A DNA stretch of 64,000 nucleotides from Bacilli bacterium (GTDB lineage Bacteria; Bacillota_I; Bacilli_A; RFN20; CAG-826). Below are positions 1 through 64,000 of this stretch, piece after piece. The position numbers and the translations under genes are program-made. The notes beneath the pieces are model-generated. The model ran no database searches. It saw only the letters and a list, made by a program, of their open reading frames with translations, and had not been told where the DNA came from. The stretch covers positions 179,267 through 243,266 of the forward strand of contig JAFSOD010000004.1 in assembly GCA_017447165.1 (NCBI GenBank), in the 5' to 3' direction. Numbering within the stretch: position 1 is the first letter of the stretch; every line of letters begins with the position of its first letter.

Positions 1-126
1 ATTGAATTCGACATAATGCTGCTTTTTAATCATCTCAAATCGATGAGGGTCATTCTCTTCAATATATTCAAAAGTCTTATACTCATCTAAAAATTTTTGC
101 GTTATTTCTGCGTTATATGTAGCCAT
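1..126 (-). CDS. N-terminal part of an unidentified protein (gene runs off the window)
   Basis: Reverse complement of 1-126 reads ATG GCT ACA TAT AAC... giving MATYNAEITQKFLDEYKTFEYIEENDPHRFEMIKKQHYVEFN with no stop before the window edge. It is not in the ORF track because it is under 60 aa within the window. Confidence 0.3.
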   Translation of the reverse strand, partial: MATYNAEITQKFLDEYKTFEYIEENDPHRFEMIKKQHYVEFN

Positions 127-195
127 AAATCAACATATCCCTTCTTATTTATAAATTAACACTTATATCGAAATAAATATCTATTTAAATTATAT

Positions 196-226
196 CAAAA
201 AGTCGCCACTATGGACGACTTAATTT
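196..226 (-). terminator. Rho-independent terminator downstream of fic (copy A of a duplicated hairpin)
   Basis: On the minus strand the sequence is AAGTCGTCCATAGTGGCGAC followed by TTTTT. It is near-identical to the hairpin at 1445-1475. Confidence 0.5.
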
Positions 227-383
227 TCATTGATTTTAGCCCTTGCTTTCTTTAATCTTCTGGTTTTACATTGTTTCTATGATAATCATGAATAAGACTA
301 ATAAAATTGAAACAAAGAAAGATTGATACGGCCAATAACGCTACCCCTGCAATTAGAATAGCAATATCAAAAAACCAAAATAA

Positions 384-1355
384 TTATAAGATCTCCCAAT
401 AGCCAAATCTTTTGCCGTTAATTCTTTTGATTTTATTATTTTTAACCAAGGTAGCAGTGACGTTTTTAATGGTTCGTGGAGATACTCCAATTTTATTTGC
501 TAATTCATCGATGCTTATTTTTGGATTTGCTTTAATTAATTCGACAACACGCAGCTCTCTTGGTAAAGGTGCATCATTCTTCCTATCAATGCTGATACGT
601 AAATCTCTATTTCTTAATGAGTTATGTTCGTTAAGAAGTAAATTTCTTAAAAATAAAATCAAATAGGATTTGTCATCATTGATCCCTTTTCCAATGAATC
701 TAAAGTTCGCTCTCACCAAGGCGTTTCTAAAATACCACGCATTTTTAGCAAAGACATCATTAGTAACATCGAAACCCAATCTTCTTAAATATTTGATAAA
801 GAATACCGCAGTAGTTCTAGTGTTGCCTTCTTGAAATGCATGAATCTGCCAAAGATTTGAAACGAAGGTTGCTAAATGTTCGATAATTTCATCTTTTGAT
901 AAACCAATATAATTAAATTTTCTTTCAGAATCAAAATCGTATTCTAAAGTCGATTGAAGTTCATGATAATCGCCATAAATTACAGATCTTCCATCAAGAA
1001 CCCATTCCTTTTTAATATAATTAAAATCTCTTAATTTTCCAGCGTGATTAAACACACCATCAAACAAACGTTTATGAATACTAACCAGCTGACCTACTGT
1101 AAATGTGAAAGAATCATCTGAAATGATTTGAGCAATTCTATTTGAAACAATGTCGGCTTCTTCAGTTCTTTCATCTTCGCCAGGTTTATTTTCATAATAT
1201 GAATTAATAATTTTGTCTAACTCATCCAAAGATATCTTTCCATTAATATATTTGTCTGCTTGTGACAAAAAATAAGATGAGTTTTTTAATCCATCAACAT
1301 CTTGTAGTCCGATTCCTGTTTCTATAAGGTATTTATTAGAATATTTATTTTCCAT
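384..1355 (-). CDS. Fic/DOC family protein with C-terminal winged-helix HTH
   Basis: 323 aa. The Fic motif HxFx(D/E)GNxR is present as HAFQEGNTRTT, and the C-terminal segment KISIDELANKIGVSPRTIKNV is HTH-like. Confidence 0.75.
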   Translation of the reverse strand: MENKYSNKYLIETGIGLQDVDGLKNSSYFLSQADKYINGKISLDELDKIINSYYENKPGEDERTEEADIVSNRIAQIISDDSFTFTVGQLVSIHKRLFDGVFNHAGKLRDFNYIKKEWVLDGRSVIYGDYHELQSTLEYDFDSERKFNYIGLSKDEIIEHLATFVSNLWQIHAFQEGNTRTTAVFFIKYLRRLGFDVTNDVFAKNAWYFRNALVRANFRFIGKGINDDKSYLILFLRNLLLNEHNSLRNRDLRISIDRKNDAPLPRELRVVELIKANPKISIDELANKIGVSPRTIKNVTATLVKNNKIKRINGKRFGYWEIL

Positions 1356-1444
1356 AGGAAAATATTATCATAGTTTGTCCCAAAGTGCAATTCCAAAGTG
1401 CAATTATTAGATTTTTGCCCTTTGAAATAAAGTGATGTTGTTAT

Positions 1445-1475
1445 AAAAAAGCCGTCCATTTTGGACGACTTAATT
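1445..1475 (-). terminator. Rho-independent terminator downstream of rpsR (copy B of the duplicated hairpin)
   Basis: On the minus strand the sequence is AGTCGTCCAaaaTGGACGGC followed by TTTTTT. Confidence 0.5.
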
Positions 1476-1492
1476 CAATTGTCTGATTTTAA

Positions 1493-1720
1493 TTAATCAG
1501 CAACATATGGGAGAAGAGCCATGAATCTCGCATTTTTAATTGCGACAGCTAATTCTCTTTGATGTTTTGCACACGTACCAGTTGTTCTACGTGGAGAAAT
1601 TTTTCCATTAGAAGCAATAAACATTTTCAATGTTTCAACATCTTTATAATCGATGTGGGTAATGTTATTTTTCTTGAAGTAACAGACCTTCTTGTGTGGT
1701 CTAACTTTTTTAAACGCCAT
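1493..1720 (-). CDS. rpsR: 30S ribosomal protein S18
   Basis: 75 aa containing [63 protein letters not shown], the canonical S18 sequence, in the rpsF-ssb-rpsR arrangement. Confidence 0.95.
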
Positions 1721-1736
1721 TATTTATCTTCCTTTC

Positions 1737-2171
1737 TTAGAATGGGAGATCGTCATCAGTAATTTCAATACTGTCTAAGCTCTTTGATTCGTCGGCTGGA
1801 ACCACATCATCAAATGGTGGAAGTTCGATTTCTTCGTTTGCGACTTCTTCTGCTCTCTTCTCTAAGAATTGAACAGAGTCACATAACACTTCGATGACAC
1901 TGGTTTTAGAACCATCTTGACGGATGAAGCTTCTTTGATTAAGACGACCTTCGACTCCAACTAATAAACCCTTACGGGCAAATTTAGAAACTGTTTCCGC
2001 GGTGGTTGTAAAGGCGGTACAAGGAATAAAGCTTGTGCCTTTGCTTCCATCAGGATTTTTCATTCTGTTGTCTAAGGCAACTGTGAATGTACAGACAGAG
2101 TTTCCAGATGTTGTTTTTCTTAATTCTGGGTCTCTAGTTAAGCGACCCACTAAAACGACACGATTAATCAT
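1737..2171 (-). CDS. ssb: single-stranded DNA-binding protein
   Basis: MINRVVLVGRLTRDPELR OB-fold N-terminus and acidic C-terminal tail DDDLPF, located between rpsF and rpsR. Confidence 0.95.
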   Translation of the reverse strand: MINRVVLVGRLTRDPELRKTTSGNSVCTFTVALDNRMKNPDGSKGTSFIPCTAFTTTAETVSKFARKGLLVGVEGRLNQRSFIRQDGSKTSVIEVLCDSVQFLEKRAEEVANEEIELPPFDDVVPADESKSLDSIEITDDDLPF

Positions 2172-2185
2172 TTAAATGATCCTCC

Positions 2186-2476
2186 TTATTTGTGTTCTAC
2201 AACAATAAGATGACGTAGGACACTTGGGTTGATACGGACTAAACGATTGAATTCACTAATCGCTTTGTTATCCATACTGACCTTAAGTACAACATAGTAG
2301 CCCTTAGTTTGTTCCTTAATTGGATAAGCAAGTTCACGTAAGCCCATGGATTCGCTGGTTTCTTCAACCTTACCACCATTATCAGTGATAATCTTAGCAA
2401 GCTTTTCCATAACTTCTTTACGTTGTGCTTCTTCTAAGTCGGCTCTTAAAATGTACATAATTTCGTATTTGCGCAT
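2186..2476 (-). CDS. rpsF: 30S ribosomal protein S6
   Basis: MRKYEIMYILRADLEEAQRKEVMEKLAKII matches the S6 N-terminus. Confidence 0.95.
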   Translation of the reverse strand: MRKYEIMYILRADLEEAQRKEVMEKLAKIITDNGGKVEETSESMGLRELAYPIKEQTKGYYVVLKVSMDNKAISEFNRLVRINPSVLRHLIVVEHK

Positions 2477-2578
2477 TTTCTTTTCCTCCTTGGTCTAACG
2501 GCTATTAACTTTAATTAATAGCAGAGTATTTGCTAACTTTAGCATATGTATTATACATATCGCGCATAATCTTGTAAA
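2477..2578 (-). promoter_or_regulatory. rpsF promoter (-35 TTTACA, 17-nt spacer, -10 TATAAT) plus a structured 5' UTR that may be an S6:S18 leader
   Basis: On the minus strand the promoter reads TTTACAAGATTATGCGCGATATGTATAAT. The UTR has hairpins GCTAAagTTAGC and CTATTAAttaaagTTAATAG ahead of SD GGAGG. Confidence 0.4.
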
Positions 2579-2987
2579 GAAACAAATCCTACGTCAATAA
2601 ATCACCTTATTTATCTATAATGGCGGAATAAATATATCTACTAGGTGATAAGTGTTGACAATTACCCAGTTATGGTTTACTTTATTGCTGTTGAGTGAGC
2701 CTAGCTATGCTAGTGCTTTTTTATTATGTATACCAGGTAACATAACAAAGCTAACACTATAATGAAGTCATTCATTAATAGCACCTCCTTTAACAACCCC
2801 TTAGCCTTATCCTCCAAAAGGACCAGATAAGCCCAAAAGAAACCATTAAAAGAAACAACTTATTGACGCCCATGGGCATCAGTTAAGAGTAAGAAGTAGC
2901 CTCTAGTTGCGTCCAACTATAATAACTACCACTCATATATATAAAGACGGAAAAAATCGGCTTCCTTGTGAAAAAAAGTTTAAAAAG

Positions 2988-3022
2988 TTTTATTAAAAAA
3001 AGAAAACTGGCTGAAGCCAGTT
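2988..3022. terminator. bidirectional palindromic terminator after mscS
   Basis: AACTGGCTgaaGCCAGTT is flanked by A and T runs. Confidence 0.6.
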
Positions 3023-3890
3023 AGTTTTTGATATTTCTATCAGTGGAACAAGGGATATAAATTCCTTTTTCCTTAAATGCAAGATACACTCTTTCAGTTA
3101 ATTGGTTATATAATGTCCAATAATCTTCAAACTTGGTCCAACATCTAAGCCTCATATTAATCGAATATTCTTTGAAGCTTTCCGCGTACACCATTGTCTT
3201 TTCTGGATTAATCACTAATGGCTCATCTTTAATGACTGAGGCCAATGCTTCTTTTACTACTTCAAGGTCGCTATCATAGCTCACTCCAACATCAAAGTCG
3301 ATTCTTCTTTCTCCTGTGGCGGTGAAGTTAGTGATAACCGCACTGGCCATATTCTTATTAGGAATGATAATCTTTTGACCTTGGAAGCTAGTTAAGATAG
3401 TTGAAAAGAAATGGACTCTTTTAACAATACCTTCACATTCTCCAAATGCGTTTTTAACTAAAATGTGGTCGCCTGTTCGGATAGTCTTTTGATTTATAAT
3501 CAATAAGCCTGAGAAGAATGATCCCACTAAATCTTGTAAAGCTAAACCAAGGGCGACACCAACAGAGGCGATGATTCCGCCCATTCCTGATAAATTGATT
3601 TTTAAAACACTACAAACAATAAAGCCAACAGCAATCCAAATTAAGAATTTAATTAATCCTAAGATAATTAGTTTAGCAGAAACATCAATATCAGGTCCTC
3701 TTTTGACCTTAAATAGTTTTTTAAGTAGTGGGTTAAATAATTTAAGAACCAGCCAAGTAAAAATGATAATAGCAATCGCTACACCAATACGAGAAAGATA
3801 GTTAATACCAGAGTCATCAGGTTTCCAGAAAAAATCTGCAAACTTTTGCCAGAAATCTACCCATCCTTGCCAAGCATCTAATGTTTTCAT
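3021..3890 (-). CDS. MscS-family small-conductance mechanosensitive channel
   Basis: 289 aa with N-terminal TM helices and the MscS beta-domain region (IIIPNKNMASAVITNFTA...). Confidence 0.85.
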   Translation of the reverse strand: MKTLDAWQGWVDFWQKFADFFWKPDDSGINYLSRIGVAIAIIIFTWLVLKLFNPLLKKLFKVKRGPDIDVSAKLIILGLIKFLIWIAVGFIVCSVLKINLSGMGGIIASVGVALGLALQDLVGSFFSGLLIINQKTIRTGDHILVKNAFGECEGIVKRVHFFSTILTSFQGQKIIIPNKNMASAVITNFTATGERRIDFDVGVSYDSDLEVVKEALASVIKDEPLVINPEKTMVYAESFKEYSINMRLRCWTKFEDYWTLYNQLTERVYLAFKEKGIYIPCSTDRNIKN

Positions 3891-3972
3891 AGTGTTATTA
3901 TTTTATTAATAAATAGTGTTTTTCGCAACAAAAAATACGACCATTGGAGGCCGTATCTTTTTTGAAAAAGAA

Positions 3973-4512
3973 TTAATAATTTTTAGCTTGTCTTTCGAAA
4001 TAGCTCTTTGGATGTTTACAAGTTGGACAGAGCTCAGGAGCTTCTTTACCAACGTGGATATGTCCACAATTTCTACATTTCCAAATGACAACATCATCAG
4101 CCACAAAGACTTTTCCTGATTTCACTTTTTCAAGTAAAGCAAGATATCTTTCTTCGTGTTCTTTTTCAATCTTACCAACTAATTCGAACTTGCAGGCAAT
4201 TTCAATAAAACCTTCTTCACGAGCGACTGCTGCCATTTCTTTATACATTTCAGTCCACTCATAGTTTTCACCTTCAGCAGCGGCTTTTAAGTTCTCTTCT
4301 GTAGTAGGAACAGCACCACCATGGAGGTATTTAAACCATAATTCAGCGTGTTCTTTTTCATTATCTGCTGTCTCTTGGAAGATTGCAGCGATTTGCTCAT
4401 ATCCTTCTTTTTTAGCTTTAGAAGCAAAGTAAGTATATTTGTTTCTAGCTTGAGATTCGCCAGCAAAAGCGATTTCTAAATTCTTCTCAGTACGACTACC
4501 TTTTAATTCCAT
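3973..4512 (-). CDS. rbr: rubrerythrin
   Basis: Ferritin-like di-iron motifs (EHAELWFKYL, EKEHEERY) and a C-terminal rubredoxin-like segment CRNCGH...CPTCKHP. Confidence 0.9.
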   Translation of the reverse strand: MELKGSRTEKNLEIAFAGESQARNKYTYFASKAKKEGYEQIAAIFQETADNEKEHAELWFKYLHGGAVPTTEENLKAAAEGENYEWTEMYKEMAAVAREEGFIEIACKFELVGKIEKEHEERYLALLEKVKSGKVFVADDVVIWKCRNCGHIHVGKEAPELCPTCKHPKSYFERQAKNY

Positions 4513-4527
4513 ATGTTAATTTCTCCT

Positions 4528-5697
4528 TCACTTATTATAAATAACTTTTGGTCCACTGTCCTTAACAAATATTTCTTGAACATTATTTTCTCCGTAGTGT
4601 TCTTTCATTTTTACTAAAACTTTTTCTAGTTTAGAAGTAGGAACTAAAGCAATAACACTTCCTGCAAAGCCACCACCATTAATTTTGACAGCCCCTTGAT
4701 TATCGCTATATTTCATTAATAAATCACACGCTTCTAAAGGTGAACCTTCGTAGTTAGATCCCACCATCATATTTTTTAAATATTTAGTGGAAGATTCTCT
4801 TGATTCATTAATCATTTTTAAAAATGTTTCTTGTTCATTATCCTGTAGTGCTTTAAAAGCATTTCTCACTCTAGAATTTTCTCCATAAAAATGTTTAGCT
4901 CTTAAATAAGCCATCTCACTCATCTCACTTTTATGAGCTTCTACTTCCTCAAAAGTACCTTCGACTAAATAATTATGTCCACACGCTTTAGCGGCTTCAT
5001 ACATATCACTAGGTATAGAAGAATATAAATCACTGAGAGATGAATGATCTCCACCAGTATTTACTAAAACAAAGTGTAAATCTTTAAATGGGAATTCAAT
5101 TTGTTCAACTAGAGGATCATCAATATTTTTAAAGTCAATTTTTACAACTCCACCAAAACCAACTCCAATTTGATCCAAAAGACCACTTTTCTTTCCAAAA
5201 TATTCATTTTCTGCGTATTTTCCAGCTTTACAAAGTTCTAATTTAGAGATCTTGCCATTATTAAATAAAACATTAAAAATGTGTCCCACTAAAAGTTCGA
5301 AAGCAGCAGAGCTAGATACGCCCGCTCCTTTAAAGATTGTGGATTCGCTATAAGCGTTAAATCCTCCAACTTTGTAGCCATGTTCTTTTAAATAAGCAGC
5401 AACTCCTCTTATTAATCCTTTTGAAGTTGCGTATTCTTTTTCATTCGCGTTTAAATCAGATAAATCTACTTCATCTAACTCAAAACCTAGAGATTGAAAT
5501 AAGACTTTATTAGAGTCGTTTTTACTAACTGAAGCAACAATTTCTAAATTACAAGCACTGGCTAAACATAGACCGTGGTTATGATCTGTATGATTGCCTA
5601 AGATTTCAAAGCGTCCACCACAGGAAAAAACATGTTCAGTGTCACTAACAAATATCTTTTTATATTCAGATAATAATTTAGAAACGTTATCTTCCAC
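4528..5697 (-). CDS. galK: galactokinase (GHMP kinase)
   Basis: Galactokinase signature GGRFEILGNHTDHNHG and GHMP motif GAGVSSSAA. Confidence 0.8.
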   Translation of the reverse strand: MEDNVSKLLSEYKKIFVSDTEHVFSCGGRFEILGNHTDHNHGLCLASACNLEIVASVSKNDSNKVLFQSLGFELDEVDLSDLNANEKEYATSKGLIRGVAAYLKEHGYKVGGFNAYSESTIFKGAGVSSSAAFELLVGHIFNVLFNNGKISKLELCKAGKYAENEYFGKKSGLLDQIGVGFGGVVKIDFKNIDDPLVEQIEFPFKDLHFVLVNTGGDHSSLSDLYSSIPSDMYEAAKACGHNYLVEGTFEEVEAHKSEMSEMAYLRAKHFYGENSRVRNAFKALQDNEQETFLKMINESRESSTKYLKNMMVGSNYEGSPLEACDLLMKYSDNQGAVKINGGGFAGSVIALVPTSKLEKVLVKMKEHYGENNVQEIFVKDSGPKVIYNK

Positions 5698-6254
5698 TAT
5701 TTGATTTTTCTTCCTTCTGAAAATGCTTGTCCAACTTTTTTACCCACAACATAATAGCCATGGTTAAAAGGATCATATGAAATGATTTGCATTTTTTCTA
5801 AATCAACTTTACCGTTTTCATCTAGATATTTATCATCCACTAAGAGTTGAACAATATTACCAATAATTCCATAGTCCTCTTTAAAACATTCAAGTGTACA
5901 CTCTAAAGAATAAGGTAAGTCATCTAAAATTGGCGCGTCCACTAATTCACTCTTATGAGCTTTCCAACCAGTTTTTTCAAACTTCTTTGGATCATTTTTA
6001 CTAGATACAACACCAACAAAATCCGCTGGAACCATATTGCTAACATTAGCCAAAGAAACAGTAAAGGCTTTTCTTTTTCTAATATTCTCAGTTGTGCGAT
6101 GAGAATCAGAAATATTAAGTTCGATTTGTTTTGTGTCAAATGCGCATCCCCAAGCCGCGTTCATTACATCGATAGAACCATCATCATTGTAGGTTGCTAT
6201 TAAAATTACAGGCATTGGGAATATTGCTGGGCAAATATTCATTTTCTTTTTCAT
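5697..6254 (-). CDS. flavin reductase-like FMN-binding protein
   Basis: 185 aa. The segment PMPVILIATYNDDGSIDVMNAAW is typical of the flavin-reductase split-barrel family. Confidence 0.7.
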   Translation of the reverse strand: MKKKMNICPAIFPMPVILIATYNDDGSIDVMNAAWGCAFDTKQIELNISDSHRTTENIRKRKAFTVSLANVSNMVPADFVGVVSSKNDPKKFEKTGWKAHKSELVDAPILDDLPYSLECTLECFKEDYGIIGNIVQLLVDDKYLDENGKVDLEKMQIISYDPFNHGYYVVGKKVGQAFSEGRKIK

Positions 6255-6257
6255 AGA

Positions 6258-7418
6258 TTATTCCTCCTCATTTTCACATATATAATTCATTAATCTATTA
6301 CAAGCATCTATTAAATTGCTTCTTGGAGTAGCGATATTTAATCTAATATATCCTTCTGCTGATTTTCCATAGTTAATTCCAGGCGCAACAACTAAGCCTG
6401 TAGATTCTTTTAGTCTTTTTACAAATAACCTTGAATCTTTACTATAATAAGAAATATCAATCCATACTAAATAGGTATAAGTTCCGCTGACAATTTTAAA
6501 ATTCGGATGGTTTTTGCGCAAAAATTCAATCAAAAATGTTCTATTTTCATTTAAATATGAGTTTAATTGATCTACATACTCATCTCCACAAGTAAAAGCA
6601 GTAATAACCGGATCAACTGCAAAATAATTTGGTTCACCAATATCGTCTTGCCAAAACCCGTTTTGCACCATTTCTTTTAACTCGTTATTAGGGATAATAG
6701 CTACTGAAGAATGTAATCCAGCAACATTAAATACCTTACTAGGAGATAACAATGTAATTACTTTGTCGTATTGAGTGACTCCACTATTTAAAATAGAGAT
6801 ATATCTTCCTTTATTTAGATCAATATCGCCATGAATTTCATCAGATATTACATAGACATTATTTTGTTTACATAGGTTAATTATCTTATTTAATTCATCT
6901 ATTGTAAATTTTCTTCCTAGTGGATTATGAGGATTACATAATAAGAAAAATTCCGCTCCATGTAGTTGAGTTTCTAGTTTTTTCCAATCAATACTAAGAT
7001 CTTTATCTAGAATAAATTCACACTCCTTTAGAACTAAATTATTGTTTTTGATACAGTTAAAAAACACATTATAAACAGGGGTGAACATTACAACTTCATC
7101 TTTTGGTTCACCTAAATGTTTAAATATAGAATCAATTGAGGCCACAACTGATTTAGAAAATATAAACCAATCTTTTTCTAATGTTGTGCTATGTCGATCT
7201 CTCCACCAACGAATATATGCTTGGTAATATGAATCAGGGACAAATGTATAGCCATAGCAAGCTTGCTCTGCCCTAGCTTTAATTGCTTTTTTTATTTCTG
7301 GCATAGCCATAAAATCCATGTCGGCAATATCTAAAGGAAGTTCACCTTCATTTACATTCCAACGAATACTACATGATTCTTTTCTATTTATAGAAGCATC
7401 AAAATTATATTTGCTCAT
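6258..7418 (-). CDS. PLP-dependent aminotransferase class I/II, MalY/PatB-type C-S lyase
   Basis: 386 aa. PLP-lysine region LSPSKVFNVAGLHSS and overall MalY/PatB-like layout. Confidence 0.75.
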   Translation of the reverse strand: MSKYNFDASINRKESCSIRWNVNEGELPLDIADMDFMAMPEIKKAIKARAEQACYGYTFVPDSYYQAYIRWWRDRHSTTLEKDWFIFSKSVVASIDSIFKHLGEPKDEVVMFTPVYNVFFNCIKNNNLVLKECEFILDKDLSIDWKKLETQLHGAEFFLLCNPHNPLGRKFTIDELNKIINLCKQNNVYVISDEIHGDIDLNKGRYISILNSGVTQYDKVITLLSPSKVFNVAGLHSSVAIIPNNELKEMVQNGFWQDDIGEPNYFAVDPVITAFTCGDEYVDQLNSYLNENRTFLIEFLRKNHPNFKIVSGTYTYLVWIDISYYSKDSRLFVKRLKESTGLVVAPGINYGKSAEGYIRLNIATPRSNLIDACNRLMNYICENEEE

Positions 7419-8253
7419 TGATGATTATCTCCGTTTTAGAAACATCAATTTTATCTTTTTCTAATATTAACTTTTTTATGCCTTTGCATTCAATTCTTCC
7501 AGAGATTGGATTTTTAACTGAATCAATAACACTTTTGACTTTTATATCTAAACGAGAACAATATTCAAAACATAAATCAGAATCAATTAGTTCACAATTA
7601 ATCATTTTAACGTTATCCATATAGCATAATCCCTGGTGTGAAATGATTTTGCAGTTTATAAACGTCACATTTTTACTATTCCAAGCTAGATACTCTCCAA
7701 TAATCGTAGAATCTGTAACAACGACATTTTCGACATTCCAAAAAGCATCTTTGGTTTTCAAAACTGAATTATGGATCTTGATGTTTTTTGCCCCATCAAA
7801 GCCATAATTTCCATCTAAAGATAAATTTTCAATTTCTAACTCTTCAGAATTAAAACCAAAATAATCGCCTTTAACTTCAATATTAATTAATTTAACACCC
7901 TTACATTTCCAAAGTGTTTCATCTGCATGCGGTAATTTAACATTTATTAAGGATATAGATTCACTTCTTCTAAATGTTTTAGGAGCTTCGATTATTGTAT
8001 CTATTATTTCAATGTTTTTTGTGTACCATATTCCGCTTCTTGCGGTATATAACAATTTTGAATTTCTTACTTTAACATTCTGGCAATACCATAATGGGTA
8101 TTTCCATTGAAAAGTTGATTCAATTATTTGGATATCTTTGCTTTCCTTTAATGGAGACTCTCCATCATGAAAATAACATTTATGAAAAGTGGCCTCACTA
8201 GTCATAAACATCGCTCGCTCACCACTAAAAGACTGTTCGTTATAATATTTCAT
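7405..8253 (-). CDS. DUF3737-family protein
   Basis: 282 aa with repetitive beta-helix-like segments. Family assignment is from memory of similar clostridial proteins. Confidence 0.45.
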   Translation of the reverse strand: MKYYNEQSFSGERAMFMTSEATFHKCYFHDGESPLKESKDIQIIESTFQWKYPLWYCQNVKVRNSKLLYTARSGIWYTKNIEIIDTIIEAPKTFRRSESISLINVKLPHADETLWKCKGVKLINIEVKGDYFGFNSEELEIENLSLDGNYGFDGAKNIKIHNSVLKTKDAFWNVENVVVTDSTIIGEYLAWNSKNVTFINCKIISHQGLCYMDNVKMINCELIDSDLCFEYCSRLDIKVKSVIDSVKNPISGRIECKGIKKLILEKDKIDVSKTEIIINEQI

Positions 8254-8254
8254 A

Positions 8255-8932
8255 TTATTTACTTTGTTGAATTAAACTATCAAGATAGTTAATTAGGCTA
8301 TCAACACCTTCATTTTTTATAGAAGAAAGAGCAAATATTTTTGCTTCAGGATTTCTAAATAATATATTCTCTTTAGCCTTAGAAAGATCAAAATCAAAAA
8401 TATCAGCGACATCCATTTTAGAAATGACCGCGATTTTACTGACTTGGAACATAAGAGGATATTTTAATGGTTTATCGTGTCCTTCAGAAGTTGATAATAA
8501 CATCATGTTTATATTACTGCCTGTATCAAATTCAGCAGGACAAACAAGATTACCGACGTTTTCTAGTATTAATAAGTCTAAATCATCTACCCCAAAAGCT
8601 TTTAAGGCATCTTCCACCATTTGAGCGGTCAAATGACACGCTCCAGAAGTATGAACTTGAATGACTTTTACGCCGGTATTCTGACTAATTCTTTCCGCAT
8701 CAACATCCCCATCAATATCCGCCTCAAGAACACCAATACGGTATTTAGATTTTAAAGAATTAATTACTCTAGTTAATAAAGTAGTCTTTCCACTACCAGG
8801 GGAGGCCATGACATTAATAAAATAAATGCCTTTTTCTTTTAAAAATGCTCTTAAAGAGTCTGCTTTCTTATTATTTTCAATTAATATATCTTCTTTGACT
8901 TTAACAATTTGAATATCCATGTGTAATATCAT
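8255..8932 (-). CDS. hypB: HypB-type nickel-insertion GTPase (paralog 1)
   Basis: P-loop SPGSGKTTLL, CH metal motif HTSGACHLTA, ENVGNLVCPAEFDTG, NKxD-like SKMD. Confidence 0.8.
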   Translation of the reverse strand: MILHMDIQIVKVKEDILIENNKKADSLRAFLKEKGIYFINVMASPGSGKTTLLTRVINSLKSKYRIGVLEADIDGDVDAERISQNTGVKVIQVHTSGACHLTAQMVEDALKAFGVDDLDLLILENVGNLVCPAEFDTGSNINMMLLSTSEGHDKPLKYPLMFQVSKIAVISKMDVADIFDFDLSKAKENILFRNPEAKIFALSSIKNEGVDSLINYLDSLIQQSK

Positions 8933-8981
8933 ACCACAAAATAAAATATTTTATTTTAATATTTTTAATTTTCTAGATATA

Positions 8982-9665
8982 ATGATGAGGATGGAAAAAG
9001 TAAGAACTATTCTATTGAATCGTTCTGCCTATGCAGATAATGATCAAGAAGCTGATGAGCTAAGAAGCTATTTAAAAGACCACCAAACATTTGTGGTTAA
9101 TTTAATGTCTTCTCCAGGAGCGGGTAAAACCACTACTCTAATTAAATTAATCAACATTCTTAAGAAAGATTTTAAAATTGGGGTAATGGAAGCGGATATC
9201 GATAGTGATGTTGATGCAGTTAATGTCGCTAAAGAAACTGGAGTGACATCTATTCAATTACACACTAACGGAATGTGTCACTTAGATGCTGGCATGACTA
9301 AAACTGGACTAGACGGCATTAACTTCAATGATTTTGATCTTATTTTCTTAGAAAATGTTGGTAATCTTGTTTGCCCTGCCGAATTTGATACCGGGGCCTC
9401 TATGGATATGATGATTCTTTCTGTCCCTGAGGGCGATGATAAGCCAATTAAATATCCACTGGTGTTTGAAAAATCAAAACTAGTGCTCATAAATAAGATC
9501 GATGCTCTTCCATATTTCGACTTTAATATAGAGAAATGTATTTCTAATATTAAATACCGTAATAAAAATGCTACAATAATACCGATAAGTGCAAAAACAG
9601 GTAAAAATATCGATTTAGTCGCTAAATATTTCAAAGATATAGTTTCAAATTGGAGGAATAGCTAA
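8982..9665 (+). CDS. hypB: HypB nickel-insertion GTPase (paralog 2)
   Basis: SPGAGKTTTL, HTNGMCHLDAG, ENVGNLVCPAEFDTG, NKID. The ORF track starts at 8919, but an internal ATG near 8982-8991 after a TATAAT box is more plausible. The stop overlaps the next gene start (TAATG). Confidence 0.8.
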   Translation: MMRMEKVRTILLNRSAYADNDQEADELRSYLKDHQTFVVNLMSSPGAGKTTTLIKLINILKKDFKIGVMEADIDSDVDAVNVAKETGVTSIQLHTNGMCHLDAGMTKTGLDGINFNDFDLIFLENVGNLVCPAEFDTGASMDMMILSVPEGDDKPIKYPLVFEKSKLVLINKIDALPYFDFNIEKCISNIKYRNKNATIIPISAKTGKNIDLVAKYFKDIVSNWRNS

Positions 9666-12562
9666 TGCCAGAGAAATGTAAAAAACCAGAAGTCACATCA
9701 AAATATGATGGTGAAAAAGACTTTCATAAGAATTATGCGAAATTAGGTAAGAAAATTACTGATATTGTCCCACACAAATTATTTGGGGTGAAAAACACTG
9801 ACCCTGAATATTGGGGACTTAGAGAAGTATTAAATGAAGATCAAGTTAATTTCTTGCTTAAATTCAAACAAAGAAAATGGTATTTGATTGAAGACTTAAT
9901 TAAAAAGTTTAAAGGTCAATTTGAACCTGCTAGAGTGCAACAACTTTTAGATGAACTTTCTTATATTGGTTTTATTGAATATGACTATGGAGATAATTAT
10001 GCGGAAGATCATCCAATTAAAGACGCTCCAAAAATCAAAAGATATAGAATGTCTTATTTCGTCCCTGGTTCAGCTGAATTAATGAATTCCTCTATTGATA
10101 GAATTGAAAAAAATCCTGCAGTTACTAACTTCTTTGAAAGAATGACATTTGTTCCACTCGCGGGTATTACTGAAATGATTGGTCCAGGTGGTAACGGTAT
10201 TGGTATGCACACCATCCCAGTAGAAAAAGCTATTCAAGGAGAACAAAAATCTCTTCCAGTAGAACATATTTCCCACTGGTTAAATAAATATGAAGGTCAT
10301 ATCTCCGCTGGTATTTGTTCTTGTAGAGCAAGTAGAGCAAAATTAGGAGATGGATGTATCGACGATGTCGATGACTGGTGTATCCAAGTTGGTGATATGG
10401 CGGACTATACTGTTGAAACAAAACGTGCCCACTATATCACAAAAGAAAGAGCCTTAGAGATTCTTGAACTCGCTGAGAAAAACGGATTCGTTCACCAAAT
10501 TACTAATATCGACGGCAAAGACCATATCTTTGATATTTGTAACTGTGATGTTAAAATCTGTAACGCTTTAAGAACATCAATGTTATTTAACACTCCTAAC
10601 TTATCTAGAAGTGCTTATACCGCTAAAGTCACTACTACTAACTGTGTGGCGTGCGGACAATGTGTTGCTAACTGTCCTGCTGGAGCGGTTAAACTCGGAC
10701 AAAAATTATGTAAAGGCGACGGCAAAGAACAAAAATATCCAAGTCAACCATTACCAGATAAAATCCACTGGGGTAAATATGCTTGGGATGAAAATTATAG
10801 AGACACTGCTAGAGCCAGTGATACCTATCCAACAGGTACCGCTCCTTGTAAAGTGGCTTGTCCAGCTCATGTCCCAGTTCAAGGCTATTTAAAGATGGCT
10901 CATGAAGGAAGATATAGAGAATCCTTAGCATTAATTAAAACTCAAAACCCATTCCCAGCAGTCTGTGGTAGAGTCTGTAATAAACGCTGTGAAGATGAAT
11001 GTACTAGAGGAAAAATCGATCAAGCCGTCTCTATTGATGCGGTCAAAAAATTTGTCGCTGATTTAGAAATCAACTCTAAAGATAGATATATTCCTGAAAA
11101 GATTATCCCATCAGTTCACGGGGAATTTGACGAAAAAATCGCCATTATTGGAGCAGGTCCAGCAGGATTATCTGCTGCCTACTATTTAGCAATCGCAGGC
11201 TTTAGACCAACTGTCTTTGAAAAAAATGAGAAGCCAGGTGGAATGTTAAGATATGGTATTCCTTCTTATAAATTAGAAAAAGATGTAATCGATGCCGAAA
11301 TCGATGTCATCAAAGCGCTTGGTGTTGAAATCAAATGTGGAGTCGAAGTGGGTAAAGACGTCACTATCGAATCCTTAAAGAAGGAAGGCTATAAAGCATT
11401 CTATATCGCGATTGGCTGTCAAGGCGGAAGAAGACCTGGTGTTAATAATGACACCGCTAAAGGTACAGAGATTGCTGTCTCTTATTTAAGAGAAGCGCTT
11501 GATAAGCAAAAAGAATTTAAAGGCAAAGTGGTCGTCGTTGGTGGCGGTAACGTCGCTGTTGACTGTGCTAGAACTGCTCATAGATTAAAAGCAGAATCTG
11601 TTTCTATGTACTGCTTAGAAGATAGAGACCACATGCCTGCTAGTAATGATGAAATTAGAGAAACTCTTGAAGAAGATATTTCTATCAATAACTCTTGGGG
11701 ACCAAAAGAAGTTCTCGTTAACGAGAAAGGTGAAGTTAAAGGTATTGTCTTTAAGAAATGTACATCCGTTACTGATAAAGATGGTAAATTCAATCCTCAA
11801 TATGATGAAAACGACACTATTACCGTGGAAGCTGATAAGATTATCTTTGCTATCGGTCAAGCCATTGAATGGGGCGACTTATTAAAAGGCACTAAAGTTG
11901 AGTTCTGGCATGGCAATTATCCATTCGCTGATAAAGTCACATATCAAACTAACGATGATGATATCTTTGTAGGTGGCGATGTCTTCACCGGACCAAAATT
12001 TGTTATTGATGCAATCGCCGCTGGTCACGCTGTTGCTGACGCTTTAGCAAGACACGTAAGACCAAATGCTCACCCAACCATCGCCTTTAATAAGAGAGGA
12101 TTCACTCCACTTAATAAAGATGATATTACTCTTCCAGGATATGACGATGCTGGTAGACAAGAAGAAGGTATGGATGAGTCCATCGACTATAAGAATAGCT
12201 TCAAAGATGCTCATAAGACTTTAACTGAAGAGCAAGTGAAGATCGAAACTGGTAGATGCTTATCTTGTGGTGCCGCATTTGTTGATCCACATAAATGTAT
12301 CGGTTGTGGTATTTGTACCACAAAATGTGAATTTGATGCGATTCACTTAGTAAGAGACCATCCAAAAGCTTCTACTATGAGATTCGCCGAAGATAAAGTT
12401 ACTGGCTTACTTAAATATGCTGTACCAAGATGGTTCAAGATTATGTTTAACGCTGGTAGCAAAGAAGCCAGAATGATGAGAAAGAAACGTAAAGCATGGA
12501 AGAAACACTACAAAGTAGCAAAGAAGACCATGCCAGATACAGGTAACGCCGTCGATGCATGA
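9665..12562 (+). CDS. multidomain Fe-S flavoprotein oxidoreductase (YgfK-like), embedded in the hyp operon
   Basis: 965 aa. A Cys-rich N-terminal domain of about 330 aa is followed by 2x[4Fe-4S] (CVACGQCVANCP) and a GltD-like FAD/NAD(P) domain (AIIGAGPAGLSAAYYL, VVVVGGGNVAVDCA). A C-terminal 2x[4Fe-4S] ferredoxin (CLSCGAAF...CIGCGICTTKC) follows. The start overlaps the hypB stop and the stop overlaps the hypA start. Confidence 0.7.
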   Translation: MPEKCKKPEVTSKYDGEKDFHKNYAKLGKKITDIVPHKLFGVKNTDPEYWGLREVLNEDQVNFLLKFKQRKWYLIEDLIKKFKGQFEPARVQQLLDELSYIGFIEYDYGDNYAEDHPIKDAPKIKRYRMSYFVPGSAELMNSSIDRIEKNPAVTNFFERMTFVPLAGITEMIGPGGNGIGMHTIPVEKAIQGEQKSLPVEHISHWLNKYEGHISAGICSCRASRAKLGDGCIDDVDDWCIQVGDMADYTVETKRAHYITKERALEILELAEKNGFVHQITNIDGKDHIFDICNCDVKICNALRTSMLFNTPNLSRSAYTAKVTTTNCVACGQCVANCPAGAVKLGQKLCKGDGKEQKYPSQPLPDKIHWGKYAWDENYRDTARASDTYPTGTAPCKVACPAHVPVQGYLKMAHEGRYRESLALIKTQNPFPAVCGRVCNKRCEDECTRGKIDQAVSIDAVKKFVADLEINSKDRYIPEKIIPSVHGEFDEKIAIIGAGPAGLSAAYYLAIAGFRPTVFEKNEKPGGMLRYGIPSYKLEKDVIDAEIDVIKALGVEIKCGVEVGKDVTIESLKKEGYKAFYIAIGCQGGRRPGVNNDTAKGTEIAVSYLREALDKQKEFKGKVVVVGGGNVAVDCARTAHRLKAESVSMYCLEDRDHMPASNDEIRETLEEDISINNSWGPKEVLVNEKGEVKGIVFKKCTSVTDKDGKFNPQYDENDTITVEADKIIFAIGQAIEWGDLLKGTKVEFWHGNYPFADKVTYQTNDDDIFVGGDVFTGPKFVIDAIAAGHAVADALARHVRPNAHPTIAFNKRGFTPLNKDDITLPGYDDAGRQEEGMDESIDYKNSFKDAHKTLTEEQVKIETGRCLSCGAAFVDPHKCIGCGICTTKCEFDAIHLVRDHPKASTMRFAEDKVTGLLKYAVPRWFKIMFNAGSKEARMMRKKRKAWKKHYKVAKKTMPDTGNAVDA

Positions 12563-12899
12563 GTTAGGTATCGTCGTTCACGTTATTAATCAAATCGAAA
12601 AAATTGCCGAAGAAAATAAAGTTAATAAAGTCGTTGAACTCACTTTAGAAGTGGGCGAAGTTTCTGGGGTAGTTAAAGAATATTTTGTTGATGCATTCAA
12701 CTGGTCAATTAAAAAGACCAAGTATATGAAGGAATGTAAACTAAATTTTGTCACTATCAAAGGAATTACTTACTGCGAAAGTTGCGGTAAGACCTACTCC
12801 ACGACTGAGTATGGCAAAGAATGTCCATATTGTCACTCTGGTAAGACCTATCTAGTTACTGGAAAAGAAGTTTCAATTAAGGATATTAAAGTTATCTAA
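12555..12899 (+). CDS. hypA: hydrogenase/urease nickel-incorporation protein HypA
   Basis: MHELGIV start and Zn site CESCG...CPYCHSG. Confidence 0.85.
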   Translation: MHELGIVVHVINQIEKIAEENKVNKVVELTLEVGEVSGVVKEYFVDAFNWSIKKTKYMKECKLNFVTIKGITYCESCGKTYSTTEYGKECPYCHSGKTYLVTGKEVSIKDIKVI

Positions 12900-12905
12900 A
12901 TAAAC

Positions 12906-12934
12906 AAAAAGACGCAGGCTCCCGCGTCTTTTTC
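12906..12934. terminator. bidirectional terminator
   Basis: AAAAAGACGCaggctccCGCGTCTTTTT lies between convergent genes. Confidence 0.7.
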
Positions 12935-12951
12935 ATATATTTCAGCGCTTA

Positions 12952-13512
12952 TTATTCTGCTTTTTTATTGGTTGCTTTTATGCCATAAACAATAGCAGCA
13001 ACCCCAACCGTAATCGCTAATGCCCCCATCGTGATATAGACGATTTGTTTGAGAGTTGCGTGTCCTTCATAAACAAATGCTAAGATGCTTAAAGTAATAC
13101 CAACTGTTGCTAATAAGAAGTATAAGAAAATCCAACTCCTTTTATACTTAAATCTAATTCCAATAAAGGCCTTAGCTAAGAAGACAACACTAATAGCAAT
13201 CACGAATGCAGCAGAGAAGTAAATAAAGAAATCTCCAAGCATAAGTGGATATACAACAAAGACAACTCCTAGAGCGATAGCGATACATCCTAAAACTAGA
13301 GCTCCTCTAAAGAAGGACTTTGTATCTTTGATTAAATTAGCAATGATATGTAATAAGCCAATGATAAATAATCCACCAGCAATACAGTAACTCACAACCT
13401 TAATTGCAGAGCCCAAATCTACAATGCTTAAAATTAAATCAACTAAGCCAATCGCAAAAAGGATTATGCCATAGACTAGAATCATCCATTTTTGTTCTTT
13501 AAATGTTTTCAT
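12952..13512 (-). CDS. integral membrane protein (HdeD/DUF308-like)
   Basis: 186 aa with six hydrophobic helices. Confidence 0.5.
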   Translation of the reverse strand: MKTFKEQKWMILVYGIILFAIGLVDLILSIVDLGSAIKVVSYCIAGGLFIIGLLHIIANLIKDTKSFFRGALVLGCIAIALGVVFVVYPLMLGDFFIYFSAAFVIAISVVFLAKAFIGIRFKYKRSWIFLYFLLATVGITLSILAFVYEGHATLKQIVYITMGALAITVGVAAIVYGIKATNKKAE

Positions 13513-13602
13513 AATTTTTTCTCTCTTTTTCTTACCTTATTATTTTTTCTTTTTTTAAAAAGATTTACAATAAGAAAGATAACAACGAGGTAATTAAATA
13601 TC

Positions 13603-14826
13603 ATGGAATTAGAAAGATTAAAAGAATATGCTTCATTATTAGCCTTAAGAGGTCTTAATGTTCAAAAAGGAGAAGAAGTTTGGGTTAACTGTCAAACTCA
13701 CCAAATGGAATTTGTCCGTTTAGTGGTTGAAGAATTATATAAAGCAGGTGCAAAAAAAGTTAGAGTCAGATTATCTGATGATGAGATAACAAAAATCGGA
13801 TATAGGTACGCAAGTGCTGCTGTTTTAAGTAAAGTACCTAATTACACTATCGCTGAATATAAATATATGGTGAAACATAACCCAAGTATGTTACACATCA
13901 TTTCTAAAGATCCAGATGCATTTAAAGAAATCTCTCAGGCCAAGTTAAGCAAAGTAATGTTTTCTTTTAGAAAAAAGGTCAAACCATATAGAGATTTAAT
14001 GGACGGCAAATACAAATGGTGTATCGCTGCGGTTCCTTCAAAAGCTTGGGCAGAAAAAGTCTTCCCTAAATTAAAAGGTGAAGAAGCAATTGAAGCATTA
14101 TGGGAATCTATTCTTTCTTGTTCTAGAGTTGATGGACATGCAGTTAAAAACTGGGATGACCATAATGCTGAACTCATGAAACATAGAAAACAACTTGCGG
14201 CATTAGACCTTCAATATTTAGAATATAAAGCCTCTAACGGCACTAACTTCAAAGTCGAGCTTATGAAAGATGTCCTTTGGGGTGGCGGAGTTGAGTTTAC
14301 AGATAAAGGTTTATCTTATAATCCTAATATCCCAAGTGAAGAGGTTTTCACTTCTCCTAAAGCCGGCTCTATCGAAGGTATCGTCTATGCATCTAAACCA
14401 TTAAGCTATAATGGTCAAATAATTGATGAATTCTGGCTCAAGTTTGAAAATGGAAGAGTCAGTCAAGTAGGCGCAAAAAAGAATCAAAAATTATTAGAGC
14501 ATATGGTCGCAACTGACGAAGGTGCGCGTATGTTAGGCGAAGTAGCTTTAGTCCCTTATGACTCACCGATTCAAAATTCAAAAATCTTGTTCTACGAGAC
14601 TTTATTTGATGAGAATGCCGCCTGCCACTTAGCGTTAGGGCATGGCTTTAAAGAACTCTTCCCAGAAGGAGCGTCTATCTCAAACGAAGAAGCCAGAAGA
14701 AGAGGATTAAATGACTCAATGATTCACGTTGATTTTATGATTGGTACCTCTGATTTAGAGATTATTGGTACCTCCTTTAACGGTAAGAAAACAACTATCT
14801 TTAAAAATGGAAACTGGGCAATTTAG
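13603..14826 (+). CDS. aminopeptidase, M29 (AmpS/PepS) family
   Basis: 407 aa with the typical M29 N-terminus MELERLKEYASLLALRGLNVQKGEEVWV. Confidence 0.8.
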   Translation: MELERLKEYASLLALRGLNVQKGEEVWVNCQTHQMEFVRLVVEELYKAGAKKVRVRLSDDEITKIGYRYASAAVLSKVPNYTIAEYKYMVKHNPSMLHIISKDPDAFKEISQAKLSKVMFSFRKKVKPYRDLMDGKYKWCIAAVPSKAWAEKVFPKLKGEEAIEALWESILSCSRVDGHAVKNWDDHNAELMKHRKQLAALDLQYLEYKASNGTNFKVELMKDVLWGGGVEFTDKGLSYNPNIPSEEVFTSPKAGSIEGIVYASKPLSYNGQIIDEFWLKFENGRVSQVGAKKNQKLLEHMVATDEGARMLGEVALVPYDSPIQNSKILFYETLFDENAACHLALGHGFKELFPEGASISNEEARRRGLNDSMIHVDFMIGTSDLEIIGTSFNGKKTTIFKNGNWAI

Positions 14827-14838
14827 GGGGTTTTTGAC

Positions 14839-16038
14839 ATGGAATATGCTTTATTAGCGGTATTAATTGTAGTTTTTATCGGTTTGGTTATCTTAACCAT
14901 TTTCGTGATTAAACTTTCAAAAAAACCAAACAAAGTTGATGGGACAATTTCTGAAAAAGAATTAGGAATGTTGTCACAGCAAATTAAGTCTCTTGAAGAA
15001 GTTTTGAAGAAAGATATTGAAATCTCATTAGCGAAAGAAATGCTTCAAGTCAACGAGGCTAATAACCAAAAGTTAGAAAGATTCCAATCTAACATCATTG
15101 AACAAATGACTAATAGATTCGAAGCCATCAATCTTCAACTTGGTGAGAAAATGAAAGAGATTAATCAAAAGGTTGAAGACAAACTTAAAGAAGGGTTCCA
15201 GGGAACAAGCGAGACTATGGCTCAAGTTAGAGAAAGGCTTAAGGTCATTGATGAAGCTCAAAAGAATATGGAATCTCTATCGAAAGATGTTGTTTCATTA
15301 AGAAGCATTATGGAAGGCAACCAAACTAGAGGAGCATATGGAGAATATCAACTTAATATGGTTCTTCATAACGTTTTTGGAGACACAGTAGGATGCTACC
15401 AAGAACAATACACTATTAAAAAGGTAAAAGATGGTGATGATGTCCGTGCGGATGCAGTCGTTTTTATGCCTGAGCCAAACAAAATGATTTGTATTGATTC
15501 AAAATTCCCATTCCAAGATTATGAAAGACTAATGAAAGAGGATAATGAATCAGCAAAAGAAGAATATAAGAAACAATTTGCTGCAGCAGTTAAAAAACAT
15601 ATCACTGTTATTAAAGACAAATATATTATTGATGGTAAAACTGCTCCAGAAGCATTGATGTTTATTCCAAACGATGGAGTATTTGCCTATATTCATCAAG
15701 AATTATTAGATGTAGTTGATTATGCTAGAGAAAAGCGAGTAATTCTTACTTCTCCAAGTACTCTTCCAGCAATACTAGTAACCATTAATATGGTTAGAAT
15801 AGAAGCAGAAAGAGCGAAGAACGTTAAAGAAATATCTAAACAATTAGATTTCTTAGGTAGACAATTTGCGATGTTCTCTAAAGAATGGGATACATTCTCG
15901 AAACAACTTGAAACCGCTTCTAGATCAAGAGAAAAACTTGATACTAGAGTAAATCGTATTACAACAAAGTTTGATGCGATATCAACTAATAGCGACGTTG
16001 AAATTGAAGCTATAGAAGAAAACAAGGCTGATGATTAA
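14839..16038 (+). CDS. rmuC: DNA recombination protein RmuC
   Basis: N-terminal TM helix, long coiled-coil and C-terminal RmuC nuclease-like domain. Confidence 0.75.
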   Translation: MEYALLAVLIVVFIGLVILTIFVIKLSKKPNKVDGTISEKELGMLSQQIKSLEEVLKKDIEISLAKEMLQVNEANNQKLERFQSNIIEQMTNRFEAINLQLGEKMKEINQKVEDKLKEGFQGTSETMAQVRERLKVIDEAQKNMESLSKDVVSLRSIMEGNQTRGAYGEYQLNMVLHNVFGDTVGCYQEQYTIKKVKDGDDVRADAVVFMPEPNKMICIDSKFPFQDYERLMKEDNESAKEEYKKQFAAAVKKHITVIKDKYIIDGKTAPEALMFIPNDGVFAYIHQELLDVVDYAREKRVILTSPSTLPAILVTINMVRIEAERAKNVKEISKQLDFLGRQFAMFSKEWDTFSKQLETASRSREKLDTRVNRITTKFDAISTNSDVEIEAIEENKADD

Positions 16039-16223
16039 TCAACCTTTTTCTTATCTTCTTTTTTATCTTTGGCCTTAAATATCAGCCATCTTCTTTTCAT
16101 TTCTTTTTCGTTTTTTTCAGCAACTACTTTGCCAGTCACTAATACAGTAATAATAATCCCGATTATAATCAGAAGCACAATACCTGCAGTTGCGCTTAAA
16201 AAGACAATTAATCTAGTTTGCAT
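16035..16223 (-). CDS. small membrane protein
   Basis: 62 aa with a single TM helix and lysine-rich tail. Confidence 0.3.
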   Translation of the reverse strand: MQTRLIVFLSATAGIVLLIIIGIIITVLVTGKVVAEKNEKEMKRRWLIFKAKDKKEDKKKVD

Positions 16224-16226
16224 ATT

Positions 16227-17657
16227 TTATCTTTTGAGTTTTTCCAATGAGTCAACAATAGTCTGACTCTTAGCTTCCATGCCGTACTTATCAACATCAG
16301 CCTTATTTCTCACTTCGTGAGTTAGTGAACATGGTCCGCCAATGCAGCCGCCAGGACAAGCCATTCCTTCAATAAAGTTATAGTCTTTATTGCCTGCTTT
16401 TACCTTTAATAACGCTAAACGAATATTTTCTAAGCCATCAACTGGTAATGGCCTATAATCGAATTCTAATTCTCTTTCTTTGATAGCTTCTCTAACCGCA
16501 TCAGTAATACCTCTACTTCTTGCGAAGATTCTACCGAAATAAGAGGCATTATCAAATGGTGATTCCTCTAATTTAGAGGCATCTATTTCTCTAGCGTCAA
16601 TAAGAGCCTGCAACTCTTCAAAAGTTAAAGTAACATCAACGTAAGGTTTAACAGACTCTAATTTGATTTCATGTTTTTTAGAAATACATGGTCCTATAAA
16701 CATTATTTTCGCAGTTGGATAATGTTCTTTAATCCATTTGGCGATGCTCGCCATCGGAGACAAATTAGAAGATATGTGTTCTACTAATGTAGGAAAATTC
16801 TTTTTGATATAGGTAACAAATGTTGGGCAGCAACTAGAAGTCAAAAATCTTTTTTCAACTAATTCTTTAGCCTCGTTATATGCGACCATATCCGCACCTA
16901 AAGCCGCTTCCACTATTTCTGAGAATCCTAATTCGTGCATTGCTGAGGCGATTTGGCCTAAGGTTGCATATTTAAACTGAGTAGATATTGTTGGAGCAAC
17001 AATAGCGACAGTTGGATATTTTTTACCAAAATCACTATCCTTTAGGATATCGATAGCTTCTTTAATATAAGATTTATCCATGATAGCGCCAAATGGACAT
17101 TGATAAACACAAGCTCCACATTGGACACACTTCTCATCATCGATTTGGGCAGCATTATCTTCGCCCATGCTTATAGCATGAACTTTACATGCTTGTTCAC
17201 ATGGTCTTTGATAGTTTTGAATTGCCCCATATTGGCATGCTTTAGCGCACATTCCACAGTTGATACATTTCTCTTTATTAATACGCGCCGCGTGGGTAAT
17301 ATCATCAAAACTAATCGCATCTTTATGACATGCCATCTGGCATCTATGAGCGATACAACCTCTACACCTATTAGTGACTTCATATCCACCTAAAGGACAT
17401 TCATCACATGCCACTTTAATAACTTCAACAATGTTATTTATATCTTTAGATCCACCTAAGGCTAATTTCATTCTTTCTAAAACGATTGCTCTCTCTTTAT
17501 AGATACAGCAACGCATTGTTGGCTTTGGACCAGGAACAATCTTATTAGGAATAGAATTATAATCTTCTAAAAGGGTGCCATTAAAATAAGATTTCGCAAT
17601 CTCTTTAAGCACCTTATATTTAAGTTCTTGTACTTTGGTATCAAATACAGCGGACAT
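16227..17657 (-). CDS. [FeFe]-hydrogenase family protein (ferredoxin-like domains plus H-cluster domain, non-canonical motifs)
   Basis: Several CxxCxxCxxxCP ferredoxin motifs. H-cluster-like L1 TSSCCPTF, L2 GPCISKKHE, L3 EGMACPGGCIGGPC. Confidence 0.65.
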   Translation of the reverse strand: MSAVFDTKVQELKYKVLKEIAKSYFNGTLLEDYNSIPNKIVPGPKPTMRCCIYKERAIVLERMKLALGGSKDINNIVEVIKVACDECPLGGYEVTNRCRGCIAHRCQMACHKDAISFDDITHAARINKEKCINCGMCAKACQYGAIQNYQRPCEQACKVHAISMGEDNAAQIDDEKCVQCGACVYQCPFGAIMDKSYIKEAIDILKDSDFGKKYPTVAIVAPTISTQFKYATLGQIASAMHELGFSEIVEAALGADMVAYNEAKELVEKRFLTSSCCPTFVTYIKKNFPTLVEHISSNLSPMASIAKWIKEHYPTAKIMFIGPCISKKHEIKLESVKPYVDVTLTFEELQALIDAREIDASKLEESPFDNASYFGRIFARSRGITDAVREAIKERELEFDYRPLPVDGLENIRLALLKVKAGNKDYNFIEGMACPGGCIGGPCSLTHEVRNKADVDKYGMEAKSQTIVDSLEKLKR

Positions 17658-17736
17658 AACTTCAATAGTATTCTATCTATATTTATAGATAATAGCAATA
17701 AAAGAAAAGACCTTTCGGTCTAATCAATATTTTTAA

Positions 17737-17976
17737 TTAGTCTTCTTTAAACCAGAAGATGCGGCTATAGAGGATAATCCAGATAAGATCAAGGACCCAA
17801 CCAACTGTACCAGCGGCGATCACCCAGATGATGCCAAGAACCATATGGAGCCAGTTTTGTTTACTAGCGGCTCTTCCGATTCTATAGACTGCCCAAGTGA
17901 TATCAAGGATCCAGATACATAAAATAATTTTGACTAATCTAGAATGACCATCCATCCATTTAATGTAATTTGCCAT
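17737..17976 (-). CDS. small membrane protein
   Basis: 79 aa with two TM helices, followed by terminator AGACCtttcGGTCT. Confidence 0.4.
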   Translation of the reverse strand: MANYIKWMDGHSRLVKIILCIWILDITWAVYRIGRAASKQNWLHMVLGIIWVIAAGTVGWVLDLIWIILYSRIFWFKED

Positions 17977-18059
17977 ATTTGTCTCCTTTTATATTTGACG
18001 ATTTTAATATAGTCCACTTTTAGGGAAAATCAATAAAAAAATCGGCCGATCCGATTTTT

Positions 18060-18296
18060 TTATGCAGCGTAGATAATTTTAATTATCACCGCAATAAGGA
18101 AGAAGATGGAGGCGATGATAAGGGTAAGAATTGAGATAACTTTTTCAGCTCCTCTTTCTTTGGTCTTAACAAAGACGTTAAGTCCACCACCGGTAATCGC
18201 TCCAGAAGCACCTTCAGATTTACCACCTTGAAGCAAGCATAAAACAATGATGATTACACTAGTAGCCATTAATACCCAGTCATACCAAGCAAGCAT
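18060..18296 (-). CDS. secG: preprotein translocase subunit SecG
   Basis: 78 aa, two TM helices, GGKSEGASGAITGGG motif. Confidence 0.85.
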   Translation of the reverse strand: MLAWYDWVLMATSVIIIVLCLLQGGKSEGASGAITGGGLNVFVKTKERGAEKVISILTLIIASIFFLIAVIIKIIYAA

Positions 18297-18389
18297 ATTG
18301 TTTTTCTCCTTCTGCGTTTTTTTGCGCTGTTATATTTTAAGTAAAATAAATAAATTTATCAATTATTATTTTAGACTATATCAAATGGT

Positions 18390-20381
18390 TTACAAAATTT
18401 GCGCCTTTATTTCTAAAATAATGTCTCTAAGTTCTGCAGCTTTTTCAAAGTCATATTCCTTGGCAGCTTGTCGCATTTGCTTTTCAAGTTCTTTAACTCT
18501 AATTTCCATCTCTTTGCGACTTCCTTTTTTGGTGAGTTTAATCATATCAGAGATTTCATCATCACTATTATGGATTGGAGGTCTAATTTCTTTAACAATA
18601 GTTCTAGGGATAATACCATTTTCTTCGTTATAGGCTTCTTGAATCGCTCTTCTACGATTAGTTTCATCAATTGCAGCCTTCATAGAATCAGTCATATTAT
18701 CTGCATACATAATAACTAAACCGTTTTGGTTACGAGACGCTCTACCAATAACTTGGATTAAACTTCTTGTGCTTCTTAAGAAGCCTTCTTTATCTGCATC
18801 TAAAATAGAAATTAAAGATACTTCAGGAATATCTAGACCTTCTCTTAAAAGATTAATACCCACTAAAACATCATATTTGCCTTTACGAAGTTGATAAATA
18901 ATCTCACTTCTTTCAAGAGTTTTGGTCTCGTGATGTAGATAAACAACCTTAATTCCTCTTTCTTTTAAATATTGTGTGAGGTCTTCCGCCATTTTGACGG
19001 TTAAAGTCACTAGCATTACTCTTTCGTTACGTTCAGTTCTCTTTTTAATTTCAAAAAGAATGTCATCAATCTGGCCTCTAGTTGGACTAATTTTGATATG
19101 TGGATCAAGTAAACCGGTTGGTCTAATGATTTGTTCAGCGATTGGAGCGTCAGTTTTATTTAACTCGTAGTCTCCAGGAGTGGCGCTAGTGCAAATCACT
19201 TGAGGAATGAGTTTTTCAAATTCTTCAAAATTAAGTGGTCTATTATCTAACGCACTAGGTAATCTAAATCCATATTCCACAAGAGTCTCTTTACGGCTTC
19301 TATCTCCGTTATACATCCCTCTAATTTGAGGAAGAGAAACGTGAGATTCATCCACGAACAAGACAAAGTCTTCTGGAAAATAATCTAGCAAACAGAATGG
19401 TCTTTGACCTGGTTTTCTTTTATCGATATGTCTAGAGTAATTTTCTATACCAGGACACATCCCAAATTCTTCCATATTTTCCACATCTTGATTAGTTCTC
19501 ATCTCTAATCTTTCCGCTTCTAAAAGTTTTCCATTTTCGCGGAAATAATCTAAACGTTCTTTGAGCTCTTCTTTTATGGTTTTACAAGCTTCTTTGATTC
19601 TTTCTCTAGTTGAAGCATGGTCATAAGCAGGGAAAATTGGATAAGTATGATATGAGTGTTTAATCTCTCCGCTTAATAAATCCACTTCATAAATCTTTTC
19701 AATCTCATCACCAAAAGTATCGATACGGATTACAGTATGATCTTCAGCATTAGCAGGAACAATTTCAATGACGTCACCTCTCACTCTAAATGATCCTGGA
19801 GGGGTGTCTAAGTTATTTCTCTTGTACTGAGCATCCACAAGAGATTTATAGAACTCTTGACGATTGATTTCTTCACCAACTCTTATCTCAAATACTAACC
19901 TACGATATTCATCTGGATCAGTTAAACCGTAGATAGAGGCTACAGAGGCCACAACAATGGTGTCTCTTCTTTCTAAAATTGAGTTAATCGCGCTAGTTCT
20001 GAGCATTTCAATCTCATCATTCATCACTGCATTTTTATCAATGTAGGTATCGCTTTTAGGAATGTAGGCTTCAGGTTGATAAAAATCAAAGTTAGAGACA
20101 AAATACTCCACTCTATTATGAGGGAAAAGTTCTTTGAATTCAGAGTATAGTTGACCCGCTAAAGTTTTGTTATGAACCAACACCAAAGCAGGGCGTTGAA
20201 CGGACTGGATAATATTGGCCATAGTAAAGGTCTTACCAGTGCCAGTAGCACCTAATAATACTTGAAGCTTCTTTCCTTCGTTTAGACCTTTAACTAACTG
20301 AGTAATTGCAGTAGGCTGATCGCCTGTCGGTTTAAAGTTAGAAACGATTTCAAATTTATGTGAATTATCAATATTTTTCAC
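18390..20381 (-). CDS. uvrB: excinuclease ABC subunit B
   Basis: 663 aa. [18 protein letters not shown], helicase motifs and a C-terminal UvrB/UvrC interaction domain. Confidence 0.95.
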
Positions 20382-20390
20382 TCAAAACTC

Positions 20391-21335
20391 CTATTTTTTT
20401 ACTTTTTTATTCTTTTTAGTATGCTTTTTAAATCCTTCTCCAAAGACAGCGTTTGTTTGGGTATAAGTCACAAAAGCTTTAGGATCTACAGAAGCAATAT
20501 AGCGTTTAATTTTTTCATATTGCATCTTATCAAACACCACTCTTAAAATGACTCTTTCTTCTCCCTTGTAGCCACCTTCAGCGCGTATGATTGTAGCGCC
20601 TCTTTCAAGCTCATCTTGAGCGTATCTAGAAATGTCTTCCCACTTATCGGAAATAATATCAACTTGATAAGCAGTTTGATTCTTAATATAAACAATTTCA
20701 ATTAAAACAGCAGTGACAAAGCTAGATAAAATACCACATAATGCCGCAACCCAAAGCTGCATTGTAGCCATACCAACAACAATAACGAGTCCATCAATCA
20801 TAAATGAAGAAATTGATTCTTTAATACCTGCATATTTTGAAAGCAAAACTTGCACTACATCGACACCGCCTGTTGATCCTCCTCCAAGGAAAGTAATAGC
20901 GACACCACCACCAATGAAAACACCACCAAAAATACCACATAATATGAGGTTTCCTGCTGCTTGTTCACCGGCGAATGTAATTGCAAGTTCGTCGAAGAAA
21001 GCCACTCTTTTAAATAAGAATGTAAAGCCAATATATAAAGCAGAAGACAAAGCAGTTTTTAATGCAAAGTCTTTTCCAACAAATATTAAACCTAGTAACC
21101 AGAAGAATACTGTTAATCCTGCTACAAGATAATCGTAGATTTGTACATCGACAAAGTGCTGAATAATAATCGCAATACCACTAATTCCACCAGCAACAAG
21201 TTCGGCTTTGGTTAAGAAAATTACAGAGCCAAATGATAATAAGAATGTGCCAAGGATAACTGCAATATAATTTGATGTTTGTTTTAAGACTAATTTTTTA
21301 TCCATTTTTCTTTGCCTCCATTTGTAGATATGCAT
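20391..21335 (-). CDS. YitT-family membrane protein (DUF161 plus DUF2179)
   Basis: 314 aa with a multi-TM N-terminal domain and soluble C-terminal domain. Confidence 0.7.
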
Positions 21336-22402
21336 ATAAGAAGTTATCGATGTTTCCGTTCATTACTCCTTCAACATCAACTTCTTCATAATTTGTTCTA
21401 TTATCTTTCACTAATGTATATGGACAGAAAACGTACGAGCGAATTTGACTACCCCATTCAATGTTTTTCTTTTCACCGACAATTGAGTTAAGTTCATTAT
21501 TTCTTTTTTCGACTTCTAATAAATACAATTTGCTTTTCAACATCGCCATCGCAGTTTCTTTATTAGATAATTGGCTTCTTTCAACTTGGCAAGACACTAC
21601 TATTCCTGTAGGTAAGTGGGTGATTCTCACTGCGGTTTCCACTTTGTTGACATTTTGTCCACCAGCGCCACCACTACGGTAAGTATCAATTTTTAAATCC
21701 GATTCACTAATTTCAATATTAATTGAGTCATTTTGAAATTCAGGAATAACATTCACACTAGCAAAGCTAGTATGTCTTCTTTTATTCGCATCAAAAGGAG
21801 AGATTCTTACTAATCTATGAACACCTTTTTCTCCTTTTAATAAACCATAAGCGTGTTTACCGGCAATCTTAATAGTGACACTTTTTAATCCTGCTTCTTC
21901 ACCAGGTTCATAAGAGATAAGTTGCATCTTAAATCGATGCGCTTCCGCATATAAAACGTACATGCGATATAACATGTCCGCCCAGTCTTGTGCTTCTGTA
22001 CCACCTGCGCCTGGATGAATTTCAATAATCGCGTTAAGATTATCAAACTCACCACTAAATAAACGGTCTACTTCGAATTCATTAACTTCTTTTTTTAAAT
22101 CTTCAAAGGACTCGGAAATGGATTCAAGCAAAGATTCATCTCCTAAATCTAAAAGTTCCACTAAGTCAGTATAAGTGGAGGAAATAGATTTATAGGAATC
22201 ATAAGTTGATCGACTGGAATTGAGTCGATTAATAATCTCTAAAGCTTCGCTTCTTTTATTCCAGAAATCTGGAGATTCACTTTTTTCAGTTAATTCTTTA
22301 ATTTCAGTTTCTAATTTTGCGAGGTCAAAGAGAAGACCCGAGTTGACGGATTTTCTCGCCAACAGCACCAAGTTCCTGTCTTAAAGCAACAAGGTCTTTC
22401 AT
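21298..22402 (-). CDS. prfB: peptide chain release factor 2, with programmed +1 frameshift
   Basis: ATG at 22402 gives [25 protein letters not shown] then CTT TGA C at about 22325-22330. The +1 frame continues [12 protein letters not shown]... and carries the SPF and GGQ motifs. The start overlaps the secA stop. Confidence 0.9.
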
Positions 22403-24858
22403 TATTCTTTCTTCTCCTCGACTTCAGCGTCGATGACGTCACCTTTATTTTCTTGAGGTGCTTCTTCTACTGGTTTCTTTTCAACTTTAACATTAACAAG
22501 ATTTAAAACAGCATCAACAGAGGCAATGTTTAAACATTCTCTAAACATTTTATAGCCTTCGTTAACATAGTCTTGAAGTGGGTTGACATTCGCGTAGCTT
22601 CTTAAGTGAATACCTTCTCTTAATCTCGCCATCGCATCAATATGTTTGGTCCAGTTTTGGTCAATGCATCTTAAGATAAAGTTTCTCTCAATGTTTTGAG
22701 CGAGGTCTTCTGGCCATTCTTTTCTTCTTTCAAGATAATAATCTTGAATTGCCTCACCTAAATCTGGTCCACATTCTTCGGGATAAGATTCATCAAAGGC
22801 GACAGCGTTTAAAGATCCTGCTGGTAAGAAACGAGGCTCAACTTCTTTTAAGAGGAGTTCACCACTAACCAAGTTAGAGTTAGACCCCACTGGAACGGCT
22901 TTTTGAGATAAGAATTCGCCTGTAGTCTTAAAGACTTCATCAATAATGTCTTGAATATTCTTGCCTTCAATAATACGGTCACGTTTGTCATAGACAATTT
23001 GTCTTTGTTTGGCTAAAACGTCATCATATTCAAGTAAAGATTTACGAGTGTCAAAGTTTTGTCCTTCGATTCTCTTTTGAGCGGAGGTAATAACTCCAGA
23101 TACCAGTCTTGCTTCAAGAGCTTCTTCTCCGAAGTTCTTTTCAATATAGTTACGCATATTATCCGCAGCGAAACGAATTAATAATTCGTCATCAAAGGAA
23201 ACATAGAATCTGGAGAATCCTGGATCACCTTGACGTCCACTACGACCACGTAATTGGTTATCAATACGTCTAGATTCATGTCTTTCAGTACCCAAAACAC
23301 ATAAACCTGAAAAGTTGTAATAGCCTTTCTTCTCAAGCTCCTTTTTCTTATCTTCTGGGACTGTGGATTCTAAGTTTCTGACTTCGTCAACAATTTTAAT
23401 ATCAGTACCACGACCTGCCATGTTAGTAGCAAGGGTGATAGAACCTTTTCTACCAGCATCTTTAATAATTTCCGCTTCACGAGCGTGGTTTTTAGCATTC
23501 AACATTTCGTGTTGTAAGCCAGCCGCAGTTAATAAAGCAGAGATTTCTTCGGAAGATTCAACTGAGACAGTACCAATTAAAATTGGTTGACCGATTTCAT
23601 GTCTCACTTTAACTTCTTCCACCAAGGCTCTTAATTTTGGTCCTTTATGTGCATAGATATAATCAAGTGCGTCCACACGAGCGATAGGTCTATTTGGTGG
23701 AACACAAACAACACGCATGTTGTAGATTTTTCTAAATTCTTCTTCTTCAGTTTTAGCGGTACCAGTCATACCTGCCATCTTCTTATATAGACGGAAGAAG
23801 TTTTGATATGTAATAGTGGCTAAAGTTGTGGTTTCTTGTTTGATTTCCACATTTTCTTTAGCTTGAACAGCTTGATGTAAACCATCACTCCATTCTCTTC
23901 CCGGAAGGACACGGCCAGTAAATTGGTCAATGATTTGCACTTGTCCTTCGGCATCGACTAAATAGTCGACATCTCTAAACATAATATAGTTCGCTCTTAA
24001 AGCGTTATGGATTCTATGGACTAAATCAGCGAATTCTGGATCATATAAATTTTTGATGCCAAACATTCTATCTGCTTTAGCGTTACCTTCATCAGTTAAG
24101 TTAACAGTCTTATCTTTAACGTCAACAACAAAGTCGACATCTTTCTTTAAGGCCTTAACAAATCTATCGGCAACTGTATATTGAGAGGCGCTGGCTCTAG
24201 CACCACCAGAAATAATAAGAGGGGTTCTAGATTCATCGATCAAGATGGAGTCAGCTTCGTCAACAATACAGAAATTGAGCCCTCTTAAAACTCTATTTTG
24301 CATAGAAGTCGCCATGTTATCTCTTAAGTAGTCGAAACCTAATTCAGAGTTTGTGGTATATGTGATATCACATAAATAAGCTTCTTTCTTTTCAGAAGTA
24401 GTCTTTGTTCTTAAGTTAACTCCAACAGTTAAACCTAAGAATCTATAAATTTGGCCCATCCAGTTCGCGTCACGTTCTGATAAGTATTCGTTAACAGTAA
24501 CAACGTGAACGCCATTACCAGCTAAGGCGTTTAAATAAACTGCCATAGTGGCTGTTAAGGTTTTACCTTCACCAGTTTTCATTTCCGCGACATCGCCAGA
24601 ATGTAAAACTAATGAACCAATAATTTGAACTTTGTATGGGAATTCCGCAAGTGTACGTCTAGCTGCTTCTCTAGCGACGGCAAATGCTTCGATTTTGATA
24701 TCGTCTAAAGTCTTTCCGTTAGCGAGTAACTCTTTAAAGTATGGAGTCTTCGCTCTTAATTCATCATCGCTTAGGGCTTTCATCGATTCTTCTAAGGCGA
24801 TAACCTTATCCGCAATCTTTGAATATTTTTTAAGCGCCATTTTGTCAAATAAGCCCAT
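22402..24858 (-). CDS. secA: preprotein translocase ATPase SecA
   Basis: 818 aa with canonical SecA motifs (MKTGEGKTLTATM, DEAD-like) throughout. Confidence 0.95.
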   Translation of the reverse strand: MGLFDKMALKKYSKIADKVIALEESMKALSDDELRAKTPYFKELLANGKTLDDIKIEAFAVAREAARRTLAEFPYKVQIIGSLVLHSGDVAEMKTGEGKTLTATMAVYLNALAGNGVHVVTVNEYLSERDANWMGQIYRFLGLTVGVNLRTKTTSEKKEAYLCDITYTTNSELGFDYLRDNMATSMQNRVLRGLNFCIVDEADSILIDESRTPLIISGGARASASQYTVADRFVKALKKDVDFVVDVKDKTVNLTDEGNAKADRMFGIKNLYDPEFADLVHRIHNALRANYIMFRDVDYLVDAEGQVQIIDQFTGRVLPGREWSDGLHQAVQAKENVEIKQETTTLATITYQNFFRLYKKMAGMTGTAKTEEEEFRKIYNMRVVCVPPNRPIARVDALDYIYAHKGPKLRALVEEVKVRHEIGQPILIGTVSVESSEEISALLTAAGLQHEMLNAKNHAREAEIIKDAGRKGSITLATNMAGRGTDIKIVDEVRNLESTVPEDKKKELEKKGYYNFSGLCVLGTERHESRRIDNQLRGRSGRQGDPGFSRFYVSFDDELLIRFAADNMRNYIEKNFGEEALEARLVSGVITSAQKRIEGQNFDTRKSLLEYDDVLAKQRQIVYDKRDRIIEGKNIQDIIDEVFKTTGEFLSQKAVPVGSNSNLVSGELLLKEVEPRFLPAGSLNAVAFDESYPEECGPDLGEAIQDYYLERRKEWPEDLAQNIERNFILRCIDQNWTKHIDAMARLREGIHLRSYANVNPLQDYVNEGYKMFRECLNIASVDAVLNLVNVKVEKKPVEEAPQENKGDVIDAEVEEKKE

Positions 24859-24956
24859 AATAATACCTCCTAGTTTTCTTTAATTAATAAAGAATGGATT
24901 AAACATTCGCTAATTAATATATCATTTATGTATTAGTCTTGGCTAATACAAATTGT

Positions 24957-25583
24957 TTAATATTCTTCTTTCTTTTTCTTTTTGGTTTTCGCTATTACTA
25001 ATATTTCGATAGTTTTTGCTCCTTTGCTTCTTAATAAATCGATTGAAGTTAAAAGTGTGCTTCCTGTAGTCATAATGTCATCTACTAACAATATCTTTTT
25101 ACCCTTCATTGATATATTTTCATCTATTTCTAAAACATCATTTATCTTATGTCTTCCAAGTGAAGATTGATCAGACTGTTTATGCGCTGTTTTCTTCTTC
25201 AAAATGGGTAATTCTTTAAGCTTTAAACTCTCAAAAATCGCTTTTACGTGATTAAAACCACGCCGCTCATCATCAATGTGATAAGAAGGTATATAGACGA
25301 TATGATAACCATGATATTTTAACTTCAAAAAAGTTAGATATCGATCTAAGAAAACATCCTTTAATTCATAGTCATAACAACCTTTAAATTTATAGATTAA
25401 TTCCTTTATAAAATCTGTATATTCATAGACGGCTGTCCCTTTTATATTTCCTATTTCGAAAGACACAAATTTAGCCTGTAATTTACTAAAACAATCTCCA
25501 CATAAAATGTTCTTCCTTTTCAATAAGTTATATATGGAATTATCCGTTATTCTTTTAAAGCAAATTTTACAGAAATTATCCAT
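24957..25583 (-). CDS. comFC: competence protein ComFC (phosphoribosyltransferase-like)
   Basis: N-terminal CxxC...CxxC, C-terminal PRTase motif LLVDDIMTTGSTL. It overlaps the end of comFA. Confidence 0.85.
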   Translation of the reverse strand: MDNFCKICFKRITDNSIYNLLKRKNILCGDCFSKLQAKFVSFEIGNIKGTAVYEYTDFIKELIYKFKGCYDYELKDVFLDRYLTFLKLKYHGYHIVYIPSYHIDDERRGFNHVKAIFESLKLKELPILKKKTAHKQSDQSSLGRHKINDVLEIDENISMKGKKILLVDDIMTTGSTLLTSIDLLRSKGAKTIEILVIAKTKKKKKEEY

Positions 25584-26775
25584 TATCTAATGCCTCATTA
25601 TTCTTCTTTATTTCTTCTATAGATTCTTTAATATCGGAAGTCACTTTTTCGCATAGATAAATTACTTCTCCTTCTGGCGCATCAGCCTTTCTTCCCACTC
25701 GTCCTGCGATTTGAATTAAAGTGCCTTTTTCATATATTTTATGGTCAGTTTGACTGATAATTACCTGCAAATTCTTTACAGTTACCCCTCTTTCTAGTAC
25801 TGATGTAGTTACTAAATATGAAAATAAGTGATTACGAAATTCTTCGATTATTTCAGATCTATAATTCCTTTTAGAATGAACATAATTTCCACCTTTAACA
25901 AATAAGGAAATTACTCTATAGATTTTCTCACATAAATTAATGGTGGGAGCAAAAACAAATACAGGTTTGTTATTTTTCTTATATTCCTTTATTTTTCTAA
26001 TTAAATATAAGTATTGAAATAGCGTATTTCGTTTAACTATTTTGGGTATTGGAAGAGGATGACGATGAAAACGAACTTCTAATCTTAATATATCTTTGTT
26101 ATCTCCATGGAAATGATCTATTACTTCTTTAGATGGAGTGGCGGACATCATAACATAATGACCACACAAAGATTGATAGAACATGCTATGTAATGTTGGA
26201 TCATCTTTAAACGGAAAAGCGTCTATCTCATCTAGGATAATTAAAGAGAAATAATTCTTGTATCTATATAGTTGATGTGTGGTTAGGACAACTATATCGC
26301 CTTCTTTATCTTTTGTGTGCCCTCCATATAAGCAAACCACTTTGTTATATTTAAATATTTCTCTTAACCTATTATGTAATTCTATTGCAACATCTCTTCT
26401 AGGGAGCGCAAACGCGACCTTATCGCCACAATTAATTGCATATTTAATAATGTTGAGGCAAATTTCAGTCTTTCCTGATCCACATACAGCAAAAACAAGA
26501 CTATCTATTCCTTTCTTATAGTTCTCCACTAACTTATCGGATAATTCTTTCTGTTCTGGAGATAGCTCGTACTCTAAATGAATAGGTGCTTTCTTGGGAT
26601 AAGATGGCTTATGTTCTACTTCTTCACCACGAAAAGAGATACACCTACGACAATAGGGTTTGCCATTAAGATATCCAATTGAATGTATATCGGTGTTACC
26701 ACAAATAGGGCATTTATAAGTTTCTATGTTGCAACATCTCCTTTCTTTTGATTTAATATTTATACAACCTGTCAC
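25576..26775 (-). CDS. comFA: competence helicase ComFA (zinc finger plus DEAD-box helicase)
   Basis: 4-Cys zinc finger CPICGNTD...CRRC, Walker A AVCGSGKTE, DEID, SAT and helicase C motifs. The annotated start is GTG at 26775. The position that is ATG in the paralogous copies is ATA here (26725-26727). Confidence 0.85.
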   Translation of the reverse strand: MTGCINIKSKERRCCNIETYKCPICGNTDIHSIGYLNGKPYCRRCISFRGEEVEHKPSYPKKAPIHLEYELSPEQKELSDKLVENYKKGIDSLVFAVCGSGKTEICLNIIKYAINCGDKVAFALPRRDVAIELHNRLREIFKYNKVVCLYGGHTKDKEGDIVVLTTHQLYRYKNYFSLIILDEIDAFPFKDDPTLHSMFYQSLCGHYVMMSATPSKEVIDHFHGDNKDILRLEVRFHRHPLPIPKIVKRNTLFQYLYLIRKIKEYKKNNKPVFVFAPTINLCEKIYRVISLFVKGGNYVHSKRNYRSEIIEEFRNHLFSYLVTTSVLERGVTVKNLQVIISQTDHKIYEKGTLIQIAGRVGRKADAPEGEVIYLCEKVTSDIKESIEEIKKNNEALDNG

Positions 26776-26938
26776 GCAGAGCTAAATAGGCTCAGACAGG
26801 TTTTTATTTTAACTTAACAGGTTTTCTTCTTTTTATAATTCTTATTGTCAATCTATCATCAGGGTGTATTTTCATACCAATCAATTCTCTTGATCCAAAA
26901 TGCTTACGTTTACCCTGAACAGGTCTATTGTTCACAAA

Positions 26939-27127
26939 CTAAGCCTTAACTTTATTTTCGGTAGGATGTTTTAGTTTTGTCTGATGTCTATGTTGAGATG
27001 TTCCTGTGATAACAGCAATATAAATGTTCTTTTTATCATTCTTTAAAACAATTAAACCAGGGTGTTTGTTTACTATATAAAATTTTCCTTTTTCTAAATG
27101 TTTGTTATAAATCTTTTTCTTACTCAT
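26939..27127 (-). CDS. small basic protein, family A (short form), cassette 1
   Basis: 62 aa MSKKKIYNKHLEKGKFYIVNKHPGLIVLKNDKKNIYIAVITGTS..., homologous to the 29037-29441 product. SD AGGAGGAAAT precedes it. Confidence 0.5.
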   Translation of the reverse strand: MSKKKIYNKHLEKGKFYIVNKHPGLIVLKNDKKNIYIAVITGTSQHRHQTKLKHPTENKVKA

Positions 27128-27142
27128 ATTTCCTCCTTTCTG

Positions 27143-27424
27143 TTATGTATTTCGTGTTTTTGGGGATCCACATACGGCAAAAACTAAACTATCAATTCCT
27201 TTTTTATAATTCTCTACCAGCCTATCTGATAATTCTTTTTGCTCTGGAGACAACTCATATTCAAGATGAATAGGTGCTTTCTTTGGGTAAGATGGTTTAT
27301 GTTCTACTTCTTCGCCTCGAAAAGAGATGCATCTACGACAATAAGGTTTGCCGTTTAGATAGCCAATAGAATGAATATCAGTGTTGCCACAAACTGGACA
27401 AGTAAATGAAAGCTGGTTATCCAT
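27143..27424 (-). CDS. stand-alone ComFA N-terminal zinc-finger domain paralog (ends at the Walker-A position), cassette 1
   Basis: 93 aa. It is identical to ComFA residues 22-100 or so except K to R, yet its DNA differs at about 15-20% of positions, almost all synonymous. It ends ...AVCGSPKTRNT*. Its ATG overlaps the stop of the upstream small ORF. Confidence 0.6.
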   Translation of the reverse strand: MDNQLSFTCPVCGNTDIHSIGYLNGKPYCRRCISFRGEEVEHKPSYPKKAPIHLEYELSPEQKELSDRLVENYKKGIDSLVFAVCGSPKTRNT

Positions 27425-27821
27425 TTTTCTTGCCTTTCTTTTTATGTTTTGATTTAATACTGGTAGATGGTGTGCGCCCTTTCTGGGTTAAAGCTTCATT
27501 CGTTAGCTTTCCACCATTTTTTCTTTGCTCTTTAATTAGTGAAACATATACATCTATTTTTATTTCATCGGAAACTACTAAACGATACTTTTTAAGTTCT
27601 TGTCCTCTATGTCGGAGTTTATCTTTTCTTATATACTTTCTGAAATAAGATTTCTTGTCTGAATTGGGATTTGGATTTACATCAAATTCTTCATAATTTC
27701 CAGTTACAGTTGGACTATCAGTTATTTCGATATTTTCCCATGTTCCATCTTCTAGAACACTGATTTCTATTGATGGGTGGTATTTAGTTCTTTTGTTTTT
27801 AAATATTTTATATTTATTCAT
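27417..27821 (-). CDS. small basic protein, family B, cassette 2
   Basis: 134 aa. Shares motifs KxHPSIE..., NPNP and RKY(I/L)RKD...RGQ with the 28361-28687 product. Confidence 0.5.
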   Translation of the reverse strand: MNKYKIFKNKRTKYHPSIEISVLEDGTWENIEITDSPTVTGNYEEFDVNPNPNSDKKSYFRKYIRKDKLRHRGQELKKYRLVVSDEIKIDVYVSLIKEQRKNGGKLTNEALTQKGRTPSTSIKSKHKKKGKKNG

Positions 27822-27840
27822 GTATCAATTCCTTTCTATG

Positions 27841-28113
27841 TTATGGATTTGTTGTTTTTGGTGATCCACATACGGCAAAAACAAGACTATCTAAGCCTTT
27901 TTTGTAATTCTCAACTAACTTATCCGATAGTACTTTTTGCTCTGGAAACAGTTCGTACTCTAAATGAATAGGCGCCTTTTTAGGGTATGATGTTTTGTGT
28001 TCCACTTCTTCACCTTTAAAAGAGATACACCTACGGCAATAAAGTTTGCCGTTCAACATACCAATTGAATGAATATCAGTGTTACCACATACAGGACATT
28101 TATAAGGTTCCAT
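27841..28113 (-). CDS. stand-alone ComFA N-terminal zinc-finger domain paralog, cassette 2
   Basis: 90 aa MEPYKCPVCGNTD...CRRC...AVCGSPKTTNP*, about 90% identical to the ComFA N-terminus. It has its own SD AAAGGTGA. Confidence 0.6.
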   Translation of the reverse strand: MEPYKCPVCGNTDIHSIGMLNGKLYCRRCISFKGEEVEHKTSYPKKAPIHLEYELFPEQKVLSDKLVENYKKGLDSLVFAVCGSPKTTNP

Positions 28114-28142
28114 ATTGAATTATCACCTTTCTTTTGATTTAA

Positions 28143-28226
28143 AATAGCCATAGTCGTGGTCATCACTAGTTTGATGCCGGCCCACAGGAAGCTGTGTAGC
28201 TCCATTAACGGGGCTTTTTATTTTTA
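28143..28226. repeat. structured element copy 1 (two hairpins plus GC stem and U-run on the plus strand)
   Basis: GGTCATCActagttTGATGCC, then CACAGgaagCTGTG, then AGCTCCattaacGGGGCT followed by TTTTTATTTTT. It is homologous to 28975-29062 with compensatory changes in the middle stem. Confidence 0.5.
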
Positions 28227-28360
28227 CGGTTTTATAATATTTGCCATATATTGGGCATTTATAAGTTTCTATATTGCGTTACCTCCTTAATTTTGTTTTA
28301 ATATTTGTAGTTAGTGCTATCGGTTAATCCGACCAAAGCCCAAGTTTAGTAGGTTTTACA

Positions 28361-28687
28361 CTAACTTTTTTTGTTGTTTAAATAGTTTTCAATTTCAATT
28401 AAATCATCTTCTGATAGGTTGAATTTTTCCAAAAGTTGACCTCTTGTTTTAATTGGATCCTTTCTTAAATACTTTCTAACATATGCTTTATCATTTCTTT
28501 TTGGATTCGGATTTACTTTAAGCTCAATATATCTGTTCTTCTTAGTGGGGCTTGAAGTTACTTCTAAATTAATCCAAATAGTTCCGTTTGAATCTACTTC
28601 TATGCTTGGATGATTTTTTGTTTTTCTGTTTTTATAGAATTTGAATTTTTTGCTCATTTGACACCTCCTTTTTGTTATGGTTTTCAA
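28361..28687 (-). CDS. small basic protein, family B, cassette 3
   Basis: 108 aa. Same family as the 27417-27821 product. Confidence 0.5.
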   Translation of the reverse strand: MKTITKRRCQMSKKFKFYKNRKTKNHPSIEVDSNGTIWINLEVTSSPTKKNRYIELKVNPNPKRNDKAYVRKYLRKDPIKTRGQLLEKFNLSEDDLIEIENYLNNKKS

Positions 28688-28694
28688 GTCTTTG

Positions 28695-28952
28695 GTGATC
28701 CTTATATCGCATAAACTAAATTATCTATCCCTTTCTTATAGTTCTCCACTAACTTATCCGATAGTTCTTTCTGCTCAGGGGGACAACTCATACGATAAGT
28801 GAATTGGGGCCTTACGATATGAAGGCTTATGTTCCACTGCTTAACCCTTAAAATAGATACATCTTCGGGAGTAATGTTTGCCGTTTAGGTATCCTATTGA
28901 ATGAATACCAATGTTTCCACAAACTGGGCATTTATATGTTTCGATATTGCAT
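28695..28952 (-). pseudogene. degraded comFA 5' copy (zinc-finger fragment with frameshifts), cassette 3
   Basis: Nucleotide homology to comFA codons 1-90 runs through the conserved junction GGTGATCC..., but indels break the reading frame. The ORF track finds no ORF over 60 aa here. Confidence 0.55.
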
Positions 28953-28974
28953 CATCTCCTTAAATTTGATTTAA

Positions 28975-29062
28975 TAATGTCATGGTCGTGGTCATCACAA
29001 GTTTGATGCCGACTCGTAGGTAACTACGCAGCTCCATTAACGGGGCTTTTTTATTTTTTTGC
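28975..29062. repeat. structured element copy 2
   Basis: GGTCATCAcaagttTGATGCC, then CGTAGgtaaCTACG, then AGCTCCattaacGGGGCT followed by a T-run. It overlaps the 3' end of ORF 29037-29441. Confidence 0.5.
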
Positions 29063-29441
29063 GTTTTTTATAATAAGAACCGTAAATAGGATTACCTTTT
29101 TGTACTTTAATAATTAAATACATATCTTGGATGCTAAACGACATATCTGGATATTCTTTTTCTCCGTAATCATTTCTATCTCCTATAAAAGGTCTTTTCT
29201 TTATTAGCGATATTTCAACGTTACTATCGGTTGCATGTTTTAATTTGTAATATCCTTTTCTTAAACCTAGACGATCAAATTCTTCTTTGGTCATTGATCC
29301 AGTGATAATTGCATAGAAAGCTTTATCTTCATTATCAATTTTAAAAATTTGTCCAGGATGTCCACCTGGGCTACCATCTAAAACACGATAAAACTTGCCG
29401 ATTTCAAGTGTTATCTTGTGTTTTCTTTTCTTTTTACTCAT
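29037..29441 (-). CDS. small basic protein, family A (long form), cassette 4
   Basis: 134 aa MSKKKRKHKITLEIGKFYRVLDGSPGGHPGQIFKIDNEDKAFYAIITGS..., with a KOW/SH3-like G-x-x-Y-x-V...G...G-x-I pattern. The lysine-rich C-terminus is encoded by the terminator A-tract. Confidence 0.5.
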   Translation of the reverse strand: MSKKKRKHKITLEIGKFYRVLDGSPGGHPGQIFKIDNEDKAFYAIITGSMTKEEFDRLGLRKGYYKLKHATDSNVEISLIKKRPFIGDRNDYGEKEYPDMSFSIQDMYLIIKVQKGNPIYGSYYKKRKKIKKPR

Positions 29442-29478
29442 ATTTTCCTCCTTTCTTGTTATGTTTTTAGTATCTTTA

Positions 29479-29612
29479 GCGATTCACATACCGCAAAAAT
29501 AATCTATCAATTCCCTTCTTATAGTTCTCCACTAACTTATCTGATAGTTCTTTCTGCTCTGGAGACAGTTCATATGAAAGATGAATAGGTGCTTTCTTAG
29601 AATATGAATGTT
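29479..29612 (-). pseudogene. truncated comFA 5' copy (about 45 codons upstream of the Walker-A position only), cassette 4
   Basis: Homology to comFA covers only the segment ...HLEYELSPEQKELSDKLVENYKKGIDS.. and junction, then is lost. Confidence 0.5.
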
Positions 29613-29894
29613 ACTCTATGAAAAACGAAAACATTTCCTTCTTCATCAACGATATTTGCTGGGTGGTTGTTTTTTAAATAAATTCTGAAGTGCCTCCTGA
29701 AAGAACTATTTTTTGTTTTTGTTTCATTTTTTCTCCTTTATGTTATGTATTTATTTCTTGTAGATCAGGGCGGCCTTTATTTTTTTATAGGTTTTCTCCT
29801 TTTATAATTGATAAAAAACTCCCTACATTATATATAGAGTGGCTTTCTTCATTTTTTTGTGAAAAAAAGTTTAATAAATCTTTATAGGTATTAA

Positions 29895-29914
29895 AAAAAG
29901 GCCTATAGGCCTTT
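29895..29914. terminator. rpiB terminator
   Basis: AAAAAGGCCTATAGGCCTTT palindrome. Confidence 0.7.
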
Positions 29915-29935
29915 ATGTATTAAATATTTTTTAGA

Positions 29936-30373
29936 TTATTTTTCTAAGTCGTTAATCATCTCAACACGAGTTAAGTGTCTACCACCTTCAAATTCAGTGT
30001 TAAGGAAGATATCCACTCTTCTAAGAACATCTTCTAAAGCCATAAATTTTTGACCAAAGGAGATAACGTTTGCGTCATTATGTTGTCTCATTAATCTAGC
30101 AACTTCATCGTTATAGGCAATACCGCATCTAACGCCTTTGATTTTATTAGCCGCAATAGAGATACCCTCTCCACTAGTGCAGACAACAACACCAAATTGA
30201 CATTTTTTAGAAGCTACTTTTCTAGCTACTTCAGCGCCATATAAAGGATAATGGCAACTATCTAAAGAATAAGTACCAACATCAATTACTTCATGTCCTA
30301 ATTCTTTTAAATGTTCTGCGATCGCGTTTTTATATTCTAATCCGCCATGATCACTACCAACTGCAATTTTCAT
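29936..30373 (-). CDS. rpiB: ribose-5-phosphate isomerase B
   Basis: 145 aa. MKIAVGSDHGG, CTSGEGISIAANK, and catalytic Cys region typical of RpiB/LacAB. Confidence 0.9.
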   Translation of the reverse strand: MKIAVGSDHGGLEYKNAIAEHLKELGHEVIDVGTYSLDSCHYPLYGAEVARKVASKKCQFGVVVCTSGEGISIAANKIKGVRCGIAYNDEVARLMRQHNDANVISFGQKFMALEDVLRRVDIFLNTEFEGGRHLTRVEMINDLEK

Positions 30374-30384
30374 ATTGATACCTC

Positions 30385-30978
30385 CTATAAGACTTTCTCA
30401 ATATTTTTTAAAGATATAGGTCCCTCTCTAACAATTTTAACTTGTTCTCCAGTAAGGTCAACTATTGTTGAAGGAACTCCACCTAAAGCAAATCCTTCAA
30501 GTATATAACCTAGTTCATCATTAAATATCTCTTTTACTTCATACGAAGTAAGCGCAGGTTTACATCCACTTTTATTTGCGGAAGGAACTAATAAAGGAGA
30601 ACCCACAAATTGAATTAAGTCTTGAACTAGTTTAATATCAGGAACTCTAATTCCAATTACACCTGTATCATGAGTGACATAAGTAGGAACGTTACCTCTA
30701 CTTTTAAGTAAAACAGTAATTGCTCCAGGCATAAAAGCTTTAATAACTTTTAACTCTCTTTCAGACACATATGCATACTCTTGGATATCATCAACTGAAC
30801 CTAACATTAAAGTATAAGGTTTATCTTCTGGACGTCCTTTAATTTCGTTTAAAAGTTTGTAGGCAGTAAAGTCGTTATAATAAACTCCTAAGCCCATAAC
30901 TGTTTCAGTAGGAAAAGCGATGACTTTAGATTCATCAAGAGCCTTTTTAGCGAGTTCAAATTCCTTAGTTGAGTGCAT
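30385..30978 (-). CDS. tsaC: L-threonylcarbamoyladenylate synthase (YrdC/YwlC-type, short form)
   Basis: 197 aa YrdC fold (PTETVMGLG, KGRPEDKP), in the prfA-prmC-tsaC-rpiB arrangement. Confidence 0.8.
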   Translation of the reverse strand: MHSTKEFELAKKALDESKVIAFPTETVMGLGVYYNDFTAYKLLNEIKGRPEDKPYTLMLGSVDDIQEYAYVSERELKVIKAFMPGAITVLLKSRGNVPTYVTHDTGVIGIRVPDIKLVQDLIQFVGSPLLVPSANKSGCKPALTSYEVKEIFNDELGYILEGFALGGVPSTIVDLTGEQVKIVREGPISLKNIEKVL

Positions 30979-31831
30979 CAGTTAATTCCTTGTTATTAAT
31001 AATATATAAGAATCTAGTCTTTCCATACATATCTTTATCAAAACTATATAGCAGACCACTATAATTCTTCTCTAATAAATCAGTTAATTCTTCTTCCATA
31101 TCTTCCCCGATTTCAAAGGCAATTAAAAACTTGTTATCGTTTAATAACTGCCTATCAATAGAGGTTAATATCTCTTTATAGAATTTAATAGCAGGATCTG
31201 CAAATAAAGCAAGATGTGGTTCATACTTTAAAGTCTGTTCTGCCACAGTATCTTTACTTCTAATATATGGAGGGTTTGAGACAATTACAGATATATCAGA
31301 TTCATTAGATATTGGTTTTAACATATCACCTTCTCTAAAATCGATTTCAATATGATGTTCTTTCGCGTTAATTTTAGCAATATCTAGCGCTTTTGACGAA
31401 ATATCAGCGCAAATTACGGTGCTTTCTAGAAAATATTCTTTTAAATAGATTCCTAAAATTCCAGAGCCAGTACCAATATCCACGATCTTAATTTTAGGAT
31501 CTTTTCCAAATAGCTTTACAATCTTTGTCATCGTGGTAACTGCGAGTTGTTCTGTCTCTTGACGAGGGATTAAAACATCAGGGCTAACTATATAATTACT
31601 ATTAACAAAATAAGCATATCCTAAGATATATTGAAGTGGCTCTCCTGAGGTTAATCTATCGAGTTGATAATTAAGCTTATTCTCATCTTTAAGTTGTTCA
31701 TCAAAATGTTTAAGTAAATCAAAAAAATCTACAAATCCACCATTATCAATTAATAGGGATTTAATAGATGTTTGGTTGAGATATTGATTATCTAATTTTT
31801 TAAGTTCAAAAAACTTCTCGCGGTAAGTCAT
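30965..31831 (-). CDS. prmC: release factor glutamine N5-methyltransferase PrmC/HemK
   Basis: SAM motif VDIGTGSGILG and catalytic NPPY (VSNPPYI). Confidence 0.9.
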   Translation of the reverse strand: MTYREKFFELKKLDNQYLNQTSIKSLLIDNGGFVDFFDLLKHFDEQLKDENKLNYQLDRLTSGEPLQYILGYAYFVNSNYIVSPDVLIPRQETEQLAVTTMTKIVKLFGKDPKIKIVDIGTGSGILGIYLKEYFLESTVICADISSKALDIAKINAKEHHIEIDFREGDMLKPISNESDISVIVSNPPYIRSKDTVAEQTLKYEPHLALFADPAIKFYKEILTSIDRQLLNDNKFLIAFEIGEDMEEELTDLLEKNYSGLLYSFDKDMYGKTRFLYIINNKELTDALN

Positions 31832-32907
31832 TAATTCTCACCAGCCAATTTTAAAGATTGATCGTAATGTATCAATGCTTCAACGATCGAATCAAGTTCA
31901 CCCTCCATTACTCTATCGAGTTGTTGGATAGTAAATCCTATTCTATGATCAGTAACACGGTTTTGCGGATAATTATAAGTTCTAATCTTTTCACTTCTTT
32001 CACCAGTACCGATTTTTAATCTTCTTTCGTTACCAATTTCTTCTTGTTGCTTTTCAAGCATAGTGGAATACATCTTCGCTCTTAACATTTGCATAGCGAT
32101 TTCTCTATTTTGAATTTGAGATTTTTCGGTTTGGCAAGCAACTACAATTCCAGTAGGAATATGGGTAATACGGACAGCAGATTCAGTTTTGTTAACGTTT
32201 TGTCCTCCAGCCCCTTGAGAGTGATAAGTATCAACTTGTAAATCATTTGGATTGATTTCGACATCGATTTCTTCAGCTTCAGGCATTACTAAAACAGTTG
32301 CGGTCGAGGTATGGATACGTCCACTAGCCTCAGTTCTAGGAACTCTTTGTACACGATGCGCTCCACTTTCAAATTTAAGTTTGGAGTACACCATTTTACC
32401 TTTAATCATAAAAGATACTTGAGAAAATCCACCAGCCTCAGAAGGATATTCATCTAACATTTGAATCTTCCAGCCTTGAGATTCAGCATATCTTGTATAC
32501 ATTCTAAATAAGTCACCAGCAAAGATATTGGCCTCATCTCCTCCAGCAGCCCCTCTAATTTCCACAATGATGTTTTTATCATCGTTAGGATCTTTAGGGA
32601 TGAGCATGATTTTTAATTCTTCTTCGATTTGTTCGTTTTCTTTGGTGAGTCTTTTAACTTCTTCTTTACCCATTTCTGATAATTCTGGGTCAGAATCATT
32701 TGACATCTCATAAGCACCTTCAAGCTCTTCTAAGTTTTTCTTATATCTATTAAAAGCTTCAACTTGAGGTTCTAAGTTCGCTCTTTCTTTAGAAATATCA
32801 CGAAAATGACGAATGTCTTTCATCGTGTTTTCATCTAATAATTCTTGATCAATTTCTTCTAAACGTTTACTAGCAACGTTTAGTCTTTGAAACATGCTTT
32901 CTTCCAT
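31831..32907 (-). CDS. prfA: peptide chain release factor 1
   Basis: PST-equivalent and GGQ motif ([17 protein letters not shown]). Confidence 0.95.
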   Translation of the reverse strand: MEESMFQRLNVASKRLEEIDQELLDENTMKDIRHFRDISKERANLEPQVEAFNRYKKNLEELEGAYEMSNDSDPELSEMGKEEVKRLTKENEQIEEELKIMLIPKDPNDDKNIIVEIRGAAGGDEANIFAGDLFRMYTRYAESQGWKIQMLDEYPSEAGGFSQVSFMIKGKMVYSKLKFESGAHRVQRVPRTEASGRIHTSTATVLVMPEAEEIDVEINPNDLQVDTYHSQGAGGQNVNKTESAVRITHIPTGIVVACQTEKSQIQNREIAMQMLRAKMYSTMLEKQQEEIGNERRLKIGTGERSEKIRTYNYPQNRVTDHRIGFTIQQLDRVMEGELDSIVEALIHYDQSLKLAGEN

Positions 32908-33029
32908 AATTTTCTTTACCGCGAGTTATTGTAGCACACTATTTGAAAAACACAAAGATACTTAATATTTATATTAATTCTTCAAACTCAAACATTATTA
33001 AGTTATACTAGAAAAAGGTAATTTATCTT

Positions 33030-34742
33030 ATGGCATATAAAGCATTATATAGAACATATCGTCCTCAAACATTTGACGAAGTTGCTGGACAAGAACATAT
33101 TGTTAAAACTTTAAAAAATGCATTAGCAACTGGAAAGATCGCTCATGCATATTTATTTGCTGGTCCTAGAGGAACTGGTAAAACCACAATGGCGAAGCTC
33201 TTCGCTAAAGCTCTTAATTGTGAAGAAGGCATTGGTCATCAATGTAACGAATGTAAAAACTGTGTCTCTATTATTGAAGGCAATCATCCTGATGTATTAG
33301 AACTTGACGCAGCTAGTAATAACGGCGTTGACGAAATTAGAGAGTTAATTGATAAAGTCAAATATGGCACTATCCTTGGTAGATACAAAGTATATATCAT
33401 CGATGAAGTTCATATGTTATCCGCAGGAGCTTTTAACGCTTTACTTAAAACATTAGAAGAACCACCAGAACACGTAATCTTCATTTTAGCGACCACTGAA
33501 CCTCATAAGATTCTTCCAACTATTCTATCTAGATGTCAAAGATATGACTTTACAAAAGTAAGTGAAGTCGATATTAAAGAAAGGCTTAAGGCTATCTTGC
33601 TTAATGAAAACGTTGAGTACGTAGAAGACGCAGTCGAACTTATCGTCTCTTTAGCGGATGGTGGAATGAGAGATGCTTTGAGCATTTTAGAAAAAGTTCT
33701 CGCATATTCTAACAATAGGTTAATCGTAGAAGATGTTTTAAATATCTTTGCTCTTGAATCAAAAGAAGAAAAGATCAAACTTTTAAAATCTATCGTTAGT
33801 CACGATATGAGCGATGTCCTTTCTAGACTTAATAACTACGTTACTAAAGGAACAGATATCAAACGATTAACCGAGGACTTATTATCTATCTTAAAAGATA
33901 TAGTGATTTATAACTCTTCAAATATCGGCAACTATCTTGAATCCTTAAAAGAGGAAGAAGCCTCTGATTTAGCGAAGTATATCTCTAATGAACAAGCTTT
34001 AAAGATGATCGATATCCTTTTAGGTGCGATTAAAGACTATAAGAATGTCACCTCCATCAATCCTTTATTTGAGATTACTTTAATTAAACTCACTTCCTTA
34101 GATGACTCCGCTCCTAAAAAGGTAGTCGTTGAGACTCCAAAACCAGTAGAAAAGGTAGTCGTTAAAGAAGAGCCTAAACCAGTCATTGAGAAACCTGTCG
34201 AAGTTAAGGTTGAAGAACCAAAAATTGAAGAAAAAGTCATTGAAGAAATTATCGAAAACCCTACAGCAGCACGTGTTTTTTCCGATAATATCACCCCAGT
34301 TGATAGTGTTATTTATTTAAAAGATGCAGAGCAAGAAGATAACTTCGCCATTAGTGATGAGCTCATGGTTCAAGTCATGGCAATCTCCAAAAAAGAAATT
34401 AAATCCGAACTTGTTGATGGCTGGAAGAATATTAAGAGAATCTCCACCCATGAAATATATGGTAAAGCAGCGACTTTATTAATTGATGGACGTCCTTTAG
34501 TGGCCTCACCAAAAGTTTTAATCTTAGAATACCCGTTAGCTGAACTTGCCGAGAAGGTGAACGCAAAAGATATCCAATCTGAATTACAAACAGTTATTAA
34601 TCATATTTTCGGTAAACATATGTTTATCTACGCTGTTAGTAGAAATCAATCAATCGACTTACAAGCTTTATATATGAATCTTTTACAAATTGGCAAATTG
34701 CCAAAGGCAAAAGATGTGAATTTAGAATTTATAGGAGAATAA
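33030..34742 (+). CDS. dnaX: DNA polymerase III subunits tau/gamma
   Basis: AAA+ motifs GPRGTGKTT, zinc module CNECKNC, sensor motifs. Confidence 0.95.
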   Translation: MAYKALYRTYRPQTFDEVAGQEHIVKTLKNALATGKIAHAYLFAGPRGTGKTTMAKLFAKALNCEEGIGHQCNECKNCVSIIEGNHPDVLELDAASNNGVDEIRELIDKVKYGTILGRYKVYIIDEVHMLSAGAFNALLKTLEEPPEHVIFILATTEPHKILPTILSRCQRYDFTKVSEVDIKERLKAILLNENVEYVEDAVELIVSLADGGMRDALSILEKVLAYSNNRLIVEDVLNIFALESKEEKIKLLKSIVSHDMSDVLSRLNNYVTKGTDIKRLTEDLLSILKDIVIYNSSNIGNYLESLKEEEASDLAKYISNEQALKMIDILLGAIKDYKNVTSINPLFEITLIKLTSLDDSAPKKVVVETPKPVEKVVVKEEPKPVIEKPVEVKVEEPKIEEKVIEEIIENPTAARVFSDNITPVDSVIYLKDAEQEDNFAISDELMVQVMAISKKEIKSELVDGWKNIKRISTHEIYGKAATLLIDGRPLVASPKVLILEYPLAELAEKVNAKDIQSELQTVINHIFGKHMFIYAVSRNQSIDLQALYMNLLQIGKLPKAKDVNLEFIGE

Positions 34743-34743
34743 T

Positions 34744-35049
34744 ATGAATCCAATGCAACAAATGGTCATGCAAATGCAAAAAGCCCAAAGAGAACTTCAA
34801 AAAGCTCATGCTGAATTAGAGGCCAAAGAATTTAAAGTTAATAAAGCAGGCCTAGTAAATATCACTGTTCTAGGCTCCAAAGAAATCGTTTCTATTGAAA
34901 TTGAAGAAGATGGCTATGAACTTGATAATAAAGAGATGGTTGAAGAATTAATTAGAGACGGCTTAAACGAATTATTCTCTCAAATTGATGAATTAGCCGC
35001 CGAGATAGATGAAAAGATTGCTGGAAAATCTGGAGGATTAGGTTTCTAA
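34744..35049 (+). CDS. ybaB: nucleoid-associated protein YbaB/EbfC
   Basis: 101 aa. Canonical dnaX-ybaB-recR order and the MQQMVMQMQKAQRELQKAHAELEAKEF N-terminus. Confidence 0.9.
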   Translation: MNPMQQMVMQMQKAQRELQKAHAELEAKEFKVNKAGLVNITVLGSKEIVSIEIEEDGYELDNKEMVEELIRDGLNELFSQIDELAAEIDEKIAGKSGGLGF

Positions 35050-35645
35050 TGGAGAATTTAAAATCATTAGAAGCACTTCAAGAACAACTTTCTAAACTTC
35101 CAGGAGTTGGAAAGAAAAGCGCTGAACGTATGGCGTACGCTCTTTTAGATTTCCCAGACGAAGAACTAAAAGATATTGCTAAAGCTATTAGTTCTCTAAA
35201 AGAGAAAATCCACTTCTGTCCAATATGCGGAATGATATCTGATATTGATGGCTGCTATATTTGTGATGATTCAACTAGGGATCAAACTTCCTTAATGATT
35301 GTCTCTTACCCAAAAGACGTGATGTCACTTGAAAAGTCTCGTGCCTATAACGGTTTATATCACGTTCTTAACGGGGAAATCTCTTTATCTAAAGGATTAG
35401 ATGTTTCTAACTTAAACCTTGAATCTTTATTTAGAAGATTAGATGAAGGTAATATCAAAGAAATTATTCTAGCCACTAATCCTACAATAGATGGAGAAAC
35501 CACATCCGGTTATCTAAATAAACTATTAGAAAAATACGAAATAAAAGTTACTCGTCTAGCCTATGGTTTACAAATGGGAGGTAATCTCGACTATGTCGAC
35601 CCTCTCACTTTATCTAAAGCCCTAGAAGGAAGACACAAAATCTAG
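35049..35645 (+). CDS. recR: recombination protein RecR
   Basis: HhH, C4 zinc finger CPICGMISDIDGCYIC, and Toprim domain. Confidence 0.95.
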   Translation: MENLKSLEALQEQLSKLPGVGKKSAERMAYALLDFPDEELKDIAKAISSLKEKIHFCPICGMISDIDGCYICDDSTRDQTSLMIVSYPKDVMSLEKSRAYNGLYHVLNGEISLSKGLDVSNLNLESLFRRLDEGNIKEIILATNPTIDGETTSGYLNKLLEKYEIKVTRLAYGLQMGGNLDYVDPLTLSKALEGRHKI

Positions 35646-35656
35646 GAGGACATTGT

Positions 35657-36277
35657 ATGTTTATCACATTAGAAGGACCTGAAGGTAGCGGAAAAACCAC
35701 CGCTGTTGAAGCTGCTGTTAAAGAACTTGAAGCCAGAGGCTATCAAATCGTTAGAACTAGAGAGCCAGGTGGCACTCCTATTGCCGAACAAATTCGAAAT
35801 GTTATCTTAGATAAAGAAAACACTAAGATGGATCCTAGAACTGAGGCTTTACTTTACGCTGCTAGTAGAAGACAACATTTAGTAGAAAAAGTGTGGCCAG
35901 CTTTAAAAGAAGGAAAAATCGTCATTTGTGATCGTTATTTAGATTCCTCTTTAGCCTATCAAGGTGGAGCTAGAGGTTTAGGCATTGATAACATTTTAAA
36001 TGTTAATATGTTCGCTACTGAAAATACCTTCCCAGATTTAACTTTGTTATTTGATATCACTCCAGAAGAAGGCTTAAAAAGAATTGCCGCTAATGCATCT
36101 AGAGAAGTTAACCGTTTAGATTTAGAAAAACTAGAATTCCACCACAAAGTTAGAAACACTTTCTTGGATTTAGCAAAGCGTTATCCAGAAAGATATGTCA
36201 TTATAGATGCTTCTAAGAGCAGAGAAGAAGTAGCTTTAGCTACTTTAGAAGCAATCTTATCGAGATTATGCAAATAG
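35657..36277 (+). CDS. tmk: thymidylate kinase
   Basis: FITLEGPEGSGKTT, DRYLDSSLAYQG. Confidence 0.95.
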   Translation: MFITLEGPEGSGKTTAVEAAVKELEARGYQIVRTREPGGTPIAEQIRNVILDKENTKMDPRTEALLYAASRRQHLVEKVWPALKEGKIVICDRYLDSSLAYQGGARGLGIDNILNVNMFATENTFPDLTLLFDITPEEGLKRIAANASREVNRLDLEKLEFHHKVRNTFLDLAKRYPERYVIIDASKSREEVALATLEAILSRLCK

Positions 36278-37260
36278 ATAATTATCTAAAGAATAGACAA
36301 CCAATCATTTATCAAACATTTACAAATTCACTTAAGAATAAAAGTCTTTCTCATGCCTATTTATTAGTGGGTAATCCTGGCACTCCTTTATTAGAGACCG
36401 CCACATTCTTAGCAAAATCAATTTTATGCGATGATCCGAGTCCACTTGCGTGCTCTAACTGCATCACCTGTTTAAGAATTGAAAGCGATAACTATCCAGA
36501 TGTGATGATTTTAGATGGTAGTAAGGGCACTATCAAAAAAGAAGATGTCTTAAATATTGAATCTAGATTTGAAAAGACTGCTTTTGAAACAAAGGGCATT
36601 ATGATTTATGTTGTCCATTTAGTGGAGAATATGACTTTAGAGGCCGTTAACTCTATCCTTAAGTTTTTAGAAGAGCCAGAAGGAGAAGTATATGCCTTCT
36701 TAACCACTAACAATTTAAACAATGTGTTACCAACTATCATTTCTAGATGTCAAACTCTAAATCTAAAAAGTATTGATAGACAAACCATTATAGATGAGGC
36801 TATTGACTTATCAATAGAGCAAGAAGACGCTGAGCTATTATCTTATTTTTACAATGACAGTGAACTAATTTTTGATTTCTTGAAGGATAAAGAAGAAAGC
36901 GAAAATTATTTCATTTCTAAAAAAGCGATTAAAGGATTACTTGAAACTTTAGAAAATGGAAGTGATAAAGACGCTACATTCTATGTTCAAAAAGAAATCA
37001 TCCCTTTAATCAAAACAAAAGAAGAAATGAGATTCTTTGTAGACTTGCTAAGTGAAATCTTTGAGGATTTACTTAATCTTAAATGTAATAGAGATATCTA
37101 TTTAAAGAGTTATGCTACAATATTGTCTAGCTTAGTTAATAAGCTTCCACATATTGAACAATCTCTAGCGGAGATTTTAAAACAAAGAAATCTGGTGAAT
37201 ATGAATCTTAATATATCACTACAAATTGATCACATTATCTTATATATCGTAAAGGAATAA
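36268..37260 (+). CDS. holB: DNA polymerase III delta' subunit
   Basis: AAA+-like fold with HAYLLVGNPG, zinc module CSNCITC, and position after tmk. Confidence 0.85.
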   Translation: MQIDNYLKNRQPIIYQTFTNSLKNKSLSHAYLLVGNPGTPLLETATFLAKSILCDDPSPLACSNCITCLRIESDNYPDVMILDGSKGTIKKEDVLNIESRFEKTAFETKGIMIYVVHLVENMTLEAVNSILKFLEEPEGEVYAFLTTNNLNNVLPTIISRCQTLNLKSIDRQTIIDEAIDLSIEQEDAELLSYFYNDSELIFDFLKDKEESENYFISKKAIKGLLETLENGSDKDATFYVQKEIIPLIKTKEEMRFFVDLLSEIFEDLLNLKCNRDIYLKSYATILSSLVNKLPHIEQSLAEILKQRNLVNMNLNISLQIDHIILYIVKE

Positions 37261-37265
37261 ACATT

Positions 37266-38117
37266 ATGGAAAATACATTCGATTGCTATGTTGGAATTAA
37301 GTTCGTTTATGCGAATCATTGTTACTTTTTTGGAGTTAAAAATTTAGACCTTAAAATTGGTGATAAAGTGGTTGTAGAGACTACCCACGGACCAGAGCTT
37401 GGAGAAGTCCAAGTTAAGCCTATTTCTATTGAAGAATATCACTCTCAATTAGAGCTTAAACCAGTATTACGAAAAGCTACTGATACAGACTTAAAATTAC
37501 ACGAAATTAATCTAAAAGATGCGGAAATTGCACTAGAAATTTGTAGAAATGAGGTAAAAAAGGCTAATTTGGACATGAATCCATTATCGTGTCAATACAC
37601 CCTAGATAAGAGCAAAGTTATCTTCACTTATGTCGCTGATGAAAGAGTGGATTTCCGTGAACTTTTAAAGGCTCTAGCAAGTCGACTTCATACCCGTATT
37701 GAACTACGTCAAATTGGTTCTAGAGACAAGGCAAAAATGATCGGTGGAATAGGCTTATGTGGGCTTCCACTTTGCTGTGCTAGCTTTACTACTGAATTTG
37801 ATAATATTTCCATCAACAGAGCAAAGAATCAAATGCTTGCAATAAACATTCCAAAACTCTCTGGTCAATGTGGTAAATTAATGTGCTGCTTAAAATATGA
37901 AGATGATGCCTACACTGACTTAAAGAAAGAATTCCCAGAACTAGGCGCCAAAGTCTTTATCGATAAAGTACAATATGAAGTTACAAGCATCAATGTTATC
38001 TCTAAAACTGTAAGAATTGATAACGAAGAAGACACTAAAGTGTTATCCTTAAAAGAATTCTTTGAACAAACCCATTATCGCTTAAGAAGAAACGACAATA
38101 AAAATGAAGAGAATTAA
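37266..38117 (+). CDS. ricT: PSP1-domain protein (RicT/YaaT)
   Basis: PSP1 C-terminal domain (GLCGLPLCCASF...GKLMCCLKYE) and tmk-holB-yaaT-rsmI synteny. Confidence 0.8.
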   Translation: MENTFDCYVGIKFVYANHCYFFGVKNLDLKIGDKVVVETTHGPELGEVQVKPISIEEYHSQLELKPVLRKATDTDLKLHEINLKDAEIALEICRNEVKKANLDMNPLSCQYTLDKSKVIFTYVADERVDFRELLKALASRLHTRIELRQIGSRDKAKMIGGIGLCGLPLCCASFTTEFDNISINRAKNQMLAINIPKLSGQCGKLMCCLKYEDDAYTDLKKEFPELGAKVFIDKVQYEVTSINVISKTVRIDNEEDTKVLSLKEFFEQTHYRLRRNDNKNEEN

Positions 38118-38946
38118 ATCTTTTGATAACTCTCATAATCTTTTATATTTAATCGCCACTCCTATAGGGAACTTGGGAGAGTTTTCTCCTCGTGCTCTTG
38201 AAGTGATAAATGAAATGGATTTAATTGCCGCGGAAGATACTAGAAATACTGGTGACCTCCTTCATAAGTTTAATATTAAAAAGCCACTAGTCTCTTTGAG
38301 AGAACATAACGAAGTTGAGGCTAGTTTAAATCTCATTAATCAAATAAAAGCTGGTAAAAAAATTGCCTATATGTCAGACGCCGGATATCCAGGAATCTCC
38401 GATCCAGGATATATCTTAACTAAACTTTGTTTAGAAAATGATATCGCAGTGTCCACTATTTCTGGTAGTTCTGCTTTTATTAACGCTTTAGTGAGATCAG
38501 GATTAGACACTACTCACTTCTATTTCCACGGCTTCTTATCTGCTAAAGAAAATGAAGCCAAAAAAGAATTGGAATCATTAAAAGTAAAATCTGAAACACT
38601 TATCTTCTATGAATCACCTCATAGAATAATGAAGACCTTAAAACTTCTTTTAGAAGTATTAGGGGATAGAAAAGTGTCTCTACAAAGAGAACTCACCAAA
38701 ATTAATGAAGAAAACATCATTGGCAATCTATCCGAATTAACAAGTTTAGAAGAATCCACCTTAAAAGGTGAAATGGTCATTATTGTTGAAGGAAATAAAG
38801 AAGAATCTGATTCTTTAAATGATGAGAAAGTTATTGAATTAGTTAATTCTTTAGTCACTAAAGGGTTAAGTAAAAAAGATGCGATTGATTTTGTTTCTGA
38901 TACCTTCAAAGTAAGAAAAAATCACATGAAAGATATTATTAAATAA
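38104..38946 (+). CDS. rsmI: 16S rRNA (cytidine1402-2'-O)-methyltransferase RsmI
   Basis: LYLIATPIGNLGEFSPRALEV, tetrapyrrole-methylase fold. Confidence 0.9.
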   Translation: MKRIKSFDNSHNLLYLIATPIGNLGEFSPRALEVINEMDLIAAEDTRNTGDLLHKFNIKKPLVSLREHNEVEASLNLINQIKAGKKIAYMSDAGYPGISDPGYILTKLCLENDIAVSTISGSSAFINALVRSGLDTTHFYFHGFLSAKENEAKKELESLKVKSETLIFYESPHRIMKTLKLLLEVLGDRKVSLQRELTKINEENIIGNLSELTSLEESTLKGEMVIIVEGNKEESDSLNDEKVIELVNSLVTKGLSKKDAIDFVSDTFKVRKNHMKDIIK

Positions 38947-39017
38947 TAATTATTCTTGAAATTAGCGAAAGTCTTTTCTATTATTGAAAAGATTTTTTGT
39001 AATTAGGAGGAATAATT

Positions 39018-40850
39018 ATGGAATTAAGGAACATCGCAATCATCGCTCACGTTGACCACGGGAAAACTACCTTAGTCGACCAACTTTTAAAATCCTCCGA
39101 AACATTTAGAAGTAATGAAGAATTATCTGATAGAGCGATGGACTCTAACGATATTGAAAGAGAAAGAGGTATTACCATTTTAGCAAAGACCACCTCTATT
39201 GTTTATAAAGGCACTAAGATTAATATTTTAGACACTCCAGGTCACGCTGATTTTGGCGGTGAAGTTGAACGTATTATGAATATGGTCGATGGCTGTTTAC
39301 TTTTAGTCGATGCTTTTGAAGGTACCATGCCTCAAACCAGATTCGTTTTAAAGAAAGCATTAGAAGCCCATGTAAAACCTATCGTTGTTATTAACAAAAT
39401 CGATAGAGCAAACATCAATATCGAACAAACCTTAGATGAAGTTTTAACTTTATTTATTGAATTAGGCGCTCCCGATGAATTCTTAGAATTCAAAACTGTC
39501 TATGCTTCTGCTTTAAAAGGTACAAGTTCTTTAGATAGTGATCCTGCTAGCCAAGTCGAAGGTATGGATGCAGTACTTCAAACTATTATTGATGAAATCC
39601 CTGCTCCTAAAACTGATGCTAATGGGCCACTTCAAATGCAAGTTGCTTTACTCGACTATAACGACTTTGTTGGCAGAATTGGTATTGGCACTATTAAAAG
39701 GGGCACTATCCACGTTAATGATAACTGCACAGTATCTAGATTAGATGGCAGCACTACTAACTTTAGAGTATTAAAACTCTTTGGCTTTCAAGGATTAAAA
39801 AGATTAGAAGTTAATGAAGCAAGCGCTGGAGATATTGTCGCTGTAGCGGGACTTGCGGATATTAACGTTGGAGAAACTATTTGTGCATTCAACAATGTTG
39901 ATCCACTTCCACTTATTAGACTTGATGAGCCAACCTTACAAATGACATTCGGTACAAACTCATCTCCTTTTTCCGGAAAAGATGGAAAACTATTAACCGC
40001 GAGAAAAATTGAAGAAAGATTATATAGAGAAACACAAAGAGACGTCGCTTTAAGAGTGGAAAGAATTCCAAATACCGAATCTTGGATTGTTTCTGGTAGA
40101 GGCGAACTCCATCTTTCTATTTTAATAGAAAATATGAGAAGAGAGGGTTTTGAACTCGAAGTCAGTAAGCCTCAAGTCATTATCAAAGAAATAAACGGGG
40201 TGAAATGTGAACCATATGAAGACTTATTAATTGATGTCCCTAATGAATATGTTGGAGATATCATGACCACGATCGGAGAAAGAAGTGGTGAATTAGTGAA
40301 TATGGACGCGAAAGAAACAGTCACTATCTTAAGATATGTTATCCCTTCAAGAGGTTTATTAGGTTATATGACTAACTTTATGACCTTAACTAAAGGGTAC
40401 GGCATTCTCTCTCACACTTATAAAGAATATAGACCAGTACAAACCTCCTCTATTGGAGAAAGAAATATCGGTGTATTAGTTTCTGTAGAAGCTGGACAAG
40501 CCACTCCATACGCCATTGAGCATACCGAAGAAAGAGGAACAATGTTCATTCTTCCTGGAACTGAAGTTTATGAAGGTATGATTGTGGGTGAACATCGTTA
40601 TGACTTTGATTTAGCGGTCAACGTCACTCAAAAGAAAAATCTCACTAATGTTAGAAGCTCTAATAAAGACAATACAGTGGTCTTAAAGTCCCCAAGAAAG
40701 ATGTCTTTAGAAGCTTGTCTAGACTACATCAATAGTGATGAGCTCGTTGAGATTACTCCTACTACATTTCGTATGCGTAAAAAGATCTTAAATACTGCAG
40801 AAAGAAAGAAGTATGAAGCTCACGTAAAAAGAGCACAAGAAAACGAATAG
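39018..40850 (+). CDS. typA: translational GTPase TypA/BipA
   Basis: RNIAIIAHVDHGKTTLVD, DTPGHADFGGEVER, NKIDR, and BipA C-terminal domain. Confidence 0.95.
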   Translation: MELRNIAIIAHVDHGKTTLVDQLLKSSETFRSNEELSDRAMDSNDIERERGITILAKTTSIVYKGTKINILDTPGHADFGGEVERIMNMVDGCLLLVDAFEGTMPQTRFVLKKALEAHVKPIVVINKIDRANINIEQTLDEVLTLFIELGAPDEFLEFKTVYASALKGTSSLDSDPASQVEGMDAVLQTIIDEIPAPKTDANGPLQMQVALLDYNDFVGRIGIGTIKRGTIHVNDNCTVSRLDGSTTNFRVLKLFGFQGLKRLEVNEASAGDIVAVAGLADINVGETICAFNNVDPLPLIRLDEPTLQMTFGTNSSPFSGKDGKLLTARKIEERLYRETQRDVALRVERIPNTESWIVSGRGELHLSILIENMRREGFELEVSKPQVIIKEINGVKCEPYEDLLIDVPNEYVGDIMTTIGERSGELVNMDAKETVTILRYVIPSRGLLGYMTNFMTLTKGYGILSHTYKEYRPVQTSSIGERNIGVLVSVEAGQATPYAIEHTEERGTMFILPGTEVYEGMIVGEHRYDFDLAVNVTQKKNLTNVRSSNKDNTVVLKSPRKMSLEACLDYINSDELVEITPTTFRMRKKILNTAERKKYEAHVKRAQENE

Positions 40851-40859
40851 AAATGAAAA

Positions 40860-40885
40860 AGAGACGCAGCACTGCGTCTCTTTTA
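40860..40885. terminator. bidirectional terminator
   Basis: AGAGACGCAGcactGCGTCTCT is a perfect 9-bp stem, followed by TTTT, between convergent typA and 40901-41293. Confidence 0.8.
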
Positions 40886-40900
40886 ATATTTTAGGCTTAT

Positions 40901-41293
40901 TTATTTCTTGCTTTTAATACGGCCTTTATTTGCCCCTTTGGAGTTATGAACTAACATACTGCCACCTTGGTTTTTAGCCATGACTTTGGAGTATTCAAGG
41001 GCTTCTTTTTGGGTGTCAAATAATTTAATAGCCTTTTGTCCGCCAGCAAACTTCACTTCCCATTTGCCATCACTTCTTTTAACGACGTGATAGGTTCTAG
41101 TTGCTTCTTTCTTTGCTGGTTCAGCTTTCTTAGCAGGTGCCTTTTTAACCGGCTCTTTTTTGGCTGGTGCTTTTTTAGCAGGAGCTTTCTTTGGAGCTTC
41201 TTTCTTTTTAGCAGCTTCTTTTTTCTTATCAGGTACTGCTTGTTTCACCGCTGGTTTCTTTTCTGGTTTAGCTTTTTTACTAAATAATCCCAT
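40901..41293 (-). CDS. lysine/alanine-rich (KAP-repeat, histone H1-like) protein with C-terminal DUF2188-like domain
   Basis: KKAPAKKAPAKKEPVKKAPAKK repeats and a C-terminal segment YHVVKRSDGKWEVKFAGGQKAIKLFDTQKEALEYSKVMAKNQGGSMLVHNSKG. Confidence 0.6.
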   Translation of the reverse strand: MGLFSKKAKPEKKPAVKQAVPDKKKEAAKKKEAPKKAPAKKAPAKKEPVKKAPAKKAEPAKKEATRTYHVVKRSDGKWEVKFAGGQKAIKLFDTQKEALEYSKVMAKNQGGSMLVHNSKGANKGRIKSKK

Positions 41294-41316
41294 AATAGTT
41301 TTTCTCCTTAATGAAT

Positions 41317-43011
41317 TTATTTACTAAACTTTCGTTTAATTAATAATAATCCAATTCCGAGCACACTTAAAGTACTTAAAATAATACTGGTAGCTTCTAC
41401 ACTACCTCCACAGCCTCCTCCAGCAGGTTGAGGAGCGACAACTTTTACTTTACAAGTTGCGGTAAGTCCACCATCTACTGTTTTTACAGTAATTGTAGCT
41501 TCACCTACACTTTTCGCACTTACTAAACCTAGGAATGAAACAGTAGCAACACTTTCATTACTTGATGACCACACTACTTCTTTATTATCTGCGTTTTCAG
41601 GTAATATAGTGGCTGTTAGTCGAACTTGTTCATTGAGCTTTAGTTCTAAGGTTTCTTTATCTAAAGAAATAGAAACAACATGAATCACTGGATCACTAAC
41701 TACAATATTATATGAAGCAGTTTTAGTAATCTCGTCTTCTGTATATGAAATATTAACTTTTTTAGTACCGGTAGAAGTCATGTCTGGCTCAGTTAAAGTA
41801 TATACTGTGTTAGATAATATTTTACTATCCCCAATAGTATAATTAGCAGTAACCACTAATCCTTCACTAGTGAAGGTATCGCCTAATTCAAAATTAGTTT
41901 TATAGCTTCCAGATAAGGTAATAGAAGATAATTCTTTAACTGGTTTAGCGTTAACAGTTACTTCACAAGTTGCGGAATAAATTTCATCATCAATAACTGC
42001 GGTTGCAGTAAGAGACGCATTCCCTTCTTGTAAAGCAGTAATAATAATCGGAGAATCTGACCTAGATGTTGTGGCGCTTAAACTTATCACATCCGGATTA
42101 TTATTCTCCCATGTAATAGAAGAACCATCAGAACTTGTCGCGGAAATAGTAGCTTCTGAGTCGACTTCTAAAGAAAGGGATTCATCCGAAATGGTAATGC
42201 CTTTAACAACTTCTCCACAAATTTGTTTTGTGGTTGCACTTTCATTACCCCAGATACGACACGCATATTCTGGATGGTCTACGAATGGATTTCTATTATG
42301 CTGATTACTATAAACAACATCATTTCTTCTCATATCATTAGAGTCTGGTTGATATTCTAAATGCCATCTAAGCATTGTTTCGATACTCTCAAAATTATCT
42401 TCTGGATCATAACCATACATTGCAGCCGCATACATTGTGGTTCTAGCAACAATTCCTCTTGCGACATTATGAGGGTCAAATAAATCTGATGTCTTTCTAC
42501 ATGTTGTTGGTTTTCCGTTATAGTCATTTACAACACTACCACCGGTAACAACACCCATTTTTATATTACTTCTTGCACCATTAACTTTGTTATCACTAGC
42601 GAAAATAATATGATTATCTTTTTCGGCTTTTGGATTAGATAACTTACTAGCAGGGAATGTATGTTCTCTATTCCAGCCAATACTTCCATGAACATGTTCG
42701 GTCTTTTTCACAGAATTTCTGGCATATATCAAAATCACGTTTGAAGAATTATTAGGATCCTCATCGGCAGCTTCGTATCTGGACCAATCATAATCGACAG
42801 ATACTCCACTTGAGTTGATAATAGACTTTAACTTGTTTAAAAGAGTATTACCAGTCATTGAATCATCAATTGAAGCATAATAATTCTCTGGAGCGTCCGC
42901 TAGAACAGGTGTAGATGTCTTTGCTTGTTTAAAAGAAAACGAACTAACAACCCCACCAATAGCAAAAGCACATAACAGCGATAAAGAAATAAATTTCTTA
43001 GATTTCATCAC
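41317..43011 (-). CDS. secreted endonuclease I-family (EndA-like) nuclease with Ig-like (Big_2-type) domains and C-terminal membrane anchor
   Basis: Signal peptide. Endonuclease-I-like catalytic region (EHVHGSIGWNREHTFPAS, ARSN) and tandem Ig-like domains. C-terminal PQPAGGGCGGS is followed by a hydrophobic helix and KRKFSK. Confidence 0.6.
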   Translation of the reverse strand: MMKSKKFISLSLLCAFAIGGVVSSFSFKQAKTSTPVLADAPENYYASIDDSMTGNTLLNKLKSIINSSGVSVDYDWSRYEAADEDPNNSSNVILIYARNSVKKTEHVHGSIGWNREHTFPASKLSNPKAEKDNHIIFASDNKVNGARSNIKMGVVTGGSVVNDYNGKPTTCRKTSDLFDPHNVARGIVARTTMYAAAMYGYDPEDNFESIETMLRWHLEYQPDSNDMRRNDVVYSNQHNRNPFVDHPEYACRIWGNESATTKQICGEVVKGITISDESLSLEVDSEATISATSSDGSSITWENNNPDVISLSATTSRSDSPIIITALQEGNASLTATAVIDDEIYSATCEVTVNAKPVKELSSITLSGSYKTNFELGDTFTSEGLVVTANYTIGDSKILSNTVYTLTEPDMTSTGTKKVNISYTEDEITKTASYNIVVSDPVIHVVSISLDKETLELKLNEQVRLTATILPENADNKEVVWSSSNESVATVSFLGLVSAKSVGEATITVKTVDGGLTATCKVKVVAPQPAGGGCGGSVEATSIILSTLSVLGIGLLLIKRKFSK

Positions 43012-43082
43012 TAATATTATAGACCTTTAAAAATATATGAAAAGGAGTGATTTTCTTCACTCCTTGTAAGTTATGTTAATAA

Positions 43083-45638
43083 TTATGCTGTTGCTAAATT
43101 AAAGACTGTTGGTGTAGTTGCCTTTTTAACAACTTGAGCGCCTGCTTCATAGGTTACAGTTAATAAGTTAGCAGCAACAGAGCCTTGGTAAAGACTGATA
43201 TTAATTGATTGATAATCTAAATAGCCATCAGCGAAGATTCTATAACCGTTTGCGAATTTAGACATATTAACGTCTGTGTCATAACTAGAGAACGTTGCTT
43301 TTAAAATGTTTTCAACAATTGTGTAAGTGAAGTGAACAACATATGGTCCAACTGCTTGAGTATAGTACACTCTTTCATAATATCCAGTTCCATCATCACC
43401 AAATACAAATCTATACTTTTGGACAACATTTCCACTTGTTCCATAAATATTACATTCATATGGGGTATTAGTTACTACTGATGTAGCAGGAACGCTACCA
43501 CTAACGGTAATGTTGTATGATGTGGTTTTAGTCACTCCGCTCTTGGTATAAGAAATAGTAACTGTATATTCACCTTCAATAGCCATATTATAGCCACTAA
43601 AAGTTAATTTACTAGCAGGAACTTCTTCATATTCGCTTGGGGTGCCTCCGCCAATAGAATAGAAGGCATAAACAGTTGGAGGTTCAAGAGTTTCATTAAG
43701 TTTATATTCAGTTTTTGGAGTTCCTTGGACGCTAATATGATCTAATACTTTAGGAGCGCCAGAAGTAGTCACTGTAATAGTGATATTCATCTCAGGCATT
43801 GTGAAGAAATAAACACCAAAACTATCCTTACTAATTTTAATTGAACTATCTTCAACAACATATGGTGTGCCAGCGGTCACTCCATCCACAGTAGCGATTG
43901 TGAACATAAATGGATCTTCGGCAGTGCATGGGTTTTCACTAGCAGCGTGTTTAGTAAATGTCACATATTGGACTTCCGCGAATGTCACAGTGTATTTCCC
44001 TAAGGCTGTAATTGAAGCGGAGAAAGTGACGTCTTTAGCAGGCATTGTAAATCTATAACCATTAGAAACGTCTGGGTTAATAGAGACGACAATAGAACTA
44101 TCTTCCACGATAAATGGAAGACCATTTAATTTATATCCACTATTAGGGGAAACAATAATTGTGACTAAAGAACCAGTTTGAACATTATTTAAATCAAGTG
44201 ATCCTGTTGCTTCAGCAATATAGGCATTAGAAACATCATCAATTGTTAATTTATAGGTTTCAGAAGCTACTTCAGTAACATTAGCACTGATAGCAACATC
44301 CTTTTCAGGCATAACAAATGAATAAACTGTTCCAGAAACTTGACTCACTGGAGTGGAATCGTTCACTAAGAATGGGGTACCCACTAATTGATAGCCTTCA
44401 TCAACTCTAATATAGAATTTAACAGAACTTCCTGGAGCGTATTGAGATTCACTAGTTCCTGAAAAATTCATAGTGGCATGAGCGACATTAGCAAAGCTAA
44501 CTGTGTATTTAGTAGTTGAAGATGATTTCACATTAACAGAGAAAGTGATGTCTTTAGCAGGCATCACAAATACCCAACCATTTTGAGCGGTATCACTCTT
44601 AGTAACTATAATAGAGGCATCACCAACGATAAATGGTTTACCATCAAGTTCATACCCAGCTTCAGGAGTAACAACGATAACTACAACTTGGTTTTCCACT
44701 AAATGGTCTAAATCTTCAACGGAATAATGTTTACTTAATGTGACGTGAGCGACATTATCTAAAGTACATTTATAAGTATCGGCTTGTCTTTCTACTATAG
44801 TTGCACTAATAGAGACATTTTTAGATGGCATAGTGAAACTATAAACATCATTTTTATTCTTAGAGATTGTAATAGAGCTATCGCCAACAATAAATGGAAG
44901 TCCACTTAATTCATAACCGTCATCTATAACAACTATAAACTCCACTGTTGTGCCTGGATAATTAGATTCTTTACTAGTTCCAGAGTATTCAAATCTAGCG
45001 TGTTCTACACTAGCAAATGTTGCGTTATATTTTTCTCCGTGTTCTCTAGCGCCTAAATAAACTGTTAAGTTACTCTTTGGCATTACAAAGGAGAATTCAC
45101 TTTCAGTGAGATCATATTCTTCAAATTGGTCGTAGAAAGAATCATCCACATTAGGTCCGGTAACAAAGAAACCTGTGTAATCGTATTCTTCTTTAACAGA
45201 GACTTTAATAGACACAGTAGCGCCATTTTTCGCACTACTAGGTAAAGTAGAATTAACTAAATCTAAAGCACTTAAATCTTGAGAGTTATTCACTAAATAT
45301 TGAATGGAATAATCTCTAACATCATCTTTGATTTTAACTGTAAAAGAAGTTGTCTTTTCTTTATAAGTGACTGTGATAGGTAAGGATTCTCTAACTACTG
45401 ATGAATCAAACCCGCTTAAAGAGTAGTCACTAACCACTTTATAAGTGCTATCATCATAGAAGGCGGTAACTTCTAAACCAGAGGCATCAAATTCTTCTCC
45501 GATAACATATTCCGTTTTGCTCGGTAAATGAGTAACGGCAATATAATCTAAATTAGGATCTTGAGGAGCATCTCCTCCGCAGCTGGTGATCGCTAAAACT
45601 GATAGTAGTGATGTAAATACTAGTGTTCTTAGTTTCAT
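43083..45638 (-). CDS. repeat-containing surface lipoprotein
   Basis: Lipobox LAITSCGG after MKLRTLVF (start moved from 45680 to the ATG with SD GAGGGGGG). Five tandem repeats of about 105 aa, each YxxTFAxVxHAT...PG(S/T)xVxF...VxxSxxTPxV. Confidence 0.65.
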   Translation of the reverse strand: MKLRTLVFTSLLSVLAITSCGGDAPQDPNLDYIAVTHLPSKTEYVIGEEFDASGLEVTAFYDDSTYKVVSDYSLSGFDSSVVRESLPITVTYKEKTTSFTVKIKDDVRDYSIQYLVNNSQDLSALDLVNSTLPSSAKNGATVSIKVSVKEEYDYTGFFVTGPNVDDSFYDQFEEYDLTESEFSFVMPKSNLTVYLGAREHGEKYNATFASVEHARFEYSGTSKESNYPGTTVEFIVVIDDGYELSGLPFIVGDSSITISKNKNDVYSFTMPSKNVSISATIVERQADTYKCTLDNVAHVTLSKHYSVEDLDHLVENQVVVIVVTPEAGYELDGKPFIVGDASIIVTKSDTAQNGWVFVMPAKDITFSVNVKSSSTTKYTVSFANVAHATMNFSGTSESQYAPGSSVKFYIRVDEGYQLVGTPFLVNDSTPVSQVSGTVYSFVMPEKDVAISANVTEVASETYKLTIDDVSNAYIAEATGSLDLNNVQTGSLVTIIVSPNSGYKLNGLPFIVEDSSIVVSINPDVSNGYRFTMPAKDVTFSASITALGKYTVTFAEVQYVTFTKHAASENPCTAEDPFMFTIATVDGVTAGTPYVVEDSSIKISKDSFGVYFFTMPEMNITITVTTSGAPKVLDHISVQGTPKTEYKLNETLEPPTVYAFYSIGGGTPSEYEEVPASKLTFSGYNMAIEGEYTVTISYTKSGVTKTTSYNITVSGSVPATSVVTNTPYECNIYGTSGNVVQKYRFVFGDDGTGYYERVYYTQAVGPYVVHFTYTIVENILKATFSSYDTDVNMSKFANGYRIFADGYLDYQSINISLYQGSVAANLLTVTYEAGAQVVKKATTPTVFNLATA

Positions 45639-45652
45639 ATAGGTCCCCCCCT

Positions 45653-47674
45653 CTAGAAATCTTGAGCGTATAATTGACATCTGATTTGCACTATACCTGT
45701 ATAGTTATTGATATCAATCTTGTCTAACGCGGTGATTGAGACATAAGAATTTTTATCTTCTAAAAAGAAATTGTAGACATTCATAATGGTGTTATAAACG
45801 CGGTTAGTGAAGCCGTATTCTTCAAGTTGAGAAGCAAATACCGATAAATCTTCTAAAGCGACATTATAGTCATCAATATAGAAGTTTGTAGGTGTTCCTT
45901 GATAGAACTTATATAAAGGATTAGAAGAATTATAAGCAAAGTTAGTAACTCTAGTTACTTCGCCACCAAATAATAGTTCTGGTAAGACTCCTTCTCCAAC
46001 ATAATCTTGAATAAATCTGTTATATCTAGAAACAGTGTTCACCGAAGTAGTTTCGGATACCATATATTCAACATAGAATTCACCTTGAGGATAATAATAA
46101 CCATAGGTTCTTCCATTATATGATTCAGTTGGTAAGTGATAAGTCATATAGACATCGTAGTTAATGATTCTTAATCCTTTTTCAATGACATAGCGATAAT
46201 GACAATCATCATTACCTACTTGAATATAGTTAGCAGCAATTAATTTATTACGGTAAGACTCTCTTAAATCACCACAAGAATAATCTGTGACATATAAATA
46301 TGTCCCTTTATAATTTGTATCCGCATCAAAATACATTGAATAGGACACTCCATCAATGAACGGAGGGACAACTCCACCATAATAAGTTGTGAAATATTCA
46401 ATATCAGTCTCACTCCACTCAGTTGGGGCGACAAAGATAAAAGATGGATCTTCAATATAAGACTCTAATGTTTCATCAATGACTCCACCGACGGTGACAT
46501 TTAAAGTACATTTACCTGGCTCATTAACCATTTCCCCTTTTTCACTATCCCAATAGATAACTCCAAAGTTAACAATAAGATTAAACTTATTATTGGCTTT
46601 ATATTCTGCGATAATACTCTCTGGAGCTTCTAAGTTAGCGGTTTGAGAGTAACCAGTAAAGTTACATCCAGTAGCGATAGAATAATAATTAGTGGTTATA
46701 AATTTTGTATGATCTTTTTCATCTTGAACCCATTTTGCGTTTAAAACATTTTCTATTACGACATCATAGATGTCACTGGCCATATGTTCTAAGGAAGTGG
46801 TATAGAAACTACCAATAGATAAGGCTTCAGTTTCTGCTGATTTTCTAAAGACTACAAAGCCTTGGTCTTTTTGATAAATAAAGCCACCATAAAGACCTAA
46901 ATCTTCATCGTAGTTATAATATGCTTTGTTATTGAGGTTGAAGTATTTAGCCTTTAATCTCTCATCAGTGTGATAGAAGATATAGGATTCTAAATCAATC
47001 GTGTAATTATGGTTTTCTAAAACATCATAAACAAGATTAGAGAAGGCTATTCCTTCATCATTATCGCCAAATACAGAATCATCTAAACCTTCAGGTTCTC
47101 TAACATAGATTTCAAATGTATCGAATTTTCCATCGTACTTAACTTTAACGGTTCTCACTCCTACAGTAGAAAGATCTTCCGCTCCTTCAATCGTAGCGAG
47201 TTCACTGACATCGAGAATAGAACCATCAGAAAATCTAGCGGTTACCACCATTCCCGTTGGATCGAATTCGTCCCCTGGAAAATAGTTAGTTTTAGTAGGT
47301 AGAACATCAACATCCACGGATTTTAATGATTTCACTGAGCTTCTTTCTTGAACATAAATCATAAAAGAATCAGAACATCCTTCATAAGTAATAGTGACTT
47401 TTCTATCACCTTTAGATATGGTGGTCGCCCCTTCAATCGTGCAATCAAAGATATCGACTGGATTATGGTCGTTATTTTTATAATAGGCTTCTATTTCAAT
47501 TCCATCAAAATTCACAGAATCGTTAACGTAATAATTAACTTTATCTGGTTCTTTTAAAATGGAAATATGGTCTAACGCGGTTGGATCAACTGGTTCGGGA
47601 TTCTCTCCACAGGAGGTCATAATAAAAGGCATAGAGAGAAGGACAGATAAGATAAATGAAATCTTTTTTCTCAT
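45653..47674 (-). CDS. surface lipoprotein with N-terminal Ig-like domains
   Basis: Lipobox IMTSCGEN and start ATG 47674 with SD AGGAGG. Two Ig-like modules (VEAYYKNNDH..., VTARFSDGSI...) are followed by a large Y/N-rich domain. Confidence 0.6.
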   Translation of the reverse strand: MRKKISFILSVLLSMPFIMTSCGENPEPVDPTALDHISILKEPDKVNYYVNDSVNFDGIEIEAYYKNNDHNPVDIFDCTIEGATTISKGDRKVTITYEGCSDSFMIYVQERSSVKSLKSVDVDVLPTKTNYFPGDEFDPTGMVVTARFSDGSILDVSELATIEGAEDLSTVGVRTVKVKYDGKFDTFEIYVREPEGLDDSVFGDNDEGIAFSNLVYDVLENHNYTIDLESYIFYHTDERLKAKYFNLNNKAYYNYDEDLGLYGGFIYQKDQGFVVFRKSAETEALSIGSFYTTSLEHMASDIYDVVIENVLNAKWVQDEKDHTKFITTNYYSIATGCNFTGYSQTANLEAPESIIAEYKANNKFNLIVNFGVIYWDSEKGEMVNEPGKCTLNVTVGGVIDETLESYIEDPSFIFVAPTEWSETDIEYFTTYYGGVVPPFIDGVSYSMYFDADTNYKGTYLYVTDYSCGDLRESYRNKLIAANYIQVGNDDCHYRYVIEKGLRIINYDVYMTYHLPTESYNGRTYGYYYPQGEFYVEYMVSETTSVNTVSRYNRFIQDYVGEGVLPELLFGGEVTRVTNFAYNSSNPLYKFYQGTPTNFYIDDYNVALEDLSVFASQLEEYGFTNRVYNTIMNVYNFFLEDKNSYVSITALDKIDINNYTGIVQIRCQLYAQDF

Positions 47675-47854
47675 ATACACACCTCCTTGTTAATAAATAA
47701 GCAACTTTTAACCTTATATAATAAGTTAAGTTCTCTTTATTTTACACGAATTTTTAGAAAATGACACTAAAGTAAAATAAAAGAGAAACAATTAGTTCGT
47801 CTGAATCGCTTTTTTTGCTTCTCTTTAATTAAGTTATATTTATTAAAAAATTAA

Positions 47855-49129
47855 TTATCTAGAAAAATTCGTGGCATCAGTGTTTTGGGAGCTGTAATTA
47901 TAGAGTGTTACAGAGAAAACACCATTTGCATAGTTCCCAGTTATCTTTGTTGTATTTGCGACTGGAGTAGATGATGAAATCCTTAAATTACTATAGTCAC
48001 TGTTGGTTGTTGTACCCGTACCACTAGTTGTCTGCTTCGTTCCAAAATTTACAAACGTTAAGGTTATAACATTGCTTTCATTTATTGTAAATTTTAAATT
48101 CATTGAAGCTGTAATAGCACCATTAGGGAATGTCCCGTTAGTAGTTTTTCTAGTATAGGTAGCGGTTCCGTCCTGGTTAAATGTAAAAGAATATAAATAG
48201 TGATAAACACCACCAGTACCAATTTCTACTCTATAAGAGTAAATTGTATATTGGAACGTGTCTTCTCCCTCTTCAGATACATTAATTACATATTCATCTG
48301 ATCTAGTTATCCCGCCTTCAGTGTATGAAACAGTAATTGTTTTTTCTCCAGCTGAAGACATATCAGGTTTAGTGACTGATGTTGGGGAAACAGTCGCAAC
48401 ACTTTCATCACTATAAGTTGCAGTAACTGTTCCATCAAAATCAAATTCATCTCCAACTGTGTATTCTGTTGTTGCACCAGTTACTGAAATAGAATTTAAT
48501 GTTTTCACCACAACAGGCGATGGACTATTTGAACAAGAGTAATTAATAGTCAATGTGTTAATATATGCAGGCCACATTCCAGAATATGTGATTTTAACGT
48601 ATTTAGCGCCATCAACAGATGTGTTTGTTCCACCTGCACTAGCAATTGTGCCTGCTGATGTCCATGAACTGCCATCAGATGAAGTATATACGTCTAGATT
48701 CCTAGATGTTTTATCTGATGTCATTGAAATGCTTGAAATGTGTTGAAATTCAAATAAAGATTCATTGGTTGCGGAGGCGTTTCCTGTAGTAAACGTTATC
48801 TCAGGATCTTTAGATGGAGAGTCAGTAGTTCCTGGCATAATAGCAACATAAGAAGATTCAAGACTAATAGTTGTACCATTAACATTTCTTAAATAAAAAG
48901 TAGTCCCACCTGATGTAACGGTGCTTGTGTAATTATAATCTGATAAGCGTGTAACAAGAGTGCCTGTCTCACGGCTTATTGTAGCAGAATAATTTCTTGG
49001 ATCATTAGAATTAAGCCTATGGATAATAGATGAAATTGATATGCCGCCAGTTGCGTTAAATCCAGCTACTGCTACGGCAACAATAGATAATAATCCACCT
49101 ATACCAAATAAATACCCCTTGTGTTTCAT
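47855..49129 (-). CDS. secreted/anchored protein with Ig-like domain
   Basis: N-terminal TM/signal segment, T/S-rich sequence, and an Ig-like segment ATYSDESVATVSPTSVTKPDMSSAGEKTITVSYTEGGITRSDEYVINV. Confidence 0.5.
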   Translation of the reverse strand: MKHKGYLFGIGGLLSIVAVAVAGFNATGGISISSIIHRLNSNDPRNYSATISRETGTLVTRLSDYNYTSTVTSGGTTFYLRNVNGTTISLESSYVAIMPGTTDSPSKDPEITFTTGNASATNESLFEFQHISSISMTSDKTSRNLDVYTSSDGSSWTSAGTIASAGGTNTSVDGAKYVKITYSGMWPAYINTLTINYSCSNSPSPVVVKTLNSISVTGATTEYTVGDEFDFDGTVTATYSDESVATVSPTSVTKPDMSSAGEKTITVSYTEGGITRSDEYVINVSEEGEDTFQYTIYSYRVEIGTGGVYHYLYSFTFNQDGTATYTRKTTNGTFPNGAITASMNLKFTINESNVITLTFVNFGTKQTTSGTGTTTNSDYSNLRISSSTPVANTTKITGNYANGVFSVTLYNYSSQNTDATNFSR

Positions 49130-49145
49130 AAAAGTATCCCCCTAA

Positions 49146-49748
49146 TTATGCACTCAAGGAGCAATCATAAAATAATTCCACTGATGTAACGTATTTATGG
49201 AACCCGTTGTTACTAACAATTCTAAAGTAAGTAACAGGGGATGCAAACTCCACTTTAGATGGGCTTGAACTTACAGCTACAGCGTAATAATTAGAATCGC
49301 TATAGTTAATTCCATCATTTGAATATAAAACATACATTGTAGAAGATGCTGAAGTTTTAATCTTGATTCCTGTAACACCTTGGAAGCAAGCTAAAGATTC
49401 TCCTTCTTTATCATTAGAGAAATAAATATATTCAATAGCAATAGAAAATGTTCCATCGTTAATGTCAGAAACATAGTTAGTTCCTGAAATACTTGTGTCG
49501 TTTTCAGAAATTAAATAGTAAGTGTTTCCACGACTTGTAGTTCCGGATACACATGTTTTCTTGCCATCACCACTGATGTCATAGAATTCGCCAGTTGCTC
49601 TAGAAAATATAATTGAGTCACTAATTTCGTTTGATGCAACGCCTTTAAATAGAGTTTTGCTATTTGAAAGAGTGAAGACCATTCCCATGGCACCTAAAGC
49701 CATAGCAGATGTTGTAGTAATAATTAATGTTTTCTTTTTTGCGTTCAT
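49146..49748 (-). CDS. secreted protein (unknown function)
   Basis: Start reassigned to MNAKKK (ATG 49748, SD AGGAGG), giving a signal peptide ...AMALGAMGMVFTLS. Confidence 0.5.
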   Translation of the reverse strand: MNAKKKTLIITTTSAMALGAMGMVFTLSNSKTLFKGVASNEISDSIIFSRATGEFYDISGDGKKTCVSGTTSRGNTYYLISENDTSISGTNYVSDINDGTFSIAIEYIYFSNDKEGESLACFQGVTGIKIKTSASSTMYVLYSNDGINYSDSNYYAVAVSSSPSKVEFASPVTYFRIVSNNGFHKYVTSVELFYDCSLSA

Positions 49749-49906
49749 AGTTTCCAACCTCCTATTATACGCGCGTATACACGAAGTCCGGGTAAATCCC
49801 GGAATTTGTATATTTGAGCAAGAGTGTAGCATTTATAAGAAAAAAAAGTCAACAAAAATAACCTATTTATACATATAAAATATTAGATTAAATATATATT
49901 TAAAAA

Positions 49907-50593
49907 TTAACTAAAAAATGGACAAAGAATATTAAATATTCCAATAAATTGAATAACCGCTGCGACTAAAATAAAGATGTGGAAATAGACATGAAACCAT
50001 TTGTTTTTCTTGCCTATTGCATATGAGATTGCTCCCACCGTATAGACAAGTCCACCACAAAAGATGAAGATAAAAACAGTAAAGTCTAAAACTTGCTTAA
50101 AAGGGTAGAAAAATATCACTGCCCAACCTTGAATGATATAGATGATATAGCCAATTAAGTCACATTTCTTGTTTCCTAAACCAAAAATAGTGATAAAGAA
50201 ACCAGCTATAGCAAGTGACCACTGAATCACAATTAAAGCGATTGAGATTGATTGATCAGAAATCGCTCTTAAACATATTGGAGTGTAGGTTCCAGCAACA
50301 AATAAATAGATACCACAATGGTCAAAAACTCGACAGATCACCCGTATTTTGCTATTTTGAGGGCATGAATGATATAAAGTTGAATTCATAAAAACCATAA
50401 ACATAAATAAAAAGTAAATATAAAAAGGATACATATATCTAAAACTGAGATTATGTTTAACTTGGATGGTGATTAGTATCCCTAAAACCGCAAAGGAAAA
50501 CACTACCCCTAGTAAGTGTGTAATTGAGTTCCATAGTTCTTGTTTATTTGTATATTGAGGTAGTGCTCTATTCATAAGACCACTACTATACAC
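49907..50593 (-). CDS. hlyIII: hemolysin III family (PAQR) membrane protein
   Basis: Seven TM helices and conserved His motifs (NSITHLLG, LYHSCPQN, HVYFHIF). Confidence 0.7.
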   Translation of the reverse strand: MYSSGLMNRALPQYTNKQELWNSITHLLGVVFSFAVLGILITIQVKHNLSFRYMYPFYIYFLFMFMVFMNSTLYHSCPQNSKIRVICRVFDHCGIYLFVAGTYTPICLRAISDQSISIALIVIQWSLAIAGFFITIFGLGNKKCDLIGYIIYIIQGWAVIFFYPFKQVLDFTVFIFIFCGGLVYTVGAISYAIGKKNKWFHVYFHIFILVAAVIQFIGIFNILCPFFS

Positions 50594-50654
50594 CTTTATT
50601 TTGTAAAATCAAAAAAAATATGTGGCTAGTTCATTACTTTTCCACATATTATTT

Positions 50655-51095
50655 TTATTCAATCACAGCAGGATGCTGTTTAGACATTAGTTCATTTGCT
50701 TGTTTCACTGAAAATACATGCATTCCACAATTCTTAAACCCTTTTTTATCATTTGTTACAATTGCATCAGCGAGTATTTCCTTTGCTGCAGTTATTTGAA
50801 GTTCATCCTCATAATCATTATTCTCGGAGTAAAGAGCTTCAATTGCTGCGTCTGCGCTTGTATCACAGATTTTACTTACAATATCATAAGTTTTAATTTG
50901 AATATCTCTAGAAAGATTACTGTCATGTAGCTTTTGTTGGGCAACATATCCGATATCTCTCATCGACATCGATGTAACATATATTTCGTTTCTTAATCGA
51001 TAACAATATTGGAAGAATAATCTAGCATCAATTCTACTTTCATCATTCCTAACAAAAAAATCTAAAAACACATTTGTATCAACTAAAAACCGCAT
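50655..51095 (-). CDS. PIN-domain toxin (VapC-like)
   Basis: MRFLVDTNVFLDFF and the conserved acidic residues of a PIN domain. Overlaps the upstream antitoxin gene. Confidence 0.7.
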   Translation of the reverse strand: MRFLVDTNVFLDFFVRNDESRIDARLFFQYCYRLRNEIYVTSMSMRDIGYVAQQKLHDSNLSRDIQIKTYDIVSKICDTSADAAIEALYSENNDYEDELQITAAKEILADAIVTNDKKGFKNCGMHVFSVKQANELMSKQHPAVIE

Positions 51096-51319
51096 TTTTT
51101 CTTAATTTCCCTTCCAATAATTTCATCATATTCTTCATCGCTGTAATTATCAGAAAGACATCCTTCTAATTCCATAAATTTAGCAAAGCTTTTATCTCTT
51201 GTATTGGTAATAATGGCAATACTCTTTCCATTTTTTGTTACACAAATATCCTCTTTACTAGATAATTCAAGATAATAACTTAAATTATTTTTTAATTCAG
51301 TTGAAGTTATTCTGCGCAT
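51083..51319 (-). CDS. Phd/YefM-like antitoxin
   Basis: 78 aa. MRRITSTELKNNLSYYLELSSKEDICVTKNGKSIAIIT is Phd-like. It is coupled to the PIN gene. Confidence 0.6.
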   Translation of the reverse strand: MRRITSTELKNNLSYYLELSSKEDICVTKNGKSIAIITNTRDKSFAKFMELEGCLSDNYSDEEYDEIIGREIKKKCGF

Positions 51320-51410
51320 TATTAATTACCTCAAATATATTGTACAATATCAAAATAAAAATATGTACATTTTTTCAATAATATTTTGTACATATTCTTA
51401 ACTATTTAAA

Positions 51411-51737
51411 TCATTCGAATTTTAATCCGGCGACATGACTGACAGGAAGGGCAAACACAATGCCTTGTCCTTTTGTTTCAATTCCTGCAACTTTATTAAC
51501 CGCCGACATAACTGCGTCTCTAATTGATTCATTAACTAGGATATAAAGCATTTCTTTAGAAGGAGTTATAACAACACCATATTTCTTTTCCATTTCTTTA
51601 TTAGCGGTGCCTCTAGCGTGAAGAATGGTACCACCTCTAGCTCCTACTTCTCTAGCAGCGTCCATGATGATATCACTATATCCTTCGTTAACAATGACCA
51701 CGATAACTTCGTGTTTATTAGTTTTCTTTTCTGCCAT
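51411..51737 (-). CDS. P-II (GlnB)-like signalling protein
   Basis: 108 aa ferredoxin-like fold with a T-loop-like segment RGTANKEMEKKYG, directly downstream of the DUF1538 membrane protein. Confidence 0.55.
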   Translation of the reverse strand: MAEKKTNKHEVIVVIVNEGYSDIIMDAAREVGARGGTILHARGTANKEMEKKYGVVITPSKEMLYILVNESIRDAVMSAVNKVAGIETKGQGIVFALPVSHVAGLKFE

Positions 51738-51738
51738 A

Positions 51739-52131
51739 TTATCCCCTCACAGTCTGAGTGAAAAATTTATATAATTTCACTCCCATAAATGAATCTAAAT
51801 CAATTGCAAAGCCAACCCCAGCATTTCTTTTGCTGGCAACAAAATAAGCTTCTAATTCTTTTTGTAAATCTGAAATATAATCTTCTCTAATCAAGGTATA
51901 TATCACTTCTTTACGATTGTCATCGATATTTAAAATATCTCTAATTTTATTAGTCGCTGTCCCTTCTCCAGCTTGAATAAATTGAGCGGTTGAATGATTA
52001 GCTTTTAAAATCCTGACTATGTTATCACCTTGACCAAAATTCACAATCACCACATAAAAGACGAGTTTCTTTAACTCATTTCTTTCTTCAAATGGAGTGT
52101 ACTTTGTTTCTACTTTCTTTACTTTTTTCAT
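51739..52131 (-). CDS. second P-II-like protein
   Basis: 130 aa. Same operon as the upstream P-II-like gene, separated by a 2-bp gap. Confidence 0.45.
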   Translation of the reverse strand: MKKVKKVETKYTPFEERNELKKLVFYVVIVNFGQGDNIVRILKANHSTAQFIQAGEGTATNKIRDILNIDDNRKEVIYTLIREDYISDLQKELEAYFVASKRNAGVGFAIDLDSFMGVKLYKFFTQTVRG

Positions 52132-52139
52132 AGCTATAT

Positions 52140-53732
52140 TTAATTAAAATGAATAATTTCATTATTCCTTGAATCTGTTAATTGTTCACGCATAACTTTA
52201 AGAGCGTACATTGTCTTAAACTTACTCATTAAACCTAATAATTGTATCGCGATAATTGGTGTTAAGGCAATTAAGGCCACAACACCAAAAGAAGTCTCAT
52301 AGAAACTAATATCAGACGTATATCCAGATCTCACGGAATATATACCGATAATTAAAGGTAAAACAAAGGATACCGCCATCGGACCAGAAGCTGTTCCACC
52401 AGAGTCAAATGCAATCGCGGAATATAAATCTGGGACAGCAAACATTAATAATAAAGATATTAAATATCCTGGAACCACTATATACATAATAGAGAACGAA
52501 TATAATGTTCTAATAACAGATAAGAAAATAGCTAAACCAACACCGATAGAAAGCGTTAATAAAACTGTTCTTTTCTTTAATTGACCATCACTTATATTCT
52601 CAATTTGTGTTGTTAATACATGAACTGCAGGTTCACACAAGATAGTGACCATACCAATAATAAAGGCAATAATAATGATCACATAATTTTCTTGTCCTGC
52701 TAATTGTTTCCCTACTAGTAATCCAATAGGAGACATAGCAGCGCTAACAGCCGTCAAGAATAAAGATAAACCAATAAAAGCAAAGCCAAAACCAATAAAT
52801 AATTGACCAATTTTCTTTGCCGGCAATTTAATAAATATAGCTTCATAAATAAAGAAGATTATTAAAATAGGCGCTAAAGCCATAAGCACTTCTATTAATG
52901 CTCCTAAATGTGAAGCGCCACTAGGAATTAATGCATGTAAGAAATTACCAAAAATATCTAATTCACTTGCTGGAACAGTTGCACTAACTGTATATGGTTC
53001 AAAAGCTGCTGGTTTAACTAAAATTAAGATAACCATAGTAAGAATTGGACCAATTGAAGCAAGTCCAACTAAACCAAAGGAACTATCACGAGATTTTCCA
53101 CCACCTCTAACCATAGCAACTCCAGCTCCTAAAGCTAGAATAAATGGAACAGTTGCACTACCGGTTGTCACTCCACCTGCATCAAAAATGAAAGGAAGAT
53201 AAACAGCGTTCCTTGGATCTATTTGTAACAAGCAAATAAATAAGAAGACAATCAAATAAAATAATACGTACCAAAGTTTTAAAGATTTATTAAAAACTAT
53301 TCTTAATAAACCAAAAACAACAAAGATACCAACTCCAATTGCGATAGAGCCAATAAGTAGCCAATTAGGAATACCTACTTGACCAGCAACAATTAAAATA
53401 CTAGGTTCAGCGCAAGTAATTAAAGCTCCTAATAAAAAAGCAAAGATAATCACTATCCAAAGATTTTTTTGTTTTGATAATGAAGTACCCATATATTCGC
53501 CAACTTTAATTAAACTTTTAGATGCTCCAATTGAAAATAGAGTTAAACCAAAAATCATCACAAAAGCGCCAACTAAAAGAAGTATATAATATTGCCATCC
53601 TAATCCAGACTTGGTAAATGTATCGCCTATAGGAGCTAAATTAGACAAAGATAAAATAATAACGATAATAACAATAGGTAATATCGATAGAGACGATGTT
53701 AATAAGGAATTTAAAAATCTATTTTTGCTCAT
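52140..53732 (-). CDS. DUF1538-family polytopic membrane protein
   Basis: 530 aa with about 12 TM helices in a two-fold repeat. The pairing with P-II-like genes is a known arrangement. Confidence 0.55.
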   Translation of the reverse strand: MSKNRFLNSLLTSSLSILPIVIIVIILSLSNLAPIGDTFTKSGLGWQYYILLLVGAFVMIFGLTLFSIGASKSLIKVGEYMGTSLSKQKNLWIVIIFAFLLGALITCAEPSILIVAGQVGIPNWLLIGSIAIGVGIFVVFGLLRIVFNKSLKLWYVLFYLIVFLFICLLQIDPRNAVYLPFIFDAGGVTTGSATVPFILALGAGVAMVRGGGKSRDSSFGLVGLASIGPILTMVILILVKPAAFEPYTVSATVPASELDIFGNFLHALIPSGASHLGALIEVLMALAPILIIFFIYEAIFIKLPAKKIGQLFIGFGFAFIGLSLFLTAVSAAMSPIGLLVGKQLAGQENYVIIIIAFIIGMVTILCEPAVHVLTTQIENISDGQLKKRTVLLTLSIGVGLAIFLSVIRTLYSFSIMYIVVPGYLISLLLMFAVPDLYSAIAFDSGGTASGPMAVSFVLPLIIGIYSVRSGYTSDISFYETSFGVVALIALTPIIAIQLLGLMSKFKTMYALKVMREQLTDSRNNEIIHFN

Positions 53733-53747
53733 GGTCGATAAATTATA

Positions 53748-54674
53748 CTATTTTATTTTTAGATTGGGGAACAAAGTTTGGAATTCTTTCGGAATAGGAG
53801 CTTTAAACTTCATCTCTTTGCCAGTAAAAGGATGCTTTAAAATTAGCTCATAAGCATGTAATCCAAGACGTTTAATTGGATTAGTAGGATTACCATACTT
53901 ATCGTCACCAATGACATTATGACTAATGTCTCCTAAATGGACTCTGATTTGGTTTTTTCTTCCTGAATCGATGTGAACATCTAGAAAAGAATAATTCTCA
54001 GTTTCCGCTAAAACTTTATAGTGGGTAACCGCGTATTGTCCATCTCCAGCTTTTTTGGAAGAATACATCATGTTTTGTGCATTTTTCTTTAAATATGAAG
54101 TCAAAGTGCCACTTTTTTTGTCTAATTTGCCATCCACTATCGCATAATAGCCTCTGGAAGAAACTAGATCGTTCCACTTATCTTGAAGGGCATCTCTAAG
54201 CTTTTCATTTTTCGCCACCATCAAAACTCCTGAGGTATCTTCATCTAATCTATGAACGACGTAAATTCGATTATGTTTATCCTTTTGTTGAACATAGTCA
54301 GTTAACATACGATAAGCAGTTGAACCCTTCTCTTTATCACTAGCGATACTGAGTAATCCACTAGGTTTATTAATGACGATAATTTCATCGTTTTCAAAAA
54401 TGATTGGTAAGTTACTTCTTGTCTTTTTATGAATAGGGGTTTTTGAGATAATAACCACATCTCCCTTGGTGAGTTTAAAGTTATATTGAGAAATAGGTGC
54501 CCCGTCCACTGACACTCGATGATTAGTTAAAATAGACTTTACAGAATTACGAGATTGTCCTTTTAAAGTTTCCAAAAGAAATTCTAAAAGTTCACAGTTT
54601 TTTGTTACTGGGTATTCCCTTATATCTTTATAGTCCTTTGATCTATGTTCAAATCTCTTTTTATTTTTATTCAT
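53748..54674 (-). CDS. RluA-family pseudouridine synthase (RluD-like, S4 domain)
   Basis: S4-like N-terminus and catalytic motif HRLDEDTSGVLM. Confidence 0.85.
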   Translation of the reverse strand: MNKNKKRFEHRSKDYKDIREYPVTKNCELLEFLLETLKGQSRNSVKSILTNHRVSVDGAPISQYNFKLTKGDVVIISKTPIHKKTRSNLPIIFENDEIIVINKPSGLLSIASDKEKGSTAYRMLTDYVQQKDKHNRIYVVHRLDEDTSGVLMVAKNEKLRDALQDKWNDLVSSRGYYAIVDGKLDKKSGTLTSYLKKNAQNMMYSSKKAGDGQYAVTHYKVLAETENYSFLDVHIDSGRKNQIRVHLGDISHNVIGDDKYGNPTNPIKRLGLHAYELILKHPFTGKEMKFKAPIPKEFQTLFPNLKIK

Positions 54675-55542
54675 AAATCTTTCTTTTAATCATTAAAGCG
54701 TATTCTTTAGCGACATTAATACCAGTCACTTTTTCAAATTCTTCAAAGAAGGCATTAGAGTTAATCTCACATAAGATTGGCTCTCCACTTTCTAGGAACA
54801 TGAAATCTATTCCAGCGTATTCAATATCTAGCTCTTTAGCGATATACTCCGCGAGTTTAAAACATTGATCTCCTTCTTTAAGAGGTCTAGAAGAGGCGTT
54901 ATCTCCAAAGTTACTTCTAAAATCAGTTTTGTTATATCGGATAAAGCCGCCTACTACTTGTTTATCTATGATAATGACTCTCGCGGACACTCCATAGGAG
55001 CTACCAACATATTTTTGAAATAAGATTGGGGCCCTACAATGTTCTTTATAAGCTTCGATTAGTTCTTCTTTAGTTTTAATGAGATACACTCCTAAGCCTA
55101 ATGAACCATACACTCTTTTAAGAATTAAAGGTAATCCAAGTTTATCGATTACGTCATCTAAAAACTCTAGATTCTCCTCTTTTAATTCAGGAGAATAAAA
55201 TAATGGTCCAGTAATCGTGTCTGGCATTTTAATGCCTTTAGAGGCACAAGCAATATTAGTTAAAGCCTTATCATCACATAGTTTGATAAAGTCCGCTTTA
55301 TTAAATAAACGGTATCCCACTTTTTCTAATATTCTAGCAAGATAAATATCTTTATCTAAGTAGATAACAAAATCACATTTAGGAAGATTTACCACTAATT
55401 CATTATCCTTAATCATCGCTAAAGTGCCATCATTAACAAAAACATCTAAGGAGATATCTAACTTAGAAAATTCTTCCTTGTATCTTTTGATTTTATAGGC
55501 GTTATGGCCTAGTTCTTGATTAATAATAATGATTCCGTTCAT
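54667..55542 (-). CDS. RimK-like ATP-grasp ligase
   Basis: 291 aa ATP-grasp fold. Its stop overlaps the start of the pseudouridine synthase gene. Confidence 0.6.
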   Translation of the reverse strand: MNGIIIINQELGHNAYKIKRYKEEFSKLDISLDVFVNDGTLAMIKDNELVVNLPKCDFVIYLDKDIYLARILEKVGYRLFNKADFIKLCDDKALTNIACASKGIKMPDTITGPLFYSPELKEENLEFLDDVIDKLGLPLILKRVYGSLGLGVYLIKTKEELIEAYKEHCRAPILFQKYVGSSYGVSARVIIIDKQVVGGFIRYNKTDFRSNFGDNASSRPLKEGDQCFKLAEYIAKELDIEYAGIDFMFLESGEPILCEINSNAFFEEFEKVTGINVAKEYALMIKRKIYE

Positions 55543-55779
55543 ACCAAATTAATTATATTGGAGTTGTATTATATAATACAATCTCAAATTTGGCCATTCT
55601 ATTTATTAGAGTCACCAAAAAGGTCTTAAACCATAAGGCATAGTACCGAACCCTTATTTAAAATGTAAATCAAGTATTACGGTAAATATATAGGAAACAC
55701 CCCTATCAAAATCAAATCTTAAAAATACTGGTAAATATATATTTATAATAAAGGGTGTTTGGTATAGAATTAATACATC

Positions 55780-55825
55780 GAAACGTTTGTTTGTTTTATA
55801 AAGTCGATGTTTTCATCGATTTTGT
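55780..55825 (+). promoter_or_regulatory. leader hairpin/attenuator upstream of the small ORF and EF-G-like operon
   Basis: TCGATGttttCATCGA perfect stem followed by TTTTG lies immediately 5' of SD GGAGG. A further long-range stem AAACACCC...GGGTGTTT lies upstream. Confidence 0.35.
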
Positions 55826-55840
55826 TAATGGAGGATTTTT

Positions 55841-56098
55841 ATGAGAAACACAAATGAATTTAGAACACTCGCCAAAGACGAAATCGCAAAGTTAGAGAAA
55901 GACGTCTATGGTCGTGATGTTAGTCACGAAGAGATTGAAATCGTCTTCATGTCCTATGTTATGGGATATATCAAAGGATTATTCGTCGTTGCTAGAAATA
56001 CCGAAGGTAGAATTTACGAGGTCTCCTCTAACCCAAGTAACGGAAAATTATATATTGATGTCTATAAAAAAGAAGGCAACAAAGTCGTTAGTCTTTAA
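55841..56098 (+). CDS. small protein of unknown function
   Basis: 85 aa, SD GGAGG, 21 bp upstream of the EF-G-like gene. Confidence 0.5.
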   Translation: MRNTNEFRTLAKDEIAKLEKDVYGRDVSHEEIEIVFMSYVMGYIKGLFVVARNTEGRIYEVSSNPSNGKLYIDVYKKEGNKVVSL

Positions 56099-56119
56099 TT
56101 TCTAGGAGATGATCAATTT

Positions 56120-58171
56120 ATGAAAACTGAAAATATCCGCAATGTTGTAATCCTTGGCCACCAAGGAAGTGGCAAAACCTCTTTAGTAGAATCTTTAGCC
56201 TATGTCGCTAAACTTATTCCTGCTAAAGGCGAAGTTGAAAAGAAAAACACATTATCTGATTACACCCCTGATGAACAAAAAAGAGGTGGATCAATCCAAA
56301 CCGCTGTTATTCCTTTAGAATACGAAGGTTATAAAATCAATTTAATTGATATTCCAGGTAACGATGACTTCATTTCTGAAACCATCGGAGTTACTGGTGT
56401 CGTTAAAGGGGCAGTCTTAGTCATCGACGCTTCAGTCGGTGTACAAGTTGGCACTATTAAACACTTCAATCACTTAAAGAAAAAAGGCGTTCCAACATTT
56501 ATCTTTGTTAATAAAATGGACAAGGAAGATGTCGAATTTGAATTAGTCCTAGAAGAAATTAGAGAAAAATTAGGTAAAGAAGTTATCTCCTTCTGTTACC
56601 CACTTGGTCACGATAAAGCATTTGATGGCTTTGCTAACGCTGTTGACCTAAAAGCTCATATCTATAATGGAAAAGAATGCGTTGATGCAGAAATCTATCC
56701 AGATAAGAGAGCAAAAATTTTAGAACTCCACAACACAATCGTTGAAGAAGTCGCAAAAACAAACGACGAATTATTAGAAAAATTCTTTAATGGAGAAGAA
56801 TTCTCCATGGAAGAAATTAGAGAAGCATTAAGAGTTGGCGTCTTAAAAGGCGAACTCACTCCTCTTATTGTTGGTAGCGCCACTAAAAATATTGGAGTTC
56901 AAACATTATTAAGTATGTTTATTAACTACTTGCCAAATCCTAATGACCTCAAACCACTTGAGGCTCATGATGAGGCTGGTAATGACAAAGTCGTTCCTAC
57001 TGATGTTAATCAACCATTCTCAGCTTATGTCTTTAAGACAGTAGTCGATCCATACGCTGGAACCATTAACTTATTAAAAGTTTGTTCTGGTGTCCTTAAA
57101 GTTGGAGACGAAGTCTACGTTAATGGCAGCTCTCAAAGAGTAAGTATGCTTTATAAAATGACTGGTAAAAAACTTGACGCTGTTAATGAAATTATCGCAG
57201 GCGATATCGGCGCAGTTACTAGACTAGAAAAAGTCTCTTCTGGAGATTCTTTATCTTCTCCAAAATCAGTGACTATCTATAAACCAGTTAAATATCCAAC
57301 TGCAGTTATCTTTAAGGCTATTGTATTAGCTAATAAAAACGATGAATCCAAATTAGGACCAGCACTTGCCAAAATGCAACTTGAAGATCCTGCTTTAGAA
57401 GTTAAACGTAATAATGAAACTAAACAATTATTATTAGGTGGATTAAGTGATTCTCATATCGCTTATGCCTTAGAAAAACTTAAAGGTGTTTATAAGATTG
57501 ATCTCACAACCGAAAAGATGAAGATTATTTATAGAGAATCTATAAAAGGTACTGCTGAAGGCGATGGAAGATACGTCAAACAATCTGGTGGTAGCGGATT
57601 CTATGGTGTCGTTAAAATGAGATTTGAACCAGCCGAAGAAAATGTCTTTGCTGAAGAAATCTTTGGTGGATCAGTTCCAAAGAACTACTTCCCTGCAGTT
57701 GAAAAAGGATTCTTTGAAGCCTTACAAAGCGGCTTATTAGCAGGATTCCCAGTAATCGGCGTTAAAGGTGTCTTAGTGGACGGCAAATACCATCCAGTTG
57801 ATTCTAACGAACAAGCCTTTAAGATGGCAGGTATTTTAGCCTTTAAAGATGCTTACTTAAAGTGTCGCCCAATTATTTTGGAGCCAATCATTAGAATTAA
57901 AGTTAACATTGAATCCAAATATACCGGTAACATCCTCTCTGATTTAAATACCAGAAGAGCGAGAATCCAAAATATTGAAGAAAAAGAACATGGCTATCAA
58001 GAAATTGAAGCTCTTGTCCCAGAAGCAGAGATTATTGACTATGTCACTCAACTTAAGTCCTTAACTCAAGCTAGCGGCTTCTTCAATAGAGAATTTGTTG
58101 CTTACGAAGAATTACCAGAATACTTAAAAGATAAAGTAATTCAAGAAAACGCGATTAAACAACAACAATAA
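56120..58171 (+). CDS. EF-G family translational GTPase paralog lacking the catalytic histidine
   Basis: G1 GHQGSGKTS and G4 VNKMD are present, but G3 reads DIPGNDDF instead of DTPGHxDF. EF-G domains II-V are present (683 aa). Confidence 0.75.
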   Translation: MKTENIRNVVILGHQGSGKTSLVESLAYVAKLIPAKGEVEKKNTLSDYTPDEQKRGGSIQTAVIPLEYEGYKINLIDIPGNDDFISETIGVTGVVKGAVLVIDASVGVQVGTIKHFNHLKKKGVPTFIFVNKMDKEDVEFELVLEEIREKLGKEVISFCYPLGHDKAFDGFANAVDLKAHIYNGKECVDAEIYPDKRAKILELHNTIVEEVAKTNDELLEKFFNGEEFSMEEIREALRVGVLKGELTPLIVGSATKNIGVQTLLSMFINYLPNPNDLKPLEAHDEAGNDKVVPTDVNQPFSAYVFKTVVDPYAGTINLLKVCSGVLKVGDEVYVNGSSQRVSMLYKMTGKKLDAVNEIIAGDIGAVTRLEKVSSGDSLSSPKSVTIYKPVKYPTAVIFKAIVLANKNDESKLGPALAKMQLEDPALEVKRNNETKQLLLGGLSDSHIAYALEKLKGVYKIDLTTEKMKIIYRESIKGTAEGDGRYVKQSGGSGFYGVVKMRFEPAEENVFAEEIFGGSVPKNYFPAVEKGFFEALQSGLLAGFPVIGVKGVLVDGKYHPVDSNEQAFKMAGILAFKDAYLKCRPIILEPIIRIKVNIESKYTGNILSDLNTRRARIQNIEEKEHGYQEIEALVPEAEIIDYVTQLKSLTQASGFFNREFVAYEELPEYLKDKVIQENAIKQQQ

Positions 58172-58260
58172 ATATCAAGCCAAACAAAATACCGCTTCAG
58201 ATTTGGGGTACCTTTCAACCTTTCATTCACTCGAGCGGTATTTTTTATTATTAATAATAA

Positions 58261-58761
58261 CTATTCAAATTTGAAGTGTTCTTCAAGAAGCAAATTAATA
58301 TAGTCGATTTTTAGTTCTCTATATGATTTCCAATCACTACCACATTTACGAGTTAATTCGTCTCGAAATTCATTGTATTGTCTAACTAAATGTTCGTGTT
58401 CTTTAAGTAAAGTGATAAATGCATTGTATTTATTAAAGATTTCAGAAGCATATACCATCACTTTAATGGTGACTCCATAGCCTAATACTTTTTTAGGGAC
58501 CACTAAAGTGGAACAATCATGTCCGTCTTCATAATTAATGAGTTTATATCCTTTTGATTGTAAACGAACCACAACAGCGGTTAGATCCGCTAAAGATTCT
58601 ACTGTAACTAAGATATCAACATTACGGTTACTACGTCCGTTTTTATAAGCAGTCGCACCGTAATGATTAATCGCAATCTTAAAGTTCTTCAAATAGTATT
58701 GAAGATTGTTTTTCTCTTCTTGAAAGGTTTTGCCCCAACCAGTTGGATCAAATCTTAGCAT
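58261..58761 (-). CDS. GrpB-family (nucleotidyltransferase-fold) protein
   Basis: 166 aa. The INHYGATAY...VDILVTV pattern resembles the GrpB IEHIGSTAV...DI motif. Confidence 0.4.
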   Translation of the reverse strand: MLRFDPTGWGKTFQEEKNNLQYYLKNFKIAINHYGATAYKNGRSNRNVDILVTVESLADLTAVVVRLQSKGYKLINYEDGHDCSTLVVPKKVLGYGVTIKVMVYASEIFNKYNAFITLLKEHEHLVRQYNEFRDELTRKCGSDWKSYRELKIDYINLLLEEHFKFE

Positions 58762-58763
58762 GA

Positions 58764-60047
58764 TTACGCTCCATCAATATGATTATCGCAAATATTTCCA
58801 TCATCTGCGACTTTATTAAATTTATTATTGCCACCATTTGAGCCGGAACTATAACCAACTCTTCTATTTACGTATTGGTGGAAGGTTTCCACTTCTTCTA
58901 CTGTATTAAATTTTGCCATAAAGAATCTATCACCCATAACACCCGATAATACTTTAGGGTATCTACCATGGTTGCAAATGTTGCTTTTATAGGTCCTCAT
59001 AACATCTTCATCAGAGTAGAAGTATTCAACATTATCTCTTCTAGCACCTGTTGGTAAATAGAACTTAGGTTCCATCTTTACTTCAGGGTGATTGTCCGCA
59101 ATAACTTGTCCATAGAGTTCATAACAATCAATGGAATTAGCGAAGTTATGCATATCAGGAGAATAACCTCCAGGAGAACGAACGTTAATCTCTAATCCGA
59201 CGATATCTCCAACCTTAAATAAGCCCTTTCTAGCCTTAGTAACTCTAAAGTATTCAATATGGAAAAATCTCTTCTTTAATTTAAAAGCTTTAATGGTGGT
59301 CTTACCTAATTCTGCAAACTTTTTATCTAAGAATGGATTACAGTAATAGAACATATCTCCACCCTCAATAAGGATGTCACTAATAGATGGTGGACACTCT
59401 AAAGAGGTGAAGTAAACCGCATTACTATTATTATCAGTTAACCCGTCAAAAGTCACGATGTCTCCGGTAACAAAAGTTTCGCAAATAAACTGGCAATTTT
59501 GGTCTTTTTTCTGGTAAAAAGCCTCTAATTCTTCATAATTATTAATTTTATAGCTTTCTTCAGCGCCCACTCCAATATCTGGTTTAACAAATAATGGATA
59601 TCCATATTTTTCTGCAAATTCTTTTAAAGATTCAAAATCATTTACAAGCATATAAGGAGCGACTTTCACTCCCGCTTCTTGAAAATGTTTTTTCATAAAA
59701 GACTTTCTTTGATAATCATCAAGTTCACATGAATGGAAACCAGTATCGATGGAAAATAGATCTCTTAAAATAGAGTCTTTTCTAAGCCAGTATTCATTAT
59801 TGCTTTCTAAAAAGTCGATGTGACCATATTTTCTTTCAAAATAACCTACTGCTTGCTTTTCTTCATCAAAATTATCTAAGTTAGAAACTTTGTAATATTC
59901 AGTTAAAGCATCTTTCAAAGCTGGGTTAAGTTCATCGTAAGGTTGATCTCCAACTCCAAGCACTCTAAAGCCTGCTTTTTTTAATCCAACACAAAATCTA
60001 TAGTATGTCTCTGGGAAGTTTGGAGAAATGAATACAAAATTTTTCAT
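58764..60047 (-). CDS. ATP-grasp domain protein
   Basis: 427 aa with a pre-ATP-grasp N-terminus and an ATP-grasp core. Confidence 0.55.
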   Translation of the reverse strand: MKNFVFISPNFPETYYRFCVGLKKAGFRVLGVGDQPYDELNPALKDALTEYYKVSNLDNFDEEKQAVGYFERKYGHIDFLESNNEYWLRKDSILRDLFSIDTGFHSCELDDYQRKSFMKKHFQEAGVKVAPYMLVNDFESLKEFAEKYGYPLFVKPDIGVGAEESYKINNYEELEAFYQKKDQNCQFICETFVTGDIVTFDGLTDNNSNAVYFTSLECPPSISDILIEGGDMFYYCNPFLDKKFAELGKTTIKAFKLKKRFFHIEYFRVTKARKGLFKVGDIVGLEINVRSPGGYSPDMHNFANSIDCYELYGQVIADNHPEVKMEPKFYLPTGARRDNVEYFYSDEDVMRTYKSNICNHGRYPKVLSGVMGDRFFMAKFNTVEEVETFHQYVNRRVGYSSGSNGGNNKFNKVADDGNICDNHIDGA

Positions 60048-60180
60048 GTGAATATTATATTCTTATTCGTTTATTTTGTTTAGTTTTAATAATTTTATAA
60101 ATCATTAAAGAAAATACTTACATTAAAAAATAATTAGTAATATAATACTTCCACTGACAAAGTAGTCAATTAAAAATATT

Positions 60181-60789
60181 ATGCCAAGAACAGTTGAACA
60201 AAACGAAATTATTAGAAATGAGAGAATCAGTAAAATTCTCATTGCGTCTTTATATTTATTCGCCAATAAAGGTTATGACGCTACTACTTTAGATGAGATT
60301 GCTAAGACTGCTGGATGCTCCCATGGTCTTTTATATCATTACTATAAAGATAAATATCATCTATACAATCATTTAGTAAACGAAGTAGCATTCCCAATCA
60401 TGAGAGATAGAATCATTAACGTTGACATTAATCAAAAAGCAAAATTTGTCTTAAGAGACGTAATGACTACATACATTAAAAATCTAAAGTCAAAAGATGA
60501 TAAATACTGCTGGGCTGTTAATTTATTAATTAGTGTTGAATTATCTGTTGTAGACGGTACTAAAACTATTAGAGTTTCTAAAGAAAAGAACGATAAAATC
60601 TTTCAGTGGTTCTTTAAAATCATTGAAAGAGCAAAACAAGAAGGAGATATCCCTCCTCACAAAGATTGTCGTGAATTAACTGCAATGATCATTTACATCA
60701 TGAAAGGAATGGCATATATCCGAATGAAATTAGGATATAAAAAGTTCATTAGTCCAGATGTAAGTATTATAATGGACATGGTCTTATAA
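60181..60789 (+). CDS. TetR/AcrR-family transcriptional regulator
   Basis: N-terminal HTH ATTLDEIAKTAGCSHGLLYHYY. Confidence 0.85.
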   Translation: MPRTVEQNEIIRNERISKILIASLYLFANKGYDATTLDEIAKTAGCSHGLLYHYYKDKYHLYNHLVNEVAFPIMRDRIINVDINQKAKFVLRDVMTTYIKNLKSKDDKYCWAVNLLISVELSVVDGTKTIRVSKEKNDKIFQWFFKIIERAKQEGDIPPHKDCRELTAMIIYIMKGMAYIRMKLGYKKFISPDVSIIMDMVL

Positions 60790-60790
60790 A

Positions 60791-62608
60791 ATGATTAAGA
60801 AATTTAAAAGAATTCTTCAAAGCGTCAGACAATATAAAAAATACGCAATTCTTACACCTTTATTCATGATCGGAGAAGCAGGATTAGAATGCGCAATGCC
60901 TTTCATTATGGGTATTTTTGTTGATGAAATTAAATTATTAACTTCTCCAGAAGGATTCTTCCACACTACTGATAAAGTTACATTCCCTATCTTTTATATA
61001 GCGTTAATTTTATTAGTTATGGCAATCGTTTCGCTTCTATGCGGATGGATTGGAGGTAAAACTGCCTCTATTGCTTCAGTTGGATTAGCCTGTAATTTAC
61101 GTGAAGACTTATATAAAAAGTTAAATAGTTTCTCTTTTGAGAATATCGATAAATTCTCTACTTCAAGTTTAGTTACTAGAATGACTACGGACATTAATAA
61201 TGTCCAAATGGCATTCCAAATGATGATAAGAATTGTTGTTAGAGCCCCACTTATGCTTATTTTCTCTGCAGTTATGACATTTGTTGGCGGAGGAGTAATG
61301 GGCTTCATCTTCGTTGGATTAATCCCAATCGTGGCTTTTGGATTGTTCTTAATCATCAGACACGCGATGAGAATCTTTATGCAAATCTTCAAAAGATATG
61401 ACTTCCTTAATCAATCGGTTCAAGAAAATGTTTCTGGCATTAGAGTCGTTAAATCATACGTTAGAGAAGAGTATGAGAAAGAAAAATTCACTAAAGCAAG
61501 CGACGCCATCACCACTGACTTTGTCAAAGCTGAAAAGATTGTCGCCTTAAATAACCCATTGATGAATACATCAATTCACTTGAGCAACATTTTAATTATT
61601 GGACTAGGTTCATATTTAATTTACACAACTGGTCACTTTGAATGGACCGAAAAAGGTGGAGATTATATTGGTGGAACCCTAACCTTAGGACAATTATCAG
61701 CCTTAATCACATATGGCATTCAAATCTTAATGTCATTAATGATGATTTCTATGATCATGGTAATGCTCGCTATGTCTATTGAATCTATTAAACGTATTTA
61801 TGAAGTATTAGAAGAAGAACCAACTATTGAAAATGGTGATGCTCCAATTATGGACGTTGATAATGGTGATATTATCTTTGATAAAGTTAACTTTAAATAT
61901 CGTAAAGATAGTGATAGAGAAGCTCTCACAGATATTAATTTAAATATCAAATCTGGACAATTCATTGGTATTTTAGGATCTACTGGTAGTGGTAAAACCT
62001 CAGTTATCAATTTAATCTCAAGATTATATGACGTCACTGATGGAGAAGTGAAAGTCGCAGGTCATAATGTTAAAGATTATGACTTAGAAGTACTTAGAAA
62101 TAACGTTGCTGTTGTTTTACAAAAGAATGTCTTATTTAGTGGCACGATTGAAAGTAACCTTAAATGGGGTAATTTAAACGCTAGTGAAGAAGAAATGCGT
62201 AATGCTTGTAAGATTGCCCAAGCCTTAGAAATTGTTGATGCTAAACCAGAAGGATTAAAATCCAGAGTTGAACAAGGCGGAGCCAACTTCTCTGGCGGAC
62301 AAAAACAAAGACTTTGTATCGCTAGAGCGATTTTAAAACAACCAAAGATTATGATTTTAGATGACTCTACCTCCGCAGTAGATACTAAAACCGATAGATT
62401 AATTAGAAAAGGCTTAAAAGAAGATTTACCAGAGATGACTAAAATCGTCATTGCTCAAAGAATATCTTCTATTGAAGATGCTGATCAAATCGTCATCATG
62501 GATAATGGTAGAGTTAACGCTGTTGGAACCCATGAAGAATTATTAAAGAATAACCACATCTATCAAGAAGTCTATTACACCCAAAATAGAGTAGGGGGTG
62601 ATAAATAA
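60791..62608 (+). CDS. ABC transporter ATP-binding/permease subunit (type I exporter half-transporter)
   Basis: Six-TM domain followed by NBD with Walker A GSTGSGKTS, signature FSGGQKQR, and Walker B ILDDSTSAVD. Confidence 0.9.
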   Translation: MIKKFKRILQSVRQYKKYAILTPLFMIGEAGLECAMPFIMGIFVDEIKLLTSPEGFFHTTDKVTFPIFYIALILLVMAIVSLLCGWIGGKTASIASVGLACNLREDLYKKLNSFSFENIDKFSTSSLVTRMTTDINNVQMAFQMMIRIVVRAPLMLIFSAVMTFVGGGVMGFIFVGLIPIVAFGLFLIIRHAMRIFMQIFKRYDFLNQSVQENVSGIRVVKSYVREEYEKEKFTKASDAITTDFVKAEKIVALNNPLMNTSIHLSNILIIGLGSYLIYTTGHFEWTEKGGDYIGGTLTLGQLSALITYGIQILMSLMMISMIMVMLAMSIESIKRIYEVLEEEPTIENGDAPIMDVDNGDIIFDKVNFKYRKDSDREALTDINLNIKSGQFIGILGSTGSGKTSVINLISRLYDVTDGEVKVAGHNVKDYDLEVLRNNVAVVLQKNVLFSGTIESNLKWGNLNASEEEMRNACKIAQALEIVDAKPEGLKSRVEQGGANFSGGQKQRLCIARAILKQPKIMILDDSTSAVDTKTDRLIRKGLKEDLPEMTKIVIAQRISSIEDADQIVIMDNGRVNAVGTHEELLKNNHIYQEVYYTQNRVGGDK

Positions 62609-64000
62609 TGCCACCTGTTCATATGAGAGAAAGAGGAAAAGCAAAAAAAGGTACTATGAAGAATCTTTTAAAGATGCTTTTTAAGCTCTACCCTGCTCAA
62701 TTAATCATTTCTTTAATATGCTTAGTCTTTAACGTTATCGGTAATTTATGTAGTTCAATATTTGTCGCTTTAGCTACAACCGCATTAACTGCAGCGGGTA
62801 TGTACGGCTTAAATCCTTTCGTAGATACTTATCCTGTACGTACTATCTTTGGATTTAATGTCACCACTAACGTTTCCTATTTATTAATTATTTTAGGATC
62901 TATTTATATTGTTGGTATCTTCGCTGCTTGGACATGGAATAGAACGATGGCCATTGTCACTCAAAGATTCATGAACTATTACCGTAAGGCGATGTTCTCC
63001 CATATGGAAGACTTACCAATCAAATATTTTGATACCCACGCTCACGGGGCAATAATGTCTTTATATACCAATGATATTGATACTATTAGACAATTTATCT
63101 CTCAAGCCTTACCAAGTTTAATTCAAACCGGATTAACAACAATATTTGTATTTGTCACCATGTTAACAGCATCAGTCTGGATGACTTTAGTCATCATTGG
63201 TGGCTTTATCATCATGTTATTCGTGGTAAAAATTATTGGCGGTAACGCCTCTAAATACTTCATTAAACAACAAGCCTCTTTAGCGAAAGTTGAAGGTATG
63301 ATTGAAGAATCAATCAACGGCTTAAAAGTTATTAAAGTATTCTGTCATGAAGAAAAGAGTAATGAAGAATTCATCGAATTAAATGAAGAATATAGACATA
63401 ACTCCACCCAAGCTAATATTCACGGTAATATCATGATGCCAATTATGGCTAATATTGGTAACTTCTTATATATCTTATGCGGATTAATGGGCGCCTTTAT
63501 CTTTGCCTTTGGATGGAGCAATTTATCTCTTTCTGGTTGGGCAAAATTTGAAGGAACAGAAGGAACCGCTCTATTTGCGGGTATGATTGCCTTATTCTTA
63601 ATGCAAAGTAGAATGTTCGCTAATAACGTTAACCAATTTTCTCAACAAATTACTTTTATCGTTATGGGCATGGCGGGAGCCTCTAGATGTCTCGAACTCA
63701 TGGAAGAAGAAAAGGAAAAAGACGAGGGCTACGTCTATTTATGTAACATTATTCGCCATGAAGATGGAACCTTTGAAGAGACAAGTGAACACACTCATGA
63801 CTATGCTTGGAAGTATCGTCATAAAGATGGTCAACTTGAATATAGAGAACTTAAGGGCGATATTCTTTTAGATGGTGTTGATTTCTCCTATAACGGAAAG
63901 AAATTAGTTCTTGAAGATATTCATATTTACGCGCATCCAGGTCAAAAGATTGCTTTAGTTGGCGCTACTGGTGCGGGCAAAACCACAATCACTAACTTAA
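62608..64000 (+). CDS. ABC transporter ATP-binding/permease subunit, heterodimer partner (C-terminus beyond the window)
   Basis: ATG overlaps the upstream stop (TAATG). TM domain, then the start of an NBD with GATGAGKTT at the window edge. Confidence 0.85.
   Translation, partial: MPPVHMRERGKAKKGTMKNLLKMLFKLYPAQLIISLICLVFNVIGNLCSSIFVALATTALTAAGMYGLNPFVDTYPVRTIFGFNVTTNVSYLLIILGSIYIVGIFAAWTWNRTMAIVTQRFMNYYRKAMFSHMEDLPIKYFDTHAHGAIMSLYTNDIDTIRQFISQALPSLIQTGLTTIFVFVTMLTASVWMTLVIIGGFIIMLFVVKIIGGNASKYFIKQQASLAKVEGMIEESINGLKVIKVFCHEEKSNEEFIELNEEYRHNSTQANIHGNIMMPIMANIGNFLYILCGLMGAFIFAFGWSNLSLSGWAKFEGTEGTALFAGMIALFLMQSRMFANNVNQFSQQITFIVMGMAGASRCLELMEEEKEKDEGYVYLCNIIRHEDGTFEETSEHTHDYAWKYRHKDGQLEYRELKGDILLDGVDFSYNGKKLVLEDIHIYAHPGQKIALVGATGAGKTTITNL

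What the first reader, a model, noticed from the sequence alone, without database searches (positions are those of the whole stretch)
8255..12899. Nickel-chaperone genes hypB and hypA translationally coupled to a 965-aa Fe-S flavoprotein, with a second divergent hypB and no Ni enzyme in sight
hypB (8982-9665), the 965-aa ORF and hypA overlap by TAATG and ATGCATGA, so they form one operon. A second HypB paralog (8255-8932) is transcribed divergently. HypA/HypB normally mature [NiFe]-hydrogenase, and related GTPases mature urease and CODH. None of those enzymes is encoded in this 64-kb window. The embedded protein is a YgfK-like fusion: a Cys-rich N-terminal domain, a GltD-type FAD/NAD(P) domain with 2x[4Fe-4S], and a C-terminal ferredoxin. 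Embedding such a protein inside a hyp operon is unusual. It suggests either a Ni-dependent redox enzyme or an electron-transfer partner of a hydrogenase encoded elsewhere.
Basis: partly seen in the sequence, partly recalled or inferred. Interest (0 to 1): 0.55.

Follow-up and report, generated by a model that had tools for sequence, protein, structure and literature searches.

The report
IsrA-like reductase with nickel chaperones
A gut or rumen bacterium keeps the nickel-delivery genes hypB and hypA wrapped around a 965-aa iron-sulfur flavoprotein, a pairing already published for relatives of the putative isoprene reductase IsrA, so this is a new member of a known but biochemically untested enzyme family.

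Summary
hypB (8982-9665), a 965-aa ORF (9665-12562) and hypA (12555-12899) overlap by TAATG and ATGCATGA. They lie between a promoter-like site and a terminator. A second hypB (8255-8932, 47% identical) is divergent. No [NiFe]-hydrogenase, urease or CODH is in the window.

The arrangement is not unusual for this family, and it is not new. The 965-aa protein aligns end to end (42% identity, E=0) with IsrA, the putative isoprene reductase of Acetobacterium wieringae. Kronen et al. 2023 (PMC10134865) reported hypA and hypB next to 73% and 56% of 988 IsrA homologs. They proposed nickel insertion into a Cys6 site.

My own sample of 80 genome loci gave hypA in 70 of 72 assessable loci and hypB in 60 of 73. 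The six cysteines plus His277 are invariant in 76 of 76 full-length homologs.

The window protein is not an IsrA ortholog. It lacks IsrA's 26-aa insert and the five-gene isr operon, so its substrate is unknown.

One new lead emerged. Its 71%-identical relatives sit beside a homolog of the Propionibacterium acnes linoleate isomerase and lipid genes. This hints at reduction of conjugated fatty-acid dienes.

Nickel binding and activity remain untested anywhere in this family.

The parts
8255..8932 (-). hypB-1, the divergent HypB paralog (225 aa). It has Walker A GSGKT, a CH motif at residue 99, NVGNLVCP at 125, and SKMD in place of NKxD. There is no N-terminal CxxCGC motif.
   Evidence: TIGR00073 240.8 bits against cut-off 121.2. 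47% identical to hypB-2. Motifs. Its stop lies 1 nt from the start of the DUF3737 gene.
8933..8981 (.). A 49-bp divergent intergenic region. It holds a promoter-like site for the + operon (8956-8983) and a perfect 20-bp AT palindrome (8938-8957).
   Evidence: The palindrome is not conserved in the sister species L007, so its significance is doubtful.
8982..9665 (+). hypB-2 (227 aa), the first gene of the operon. It has GAGKT, CH at residue 99, NVGNLVCP at 125 and NKID at 171.
   Evidence: TIGR00073 213.8 bits. Motifs. Its TAA stop overlaps the ATG of the next gene.
9665..12562 (+). [quoted passage not shown]
   Evidence: 42% identity to IsrA (P0277) over 913 columns, E=0. Pfam and NCBIfam domains. 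AF2 model with pLDDT 89.6.
10316..10561 (+). The Cys6 site of the N-terminal domain: C218, C220, C239, C292, C294 and C299. It also carries invariant R221, H277, N281, N293 and R303. This is the proposed catalytic and nickel-accepting site.
   Evidence: Invariant in 149 of 149 sequences (A3) and in 76 of 76 genome-derived homologs. The spacing between the CxC motifs is 74 residues, the same as IsrA C180/C182 to C254/C256.
10628..10711 (+). An N-terminal ferredoxin-type motif, CxxCxxCxxxCP (C327, C330, C333, C337), plus C349.
   Evidence: Pfam Fer4 at residues 322-342. Conservation.
10835..12025 (+). The NfnB/GltD/DPD-type module. It combines Fer4_20 (two [4Fe-4S] clusters, aa 391-470) with an FAD/NAD(P)H-binding domain (aa 491-787).
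   Evidence: Pfam PF14691 and PF07992. Foldseek hits 9bov_A, 8oh5_C, 5jca_L, 4ylf_B and DPD at E 1e-43 to 1e-29.
12257..12373 (+). A C-terminal ferredoxin-type motif (C865, C868, C878, C881, C884, C888).
   Evidence: Pfam Fer4 at residues 872-893. Invariant.
12555..12899 (+). hypA (114 aa). It has the N-terminal MHE nickel motif and two CxxC zinc motifs (CESC at 74, CPYC at 90).
   Evidence: PF01155 100.6 bits. Motifs. ATGCATGA overlaps the stop of the upstream gene.
12906..12933 (.). A bidirectional intrinsic terminator that closes the operon.
   Evidence: the sequence is shown.

Best explanation
hypB-2, the 965-aa gene and hypA form one three-gene operon. It encodes an IsrA-family reductase together with its own metallochaperones.

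Shown here:
- The genes are translationally coupled and bounded by a promoter-like site and a terminator.
- The protein is a full-length homolog of IsrA.
- Linkage of this family to hypA and hypB is nearly universal in the loci I sampled.
- Six cysteines, His277 and several polar residues of the N-terminal domain are invariant.

Inferred mechanism:
1. NAD(P)H reduces FAD in the NfnB/DPD-like module.
2. Electrons pass along four [4Fe-4S] clusters, two in Fer4_20 and two in ferredoxin-type motifs.
3. They reach the N-terminal Cys6(+His) site.
4. That site carries an unusual Fe-S or Ni-Fe-S centre. HypB, a GTPase, loads HypA with Ni(II), and HypA inserts it.
5. The site reduces a poorly activated C=C bond, by analogy with IsrA (isoprene to methylbutene).

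The substrate of this particular enzyme is unknown. Context in its 71%-identical relatives points to conjugated dienes of fatty acids as one candidate. The second HypB may be a spare chaperone or a heterodimer partner. Pairs of hypB genes recur in 6 of 80 loci.
For: - Operon anatomy.
- HypA and HypB identity and intact metal motifs.
- Identity of P0277 as IsrA. It is 901 aa, named Acetobacterium wieringae, and encoded on GCA_902175055.1 in the published five-gene operon IsrA-HypA-HypB-Fd-HypA. It aligns with the window protein at 42% identity over 913 columns, E=0.
- Published neighbourhood statistics and the Ni/Cys6 proposal (PMC10134865).
- An independent test on 80 genome-contig loci from Bacillota, Bacteroidota, Spirochaetota and Actinomycetota. 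hypA was in 70 of 72 assessable loci and hypB in 60 of 73. Both were in 54 of 66 and neither in 1 of 66. The exact B-X-A order occurred in 40 of 66.
- No other Ni enzyme recurs in these neighbourhoods.
- Invariance of C218, C220, C239, C292, C294, C299 and H277.
- A confident full-length model (pLDDT 89.6) whose core matches NfnB, StnC and DPD.
- In Pelotomaculum cultures, hypA and hypB transcripts rose 373-fold and 585-fold under isoprene (bioRxiv 10.64898/2026.02.25.708027).
- The lipid-context lead.
Against: - No member of the family has been purified, and nickel content and activity are untested.
- HypA falls below the stricter TIGR00100 cut-off (74.5 bits against 88.1).
- I could not search the rest of this genome for [NiFe]-hydrogenase, hypCDEF, urease, CODH or LarA.
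- About 18% of assessable loci lack hypB nearby.
- A Cys6 arrangement with two CxC motifs can also describe Ni-free sites. One example is a ferredoxin:thioredoxin-reductase-type [4Fe-4S] cluster with a disulfide (my own knowledge; the paper also cites FTR).
- Homologs 47-49% identical to IsrA come from Acetobacterium strains that do not reduce isoprene. Function therefore cannot be transferred at 42% identity.
- The window has no isomerase or lipid genes nearby.
Confidence: 0.6

Rival explanations
1. HypA and HypB do assist the 965-aa enzyme, but not by delivering a catalytic nickel. They might insert another metal such as Zn, Co or Fe. Alternatively they might act as a GTP-driven assembly or repair factor for an all-iron Cys6 centre, such as an FTR-like [4Fe-4S] cluster with a disulfide, or a double-cubane-type cluster.
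For: - Metal content is unknown for the whole family.
- G3E GTPases as a class serve several metals (established knowledge; the Pfam cobW/HypB/UreG family).
- The paper notes that the Cys6 site resembles FTR-type CxC sites and double-cubane or P-cluster sites as well as the ACS A-cluster.
- HypA scores below the hydrogenase-type equivalog cut-off.
- In 4 loci the gene lies beside an HGD-D-type protein and its ATPase activator, a double-cubane-like system.
Against: - Both HypB proteins pass the HypB equivalog model and keep the Cys-His...Cys nickel site.
- HypA keeps the MHE nickel-binding N-terminus in 70 of 72 loci.
- These are the residues that bind Ni in characterised HypA and HypB (and my own knowledge).
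Confidence: 0.25
2. HypA and HypB mature a classical nickel enzyme encoded elsewhere in the genome ([NiFe]-hydrogenase, urease, CODH). The 965-aa protein is merely its co-regulated electron-transfer partner.
For: - The rest of the genome could not be inspected.
- The protein has an NfnB-type NAD(P)H/ferredoxin-like module that could shuttle electrons.
- Pelotomaculum, which has a close IsrA homolog, also has [NiFe]-hydrogenases.
Against: - A. wieringae ISORED-2 has the same linkage yet lacks [NiFe]-hydrogenase structural genes and hypCDEF. Its other Ni enzymes have their own maturases (PMC10134865).
- No hydrogenase, urease or CODH gene family recurs in the 80 neighbourhoods, and none is in this 64-kb window.
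- An invariant Cys6/His site of its own argues that the protein is a catalyst and not a simple wire.
Confidence: 0.08
3. The adjacency is accidental. An unrelated oxidoreductase gene was inserted into a hypBA pair in this lineage.
Against: The same linkage occurs in 70 of 72 loci across several phyla, with overlapping or nearly abutting reading frames. It also occurs in 73% and 56% of 988 homologs in the published analysis.
Confidence: 0.02

Closest known systems
IsrA, the putative isoprene reductase of Acetobacterium wieringae ISORED-2 / strain Y, and its 'clade 9' homologs (Kronen et al. 2023, mSystems, PMC10134865)
   Same: - The architecture matches from end to end: an N-terminal domain without database matches that carries two CxC motifs 74 residues apart (the Cys6 site), then a ferredoxin motif, Fer4_20, an FAD/NAD(P) domain and a C-terminal ferredoxin motif.
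- It aligns at 42% identity over 913 columns.
- It has hypA and hypB as immediate neighbours.
- It occurs in strict anaerobes.
   Different: - It lacks the 26-aa insert (IsrA 756-782) found only in the isoprene-reducing subclade.
- It lacks the companion 4Fe-4S ferredoxin gene.
- It has one hypA and two hypB, whereas IsrA has two hypA and one hypB.
- The gene order is B-X-A, whereas the isr operon is X-A-B-Fd-A.
- Homologs at similar distance come from strains that do not reduce isoprene. The substrate is therefore probably different.
NfnB / StnC / NfnABC large subunits and dihydropyrimidine dehydrogenase (GltD-type Fe-S flavoproteins)
   Same: Residues from about 390 to 800 share the fold and cofactor motifs: NAD(P)H, FAD and two [4Fe-4S] clusters. 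Foldseek gives E 1e-43 to 1e-29 at 26-36% identity. As in DPD, a chain of Fe-S clusters probably carries electrons from the flavin to a distant site that reduces a C=C bond.
   Different: These enzymes have no counterpart of the 320-aa N-terminal Cys6 domain and no link to nickel chaperones. NCBIfam scores are all below the family cut-offs. The best is NF009410, at 442.8 bits against 516.
   Same: A large fusion of an N-terminal extension, a GltD-type core and a C-terminal ferredoxin.
   Different: Only the core aligns, at 269.7 bits against a cut-off of 835.3, covering residues 392-869. The N-terminal domains are unrelated.
HypA/HypB nickel delivery to [NiFe]-hydrogenase, and to urease in Helicobacter pylori
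   Same: The chaperone families and metal-binding residues are the same. The HypB proteins are 'type 1', like H. pylori HypB, with no N-terminal CxxCGC site.
   Different: There is no hypCDEF and no hydrogenase or urease structural gene in the window. The presumed client is a flavoprotein.

Membership tests
IsrA-like 'clade 9' oxidoreductases (PMC10134865) | Aligns over essentially the whole 901-aa IsrA sequence, not just the 500-aa GltD-type core | tested here: met
   BLASTP against P0277 (IsrA): 42% identity, 913 columns, query 20-899 against subject 1-878, E=0.
IsrA-like 'clade 9' oxidoreductases (PMC10134865) | An N-terminal Cys6 site with two CxC motifs | tested here: met
   C218/C220 and C292/C294 are 74 residues apart, as in IsrA (C180/C182, C254/C256). 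C239 and C299 complete the six. All are invariant in 76 of 76 and 149 of 149 homologs.
IsrA-like 'clade 9' oxidoreductases (PMC10134865) | Fer4_20 plus an FAD/NAD(P) domain plus two further ferredoxin-type motifs | tested here: met
   Pfam PF14691, PF07992 and PF00037 at residues 322-342 and 872-893.
IsrA-like 'clade 9' oxidoreductases (PMC10134865) | hypA and/or hypB within a few genes | tested here: met
   Both overlap the gene.
IsrA proper (isoprene-reducing subclade, isr operon) | The 26-aa insert at IsrA 756-782, and the five-gene operon with a paralogous 4Fe-4S ferredoxin and two hypA genes | tested here: not met
   The alignment shows a gap at the insert. The operon here is hypB-X-hypA, whereas the isr operon is X-hypA-hypB-Fd-hypA.
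IsrA proper (isoprene-reducing subclade, isr operon) | Isoprene-induced expression and isoprene reduction by the organism | not testable with these tools
   This needs cultures or enzyme assays.
HypB (TIGR00073) | Score above the equivalog cut-off, GTPase motifs, and the Cys-His...Cys metal site | tested here: met
   240.8 and 213.8 bits against 121.2. GxGKT, CH and NVGNLVCP are present in both. hypB-1 has SKMD where hypB-2 has NKID.
HypA (PF01155 / TIGR00100) | Full-length HypA domain, the MHE N-terminus and two CxxC motifs | tested here: met
   PF01155 scores 100.6 bits against 28.9. MHE, CESC and CPYC are present. TIGR00100 scores 74.5 bits, below its cut-off of 88.1.
[NiFe]-hydrogenase maturation system | hypCDEF and hydrogenase large and small subunit genes in the genome | tested here: inconclusive
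   They are absent from the 64-kb window. The remainder of the genome could not be searched.
YgfK (TIGR03315) | Score above the equivalog cut-off over the full length | tested here: not met
   269.7 bits against 835.3. Only residues 392-869 align.
NfnB / GltD small-subunit family | Family-level score, a two-domain protein of about 460-500 aa, and a partner subunit | tested here: not met
   The core fold matches. TIGR01316, TIGR01317 and TIGR01318 all score below their cut-offs. The protein has 470 extra residues, and no NfnA or GltB gene is adjacent.

The most novel reading that the evidence does not exclude
The orthologous group that contains the window protein could be the nickel-dependent reductase that saturates conjugated dienes of fatty acids in gut and rumen biohydrogenation. 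[quoted passage not shown] No reductase gene for this step turned up in my literature searches.

The basis is gene context in close relatives:
- In L009 a homolog of the P. acnes linoleate isomerase (best PDB match 2B9W, E 4.6e-136) sits in the order isomerase-hypB-X-hypA. That X is 71% identical to the window protein.
- L010 and L016 have the order isomerase-X-hypA.
- L011 and L018 add an acyl-ACP thioesterase, a carrier protein, an acyl-AMP ligase and a PPTase.
- The published A. woodii homolog lies beside an oleate hydratase.
Probability: 0.2. Interest if true: 0.8.

Novelty: new member of a known kind. Interest (0 to 1): 0.42.

Why it matters
If the published hypothesis is right, this family would be a new class of nickel enzyme, a flavin/Fe-S reductase with a Ni-bearing Cys6 centre. 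It would also be a third client type for HypA and HypB, after hydrogenase and urease.

The family is abundant in gut and rumen anaerobes. Its substrates could therefore matter for host lipid or terpenoid metabolism.

For this particular window the value is confirmatory. It is a clean, compact example of the operon in an uncultured Erysipelotrichaceae-like bacterium, and it could serve as an expression construct.

Tried and rejected
- **Sequence and profile searches of the N-terminal 390 aa against Pfam and PDB.** They found only the ferredoxin motif and weak winged-helix hits (AsnC, TFE). Nothing matched the Cys6 region.
- **AF2 of the N-domain alone with 14 sequences.** It gave pLDDT 57. Its Foldseek hits were weak MarR-like matches to residues of about 20-130, with no hit at E<=0.001. 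I treat this as inconclusive.
- **Foldseek of the confident full-length model.** Hits were dominated by the NfnB/DPD module. The tool returns no coordinates, so I could not measure Cys-Cys or cluster distances.
- **An exact-protein look-up for the ORF at 52140-53732.** It failed, and I replaced it with Pfam scans.
- **The idea that the nearby [FeFe]-hydrogenase is functionally linked.** Rejected, because that adjacency exists only in this lineage and its sister L007.
- **The 20-bp palindrome between the two hypB genes as an operator.** It is not conserved in L007, where an extra gene separates them.
- **Literature searches for a characterised gut homolog, or a link to biohydrogenation.** They found nothing beyond the IsrA papers.
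- **YgfK membership.** Rejected.


Full report
**Observation**

- One HypB-type GTPase lies at 8255-8932 on the minus strand.
- A second lies at 8982-9665 on the plus strand. The longest ORF starts at 8919, but homology and public gene calls start at 8982 or 8985.
- A 965-aa ORF lies at 9665-12562.
- A 114-aa ORF lies at 12555-12899.

The raw sequence shows TAA (9663-9665) overlapping ATG (9665-9667), with GGAGG eight bases upstream. It shows ATGCATGA at 12555-12562. A sigma-70-like site lies at 8956-8983, and a strong bidirectional terminator at 12906-12933 brackets the three plus-strand genes.

Both GTPases pass the NCBIfam HypB equivalog, at 240.8 and 213.8 bits against a cut-off of 121.2. 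They are 47% identical to each other. The small protein matches Pfam HypA end to end. It carries MHE at its N-terminus and two CxxC motifs.

Pfam annotation of the rest of the window shows housekeeping genes, surface proteins and an [FeFe]-hydrogenase-type gene at 16227-17657. It shows no [NiFe]-hydrogenase, urease, CODH/ACS or LarA.

**What the 965-aa protein is**

Pfam and NCBIfam see only a GltD/NfnB-type core (Fer4_20 at 391-470, Pyr_redox_2 at 491-787) and two ferredoxin-type motifs (322-342, 872-903). Every NCBIfam family model scores below its cut-off, including YgfK at 269.7 bits against 835.3. Residues 1 to about 320 match nothing in Pfam or in PDB sequences.

A literature search led to Kronen et al. 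2023 (PMC10134865). They describe IsrA as a 901-aa isoprene-induced oxidoreductase of Acetobacterium wieringae ISORED-2. It is encoded with two hypA genes, one hypB gene and a ferredoxin gene, in a genome without [NiFe]-hydrogenase or hypCDEF.

I recovered IsrA itself as P0277. It is 901 aa, carries the A. wieringae name, and lies on GCA_902175055.1 in the published five-gene arrangement. The window protein aligns with it over 913 columns at 42% identity, E=0. The N-terminal domain is included in that alignment.

The two CxC motifs (C218/C220 and C292/C294) are 74 residues apart, exactly as in IsrA. Together with C239 and C299 they form the paper's 'Cys6' site. In an alignment of 149 homologs spanning both subclades, these six cysteines, H277, N281 and N293 are invariant. 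In 76 independent full-length homologs from named genomes, the same residues plus R221 and R303 are 100% conserved.

**Is the hypAB linkage systematic?**

The paper reports hypA beside 73% and hypB beside 56% of 988 homologs. I tested this independently.

The best 80 loci come from Erysipelotrichaceae, Clostridia, Lachnospiraceae, Oscillospiraceae, Bacteroidales, Spirochaetia, Coriobacteriia and Acholeplasmatales. All 80 encode the N-domain in a gene of the same family. Where the contig allows, that gene is full length, at roughly 900-1000 aa.

Iterated HMM searches of their ORFs gave these counts:

| Feature | Loci |
|---|---|
| hypA present (of loci where the flank is assessable) | 70 of 72 |
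| hypB present | 60 of 73 |
| both present | 54 of 66 |
| neither present | 1 of 66 |
| exact hypB-X-hypA order | 40 of 66 |
| two hypB genes | 6 of 80 |

Clustering all neighbouring ORFs showed only three other recurrent families: DUF5692, a GntR/FCD regulator and a small membrane protein. No hydrogenase, urease or CODH family recurred. However, 'unusual' is the wrong word, because this is the family's normal context and it is already published.

**Structure**

A full-length AlphaFold2 model built on 149 sequences is confident, with pLDDT 89.6 and pTM 0.89. Foldseek against the PDB matches only the NfnB, StnC, NfnABC, DPD and GltD module. The best hit is 9bov_A at E 1e-43 and 36% identity over 496 columns, and the query-normalised TM-score never exceeds 0.45. 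About half of the protein therefore has no solved counterpart.

A model of the N-domain alone was poor (pLDDT 57). It gave only weak winged-helix matches for residues of about 20-130. This is consistent with weak AsnC and TFE profile hits. I could not obtain coordinates to measure distances.

**Mechanism**

Shown:
- The operon structure.
- Family membership.
- The conserved linkage to hypA and hypB.
- Invariant ligand candidates in the N-terminal domain.
- Intact nickel-binding motifs in HypA (MHE in 70 of 72) and in HypB (CH plus NVGNLVCP, with no N-terminal CxxCGC).

Inferred:
- The electron path runs NAD(P)H, then FAD, then four [4Fe-4S] clusters, then the Cys6/His site. This is analogous to the flavin-to-cluster-chain wiring of DPD.
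- HypB and HypA load nickel into that site.
- The site reduces a weakly activated C=C bond.

As of the 2026 preprints, no member has been purified. In Pelotomaculum cultures hypA and hypB transcripts rise 373-fold and 585-fold with isoprene, but the authors still cannot separate an IsrA-like enzyme from a hydrogenase.

**Not an IsrA ortholog**

The window protein lacks IsrA's 26-aa insert and the isr operon layout. The paper shows that Acetobacterium strains whose homologs are 47-49% identical to IsrA do not reduce isoprene. The substrate here is therefore open.

**A lead on substrate**

Five of the 80 loci (L009, L010, L011, L016, L018) carry a 462-479-aa FAD protein directly upstream of the gene.
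- L009 has the order isomerase-hypB-X-hypA.
- L010 and L016 have the order isomerase-X-hypA.

The best PDB relative of this protein is the 2B9W group, at E 4.6e-136. [quoted passage not shown] The depositor name is only 'putative aminooxidase', and I could not confirm the identification in the paper library.

In L011 and L018 the cluster also holds an acyl-ACP thioesterase, a carrier protein, an acyl-AMP ligase, a PPTase and two tandem paralogs of the reductase. The L009 enzyme is 71% identical to the window protein over the full length. It is almost identical around the Cys6 site. The paper also notes an oleate hydratase beside the A. woodii homolog.

This suggests, but does not show, that this orthologous group reduces conjugated fatty-acid dienes. 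The window itself has no such neighbour.

**The second hypB**

hypB-1 is followed on the minus strand by DUF3737, a PatB-type C-S lyase, a flavin reductase and a galactokinase. The first junction is a 1-nt gap, and the others are short overlaps or gaps of a few bases. This arrangement is kept in the sister species L007. There, an extra 184-aa gene separates the two hypB genes. Tandem hypB pairs precede the reductase gene in L031, L032, L034 and L036, and follow it in L035. Two HypB paralogs per reductase are thus a minor recurring theme. A heterodimeric HypB is possible but untested.

**Verdict**

The finding is real and biologically interesting. It is an instance of a published, still uncharacterised family, so it counts as a new member of a known kind.

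Noticed in passing
window 16227-17657 (-): A 476-aa [FeFe]-hydrogenase-type protein (Fe_hyd_lg_C plus two ferredoxin domains) lies 3.3 kb downstream of hypA. The adjacency exists only in this lineage and its sister L007, so it is probably unrelated to the operon.
   Followed up: yes
L009:186-1625, L010 and L016:~8557-9987, L011:5628-7016, L018:2770-4158: A homolog of the 2B9W protein (E 4.6e-136) sits directly upstream of the reductase or its hypB. From memory, 2B9W is the P. acnes linoleate isomerase. L011 and L018 add an acyl-ACP thioesterase, a carrier protein, an acyl-AMP ligase, a PPTase, a second amine-oxidase-like flavoprotein and an FAD/NAD/2Fe-2S reductase. This is a possible fatty-acid diene pathway.
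   Followed up: partly
window 4528-8932 (-); L039:14749-16744: hypB-1 heads a tightly packed minus-strand gene string: hypB-1, DUF3737, a PatB-type C-S lyase, a flavin reductase and a galactokinase. A DUF3737-PatB pair also lies 1.5 kb downstream of the reductase and hypA in the unrelated locus L039. Whether DUF3737 and PatB are functionally tied to the system is unknown.
   Followed up: partly
L033, L043, L064, L069 (and L054), within about 6 kb of the reductase gene: A 2-hydroxyacyl-CoA-dehydratase D-type protein (HGD-D), a BcrAD/BadFG-like activator ATPase and a 237-aa protein with a weak CdhC (acetyl-CoA synthase beta) match recur beside the reductase. The CdhC match is 27.7 bits against a cut-off of 24. 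The set is reminiscent of double-cubane cluster systems.
   Followed up: partly
window 8938-8957: A perfect 20-bp palindrome, AAAATAAAATATTTTATTTT, sits in the 49-bp gap between the divergent hypB genes. It is AT-rich and not conserved in L007, so it may be chance.
   Followed up: yes
L007:8691-9245: The sister species has an extra 184-aa gene between the two hypB genes, with its own terminator. The protein has a zinc-ribbon-like N-terminus and a hydrophobic C-terminal half.
   Followed up: no
L011:10001-12925 and 14015-16825; L018:7164-9980 and 10001-12922: Two diverged paralogs of the reductase lie in tandem and share a single hypA.
   Followed up: no
window 8255-8932 (-), residue 171: hypB-1 has SKMD where hypB-2 and most GTPases have NKxD (the G4 guanine-specificity motif). 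This may mean altered nucleotide specificity or a regulatory paralog.
   Followed up: no
window about 26900-29500 (-): A run of small ORFs of 62-134 aa has no Pfam match. It lies between a DEAD-box helicase gene and rpiB.
   Followed up: no
window 41317-49129 (-): A block of large secreted or surface proteins: an Endonuclease_1 protein with Big_2/Big_3 domains, then 865-aa, 675-aa and 424-aa proteins with Big_3 or InlB B-repeat domains.
   Followed up: no

Follow-up and report, generated by a model that had tools for sequence, protein, structure and literature searches.

A probable recombination-driven array of toxin-like gene cassettes between rpiB and comFA in an uncultured rumen bacterium

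In polymorphic toxin loci such as Rhs, CdiA-CT/CdiI and MafB, new modules enter by homologous recombination in the conserved part of a gene, and the orphan arrays that result grow, decay and differ between strains. Islands that insert in tRNA and tmRNA genes bring a copy of the displaced part of the target, which therefore remains functional, and serial insertions generate tandem arrays that include fragments of the target gene. In Rhs orphans, displaced modules are kept beside the new module and retain a fragment of the conserved region (PMC3967940). Mobile elements are known to target comFA, and the 5' half of the gene is among their sites, as illustrated by prophages in Bacillus cereus and B. 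thuringiensis (PMC4774983), and prophage insertion elsewhere has been described in streptococci (PMC12378983). Here we consider the interval between rpiB and comFA in a 64,000-nucleotide stretch of DNA (the window) from an uncultured rumen bacterium. The interval resembles a system of gene cassettes that operates without encoding its own recombinase.

A preliminary description of this region had reported tandem repeats of a comFA 5' segment and a small ORF, and these repeats are real as judged by repeat searching, minus-strand reading and tblastn. The array therefore stands, but the earlier count of four, possibly five, units does not, since the latter two approaches recognize six, arranged head-to-tail on the minus strand (Table 1). 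Each unit carries a comFA 5' copy that ends at the Walker-A codons, followed by a junction of about 35 nt with a ribosome binding site (RBS), and then a small basic ORF. The repeat search of the window recovers three near-full comFA 5' copies (each 292 nt, spaced by 688 and 698 nt, 77-82% identical), additional partial copies, and five copies of the 35-nt motif within the array. The previously noted change from GSGKT to GSPKT-stop at the ends of these copies is evident, and more than 100 clusters of metagenomic proteins have the same ending. Likewise, the proposed A-B-B-A order of the small ORFs is roughly right, in that A1 and A2 belong to one BLAST cluster and B1 and B2 to another. The two comFA-proximal units were considered intact, which holds for comFA' copies 3 and 4 and for B2, but A2 is part of a frameshifted gene. 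The two pieces of this D-type gene (A2 and a 43-aa ORF) align with the N-terminal and C-terminal portions of proteins of 107-144 aa that are intact in loci L024, L026 and L029. At the opposite end of the array, the C-family remnant at 29609..29727 is 90% identical to residues 4-34 of a 128-aa C-family protein from L009 (tblastn). As had been stated, no integrase or transposase is present in the array flanks, based on gene tables and Pfam searches of the large window ORFs. The start codon of comFA is likely the ATA at 26725-26727, which resides behind an AAAGGAG RBS (start-codon survey).

Table 1. Features of the rpiB-comFA interval and its borders (window positions).
Feature	Position	Strand	Basis or remark
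rpiB, left (upstream) boundary gene	29936..30373	-	ORF; PF02502 in syntenic loci
rpiB terminator	29897-29914		terminator scan
J0, degenerate junction copy at distal array end	29728..29762	-	compared with junction consensus
Degraded C-family toxin-like ORF remnant	29609..29727	-	broken by stop or frameshift
Distal unit (junction remnant plus degraded C-family ORF)	29609-29767	-	
comFA 5' copy 0, codons ~58-95 only, frameshifted	29481..29607	-	tblastn to N-terminal domain residues 38-75 at 87%; repeat families D3, D6, D7
Junction J1 (mutated Walker-A remnant, stop codon, RBS)	29442..29480	-	
A1, family A, intact 134-aa basic protein	29037..29441	-	MazF/ToxN-like fold
A-type tail, predicted antisense RNA/terminator module	28983..29058	+	terminator stem 29030-29047, then T run
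comFA 5' copy 1, cassette-type leader, degraded (stops and frameshift)	28701..28975	-	split tblastn matches, 77% and 70%
Junction J2	28658..28695	-	
B1, family B, intact; 98 aa from ATG 28657 or 108 aa from TTG 28687	28361..28657	-	ORF
B1-type tail, long hairpin and U run on antisense strand, ends at B1 stop codon	28300..28372	+	fold
comFA 5' copy 2, limited to the leader and the first ~14 codons	28241..28309	-	repeat family D5
Orphan A-type tail, left over from a deleted A-family gene (3' end)	28121..28240	-	plus-strand terminator 28198-28215
comFA' copy 3, intact 90-aa zinc-finger N-terminal domain, ends GSPKTTNP-stop	27841..28113	-	ORF; alignment; tblastn 89%
Junction J4	27822..27861	-	left edge of 97-98% identical tract common to L059, L084, L013
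B2, intact 134-aa protein; stop overlaps next comFA' start (ATGGATAA)	27417..27821	-	MazF/ToxN-like fold
Antisense-strand stem and U run within B2 3' coding part	27445..27520	+	fold; conserved across loci
comFA' copy 4, intact 93-aa N-terminal domain, ends GSPKTRNT-stop	27143..27424	-	ORF; >100 similar 90-93-aa proteins
Junction J5	27128..27163	-	
Frameshifted D-type toxin-like gene: A2 (62 aa, 26939-27127) and 43-aa ORF (26804-26935)	26804..27127	-	
D-type tail, strong hairpin and U run on antisense strand	26764..26801	+	
Full-length comFA	25576..26727	-	ORF; DEAD/ResIII/Helicase_C domains
comFA Walker A (GSGKT), right breakpoint of variable region	26467-26481	-	
comFC, downstream partner gene (context)	24957..25583	-	ORF; Pribosyltran domain

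Despite having no sequence-family (profile) match, the small ORFs adopt a MazF/Kid/CcdB/ToxN-type fold. The cargo genes of the window probably encode divergent endoribonuclease-type toxins or abortive-infection effectors. Each slot carries single-gene cargo, and in some relatives the same position is occupied by a DUF1016/YhcG PD-(D/E)XK nuclease that is unrelated to the small ORFs. This nuclease is a candidate phage-defence gene that matches PADLOC PDC-S02 (E = 2.5e-114). A remote homologue of family B sits on an integrative element, adjoining an integrase and Rep_trans, and this location supports the view that the cargo is accessory or selfish. No recombinase gene is present in any gene table examined or among the cargo ORF clusters.

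Our survey of architecture covered 94 loci, 71 of which contain both rpiB and comFA. The preliminary description had linked mobile cassettes to the 5' region of comFA, which is supported, and had proposed a search of relatives for empty sites and presence/absence polymorphism, both of which are found. Specifically, rpiB lies directly beside comFA (gap <140 nt) in 22 of the 71 loci, and the remaining loci carry one to five cassettes in variable order within inserts of 0.2-3.9 kb. Even where the SecA protein is 98-99% identical to that of the window (L033, L025, L034, L040, L031 and L041), cassette content is entirely different.

Horizontal movement of the cargo is apparent from nucleotide identities that far exceed those of other genes. 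B2 is 97-98% identical to its copies in L059, L084, L092 and L013, although secA in these genomes is only 78-80% identical, and the 3' part of comFA about 62% identical, to the window sequences. The same pattern is observed for C and for B1, with the latter having copies of 94-99% amino acid identity in L049, L055, L013, L027 and L035. In four or five independent genomes, the tract of high identity begins sharply at the junction and stops sharply at the start of the following comFA copy, and the flanking comFA copies are of host type and lie outside it. These tracts fit ordinary double-crossover replacement of cargo in pre-existing slots, along with unequal crossing-over. They offer no specific support for the earlier proposal of Campbell-type integration of small circles, because the comFA copies lie outside the tracts of recent transfer. 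A second boundary is revealed by comparison with the conspecific locus L033, where comFA is 93-100% identical to that of the window 3' of the Walker-A codons and only 76-90% identical on the 5' side, and where dS is 1.56 for the N-terminal domain against 0.21. Collinearity with this locus ends just past the rpiB terminator. The breakpoint at Walker A supports the reading that comFA has been rebuilt with a replacement 5' part.

The comFA 5' copies are best read as displaced relics, about half of which have decayed, most of all the distal ones. Among non-redundant loci, 12 truncated copies are intact and 15 are degraded, and in both the window and L020 it is the distal copies that are degraded. 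All cargo types are preceded by the conserved junction, whose roughly 20 nt of residual similarity to comFA sequence beyond Walker A is as expected of a recombination relic. On the other side of the slot, a cassette leader motif precedes 45 of the 55 comFA copies situated after a cassette and none of the 21 copies located directly after rpiB.

An intrinsic terminator lies on the opposite strand at the end of every cargo type, suggestive of control by antisense RNA. The A-type tail (fold -23.3 kcal/mol, z -2.9) contains a G.U pair that does not vary and whose sense-strand counterpart would be a C.A mismatch, although covariation is thin (two compensatory pairs in 13 sequences). The D-type tail (-15.7 kcal/mol, z -4.9) is conserved in L029, L059 and L067, and the B1-type tail is retained across loci while its inner loop varies. 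Tails also reassort with cargo, such that a D-type gene in L014 carries a B1-type tail and the DUF1016 gene in L041 carries an A-type tail. A consensus scan found no antisense promoter, and a promoter-like element is only presumed to be present.

We judge the odds to be slightly better than even that the interval is a cassette array driven by recombination, in which the comFA 5' copies are displaced relics. Each slot would be bounded on the left by the junction, which consists of the 3'-terminal part of a comFA 5' copy (its Walker-A glycine codon mutated) and then a stop codon and RBS, and on the right by a leader of the cassette type together with the beginning of the following comFA 5' copy. 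Ordinary homologous recombination could swap cargo among strains and species, and the DNA would most plausibly be acquired by putative natural transformation, with the junction and the leader/zinc-knuckle region serving as short conserved homology arms. Slot number may shift by unequal crossing-over between comFA 5' copies. If a cassette were to arrive with its own comFA 5' segment and recombine at the Walker-A patch, the incoming segment would become the working ComFA N-terminus, whereas the resident segment would be pushed upstream as a GSPKT-stop relic and decay. The antisense-strand terminator and promoter-like element could yield a short antisense RNA able to hold the toxin in check, in which case pop-out of a cassette between flanking repeats might be counter-selected.

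Some features could also be explained by site-specific recombination. In such an integron- or IMEX-like system, which we consider unlikely, the sites for an unlinked tyrosine or serine recombinase (e.g. Xer) would be the hairpin tails and either the junction or the Walker-A core, and circles would excise and re-insert at the comFA Walker A. The precise left end, which is the same in every cassette whatever its cargo, could equally reflect a recombinase encoded elsewhere, and the sharp ends of the transfer tracts point the same way, given that pure homologous recombination is expected to leave more ragged ends. Under homologous recombination, the first colonization of an empty site at a divergent comFA (about 65% nucleotide identity) needs crossovers in very short conserved patches or an illegitimate event. 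The 3' hairpins keep their structure as their sequences differ, which is reminiscent of attC, and their reassortment with cargo is also in keeping with this explanation. However, no locus examined has a recombinase gene in or near the array, the hairpins with their antisense-strand U runs look like terminators, and the comFA similarity of the junction past Walker A favours a recombination relic. Furthermore, right ends are unlike between cargo types, with B2, C and DUF1016 lacking a tail and extending into the comFA start. A different proposal, that each unit is a two-gene module whose truncated ComFA zinc finger serves as a decoy or antitoxin for the MazF-like toxin or as a dominant regulator of ComFA/ComFC, seems to us more doubtful still. 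The order, which would be that of a type II toxin-antitoxin pair with the small antitoxin gene before the toxin, and the spacing resemble mazE-mazF (a 90-93-aa ORF, 16-25 nt, then a 100-134-aa MazF-fold ORF), truncated copies with a conserved PKTR(N/K)(T/P) tail are abundant, and in many cassette-bearing genomes the ComFA N-terminal domain is unusually conserved (dN 0.02-0.06 versus 0.28-0.45 for the rest of ComFA). Intact truncated copies also have a dN/dS of about 0.05, which we attribute to recent displacement from the working position, although these copies may yet have a function of their own. The stand-alone decoy of the preliminary description is nevertheless disfavoured, because toxin and upstream copy are not co-transferred (B2 at 98% identity stands behind copies only 59-67% identical to those of the window), 15 of 27 copies are degraded, and the unrelated DUF1016 nuclease has the same upstream junction. 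In addition, the intact A1 and B1 genes of the window are flanked only by broken copies, and the single-cassette genomes L001 and L007 have no recognizable upstream copy.

It is very improbable that the array consists of scars from repeated integrase-mediated prophage or island insertions, each leaving an attR-proximal moron gene and an element-borne replacement for the comFA 5' end after deletion of its body. Prophage insertion in comFA and the integrative element that carries the family-B relative give this idea some appeal. However, there is no integrase or large element between comFA copies in about 80 loci, known insertions disrupt comFA whereas the gene is intact here, and independent deletions would not leave the junction abutting the cargo RBS in every cassette. 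We give least credence to purely vertical tandem duplication and divergence without mobility, or to an assembly artefact, even though head-to-tail repeats with a period of about 690 nt might invite either explanation. The possibility of an artefact, raised in the preliminary description, is contradicted by the identical array on at least 20 independently assembled contigs, one of which is 718 kb. Vertical descent conflicts with the ends of the transfer tracts, with cargo that is 97-98% identical where housekeeping genes are 62-80% identical, with different content in conspecific genomes, and with the existence of empty sites.

As in the Rhs, CdiA-CT/CdiI and MafB arrays, recombination is the proposed route of entry, the displaced orphan keeps a conserved fragment, and the array varies between strains. 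However, the arrangement is mirrored, because displacement moves the 5' end of the gene upstream rather than the 3' end downstream. Also, the cargo stands as a gene by itself instead of being fused as a domain to the anchor gene, the array has no immunity gene, and the anchor is a cytoplasmic DNA-uptake ATPase rather than a secreted toxin. Integron arrays are similar in being one-directional, with small, mostly single-gene cassettes that have conserved boundaries and structured 3' ends, in differing among close relatives, and in having cargo enriched in toxin and defence genes. Unlike integrons, this array has no intI integrase, attI or recognizable attC, its boundaries are copies of a host gene segment (about 285 bp), and its hairpins appear to be antisense-strand terminators.

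Compared with the MazF/PemK/Kid/CcdB and ToxN/AbiQ/CptN toxins, the small ORFs lack sequence-profile membership and a co-inherited upstream protein antitoxin, and they also lack the upstream short RNA repeat array of type III systems. An opposite-strand terminator at the toxin stop codon, with a promoter-like element before it, recalls the type I toxin-antitoxin pairs txpA/RatA and bsrG/SR4 of Bacillus subtilis and would predict a transcript of 50-80 nt complementary to the 3' end of the toxin gene, although type I toxins are short hydrophobic peptides rather than MazF-fold proteins. Prophages and islands also enter competence genes (comFA, comK, comYC and comM), and the 5' half of comFA is among their targets. 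Those elements are large, integrase-bearing and gene-inactivating, whereas the cassettes described here are 0.4-1.1 kb, carry no integrase and keep comFA intact by means of a replacement 5' part. Islands in tRNA and tmRNA genes are integrase-mediated, reside in RNA genes and replace the 3' end, but they are like this array in supplying a replacement gene end and in building tandem arrays of repeated gene fragments.

At least 20 separately assembled contigs, taken from different samples and one as long as 718 kb, carry this same array, and an assembly artefact, a concern raised in the preliminary description, is therefore ruled out. The tandem arrangement itself stands as it was first described, but the estimate of four or five units does not, because reading the minus strand together with tblastn mapping gives six. 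A repeat search of the window recovers three near-full comFA 5′ copies of 292 nt (spacing 688 and 698 nt, 77-82% identity), further partial copies and five occurrences of a 35-nt motif. The truncated copies, here called comFA′, encode the zinc-finger N-terminal domain and do carry the proposed GSPKT-stop ending, since they close with GS-PKT-(R/T)-(N/K)-(T/P)-stop in place of the GSGKT of the ComFA Walker A motif. The working comFA gene is intact, as an ORF of 399 aa in the window, and it is intact in relatives too.

Layout of the comFA cassette array, ordered from the rpiB side (window coordinates)
Feature	Position	Strand	Remark
rpiB	29936-30373		left edge of array interval
Degenerate junction and degraded C-family ORF	29609-29767	minus	farthest toward rpiB
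Broken comFA 5′ fragment	29481-29607	minus	
A1 cargo ORF	29037-29441	minus	
Degraded comFA 5′ copy	28701-28975	minus	
B1 cargo ORF	28361-28657	minus	
Start-only comFA piece	28241-28309	minus	
Orphan 3′ tail	28121-28240	minus	from lost A-type gene
Intact comFA′	27841-28113	minus	90 aa
B2 cargo ORF	27417-27821	minus	
Intact comFA′	27143-27424	minus	93 aa
D-type gene	26804-27127	minus	frameshifted
Full-length comFA	start near 26727	minus	comFC then secA beyond
Conserved comFA 5′ segment	26467-26727		counterparts in related loci L017, L020, L022, L023, L027

The organism belongs to the uncultured rumen and gut Bacilli, whose records are labelled Erysipelotrichaceae, Bacillales or Bacilli bacterium. 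We annotated 94 related loci by tblastn, and both rpiB and comFA are present in 71. The empty sites and presence/absence polymorphism that the preliminary description proposed to look for were found: the gap between rpiB and comFA is below 140 nt in 22 of the 71 loci, the remainder contain an insert of 0.2-3.9 kb, and content varies among relatives. Each occupied site contains between one and five cassettes, whose order varies and whose cargo is a member of families A/D, B1/B2 or C, a member of one additional rare family, or a DUF1016/YhcG protein of 330 aa. Genomes sharing 98-99% secA protein identity with the window differ wholly from it in cassette content; such near relatives carry DUF1016 only (L033, a conspecific), A only (L034) or C only (L040). 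Between the window and L033, collinearity is lost just past the rpiB terminator and regained ~15 nt before the comFA Walker-A codons. No integrase domain was found in the locus gene tables of the relatives or among the window ORFs scanned.

The B2 gene is 97-98% identical at the nucleotide level between the window and loci L059, L084, L092 and L013, whose secA (78-80%), comFA 3′ part (~62%) and rpiB (68-77%) are far less similar to their window counterparts. B1 and C follow the same transfer pattern. Sliding-window identity in four to five independent genomes shows that the near-identical tract begins at the junction, which is the conserved element directly before the cargo, and stops at the next comFA copy, either at its start codon or a few codons further on, and the comFA copies that flank the tract are of the host's own type. 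Given these limits and flanks, the most recently moving unit is the junction, the cargo and the tail or leader (the cargo 3′ end and the segment before the next comFA copy, respectively), with the zinc-finger copy outside.

Among non-redundant loci, 12 truncated comFA copies are intact and 15 are degraded. Copies proximal to comFA are intact and distal ones broken in both the window and L020, as would be expected if new material enters beside the working gene and older copies decay. Within a single genome, the copies are 73-88% identical as DNA and 84-96% identical as protein, and consensus-type copies have a dN/dS of ~0.04-0.06 with synonymous sites near saturation. For the working N-terminal domain (~80 residues), dN is 0.02-0.06 in many cassette-bearing genomes, versus 0.28-0.45 for the rest of ComFA, whereas empty-site genomes lack such conservation (N-terminal dN of 0.29-0.40). 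This conservation is independent of host relatedness, in that dS between the window and L033 is 1.56 in the N-terminal domain versus 0.21 in the remaining comFA. Discordance between the N- and C-terminal parts (for example, 99% versus 49% amino acid identity in L022) might be taken for recent transfer of the comFA 5′ part, a reading that we rejected because dS values of 1-2.5 are saturated. This saturation leads us to read the 5′ alleles not as a recent sweep but as an old, protein-conserved pool that has probably been shuffled among genomes together with the cassettes.

A separate observation concerns the start of the working gene, which has ATA where other copies have ATG, 9-10 nt past a strong AAAGGAG(G) RBS (window 26725-26727, minus strand). 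This start (ATC in L014) occurs in 19 loci including the window, among them L013, L014, L023, L025, L027, L029-L032, L034, L036, L037, L040, L041, L049, L055, L072 and L082, and in these 19 loci none of ATG, GTG and TTG occurs in frame ahead of the comFA zinc finger. The pattern suggests a conserved non-canonical comFA start, perhaps one that keeps ComFA translation low.

The junction has the consensus GGATCnCCAAAGACACGAAAtCCATAACAGAAAGGAG, separated from an ATG by 5-8 nt, and it stands before all cargo types, DUF1016 included. Because it keeps residual similarity to comFA past the Gly-Ser codons (GGATCAGGAAAGACTGAAAT...), the junction looks like a mutated comFA continuation, with a GG-to-CC change and a stop-creating indel, fused to an RBS. 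When compared by eye, the junction at 27128-27163 resembles comFA just past Walker A (26440-26481) and also a stretch, reading GACCACGACCATGG...AAAGGAG, that the A-type tail and leader contain (28121-28160 and 28975-29000), a double likeness that hints at an origin by recombination between the Walker-A region and a leader. The leader form ATTAAAnCA...AAAGGAG precedes 45 of the 55 comFA copies that follow a cassette, versus none of the 21 that directly follow rpiB, and thus it is part of the cassette system rather than of native comFA. Where the cargo is B2, C or DUF1016, its ORF continues across the leader and shares 8-14 nt with the beginning of the following comFA copy (window 27417-27424, ATGGATAA; L009 7001-7014; L022 5989-6002), an overlap that implies probable translational coupling of the cargo with comFA or comFA′ in these cassettes.

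The small cargo proteins are lysine-rich, 98-134 aa in length, and predicted to be soluble beta-barrels. Searches of Pfam, NCBIfam, PHROGs and PADLOC with the family A, B, C and D ORFs returned no family match even at E <= 1, with PemK_toxin, CcdB and their NCBIfam equivalents among the models left without a match, and neither profile searches against PDB sequences nor hhalign comparison of family A with family B gave a result. Predicted structures have the SH3-like beta-barrel and C-terminal helix of the CcdB/MazF fold; two AlphaFold cargo models are confident (pLDDT 82 and 88.7), and PemK/MazF toxins are top-ranked when B2 is compared with viral models by Foldseek. The cargo families have in common a His-Pro motif and a Thr-x-Ser motif, at positions that, judged by eye, would be those of the MazF catalytic Arg-Pro and Thr. 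Upstream, where an antitoxin gene would be sought, the sole ORF is that of the truncated comFA copy, and the transferred tract does not include it; no immunity-like ORF follows the cargo, itself a separate ORF with its own RBS. Judged from these models, the cargo proteins probably have the MazF/ToxN fold, yet they fall outside the established toxins in both sequence family and antitoxin context.

Family B is small, forming 91 clusters at 50% identity in a full HMM search of 1.8 billion proteins, and ten of its remote members gave no significant family match in Pfam or PHROGs. One remote homologue, P0413, is encoded on an integrative element (L226 5001-5324; contig NODE_1171, ERZ27249446) among a divergent Xre-type HTH gene, a tyrosine integrase, Rep_trans and a DDE transposase. 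Neither Pfam nor PHROGs annotates the wider family, which has the motif HP...LTHS...NPNP.D...YLRK. The alternative cargo of relatives, absent from the window, matches DUF1016_N (2.4e-39) and YhcG_C (1.2e-51) in Pfam (L022 5010-6002) and the PADLOC candidate defence family PDC-S02 (E = 2.5e-114). The common cargo theme is a single-gene, putatively nuclease-type toxin or defence effector. Some of the database family-A proteins (P0169, P0212, P0221, P0225) are C-terminally extended by read-through into the tail, likely owing to a lost stop codon or frameshift in those contigs. The 2.9-kb contig L104, which places A1 beside a DnaB_2 gene, was rejected as a cassette vehicle. Its array part (1727-2865) is 99.8% identical and is joined to an unrelated DnaB_2-domain gene region (1-1726); since this left part has no match in the window locus and the join falls in an A-rich run, the contig is most likely chimeric.

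Tail sequences differ across all cargo types, and each folds on the plus strand into a stem and U run at the cargo stop codon. A terminator scan calls two of these stems (29030-29047 and 28198-28215), and the B1-type, D-type and B2-internal tails have the same fold, conserved across loci. Cassettes of the B2, C and DUF1016 types lack tail hairpins, and where hairpins are present their U runs lie on the antisense strand. The A-type tail has a small hairpin with two covarying base pairs, and its terminator stem contains an invariant G.U pair that becomes a C.A mismatch if read on the sense strand. Hairpin changes are compensatory rather than synonymous, and this tail is therefore read as RNA structure; its 50-aa ORF (MELHSFLW...) was rejected as a real peptide. 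The plus-strand leader reads TGnTTTAAT, which by eye is extended -10-like although the consensus promoter scan does not call it. A forward-strand promoter in the tail was rejected because no convincing -35 box could be recognized by eye. Rfam contains no known RNA matching the region, and ARAGORN finds no tRNA in the window. We infer that short antisense RNAs overlap the 3′ ends of the cargo genes, and these putative transcripts are the weakest link in our argument. A metagenome scan with an A-type tail 15-mer was too unspecific and added ~4 genuine tails. Tails also reassort with cargo: a D-type gene precedes a B1-type tail in L014 (7650-7850) and a DUF1016 gene precedes an A-type tail in L041 (1587-1700), and the DUF1016 genes of L022 and L033 have no tail.

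Cargo in existing slots could be replaced by a double crossover alone, with one exchange in the junction and a second, across the cargo, in the leader/zinc-knuckle region, which would match the observed tract ends. Slot number would be altered by unequal crossing-over between the ~285-bp comFA copies. A cassette entering with a comFA 5′ segment and resolved at the Walker-A patch would rebuild comFA with a foreign N-terminus and push the old one upstream behind the junction, and this displacement would produce both the GSPKT-stop relics and the Walker-A breakpoint. Because comFA and comFC are present in these bacteria, natural transformation is the obvious, if putative, route of cassette uptake. 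With the zinc knuckle and Walker A, where coding in the uptake ATPase gene is most conserved, as portable homology arms, any importing cell would necessarily carry the landing site. If a stable toxin is restrained by a labile antisense RNA, cassette loss via recombination of the flanking direct repeats would be penalised, which would explain the persistence of cassettes in an unstable position. The complete scheme is a recombinase-free system riding on transformation, in which selfish toxin or defence genes use the comFA zinc-knuckle and Walker-A patches as arms, comFA is rebuilt on entry and an antisense-controlled MazF-like toxin makes loss lethal, be it through repeat pop-out or transformational curing. 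We offer it tentatively, as a possible but somewhat doubtful account.

A site-specific recombinase acting in trans is a possible alternative that would fit the identical left end of every cassette; the array has no linked recombinase gene at any locus. The truncated ComFA N-terminal domain could instead serve as a decoy or antitoxin for the cargo, as its striking protein conservation might indicate, but this proposal is weakened by copies that are not co-transferred with the cargo and are often decayed, and by unrelated cargo genes in the same slot. Prophages do insert into and inactivate comFA (PMC4774983, PMC12378983), but the array leaves comFA intact, and prophage scars are an unlikely source of the copies. 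Vertical duplication as the sole origin is contradicted by the evidence.

Elsewhere in the window, a 564-aa protein with Endonuclease I and Ig-like domains is encoded beside two large Big_3/InlB-repeat proteins (41317-47680, minus strand). This protein may act as a nuclease at the cell surface or after secretion, a possibility relevant to DNA uptake given that the organism has com genes.

Mobile elements attack competence genes by disruption. Here, small cassettes sit at the comFA 5′ end in many rumen and gut Bacilli and are traded across species, and the gene is not inactivated. If homologous recombination acts on imported DNA, there would be a simple and general route to a cassette array without a dedicated recombinase, and such arrays would escape integrase-based searches for mobile elements. 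If true, the system would be functionally analogous to the integron but based on homologous recombination, and it would add a new tactic to the conflict of competence with mobile DNA. The cargo adds an unannotated superfamily of proteins with a predicted MazF/ToxN fold, comprising families A-D and remote relatives on integrative elements, and possibly a new kind of pair, in which a convergent antisense RNA accompanies such a toxin. Moreover, the locus is compact and well delimited, such that cassette gain, loss and replacement could be tracked in rumen metagenome time series.

Our literature search returned no description of this comFA cassette array. Type III toxin-antitoxin systems (ToxIN, AbiQ, CptIN) have 34-45-nt direct repeats upstream of the toxin on the same strand, whereas Tandem Repeats Finder and a repeat search detected no such antitoxin repeats in 26500-30000. 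Type I systems of the antisense kind have a convergent small RNA gene, with promoter and terminator, across the toxin 3′ end; here a plus-strand terminator lies 3′ in each of the four tail types, with a putative promoter read by eye. Toxins of type I systems are short hydrophobic membrane peptides, unlike the predicted soluble barrels encoded here. In form the array resembles an integron, which has the IntI tyrosine recombinase with adjacent attI and Pc, but it is without an integrase or recognisable attC; attC sites are imperfect inverted repeats of conserved structure at each cassette 3′ end, and the hairpins at cassette ends here have U runs on the antisense strand. Integrase-borne elements that target comFA interrupt the gene and have an integrase and an element body flanked by att sites, whereas here no integrase was found and the gene is whole. 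The locus is real, widespread and dynamic, and we would rate it as a cassette array of a known general kind that carries a new toxin-like protein superfamily. In logic it comes closest to the orphan cassette arrays found at Rhs/CDI/MafB loci (PMC3967940). In Rhs/CDI arrays, as here in mirrored form, displaced modules keep a fragment of the conserved gene and the array varies among strains, but there the anchor protein itself bears the toxin as its C-terminal domain and a cognate immunity gene lies downstream, whereas the comFA cassettes carry an independent cargo gene.

What the first reader, a model, noticed from the sequence alone, without database searches (positions are those of the whole stretch)
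27128..29770. Conserved cassette junction at the Walker-A codon (GGATC core) carrying the RBS of the downstream small ORF
In every unit the comFA-like sequence ends at ...GTATGTGGATC(A/C), encoding VCGS. It is followed by a conserved cassette-specific stretch CCAAA(A/G)AC...CATAACA(n)AAAGGAGG...ATG. Intact comFA reads GGATCAGGAAAGACTGAAAT (GSGKTEI) at that spot. Homology decays gradually over about 20 nt after GGATC. A further relic of the same junction (TTTTCTCCTTTATGTTATGTATTTATTTCTTGTAGATC) with a 17-codon ORF stub is at 29674-29766, consistent with an older fifth cassette. A fixed boundary at a specific codon is the hallmark of a site-specific or homology-anchored insertion module.
Basis: seen in the sequence. 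Interest (0 to 1): 0.55.

Follow-up and report, generated by a model that had tools for sequence, protein, structure and literature searches.

The report
Stacked gene cassettes splitting comFA
Upstream of the DNA-uptake motor gene comFA, this rumen bacterium carries a stack of small nuclease-like gene cassettes, each bringing a replacement copy of the first 90 codons of comFA that joins the resident gene at its ATP-binding (Walker-A) codons, so the gene stays intact and the displaced old front ends pile up as fossils.

Summary
In the window, five comFA 5' copies plus one start-only remnant lie between rpiB and comFA. Each full copy stops at the Ser codon of GSGKT and continues with the same junction: CCAAArAC..AAAt.CATAACA..AGGAG..ATG. 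The same junction, at the same nucleotide, occurs at 28 or more sites in about 18 related rumen Bacilli assemblies. It also forms the tail (…VCGSPKTRKT*) of about 80 of the 120 best-matching protein clusters.

It is not a generic ribosome-binding context, and GGATC itself is not invariant.

Cargo genes are a diversified, un-annotated small-protein superfamily, one member of which has a predicted MazF-like fold, plus a YhcG/PDC-S02 nuclease.

A roughly 640-bp unit (cargo, hairpin, leader, codons 1-90) is 95-100% identical in two genomes. It is fused to the working gene in one and displaced in the other. Two near-identical genomes differ in the 5' module, with the switch inside the Walker-A codons.

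Best reading: serial, function-preserving insertion at the P-loop codons, with the newest unit next to the gene. No recombinase was found, so the joining mechanism is unresolved.

The parts
25576..26727 (-). Intact comFA-like gene: N-terminal 4-Cys motif plus SF2 helicase. The Walker-A sequence GGATCAGGAAAGACTGAAAT lies at 26481..26462. The apparent start codon is ATA at 26727..26725, about 10 nt after AAAGGAG.
   Evidence: Pfam DEAD, ResIII and Helicase_C. The gene overlaps a ComFC-type phosphoribosyltransferase gene at 24957..25583. Start position read.
26770..26815 (-). Cargo-specific hairpin (CCTGTC...GACAGG), preceded by an A-run on the gene strand.
   Evidence: Sequence. The same element follows the same cargo type in L022.
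26816..27127 (-). Newest cargo gene (fam1b-like), with an in-frame TAG after codon 62; probably a pseudogene.
   Evidence: A single tblastn match spans 26816-27127. The ORF is 62 aa. The stop was read.
27128..27169 (-). Junction B: GGATCC|CCAAAAACACGAAATACATAACAGAAAGGAGGAAAT.
27143..27424 (-). Displaced comFA 5' fragment B: intact 93-codon ORF ending GSPKTRNT*.
   Evidence: Against the intact copy pS is 0.66 and pN 0.04.
27417..27821 (-). Cargo fam2a (134 aa), predicted MazF-like fold. Its stop overlaps the start of fragment B.
   Evidence: AlphaFold pLDDT 83. The 50 best Foldseek PDB matches shown are MazF-family toxins (MazF, MoxT, YdcE/EndoA and related endoribonucleases). The L151 copy is 98.5% nt identical, in a genome whose comFA is 52% identical.
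27822..27867 (-). Junction C.
27841..28113 (-). Displaced comFA 5' fragment C: intact 90-codon ORF ending GSPKTTNP*.
28140..28290 (-). Remnant unit C'. A comFA leader and first codons (28290-28241) are fused by a microhomology deletion to the last codons of a fam1a cargo and its 75-nt 3' element (28225-28140).
   Evidence: (families D2 and D5).
28300..28345 (-). fam2b-specific hairpin (AGTTAGTG...CACTAACT).
   Evidence: It is part of the 95-100% identical block shared with L021, L028 and L038.
28361..28660 (-). Cargo fam2b (99 aa).
28661..28701 (-). Junction D.
28687..28960 (-). Displaced comFA 5' fragment D; a pseudogene with stops and a frameshift.
   Evidence: Two tblastn segments; alignment.
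28975..29050 (-). fam1a-specific 75-nt 3' element with three hairpins and compensatory changes.
29037..29441 (-). Cargo fam1a (134 aa).
   Evidence: Linked to fam1b-d by hhalign at probability 98.4.
29442..29481 (-). Junction E (degenerate: GAATCGCTAAAGATAC...).
29482..29612 (-). Displaced comFA 5' fragment E; only codons of about 44-90 remain.
29613..29727 (-). Oldest cargo: a frameshifted fam3 pseudogene, with the 17-codon stub at 29727..29674.
   Evidence: Sequence. blastn to the fam3 genes of L010 and L151.
29728..29766 (-). Relic junction F (GATCTACAAGAAATAAATACATAACATAAAGGAG).
   Evidence: (families D9 and D11).

Best explanation
The region is a fossil stack of small insertion cassettes that target the Walker-A (P-loop) codons of comFA without inactivating it.

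A complete unit is about 0.65-1.3 kb and has five parts:
1. A left end that looks like a mutated Walker-A stretch (nCCAAArAC.CGAAAt). It contains the stop codon for whatever comFA front end lies upstream (inside CATAACA) and a ribosome-binding site.
2. One cargo gene.
3. A cargo-specific hairpin.
4. The comFA leader and ribosome-binding site.
5. A surrogate comFA 5' module: codons 1 to about 90, covering the zinc-finger region up to Gly-Ser of GSGKT.

Insertion joins the surrogate module in frame to the resident GKT... helicase body. The resident 5' part, now ending ...GSPKTRNP*, is pushed upstream, where it decays. Repeated insertion at the reconstituted Walker-A site builds an array whose newest unit lies next to the working gene.

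Cargo can also be exchanged on its own between arrays, with breakpoints at the junction and at the comFA start. Cargo genes are nuclease-like: a fast-diversifying small-protein superfamily with a predicted MazF-like fold, and a YhcG/PDC-S02 PD-(D/E)XK nuclease. They most likely act as defence or addiction-type genes.

Shown here:
- the anatomy of the unit
- the constancy of the junction
- mosaic comFA genes
- a shared unit in terminal versus displaced position
- the decay polarity

Inferred:
- that insertion is the generating process
- that it is site-specific, or driven by the short conserved P-loop sequence
- that the DNA arrives by natural transformation
- what the cargo does

The joining enzyme is unknown.
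For: 1. Same breakpoint everywhere.
- There are 24 truncated copies in 13 species-level assemblies plus the window.
- There are 4 more in metagenome contigs.
- About 80 of the 120 listed 90%-identity protein clusters end VCGSPKT(R/T)(K/N)(T/P)*.

2. The same breakpoint occurs on native, diverged front ends. These are 59%, 50% and 45% identical to the window module in L075, L090 and L151. With an AGC-type Ser codon the junction reads GGCAGA|CCAAAAAC.

3. Relatives without cassettes have rpiB followed by comFA after 24-124 bp.

4. Mosaic genes.
- In cassette genomes, residues 11-90 are 92-99% identical to the window. Identity falls to 53% directly after GSGKTEI, and the rest of the protein is 46-72% identical.
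- Against L026, the body of the gene has pS 0.18 and pN 0.014, but the 5' module has pS 0.66.
- The last mismatch against L026 lies 22 nt before the end of the Lys-Thr codons.

5. A shared unit. L030 and L016 are 95-100% identical from about 25 nt before the cargo ATG to ...GCGGATC, and unrelated beyond. In L030 the module is part of the intact gene. In L016 it is followed by a junction and another cassette.

6. Polarity. In the window, fragments B and C are intact, D has stops, E is truncated and F is a relic. The same gradient is seen in L013, L016, L020, L023 and L028.

7. Displaced fragments carry strong purifying-selection signatures (dN/dS 0.03-0.07 at near-saturated dS). This implies that they were parts of working genes for most of their history.

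8. Long homology is unlikely as the vehicle. Modules are only 82-87% identical in nucleotides, with mismatches at about every second third-codon position.

9. Cargo.
- Foldseek matches fam2a to MazF-family toxins.
- Profile links connect fam2 to fam3, fam2 to fam1b-d, and fam1b-d to fam1a.
- fam5 matches YhcG_C at E 1e-51 and PADLOC PDC-S02 at E 2.5e-114.
- Cargo is near-identical in genomes whose comFA is 52% identical.
Against: - No integrase, transposase or other recombinase lies in any array or in the called genes of the flanks that were annotated.
- There are no terminal inverted repeats.
- The most recently shared blocks often exclude the 5' module. fam2b is shared from -40 to +400 only. 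fam2a of the window and L151 is shared only over the cargo ORF with its upstream ribosome-binding region. Cargo swapping by short-flank recombination is therefore at least as frequent as whole-unit insertion.
- All junctions are homologous to each other. A single ancestral scar, spread and maintained by recombination and gene conversion, cannot be excluded.
- Cassette-free genomes could be secondary losses.
- The cargo's MazF resemblance is structural only: Foldseek E 0.02-0.2 and TM 0.5-0.6, with no Pfam or PDB sequence match.
- The fam1a model gave no convincing fold match.
- Competence of these uncultured organisms is assumed, not known.
Confidence: 0.6

Rival explanations
1. Passive hotspot. 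One ancient illegitimate event created a comFA 5' duplicate with a scarred Walker-A junction. Everything since then is ordinary homologous recombination after transformation, unequal crossing-over and gene conversion between arrays. Cargo genes are swapped through the conserved junction and leader 'handles'. There is no dedicated insertion mechanism.
For: - All junctions are homologous to one another.
- No recombinase was found.
- Cargo-only exchange is bounded by the junction and the comFA start.
- Clean loss of cassettes by recombination between direct repeats would regenerate cassette-free genomes.
Against: - 5' modules within and between genomes are near saturation at synonymous sites (pS 0.5-0.73). 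This leaves few perfect stretches for RecA-type recombination and shows no concerted evolution inside arrays.
- The polarity of decay is not expected from unequal crossing-over.
- The handles shared between the window and L151 are only about 25 nt at about 80% identity.
- The module swap between the window and L026 ends inside the Walker-A codons, not at random conserved patches.
Confidence: 0.25
2. Functional operons. The truncated 90-aa zinc-finger peptides are themselves functional, for example as antitoxins to the MazF-like cargo or as dominant-negative or antisense regulators of comFA. The repeats are then kept by selection rather than left behind.
For: - Fragments B and C are intact ORFs with dN/dS 0.03-0.07.
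- The gene order of small upstream ORF followed by a MazF-like ORF mimics mazEF.
- Each unit has a hairpin that reads as an intrinsic terminator on the antisense strand. It shows G.U pairs and a T-run on that strand, and alifold gives -24.0 against -18.5. An antisense RNA over the comFA 5' region is therefore conceivable.
Against: - Many fragments are frameshifted, internally deleted or reduced to their last 15-40 codons, while the cargo downstream stays intact.
- Cargo genes occur with no fragment upstream (L001) or outside the locus (L003).
- pN is higher in fragments than between intact modules.
Confidence: 0.08
3. Programmed variation. The fragments are silent cassettes used to switch the N-terminus of ComFA by gene conversion, as in pilin- or vls-type systems.
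For: The architecture of several partial copies upstream of one expressed gene resembles silent-cassette loci.
Against: - The copies encode almost the same protein, 88-99% identical, with differences mostly synonymous. There is nothing to vary.
- ComFA is cytoplasmic or membrane-associated (PMC9005727).
- The copies decay.
Confidence: 0.03

Closest known systems
Integrative elements that insert into the end of a gene and carry a surrogate end, with tandem accretion at the regenerated site (my knowledge: tRNA-gene islands, SCC elements at rlmH/orfX, ICE/CIME accretion)
   Same: - The target gene stays functional because the element supplies a replacement end.
- An imperfect direct repeat of the target core flanks each unit.
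- Serial insertion builds composite arrays.
- Some array members lack their own recombinase.
   Different: - Units are only about 0.65-1.3 kb with a single cargo gene, and none encodes a recombinase.
- It is the 5' end of a protein gene that is replaced, about 270 nt.
- The crossover lies inside the P-loop codons.
- The surrogate ends are anciently diverged at synonymous sites.
Integron gene cassettes and integrase-less attC clusters (CALINs) (my knowledge)
   Same: - Arrays of single, mostly promoterless ORFs.
- Each ORF is followed by a cassette-specific hairpin.
- Cassettes lack a recombinase.
- Cargo is exchanged between distant genomes.
   Different: - No IntI gene was seen.
- The hairpins lack the RYYYAAC/GTTRRRY core (by eye).
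- The repeated element is a coding fragment of the target gene.
- The newest unit is distal to the upstream promoter region, not proximal.
Orphan toxin/immunity modules downstream of cdiA and rhs genes (my knowledge)
   Same: Arrays in which each variable cassette is preceded by a fragment of the main gene that ends at a fixed conserved motif. Displaced modules persist as fossils.
   Different: - Here the fragments are 5' ends lying upstream.
- The cargo is a separate ORF, not a fused toxin tip.
- The main gene is a helicase, not a toxin.
Inteins and homing-endonuclease elements that sit in P-loop codons of ATPases (my knowledge)
   Same: A selfish insertion targets the most invariant codons of an ATPase gene and preserves the function of that gene.
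   Different: - Function is preserved by replacing the gene's front end, not by protein or RNA splicing.
- The displaced native part remains.
- No homing-endonuclease activity has been shown.
MazF/PemK endoribonuclease toxins
   Same: - The predicted fold of cargo fam2a matches MazF-family toxins (MazF, MoxT, YdcE/EndoA) in all 50 matches shown.
- Similar size.
- Conserved H-P and T-x-S motifs at positions that by eye correspond to MazF's R-P and T.
   Different: - No Pfam PemK match and no sequence-profile match to any PDB chain.
- No adjacent antitoxin gene.
- His replaces the catalytic Arg.
YhcG / DUF1016 PD-(D/E)XK nucleases; PADLOC candidate defence system PDC-S02
   Same: Cargo fam5 matches both Pfam domains and PDC-S02 over its full length.
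   Different: In these genomes it sits as a cassette whose last codons overlap the start of comFA. The defence function is a prediction by the database's authors and is untested here.

Membership tests
ComFA (target gene) | SF2 helicase/ATPase core with Walker A | tested here: met
   Pfam DEAD 4.8e-18, ResIII 6.7e-15 and Helicase_C 1e-12. GSGKT is present in the sequence.
ComFA (target gene) | N-terminal four-cysteine metal-binding motif | tested here: met
   CPxCG...CRRC is present in every copy. The motif's role is known from the Chilton et al. 2017 paper listed in the references of PMC9005727.
ComFA (target gene) | Operon partner ComFC (phosphoribosyltransferase-type) | tested here: met
   The overlapping downstream ORF matches Pribosyltran at 1.1e-13. 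The same synteny occurs in about 45 loci.
ComFA (target gene) | Required for DNA uptake in transformation | not testable with these tools
   The organisms are uncultured. No ComFA-specific NCBIfam model or PDB chain matched.
Site-specific integrative element with gene-end reconstitution | Identical junction, at nucleotide resolution, on independent and diverged targets | tested here: met
Site-specific integrative element with gene-end reconstitution | The element carries a surrogate gene end that becomes part of the working gene | tested here: met
   The L030/L016 shared unit. The module swap between the window and L026.
Site-specific integrative element with gene-end reconstitution | A cognate recombinase, on the element or identified in trans | tested here: not met
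   No recombinase lies in any array or in the flanks whose called genes were annotated: L001-L009, covering 4-16 kb around the gene. Whole genomes were not available.
Integron / CALIN | IntI integrase and an attI site next to the array | tested here: not met
   The arrays are flanked by rpiB, prmC and prfA on one side and comFC and secA on the other.
Integron / CALIN | attC sites with conserved R''/R' cores | tested here: inconclusive
   Cargo-specific hairpins exist. No RYYYAAC...GTTRRRY pair was seen by eye, and no attC model was run.
Insertion sequence / MITE | Terminal inverted repeats and target-site duplication of a few base pairs | tested here: not met
   No inverted repeats at unit ends. 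The 'duplication' is the 270-nt gene front end.
MazF/PemK toxin (cargo) | MazF fold | tested here: met
   fam2a model pLDDT 83. Foldseek probability about 1, TM 0.5-0.6, E 0.02-0.2 to MazF-family toxins. The fam1a model gave no such match.
MazF/PemK toxin (cargo) | Sequence membership (Pfam PF02452) | tested here: not met
   PDB profile searches.
MazF/PemK toxin (cargo) | Adjacent cognate antitoxin gene | tested here: not met
   Only comFA fragments or comFA flank the cargo.
YhcG / PDC-S02 (cargo fam5, in related genomes) | DUF1016_N plus YhcG_C PD-(D/E)XK domains | tested here: met
   Pfam 2.4e-39 and 1.2e-51. PADLOC PDC-S02 2.5e-114.

The most novel reading that the evidence does not exclude
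These units are a previously undescribed class of recombinase-less mobile cassette that spreads by natural transformation. They home to the P-loop codons of comFA, the very gene whose product imports them. They keep that gene working by 'front-end replacement'. This would be a third solution, beside intron splicing and intein splicing, for living inside a gene that must stay functional. The array would then be a chronological record of invasions by defence-type nuclease genes.
Probability: 0.3. Interest if true: 0.85.

Novelty: new variant of a known kind. Interest (0 to 1): 0.7.

Why it matters
If the reading is right, four consequences follow.

- It shows a compact way for small defence or addiction genes to move between bacteria whose genomes are too diverged for ordinary homologous exchange. 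They use the universally conserved P-loop codons of a competence gene as the landing site and repair the damage with a carried gene front end.
- It would link natural transformation directly to the spread of a selfish or defensive cassette.
- It defines a new, easily searchable genomic signature: truncated ComFA peptides ending GSPKTRxx*.
- It brings to light a sizeable un-annotated protein superfamily with a predicted MazF-like fold. There are 93 clusters at 50% identity.

It also poses a clear question. The 90-residue ComFA front end is conserved at 90-99% across genomes whose helicase bodies are about 50% identical, although the DNA encoding it is saturated with synonymous changes. I have no explanation for this.

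Tried and rejected
- Rfam scan of 24500-31000 at E<=1: no match. The hairpin elements are therefore not known RNA families.
- Pfam, PHROGs, NCBIfam and PADLOC on the small cargo proteins: no significant match.
- Phage records, IMG/VR and plasmids: no relatives of fam1a or fam2a. The cargo is therefore not evidently phage- or plasmid-borne.
- The direct profile comparison of fam2 (A2) with fam1a (A3) was negative. The link holds only through wider alignments.
It gave 116 chance matches and 4 real junctions, all at comFA. It is only a weak test of 'other target genes'.
- A dif/Xer-like site in the junction, a hairpin between the module end and the junction, and sigma-70 promoters in the junction on either strand were all considered by eye. 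All were dropped for lack of match or covariation.
- Terminal inverted repeats: none.
- 'Recent horizontal transfer of the 5' module' as the sole reason for its high protein identity was rejected. Synonymous sites are near saturation.

Full report
**1. What is in the window**

All genes in this part of the window lie on the minus strand. The order is prfA, prmC, tsaC-like, rpiB (30373..29936), the array (29766..26770), comFA (26727..25576), comFC (25583..24957), secA, prfB.

I call the helicase comFA on three grounds:
- It has DEAD, ResIII and Helicase_C domains.
- It has an N-terminal CPxCG...CRRC motif.
- It overlaps a ComFC-type phosphoribosyltransferase gene.

ComFA is known as the DNA-dependent ATPase of Gram-positive transformation and binds ComFC (PMC9005727). 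No ComFA-specific model or solved structure matched. The name therefore rests on architecture and synteny.

**2. Checking the observation**

The repeat finder reports three full and two partial copies of the comFA 5' region. Each copy follows comFA up to ...GTATGTGGATC. It then reads nCCAAArAC...AAAt.CATAACA..AGGAG..ATG where the intact gene reads AGGAAAGACTGAAAT.

- The similarity continues through AAAGAC and GAAAT, with a constant GG-to-CC change and one added base.
- The truncated reading frame ends GSPKT(R/T)N(T/P)*, with its stop inside CATAACA, a few bases before the ribosome-binding site of the next ORF.
- Within the 64-kb window the motif occurs only in the array (4 hits against 0.05 expected).

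Reading from the oldest end (high coordinates) towards comFA, the array is:
- relic junction F, plus a frameshifted cargo pseudogene (29727..29613)
- fragment E (partial), its junction, and cargo fam1a (29441..29037) with a 75-nt structured tail
- fragment D (stops and a frameshift), its junction, and cargo fam2b (28660..28361) with its hairpin
- remnant C', in which a comFA start is fused by a microhomology deletion to the last codons and tail of another fam1a cargo
- fragment C (intact, 90 codons), its junction, and cargo fam2a (27821..27417), which overlaps the next fragment
- fragment B (intact, 93 codons), its junction, and a fam1b-like cargo with an in-frame TAG at codon 63 (27127..26816), followed by its hairpin
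- the intact comFA gene

That makes at least six cassettes. Decay increases with distance from the working gene.

**3. The same structure elsewhere**

Both cargo families have more than 100 unnamed relatives in metagenomes. Where context is available they sit at the same place, between rpiB and comFA. The one exception is L003.

A scan of one genome per species with fragment B returned 42 loci. All are rumen or gut uncultured Bacilli MAGs. Analysis of these loci shows three things.

- **Cassette-free relatives.** In these, rpiB is followed by comFA after 24-124 bp.
- **Cassette-bearing relatives.** These have 0.5-3.9 kb of array with one to five units.
- **A constant breakpoint.** There are 24 clear truncated copies in 13 assemblies and the window, all cut after the Ser codon and all followed by the same junction. 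The wobble bases vary (GGATC, GGTTC, GGGTC), so GGATC is not a fixed DNA core.

Three of these four junctions sit on front ends of native, diverged type. They are 59%, 50% and 45% identical to the window's module. Two of them read GGCAGA|CCAAAAAC where the resident intact gene has GGCAGCGGTAAAAC.

In the 5.8-billion-protein collection, the 120 best relatives of fragment B are almost all 72-117 aa long. About 80 of them end VCGSPKT(R/T)(K/N)(T/P)*.

**4. Evidence that units are inserted and that the front end is replaced**

- **Mosaic proteins.** In 17 cassette-bearing genomes whose helicase body is 46-72% identical to the window's, residues 11-90 are 92-99% identical. The drop comes directly after GSGKTEI. 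In cassette-free genomes the front end is as diverged as the rest, or more so.
- **A module swap between close relatives.** L026 has a helicase body almost identical to the window's (pS 0.18, pN 0.014). Its front module is at pS 0.66. The last mismatch is 22 nt before the end of the Lys-Thr codons, and identity is 100% from GTATGTGGATCAGG onwards.
- **A shared unit.** L030 and L016 share a block that is 95-100% identical. It runs from about 25 nt upstream of a fam1b cargo ATG, through the cargo, hairpin, leader and front module, to ...GCGGATC. In L030 this is followed by the resident GKT... body, giving a working gene. In L016 it is followed by a junction and a further cassette, making it a displaced fragment. 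This matches what serial insertion at the Walker-A codons predicts.
- **Polarity.** The decay gradient seen in the window recurs in L013, L016, L020, L023 and L028.
- **History of the fragments.** Displaced fragments differ from intact modules mostly at synonymous sites (dN/dS 0.03-0.07), yet many are broken. They evolved as parts of working genes and then began to decay.

**5. What limits the inference**

- Front modules are old. Any two are only 82-87% identical in DNA, with pS of 0.5-0.73, whether taken from one array or from different genomes. This rules out recent duplication and concerted evolution within arrays. It also makes long-homology recombination an unlikely vehicle. The high protein identity therefore reflects unusually strong constraint as well as exchange, which I cannot explain.
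- The most recently shared segments are often cargo-only. fam2b is 95-100% identical in the window, L021, L028 and L038 from about 40 nt before its ATG to the comFA start, while flanking modules are at 40-80%. The window's fam2a is 98.5% identical to that of L151, with flanks at 57-61%.
- Two processes therefore act: exchange of cargo between existing arrays, and insertion of whole units.
- No recombinase gene, terminal inverted repeat or known att or attC signature was found.

**6. The cargo**

- **fam2a.** It folds with confidence (pLDDT 83). All 50 listed Foldseek matches are MazF-family toxins (MazF, MoxT, YdcE/EndoA and related endoribonucleases), at modest scores.
- **fam1a.** The model gave no convincing match.
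- **Links between families.** Profile comparisons link fam2 to fam3 (probability 97.9%), fam2 to fam1b-d (74%), and fam1b-d to fam1a (98.4%). Most small cargo genes therefore form one diversified superfamily with conserved H-P and T-x-S motifs.
- **Size and annotation.** The superfamily has 93 clusters in the 1.84-billion representative library and no Pfam family.
- **fam5.** A fifth cargo type, found in related genomes and 330 aa long, is a YhcG/DUF1016 PD-(D/E)XK nuclease. It matches PADLOC's candidate defence system PDC-S02.
- **Distribution.** No relatives were found in phage, IMG/VR or plasmid collections.

Nuclease-like cargo, rapid turnover and near-identical copies in distant hosts fit defence or addiction genes. 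No function was tested.

**7. Comparison with known systems**

The logic is closest to integrative elements that reconstitute the gene end they interrupt and then accrete in tandem. It also resembles integron cassette arrays and the orphan modules of cdiA and rhs loci.

It differs from all of these in four ways:
- The units are minute and carry no recombinase.
- A 5' coding module is replaced.
- The breakpoint lies in P-loop codons.
- The target is the competence ATPase gene.

Choosing invariant P-loop codons as the landing site parallels inteins and homing elements.

I found no description of this arrangement in the searchable literature. That is absence of evidence only.

**8. Verdict**

The mechanism of joining remains open.

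I rate it a new variant of a known kind, with a real chance that it is a distinct class of element.

Noticed in passing
window 26727..26725 (minus strand); the same position in L016, L018, L020, L022-L025, L027, L029, L030, L033, L034 and L038: The intact comFA has ATA where other copies have the ATG start, about 10 nt after a conserved AAAGGAG. About 13 of 25 related intact genes share this (GCAATATAGAAAC against CAATATGGAA). In several of them an in-frame TGA lies just upstream, so no alternative start is available. This suggests a weak non-canonical start codon.
   Followed up: partly
window 28975-29050 and 28140-28225; L004 and L009 at about 6390-6475: A 75-nt element follows fam1a cargo genes and is conserved across genomes. 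It shows compensatory changes (CACAG/CTGTG, CGTAG/CTACG, CGCAG/CTGCG). It has no Rfam match. It folds better on the strand antisense to comFA (-24.0 against -18.5 kcal/mol), where it ends in a hairpin plus T-run.
   Followed up: partly
window 26770-26815 and 28300-28345; related loci: Every cargo family has its own 3' hairpin, preceded by an A-run that coincides with a Lys-rich C-terminus. On the opposite strand these read as intrinsic terminators, with G.U pairs where the gene strand has C-A mismatches. This raises the possibility of antisense transcripts across the comFA 5' modules.
   Followed up: partly
all comFA 5' modules: The 90-residue front module is 90-99% identical in protein across genomes whose helicase bodies are about 50% identical. 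Its synonymous sites are nevertheless near saturation (dN/dS 0.01-0.07). Cassette-free relatives show no such conservation. I have no explanation for this.
   Followed up: partly
window 26939-26941 (minus strand): The cargo gene nearest the working comFA, which should be the newest, carries an in-frame TAG after codon 62. The reading frame continues in homology for about 40 more codons.
   Followed up: no
window 28241-28290: One unit was largely deleted between the comFA codons CCAATATGTGG and the similar fam1a codons CCAATTTATGG. This is an example of microhomology-mediated loss inside the array.
   Followed up: no
window 27417-27460; L010, L011, L012, L014, L033, L035, L037, L040: fam2a and the long forms of fam3 share the same C-terminal tail (...IKxKxKKKGKKNG*), which overlaps an MDN/MEN-type comFA start. 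The 3' end of the cargo and the gene start thus form an exchangeable module of their own.
   Followed up: no
L003 2555-2875: A fam2a-like gene lies outside the comFA locus, between a LOR-family gene and a Wzy_C gene. It has its own ribosome-binding site and no junction or comFA fragment.
   Followed up: partly
L013 2199-2537; L038 5004-5592: These are chimeric ORFs in which pieces of the YhcG-type cargo are fused to the last codons of a comFA fragment (...LVYAVCGSPKTLKT). They show repeated internal deletions that keep the junction.
   Followed up: no
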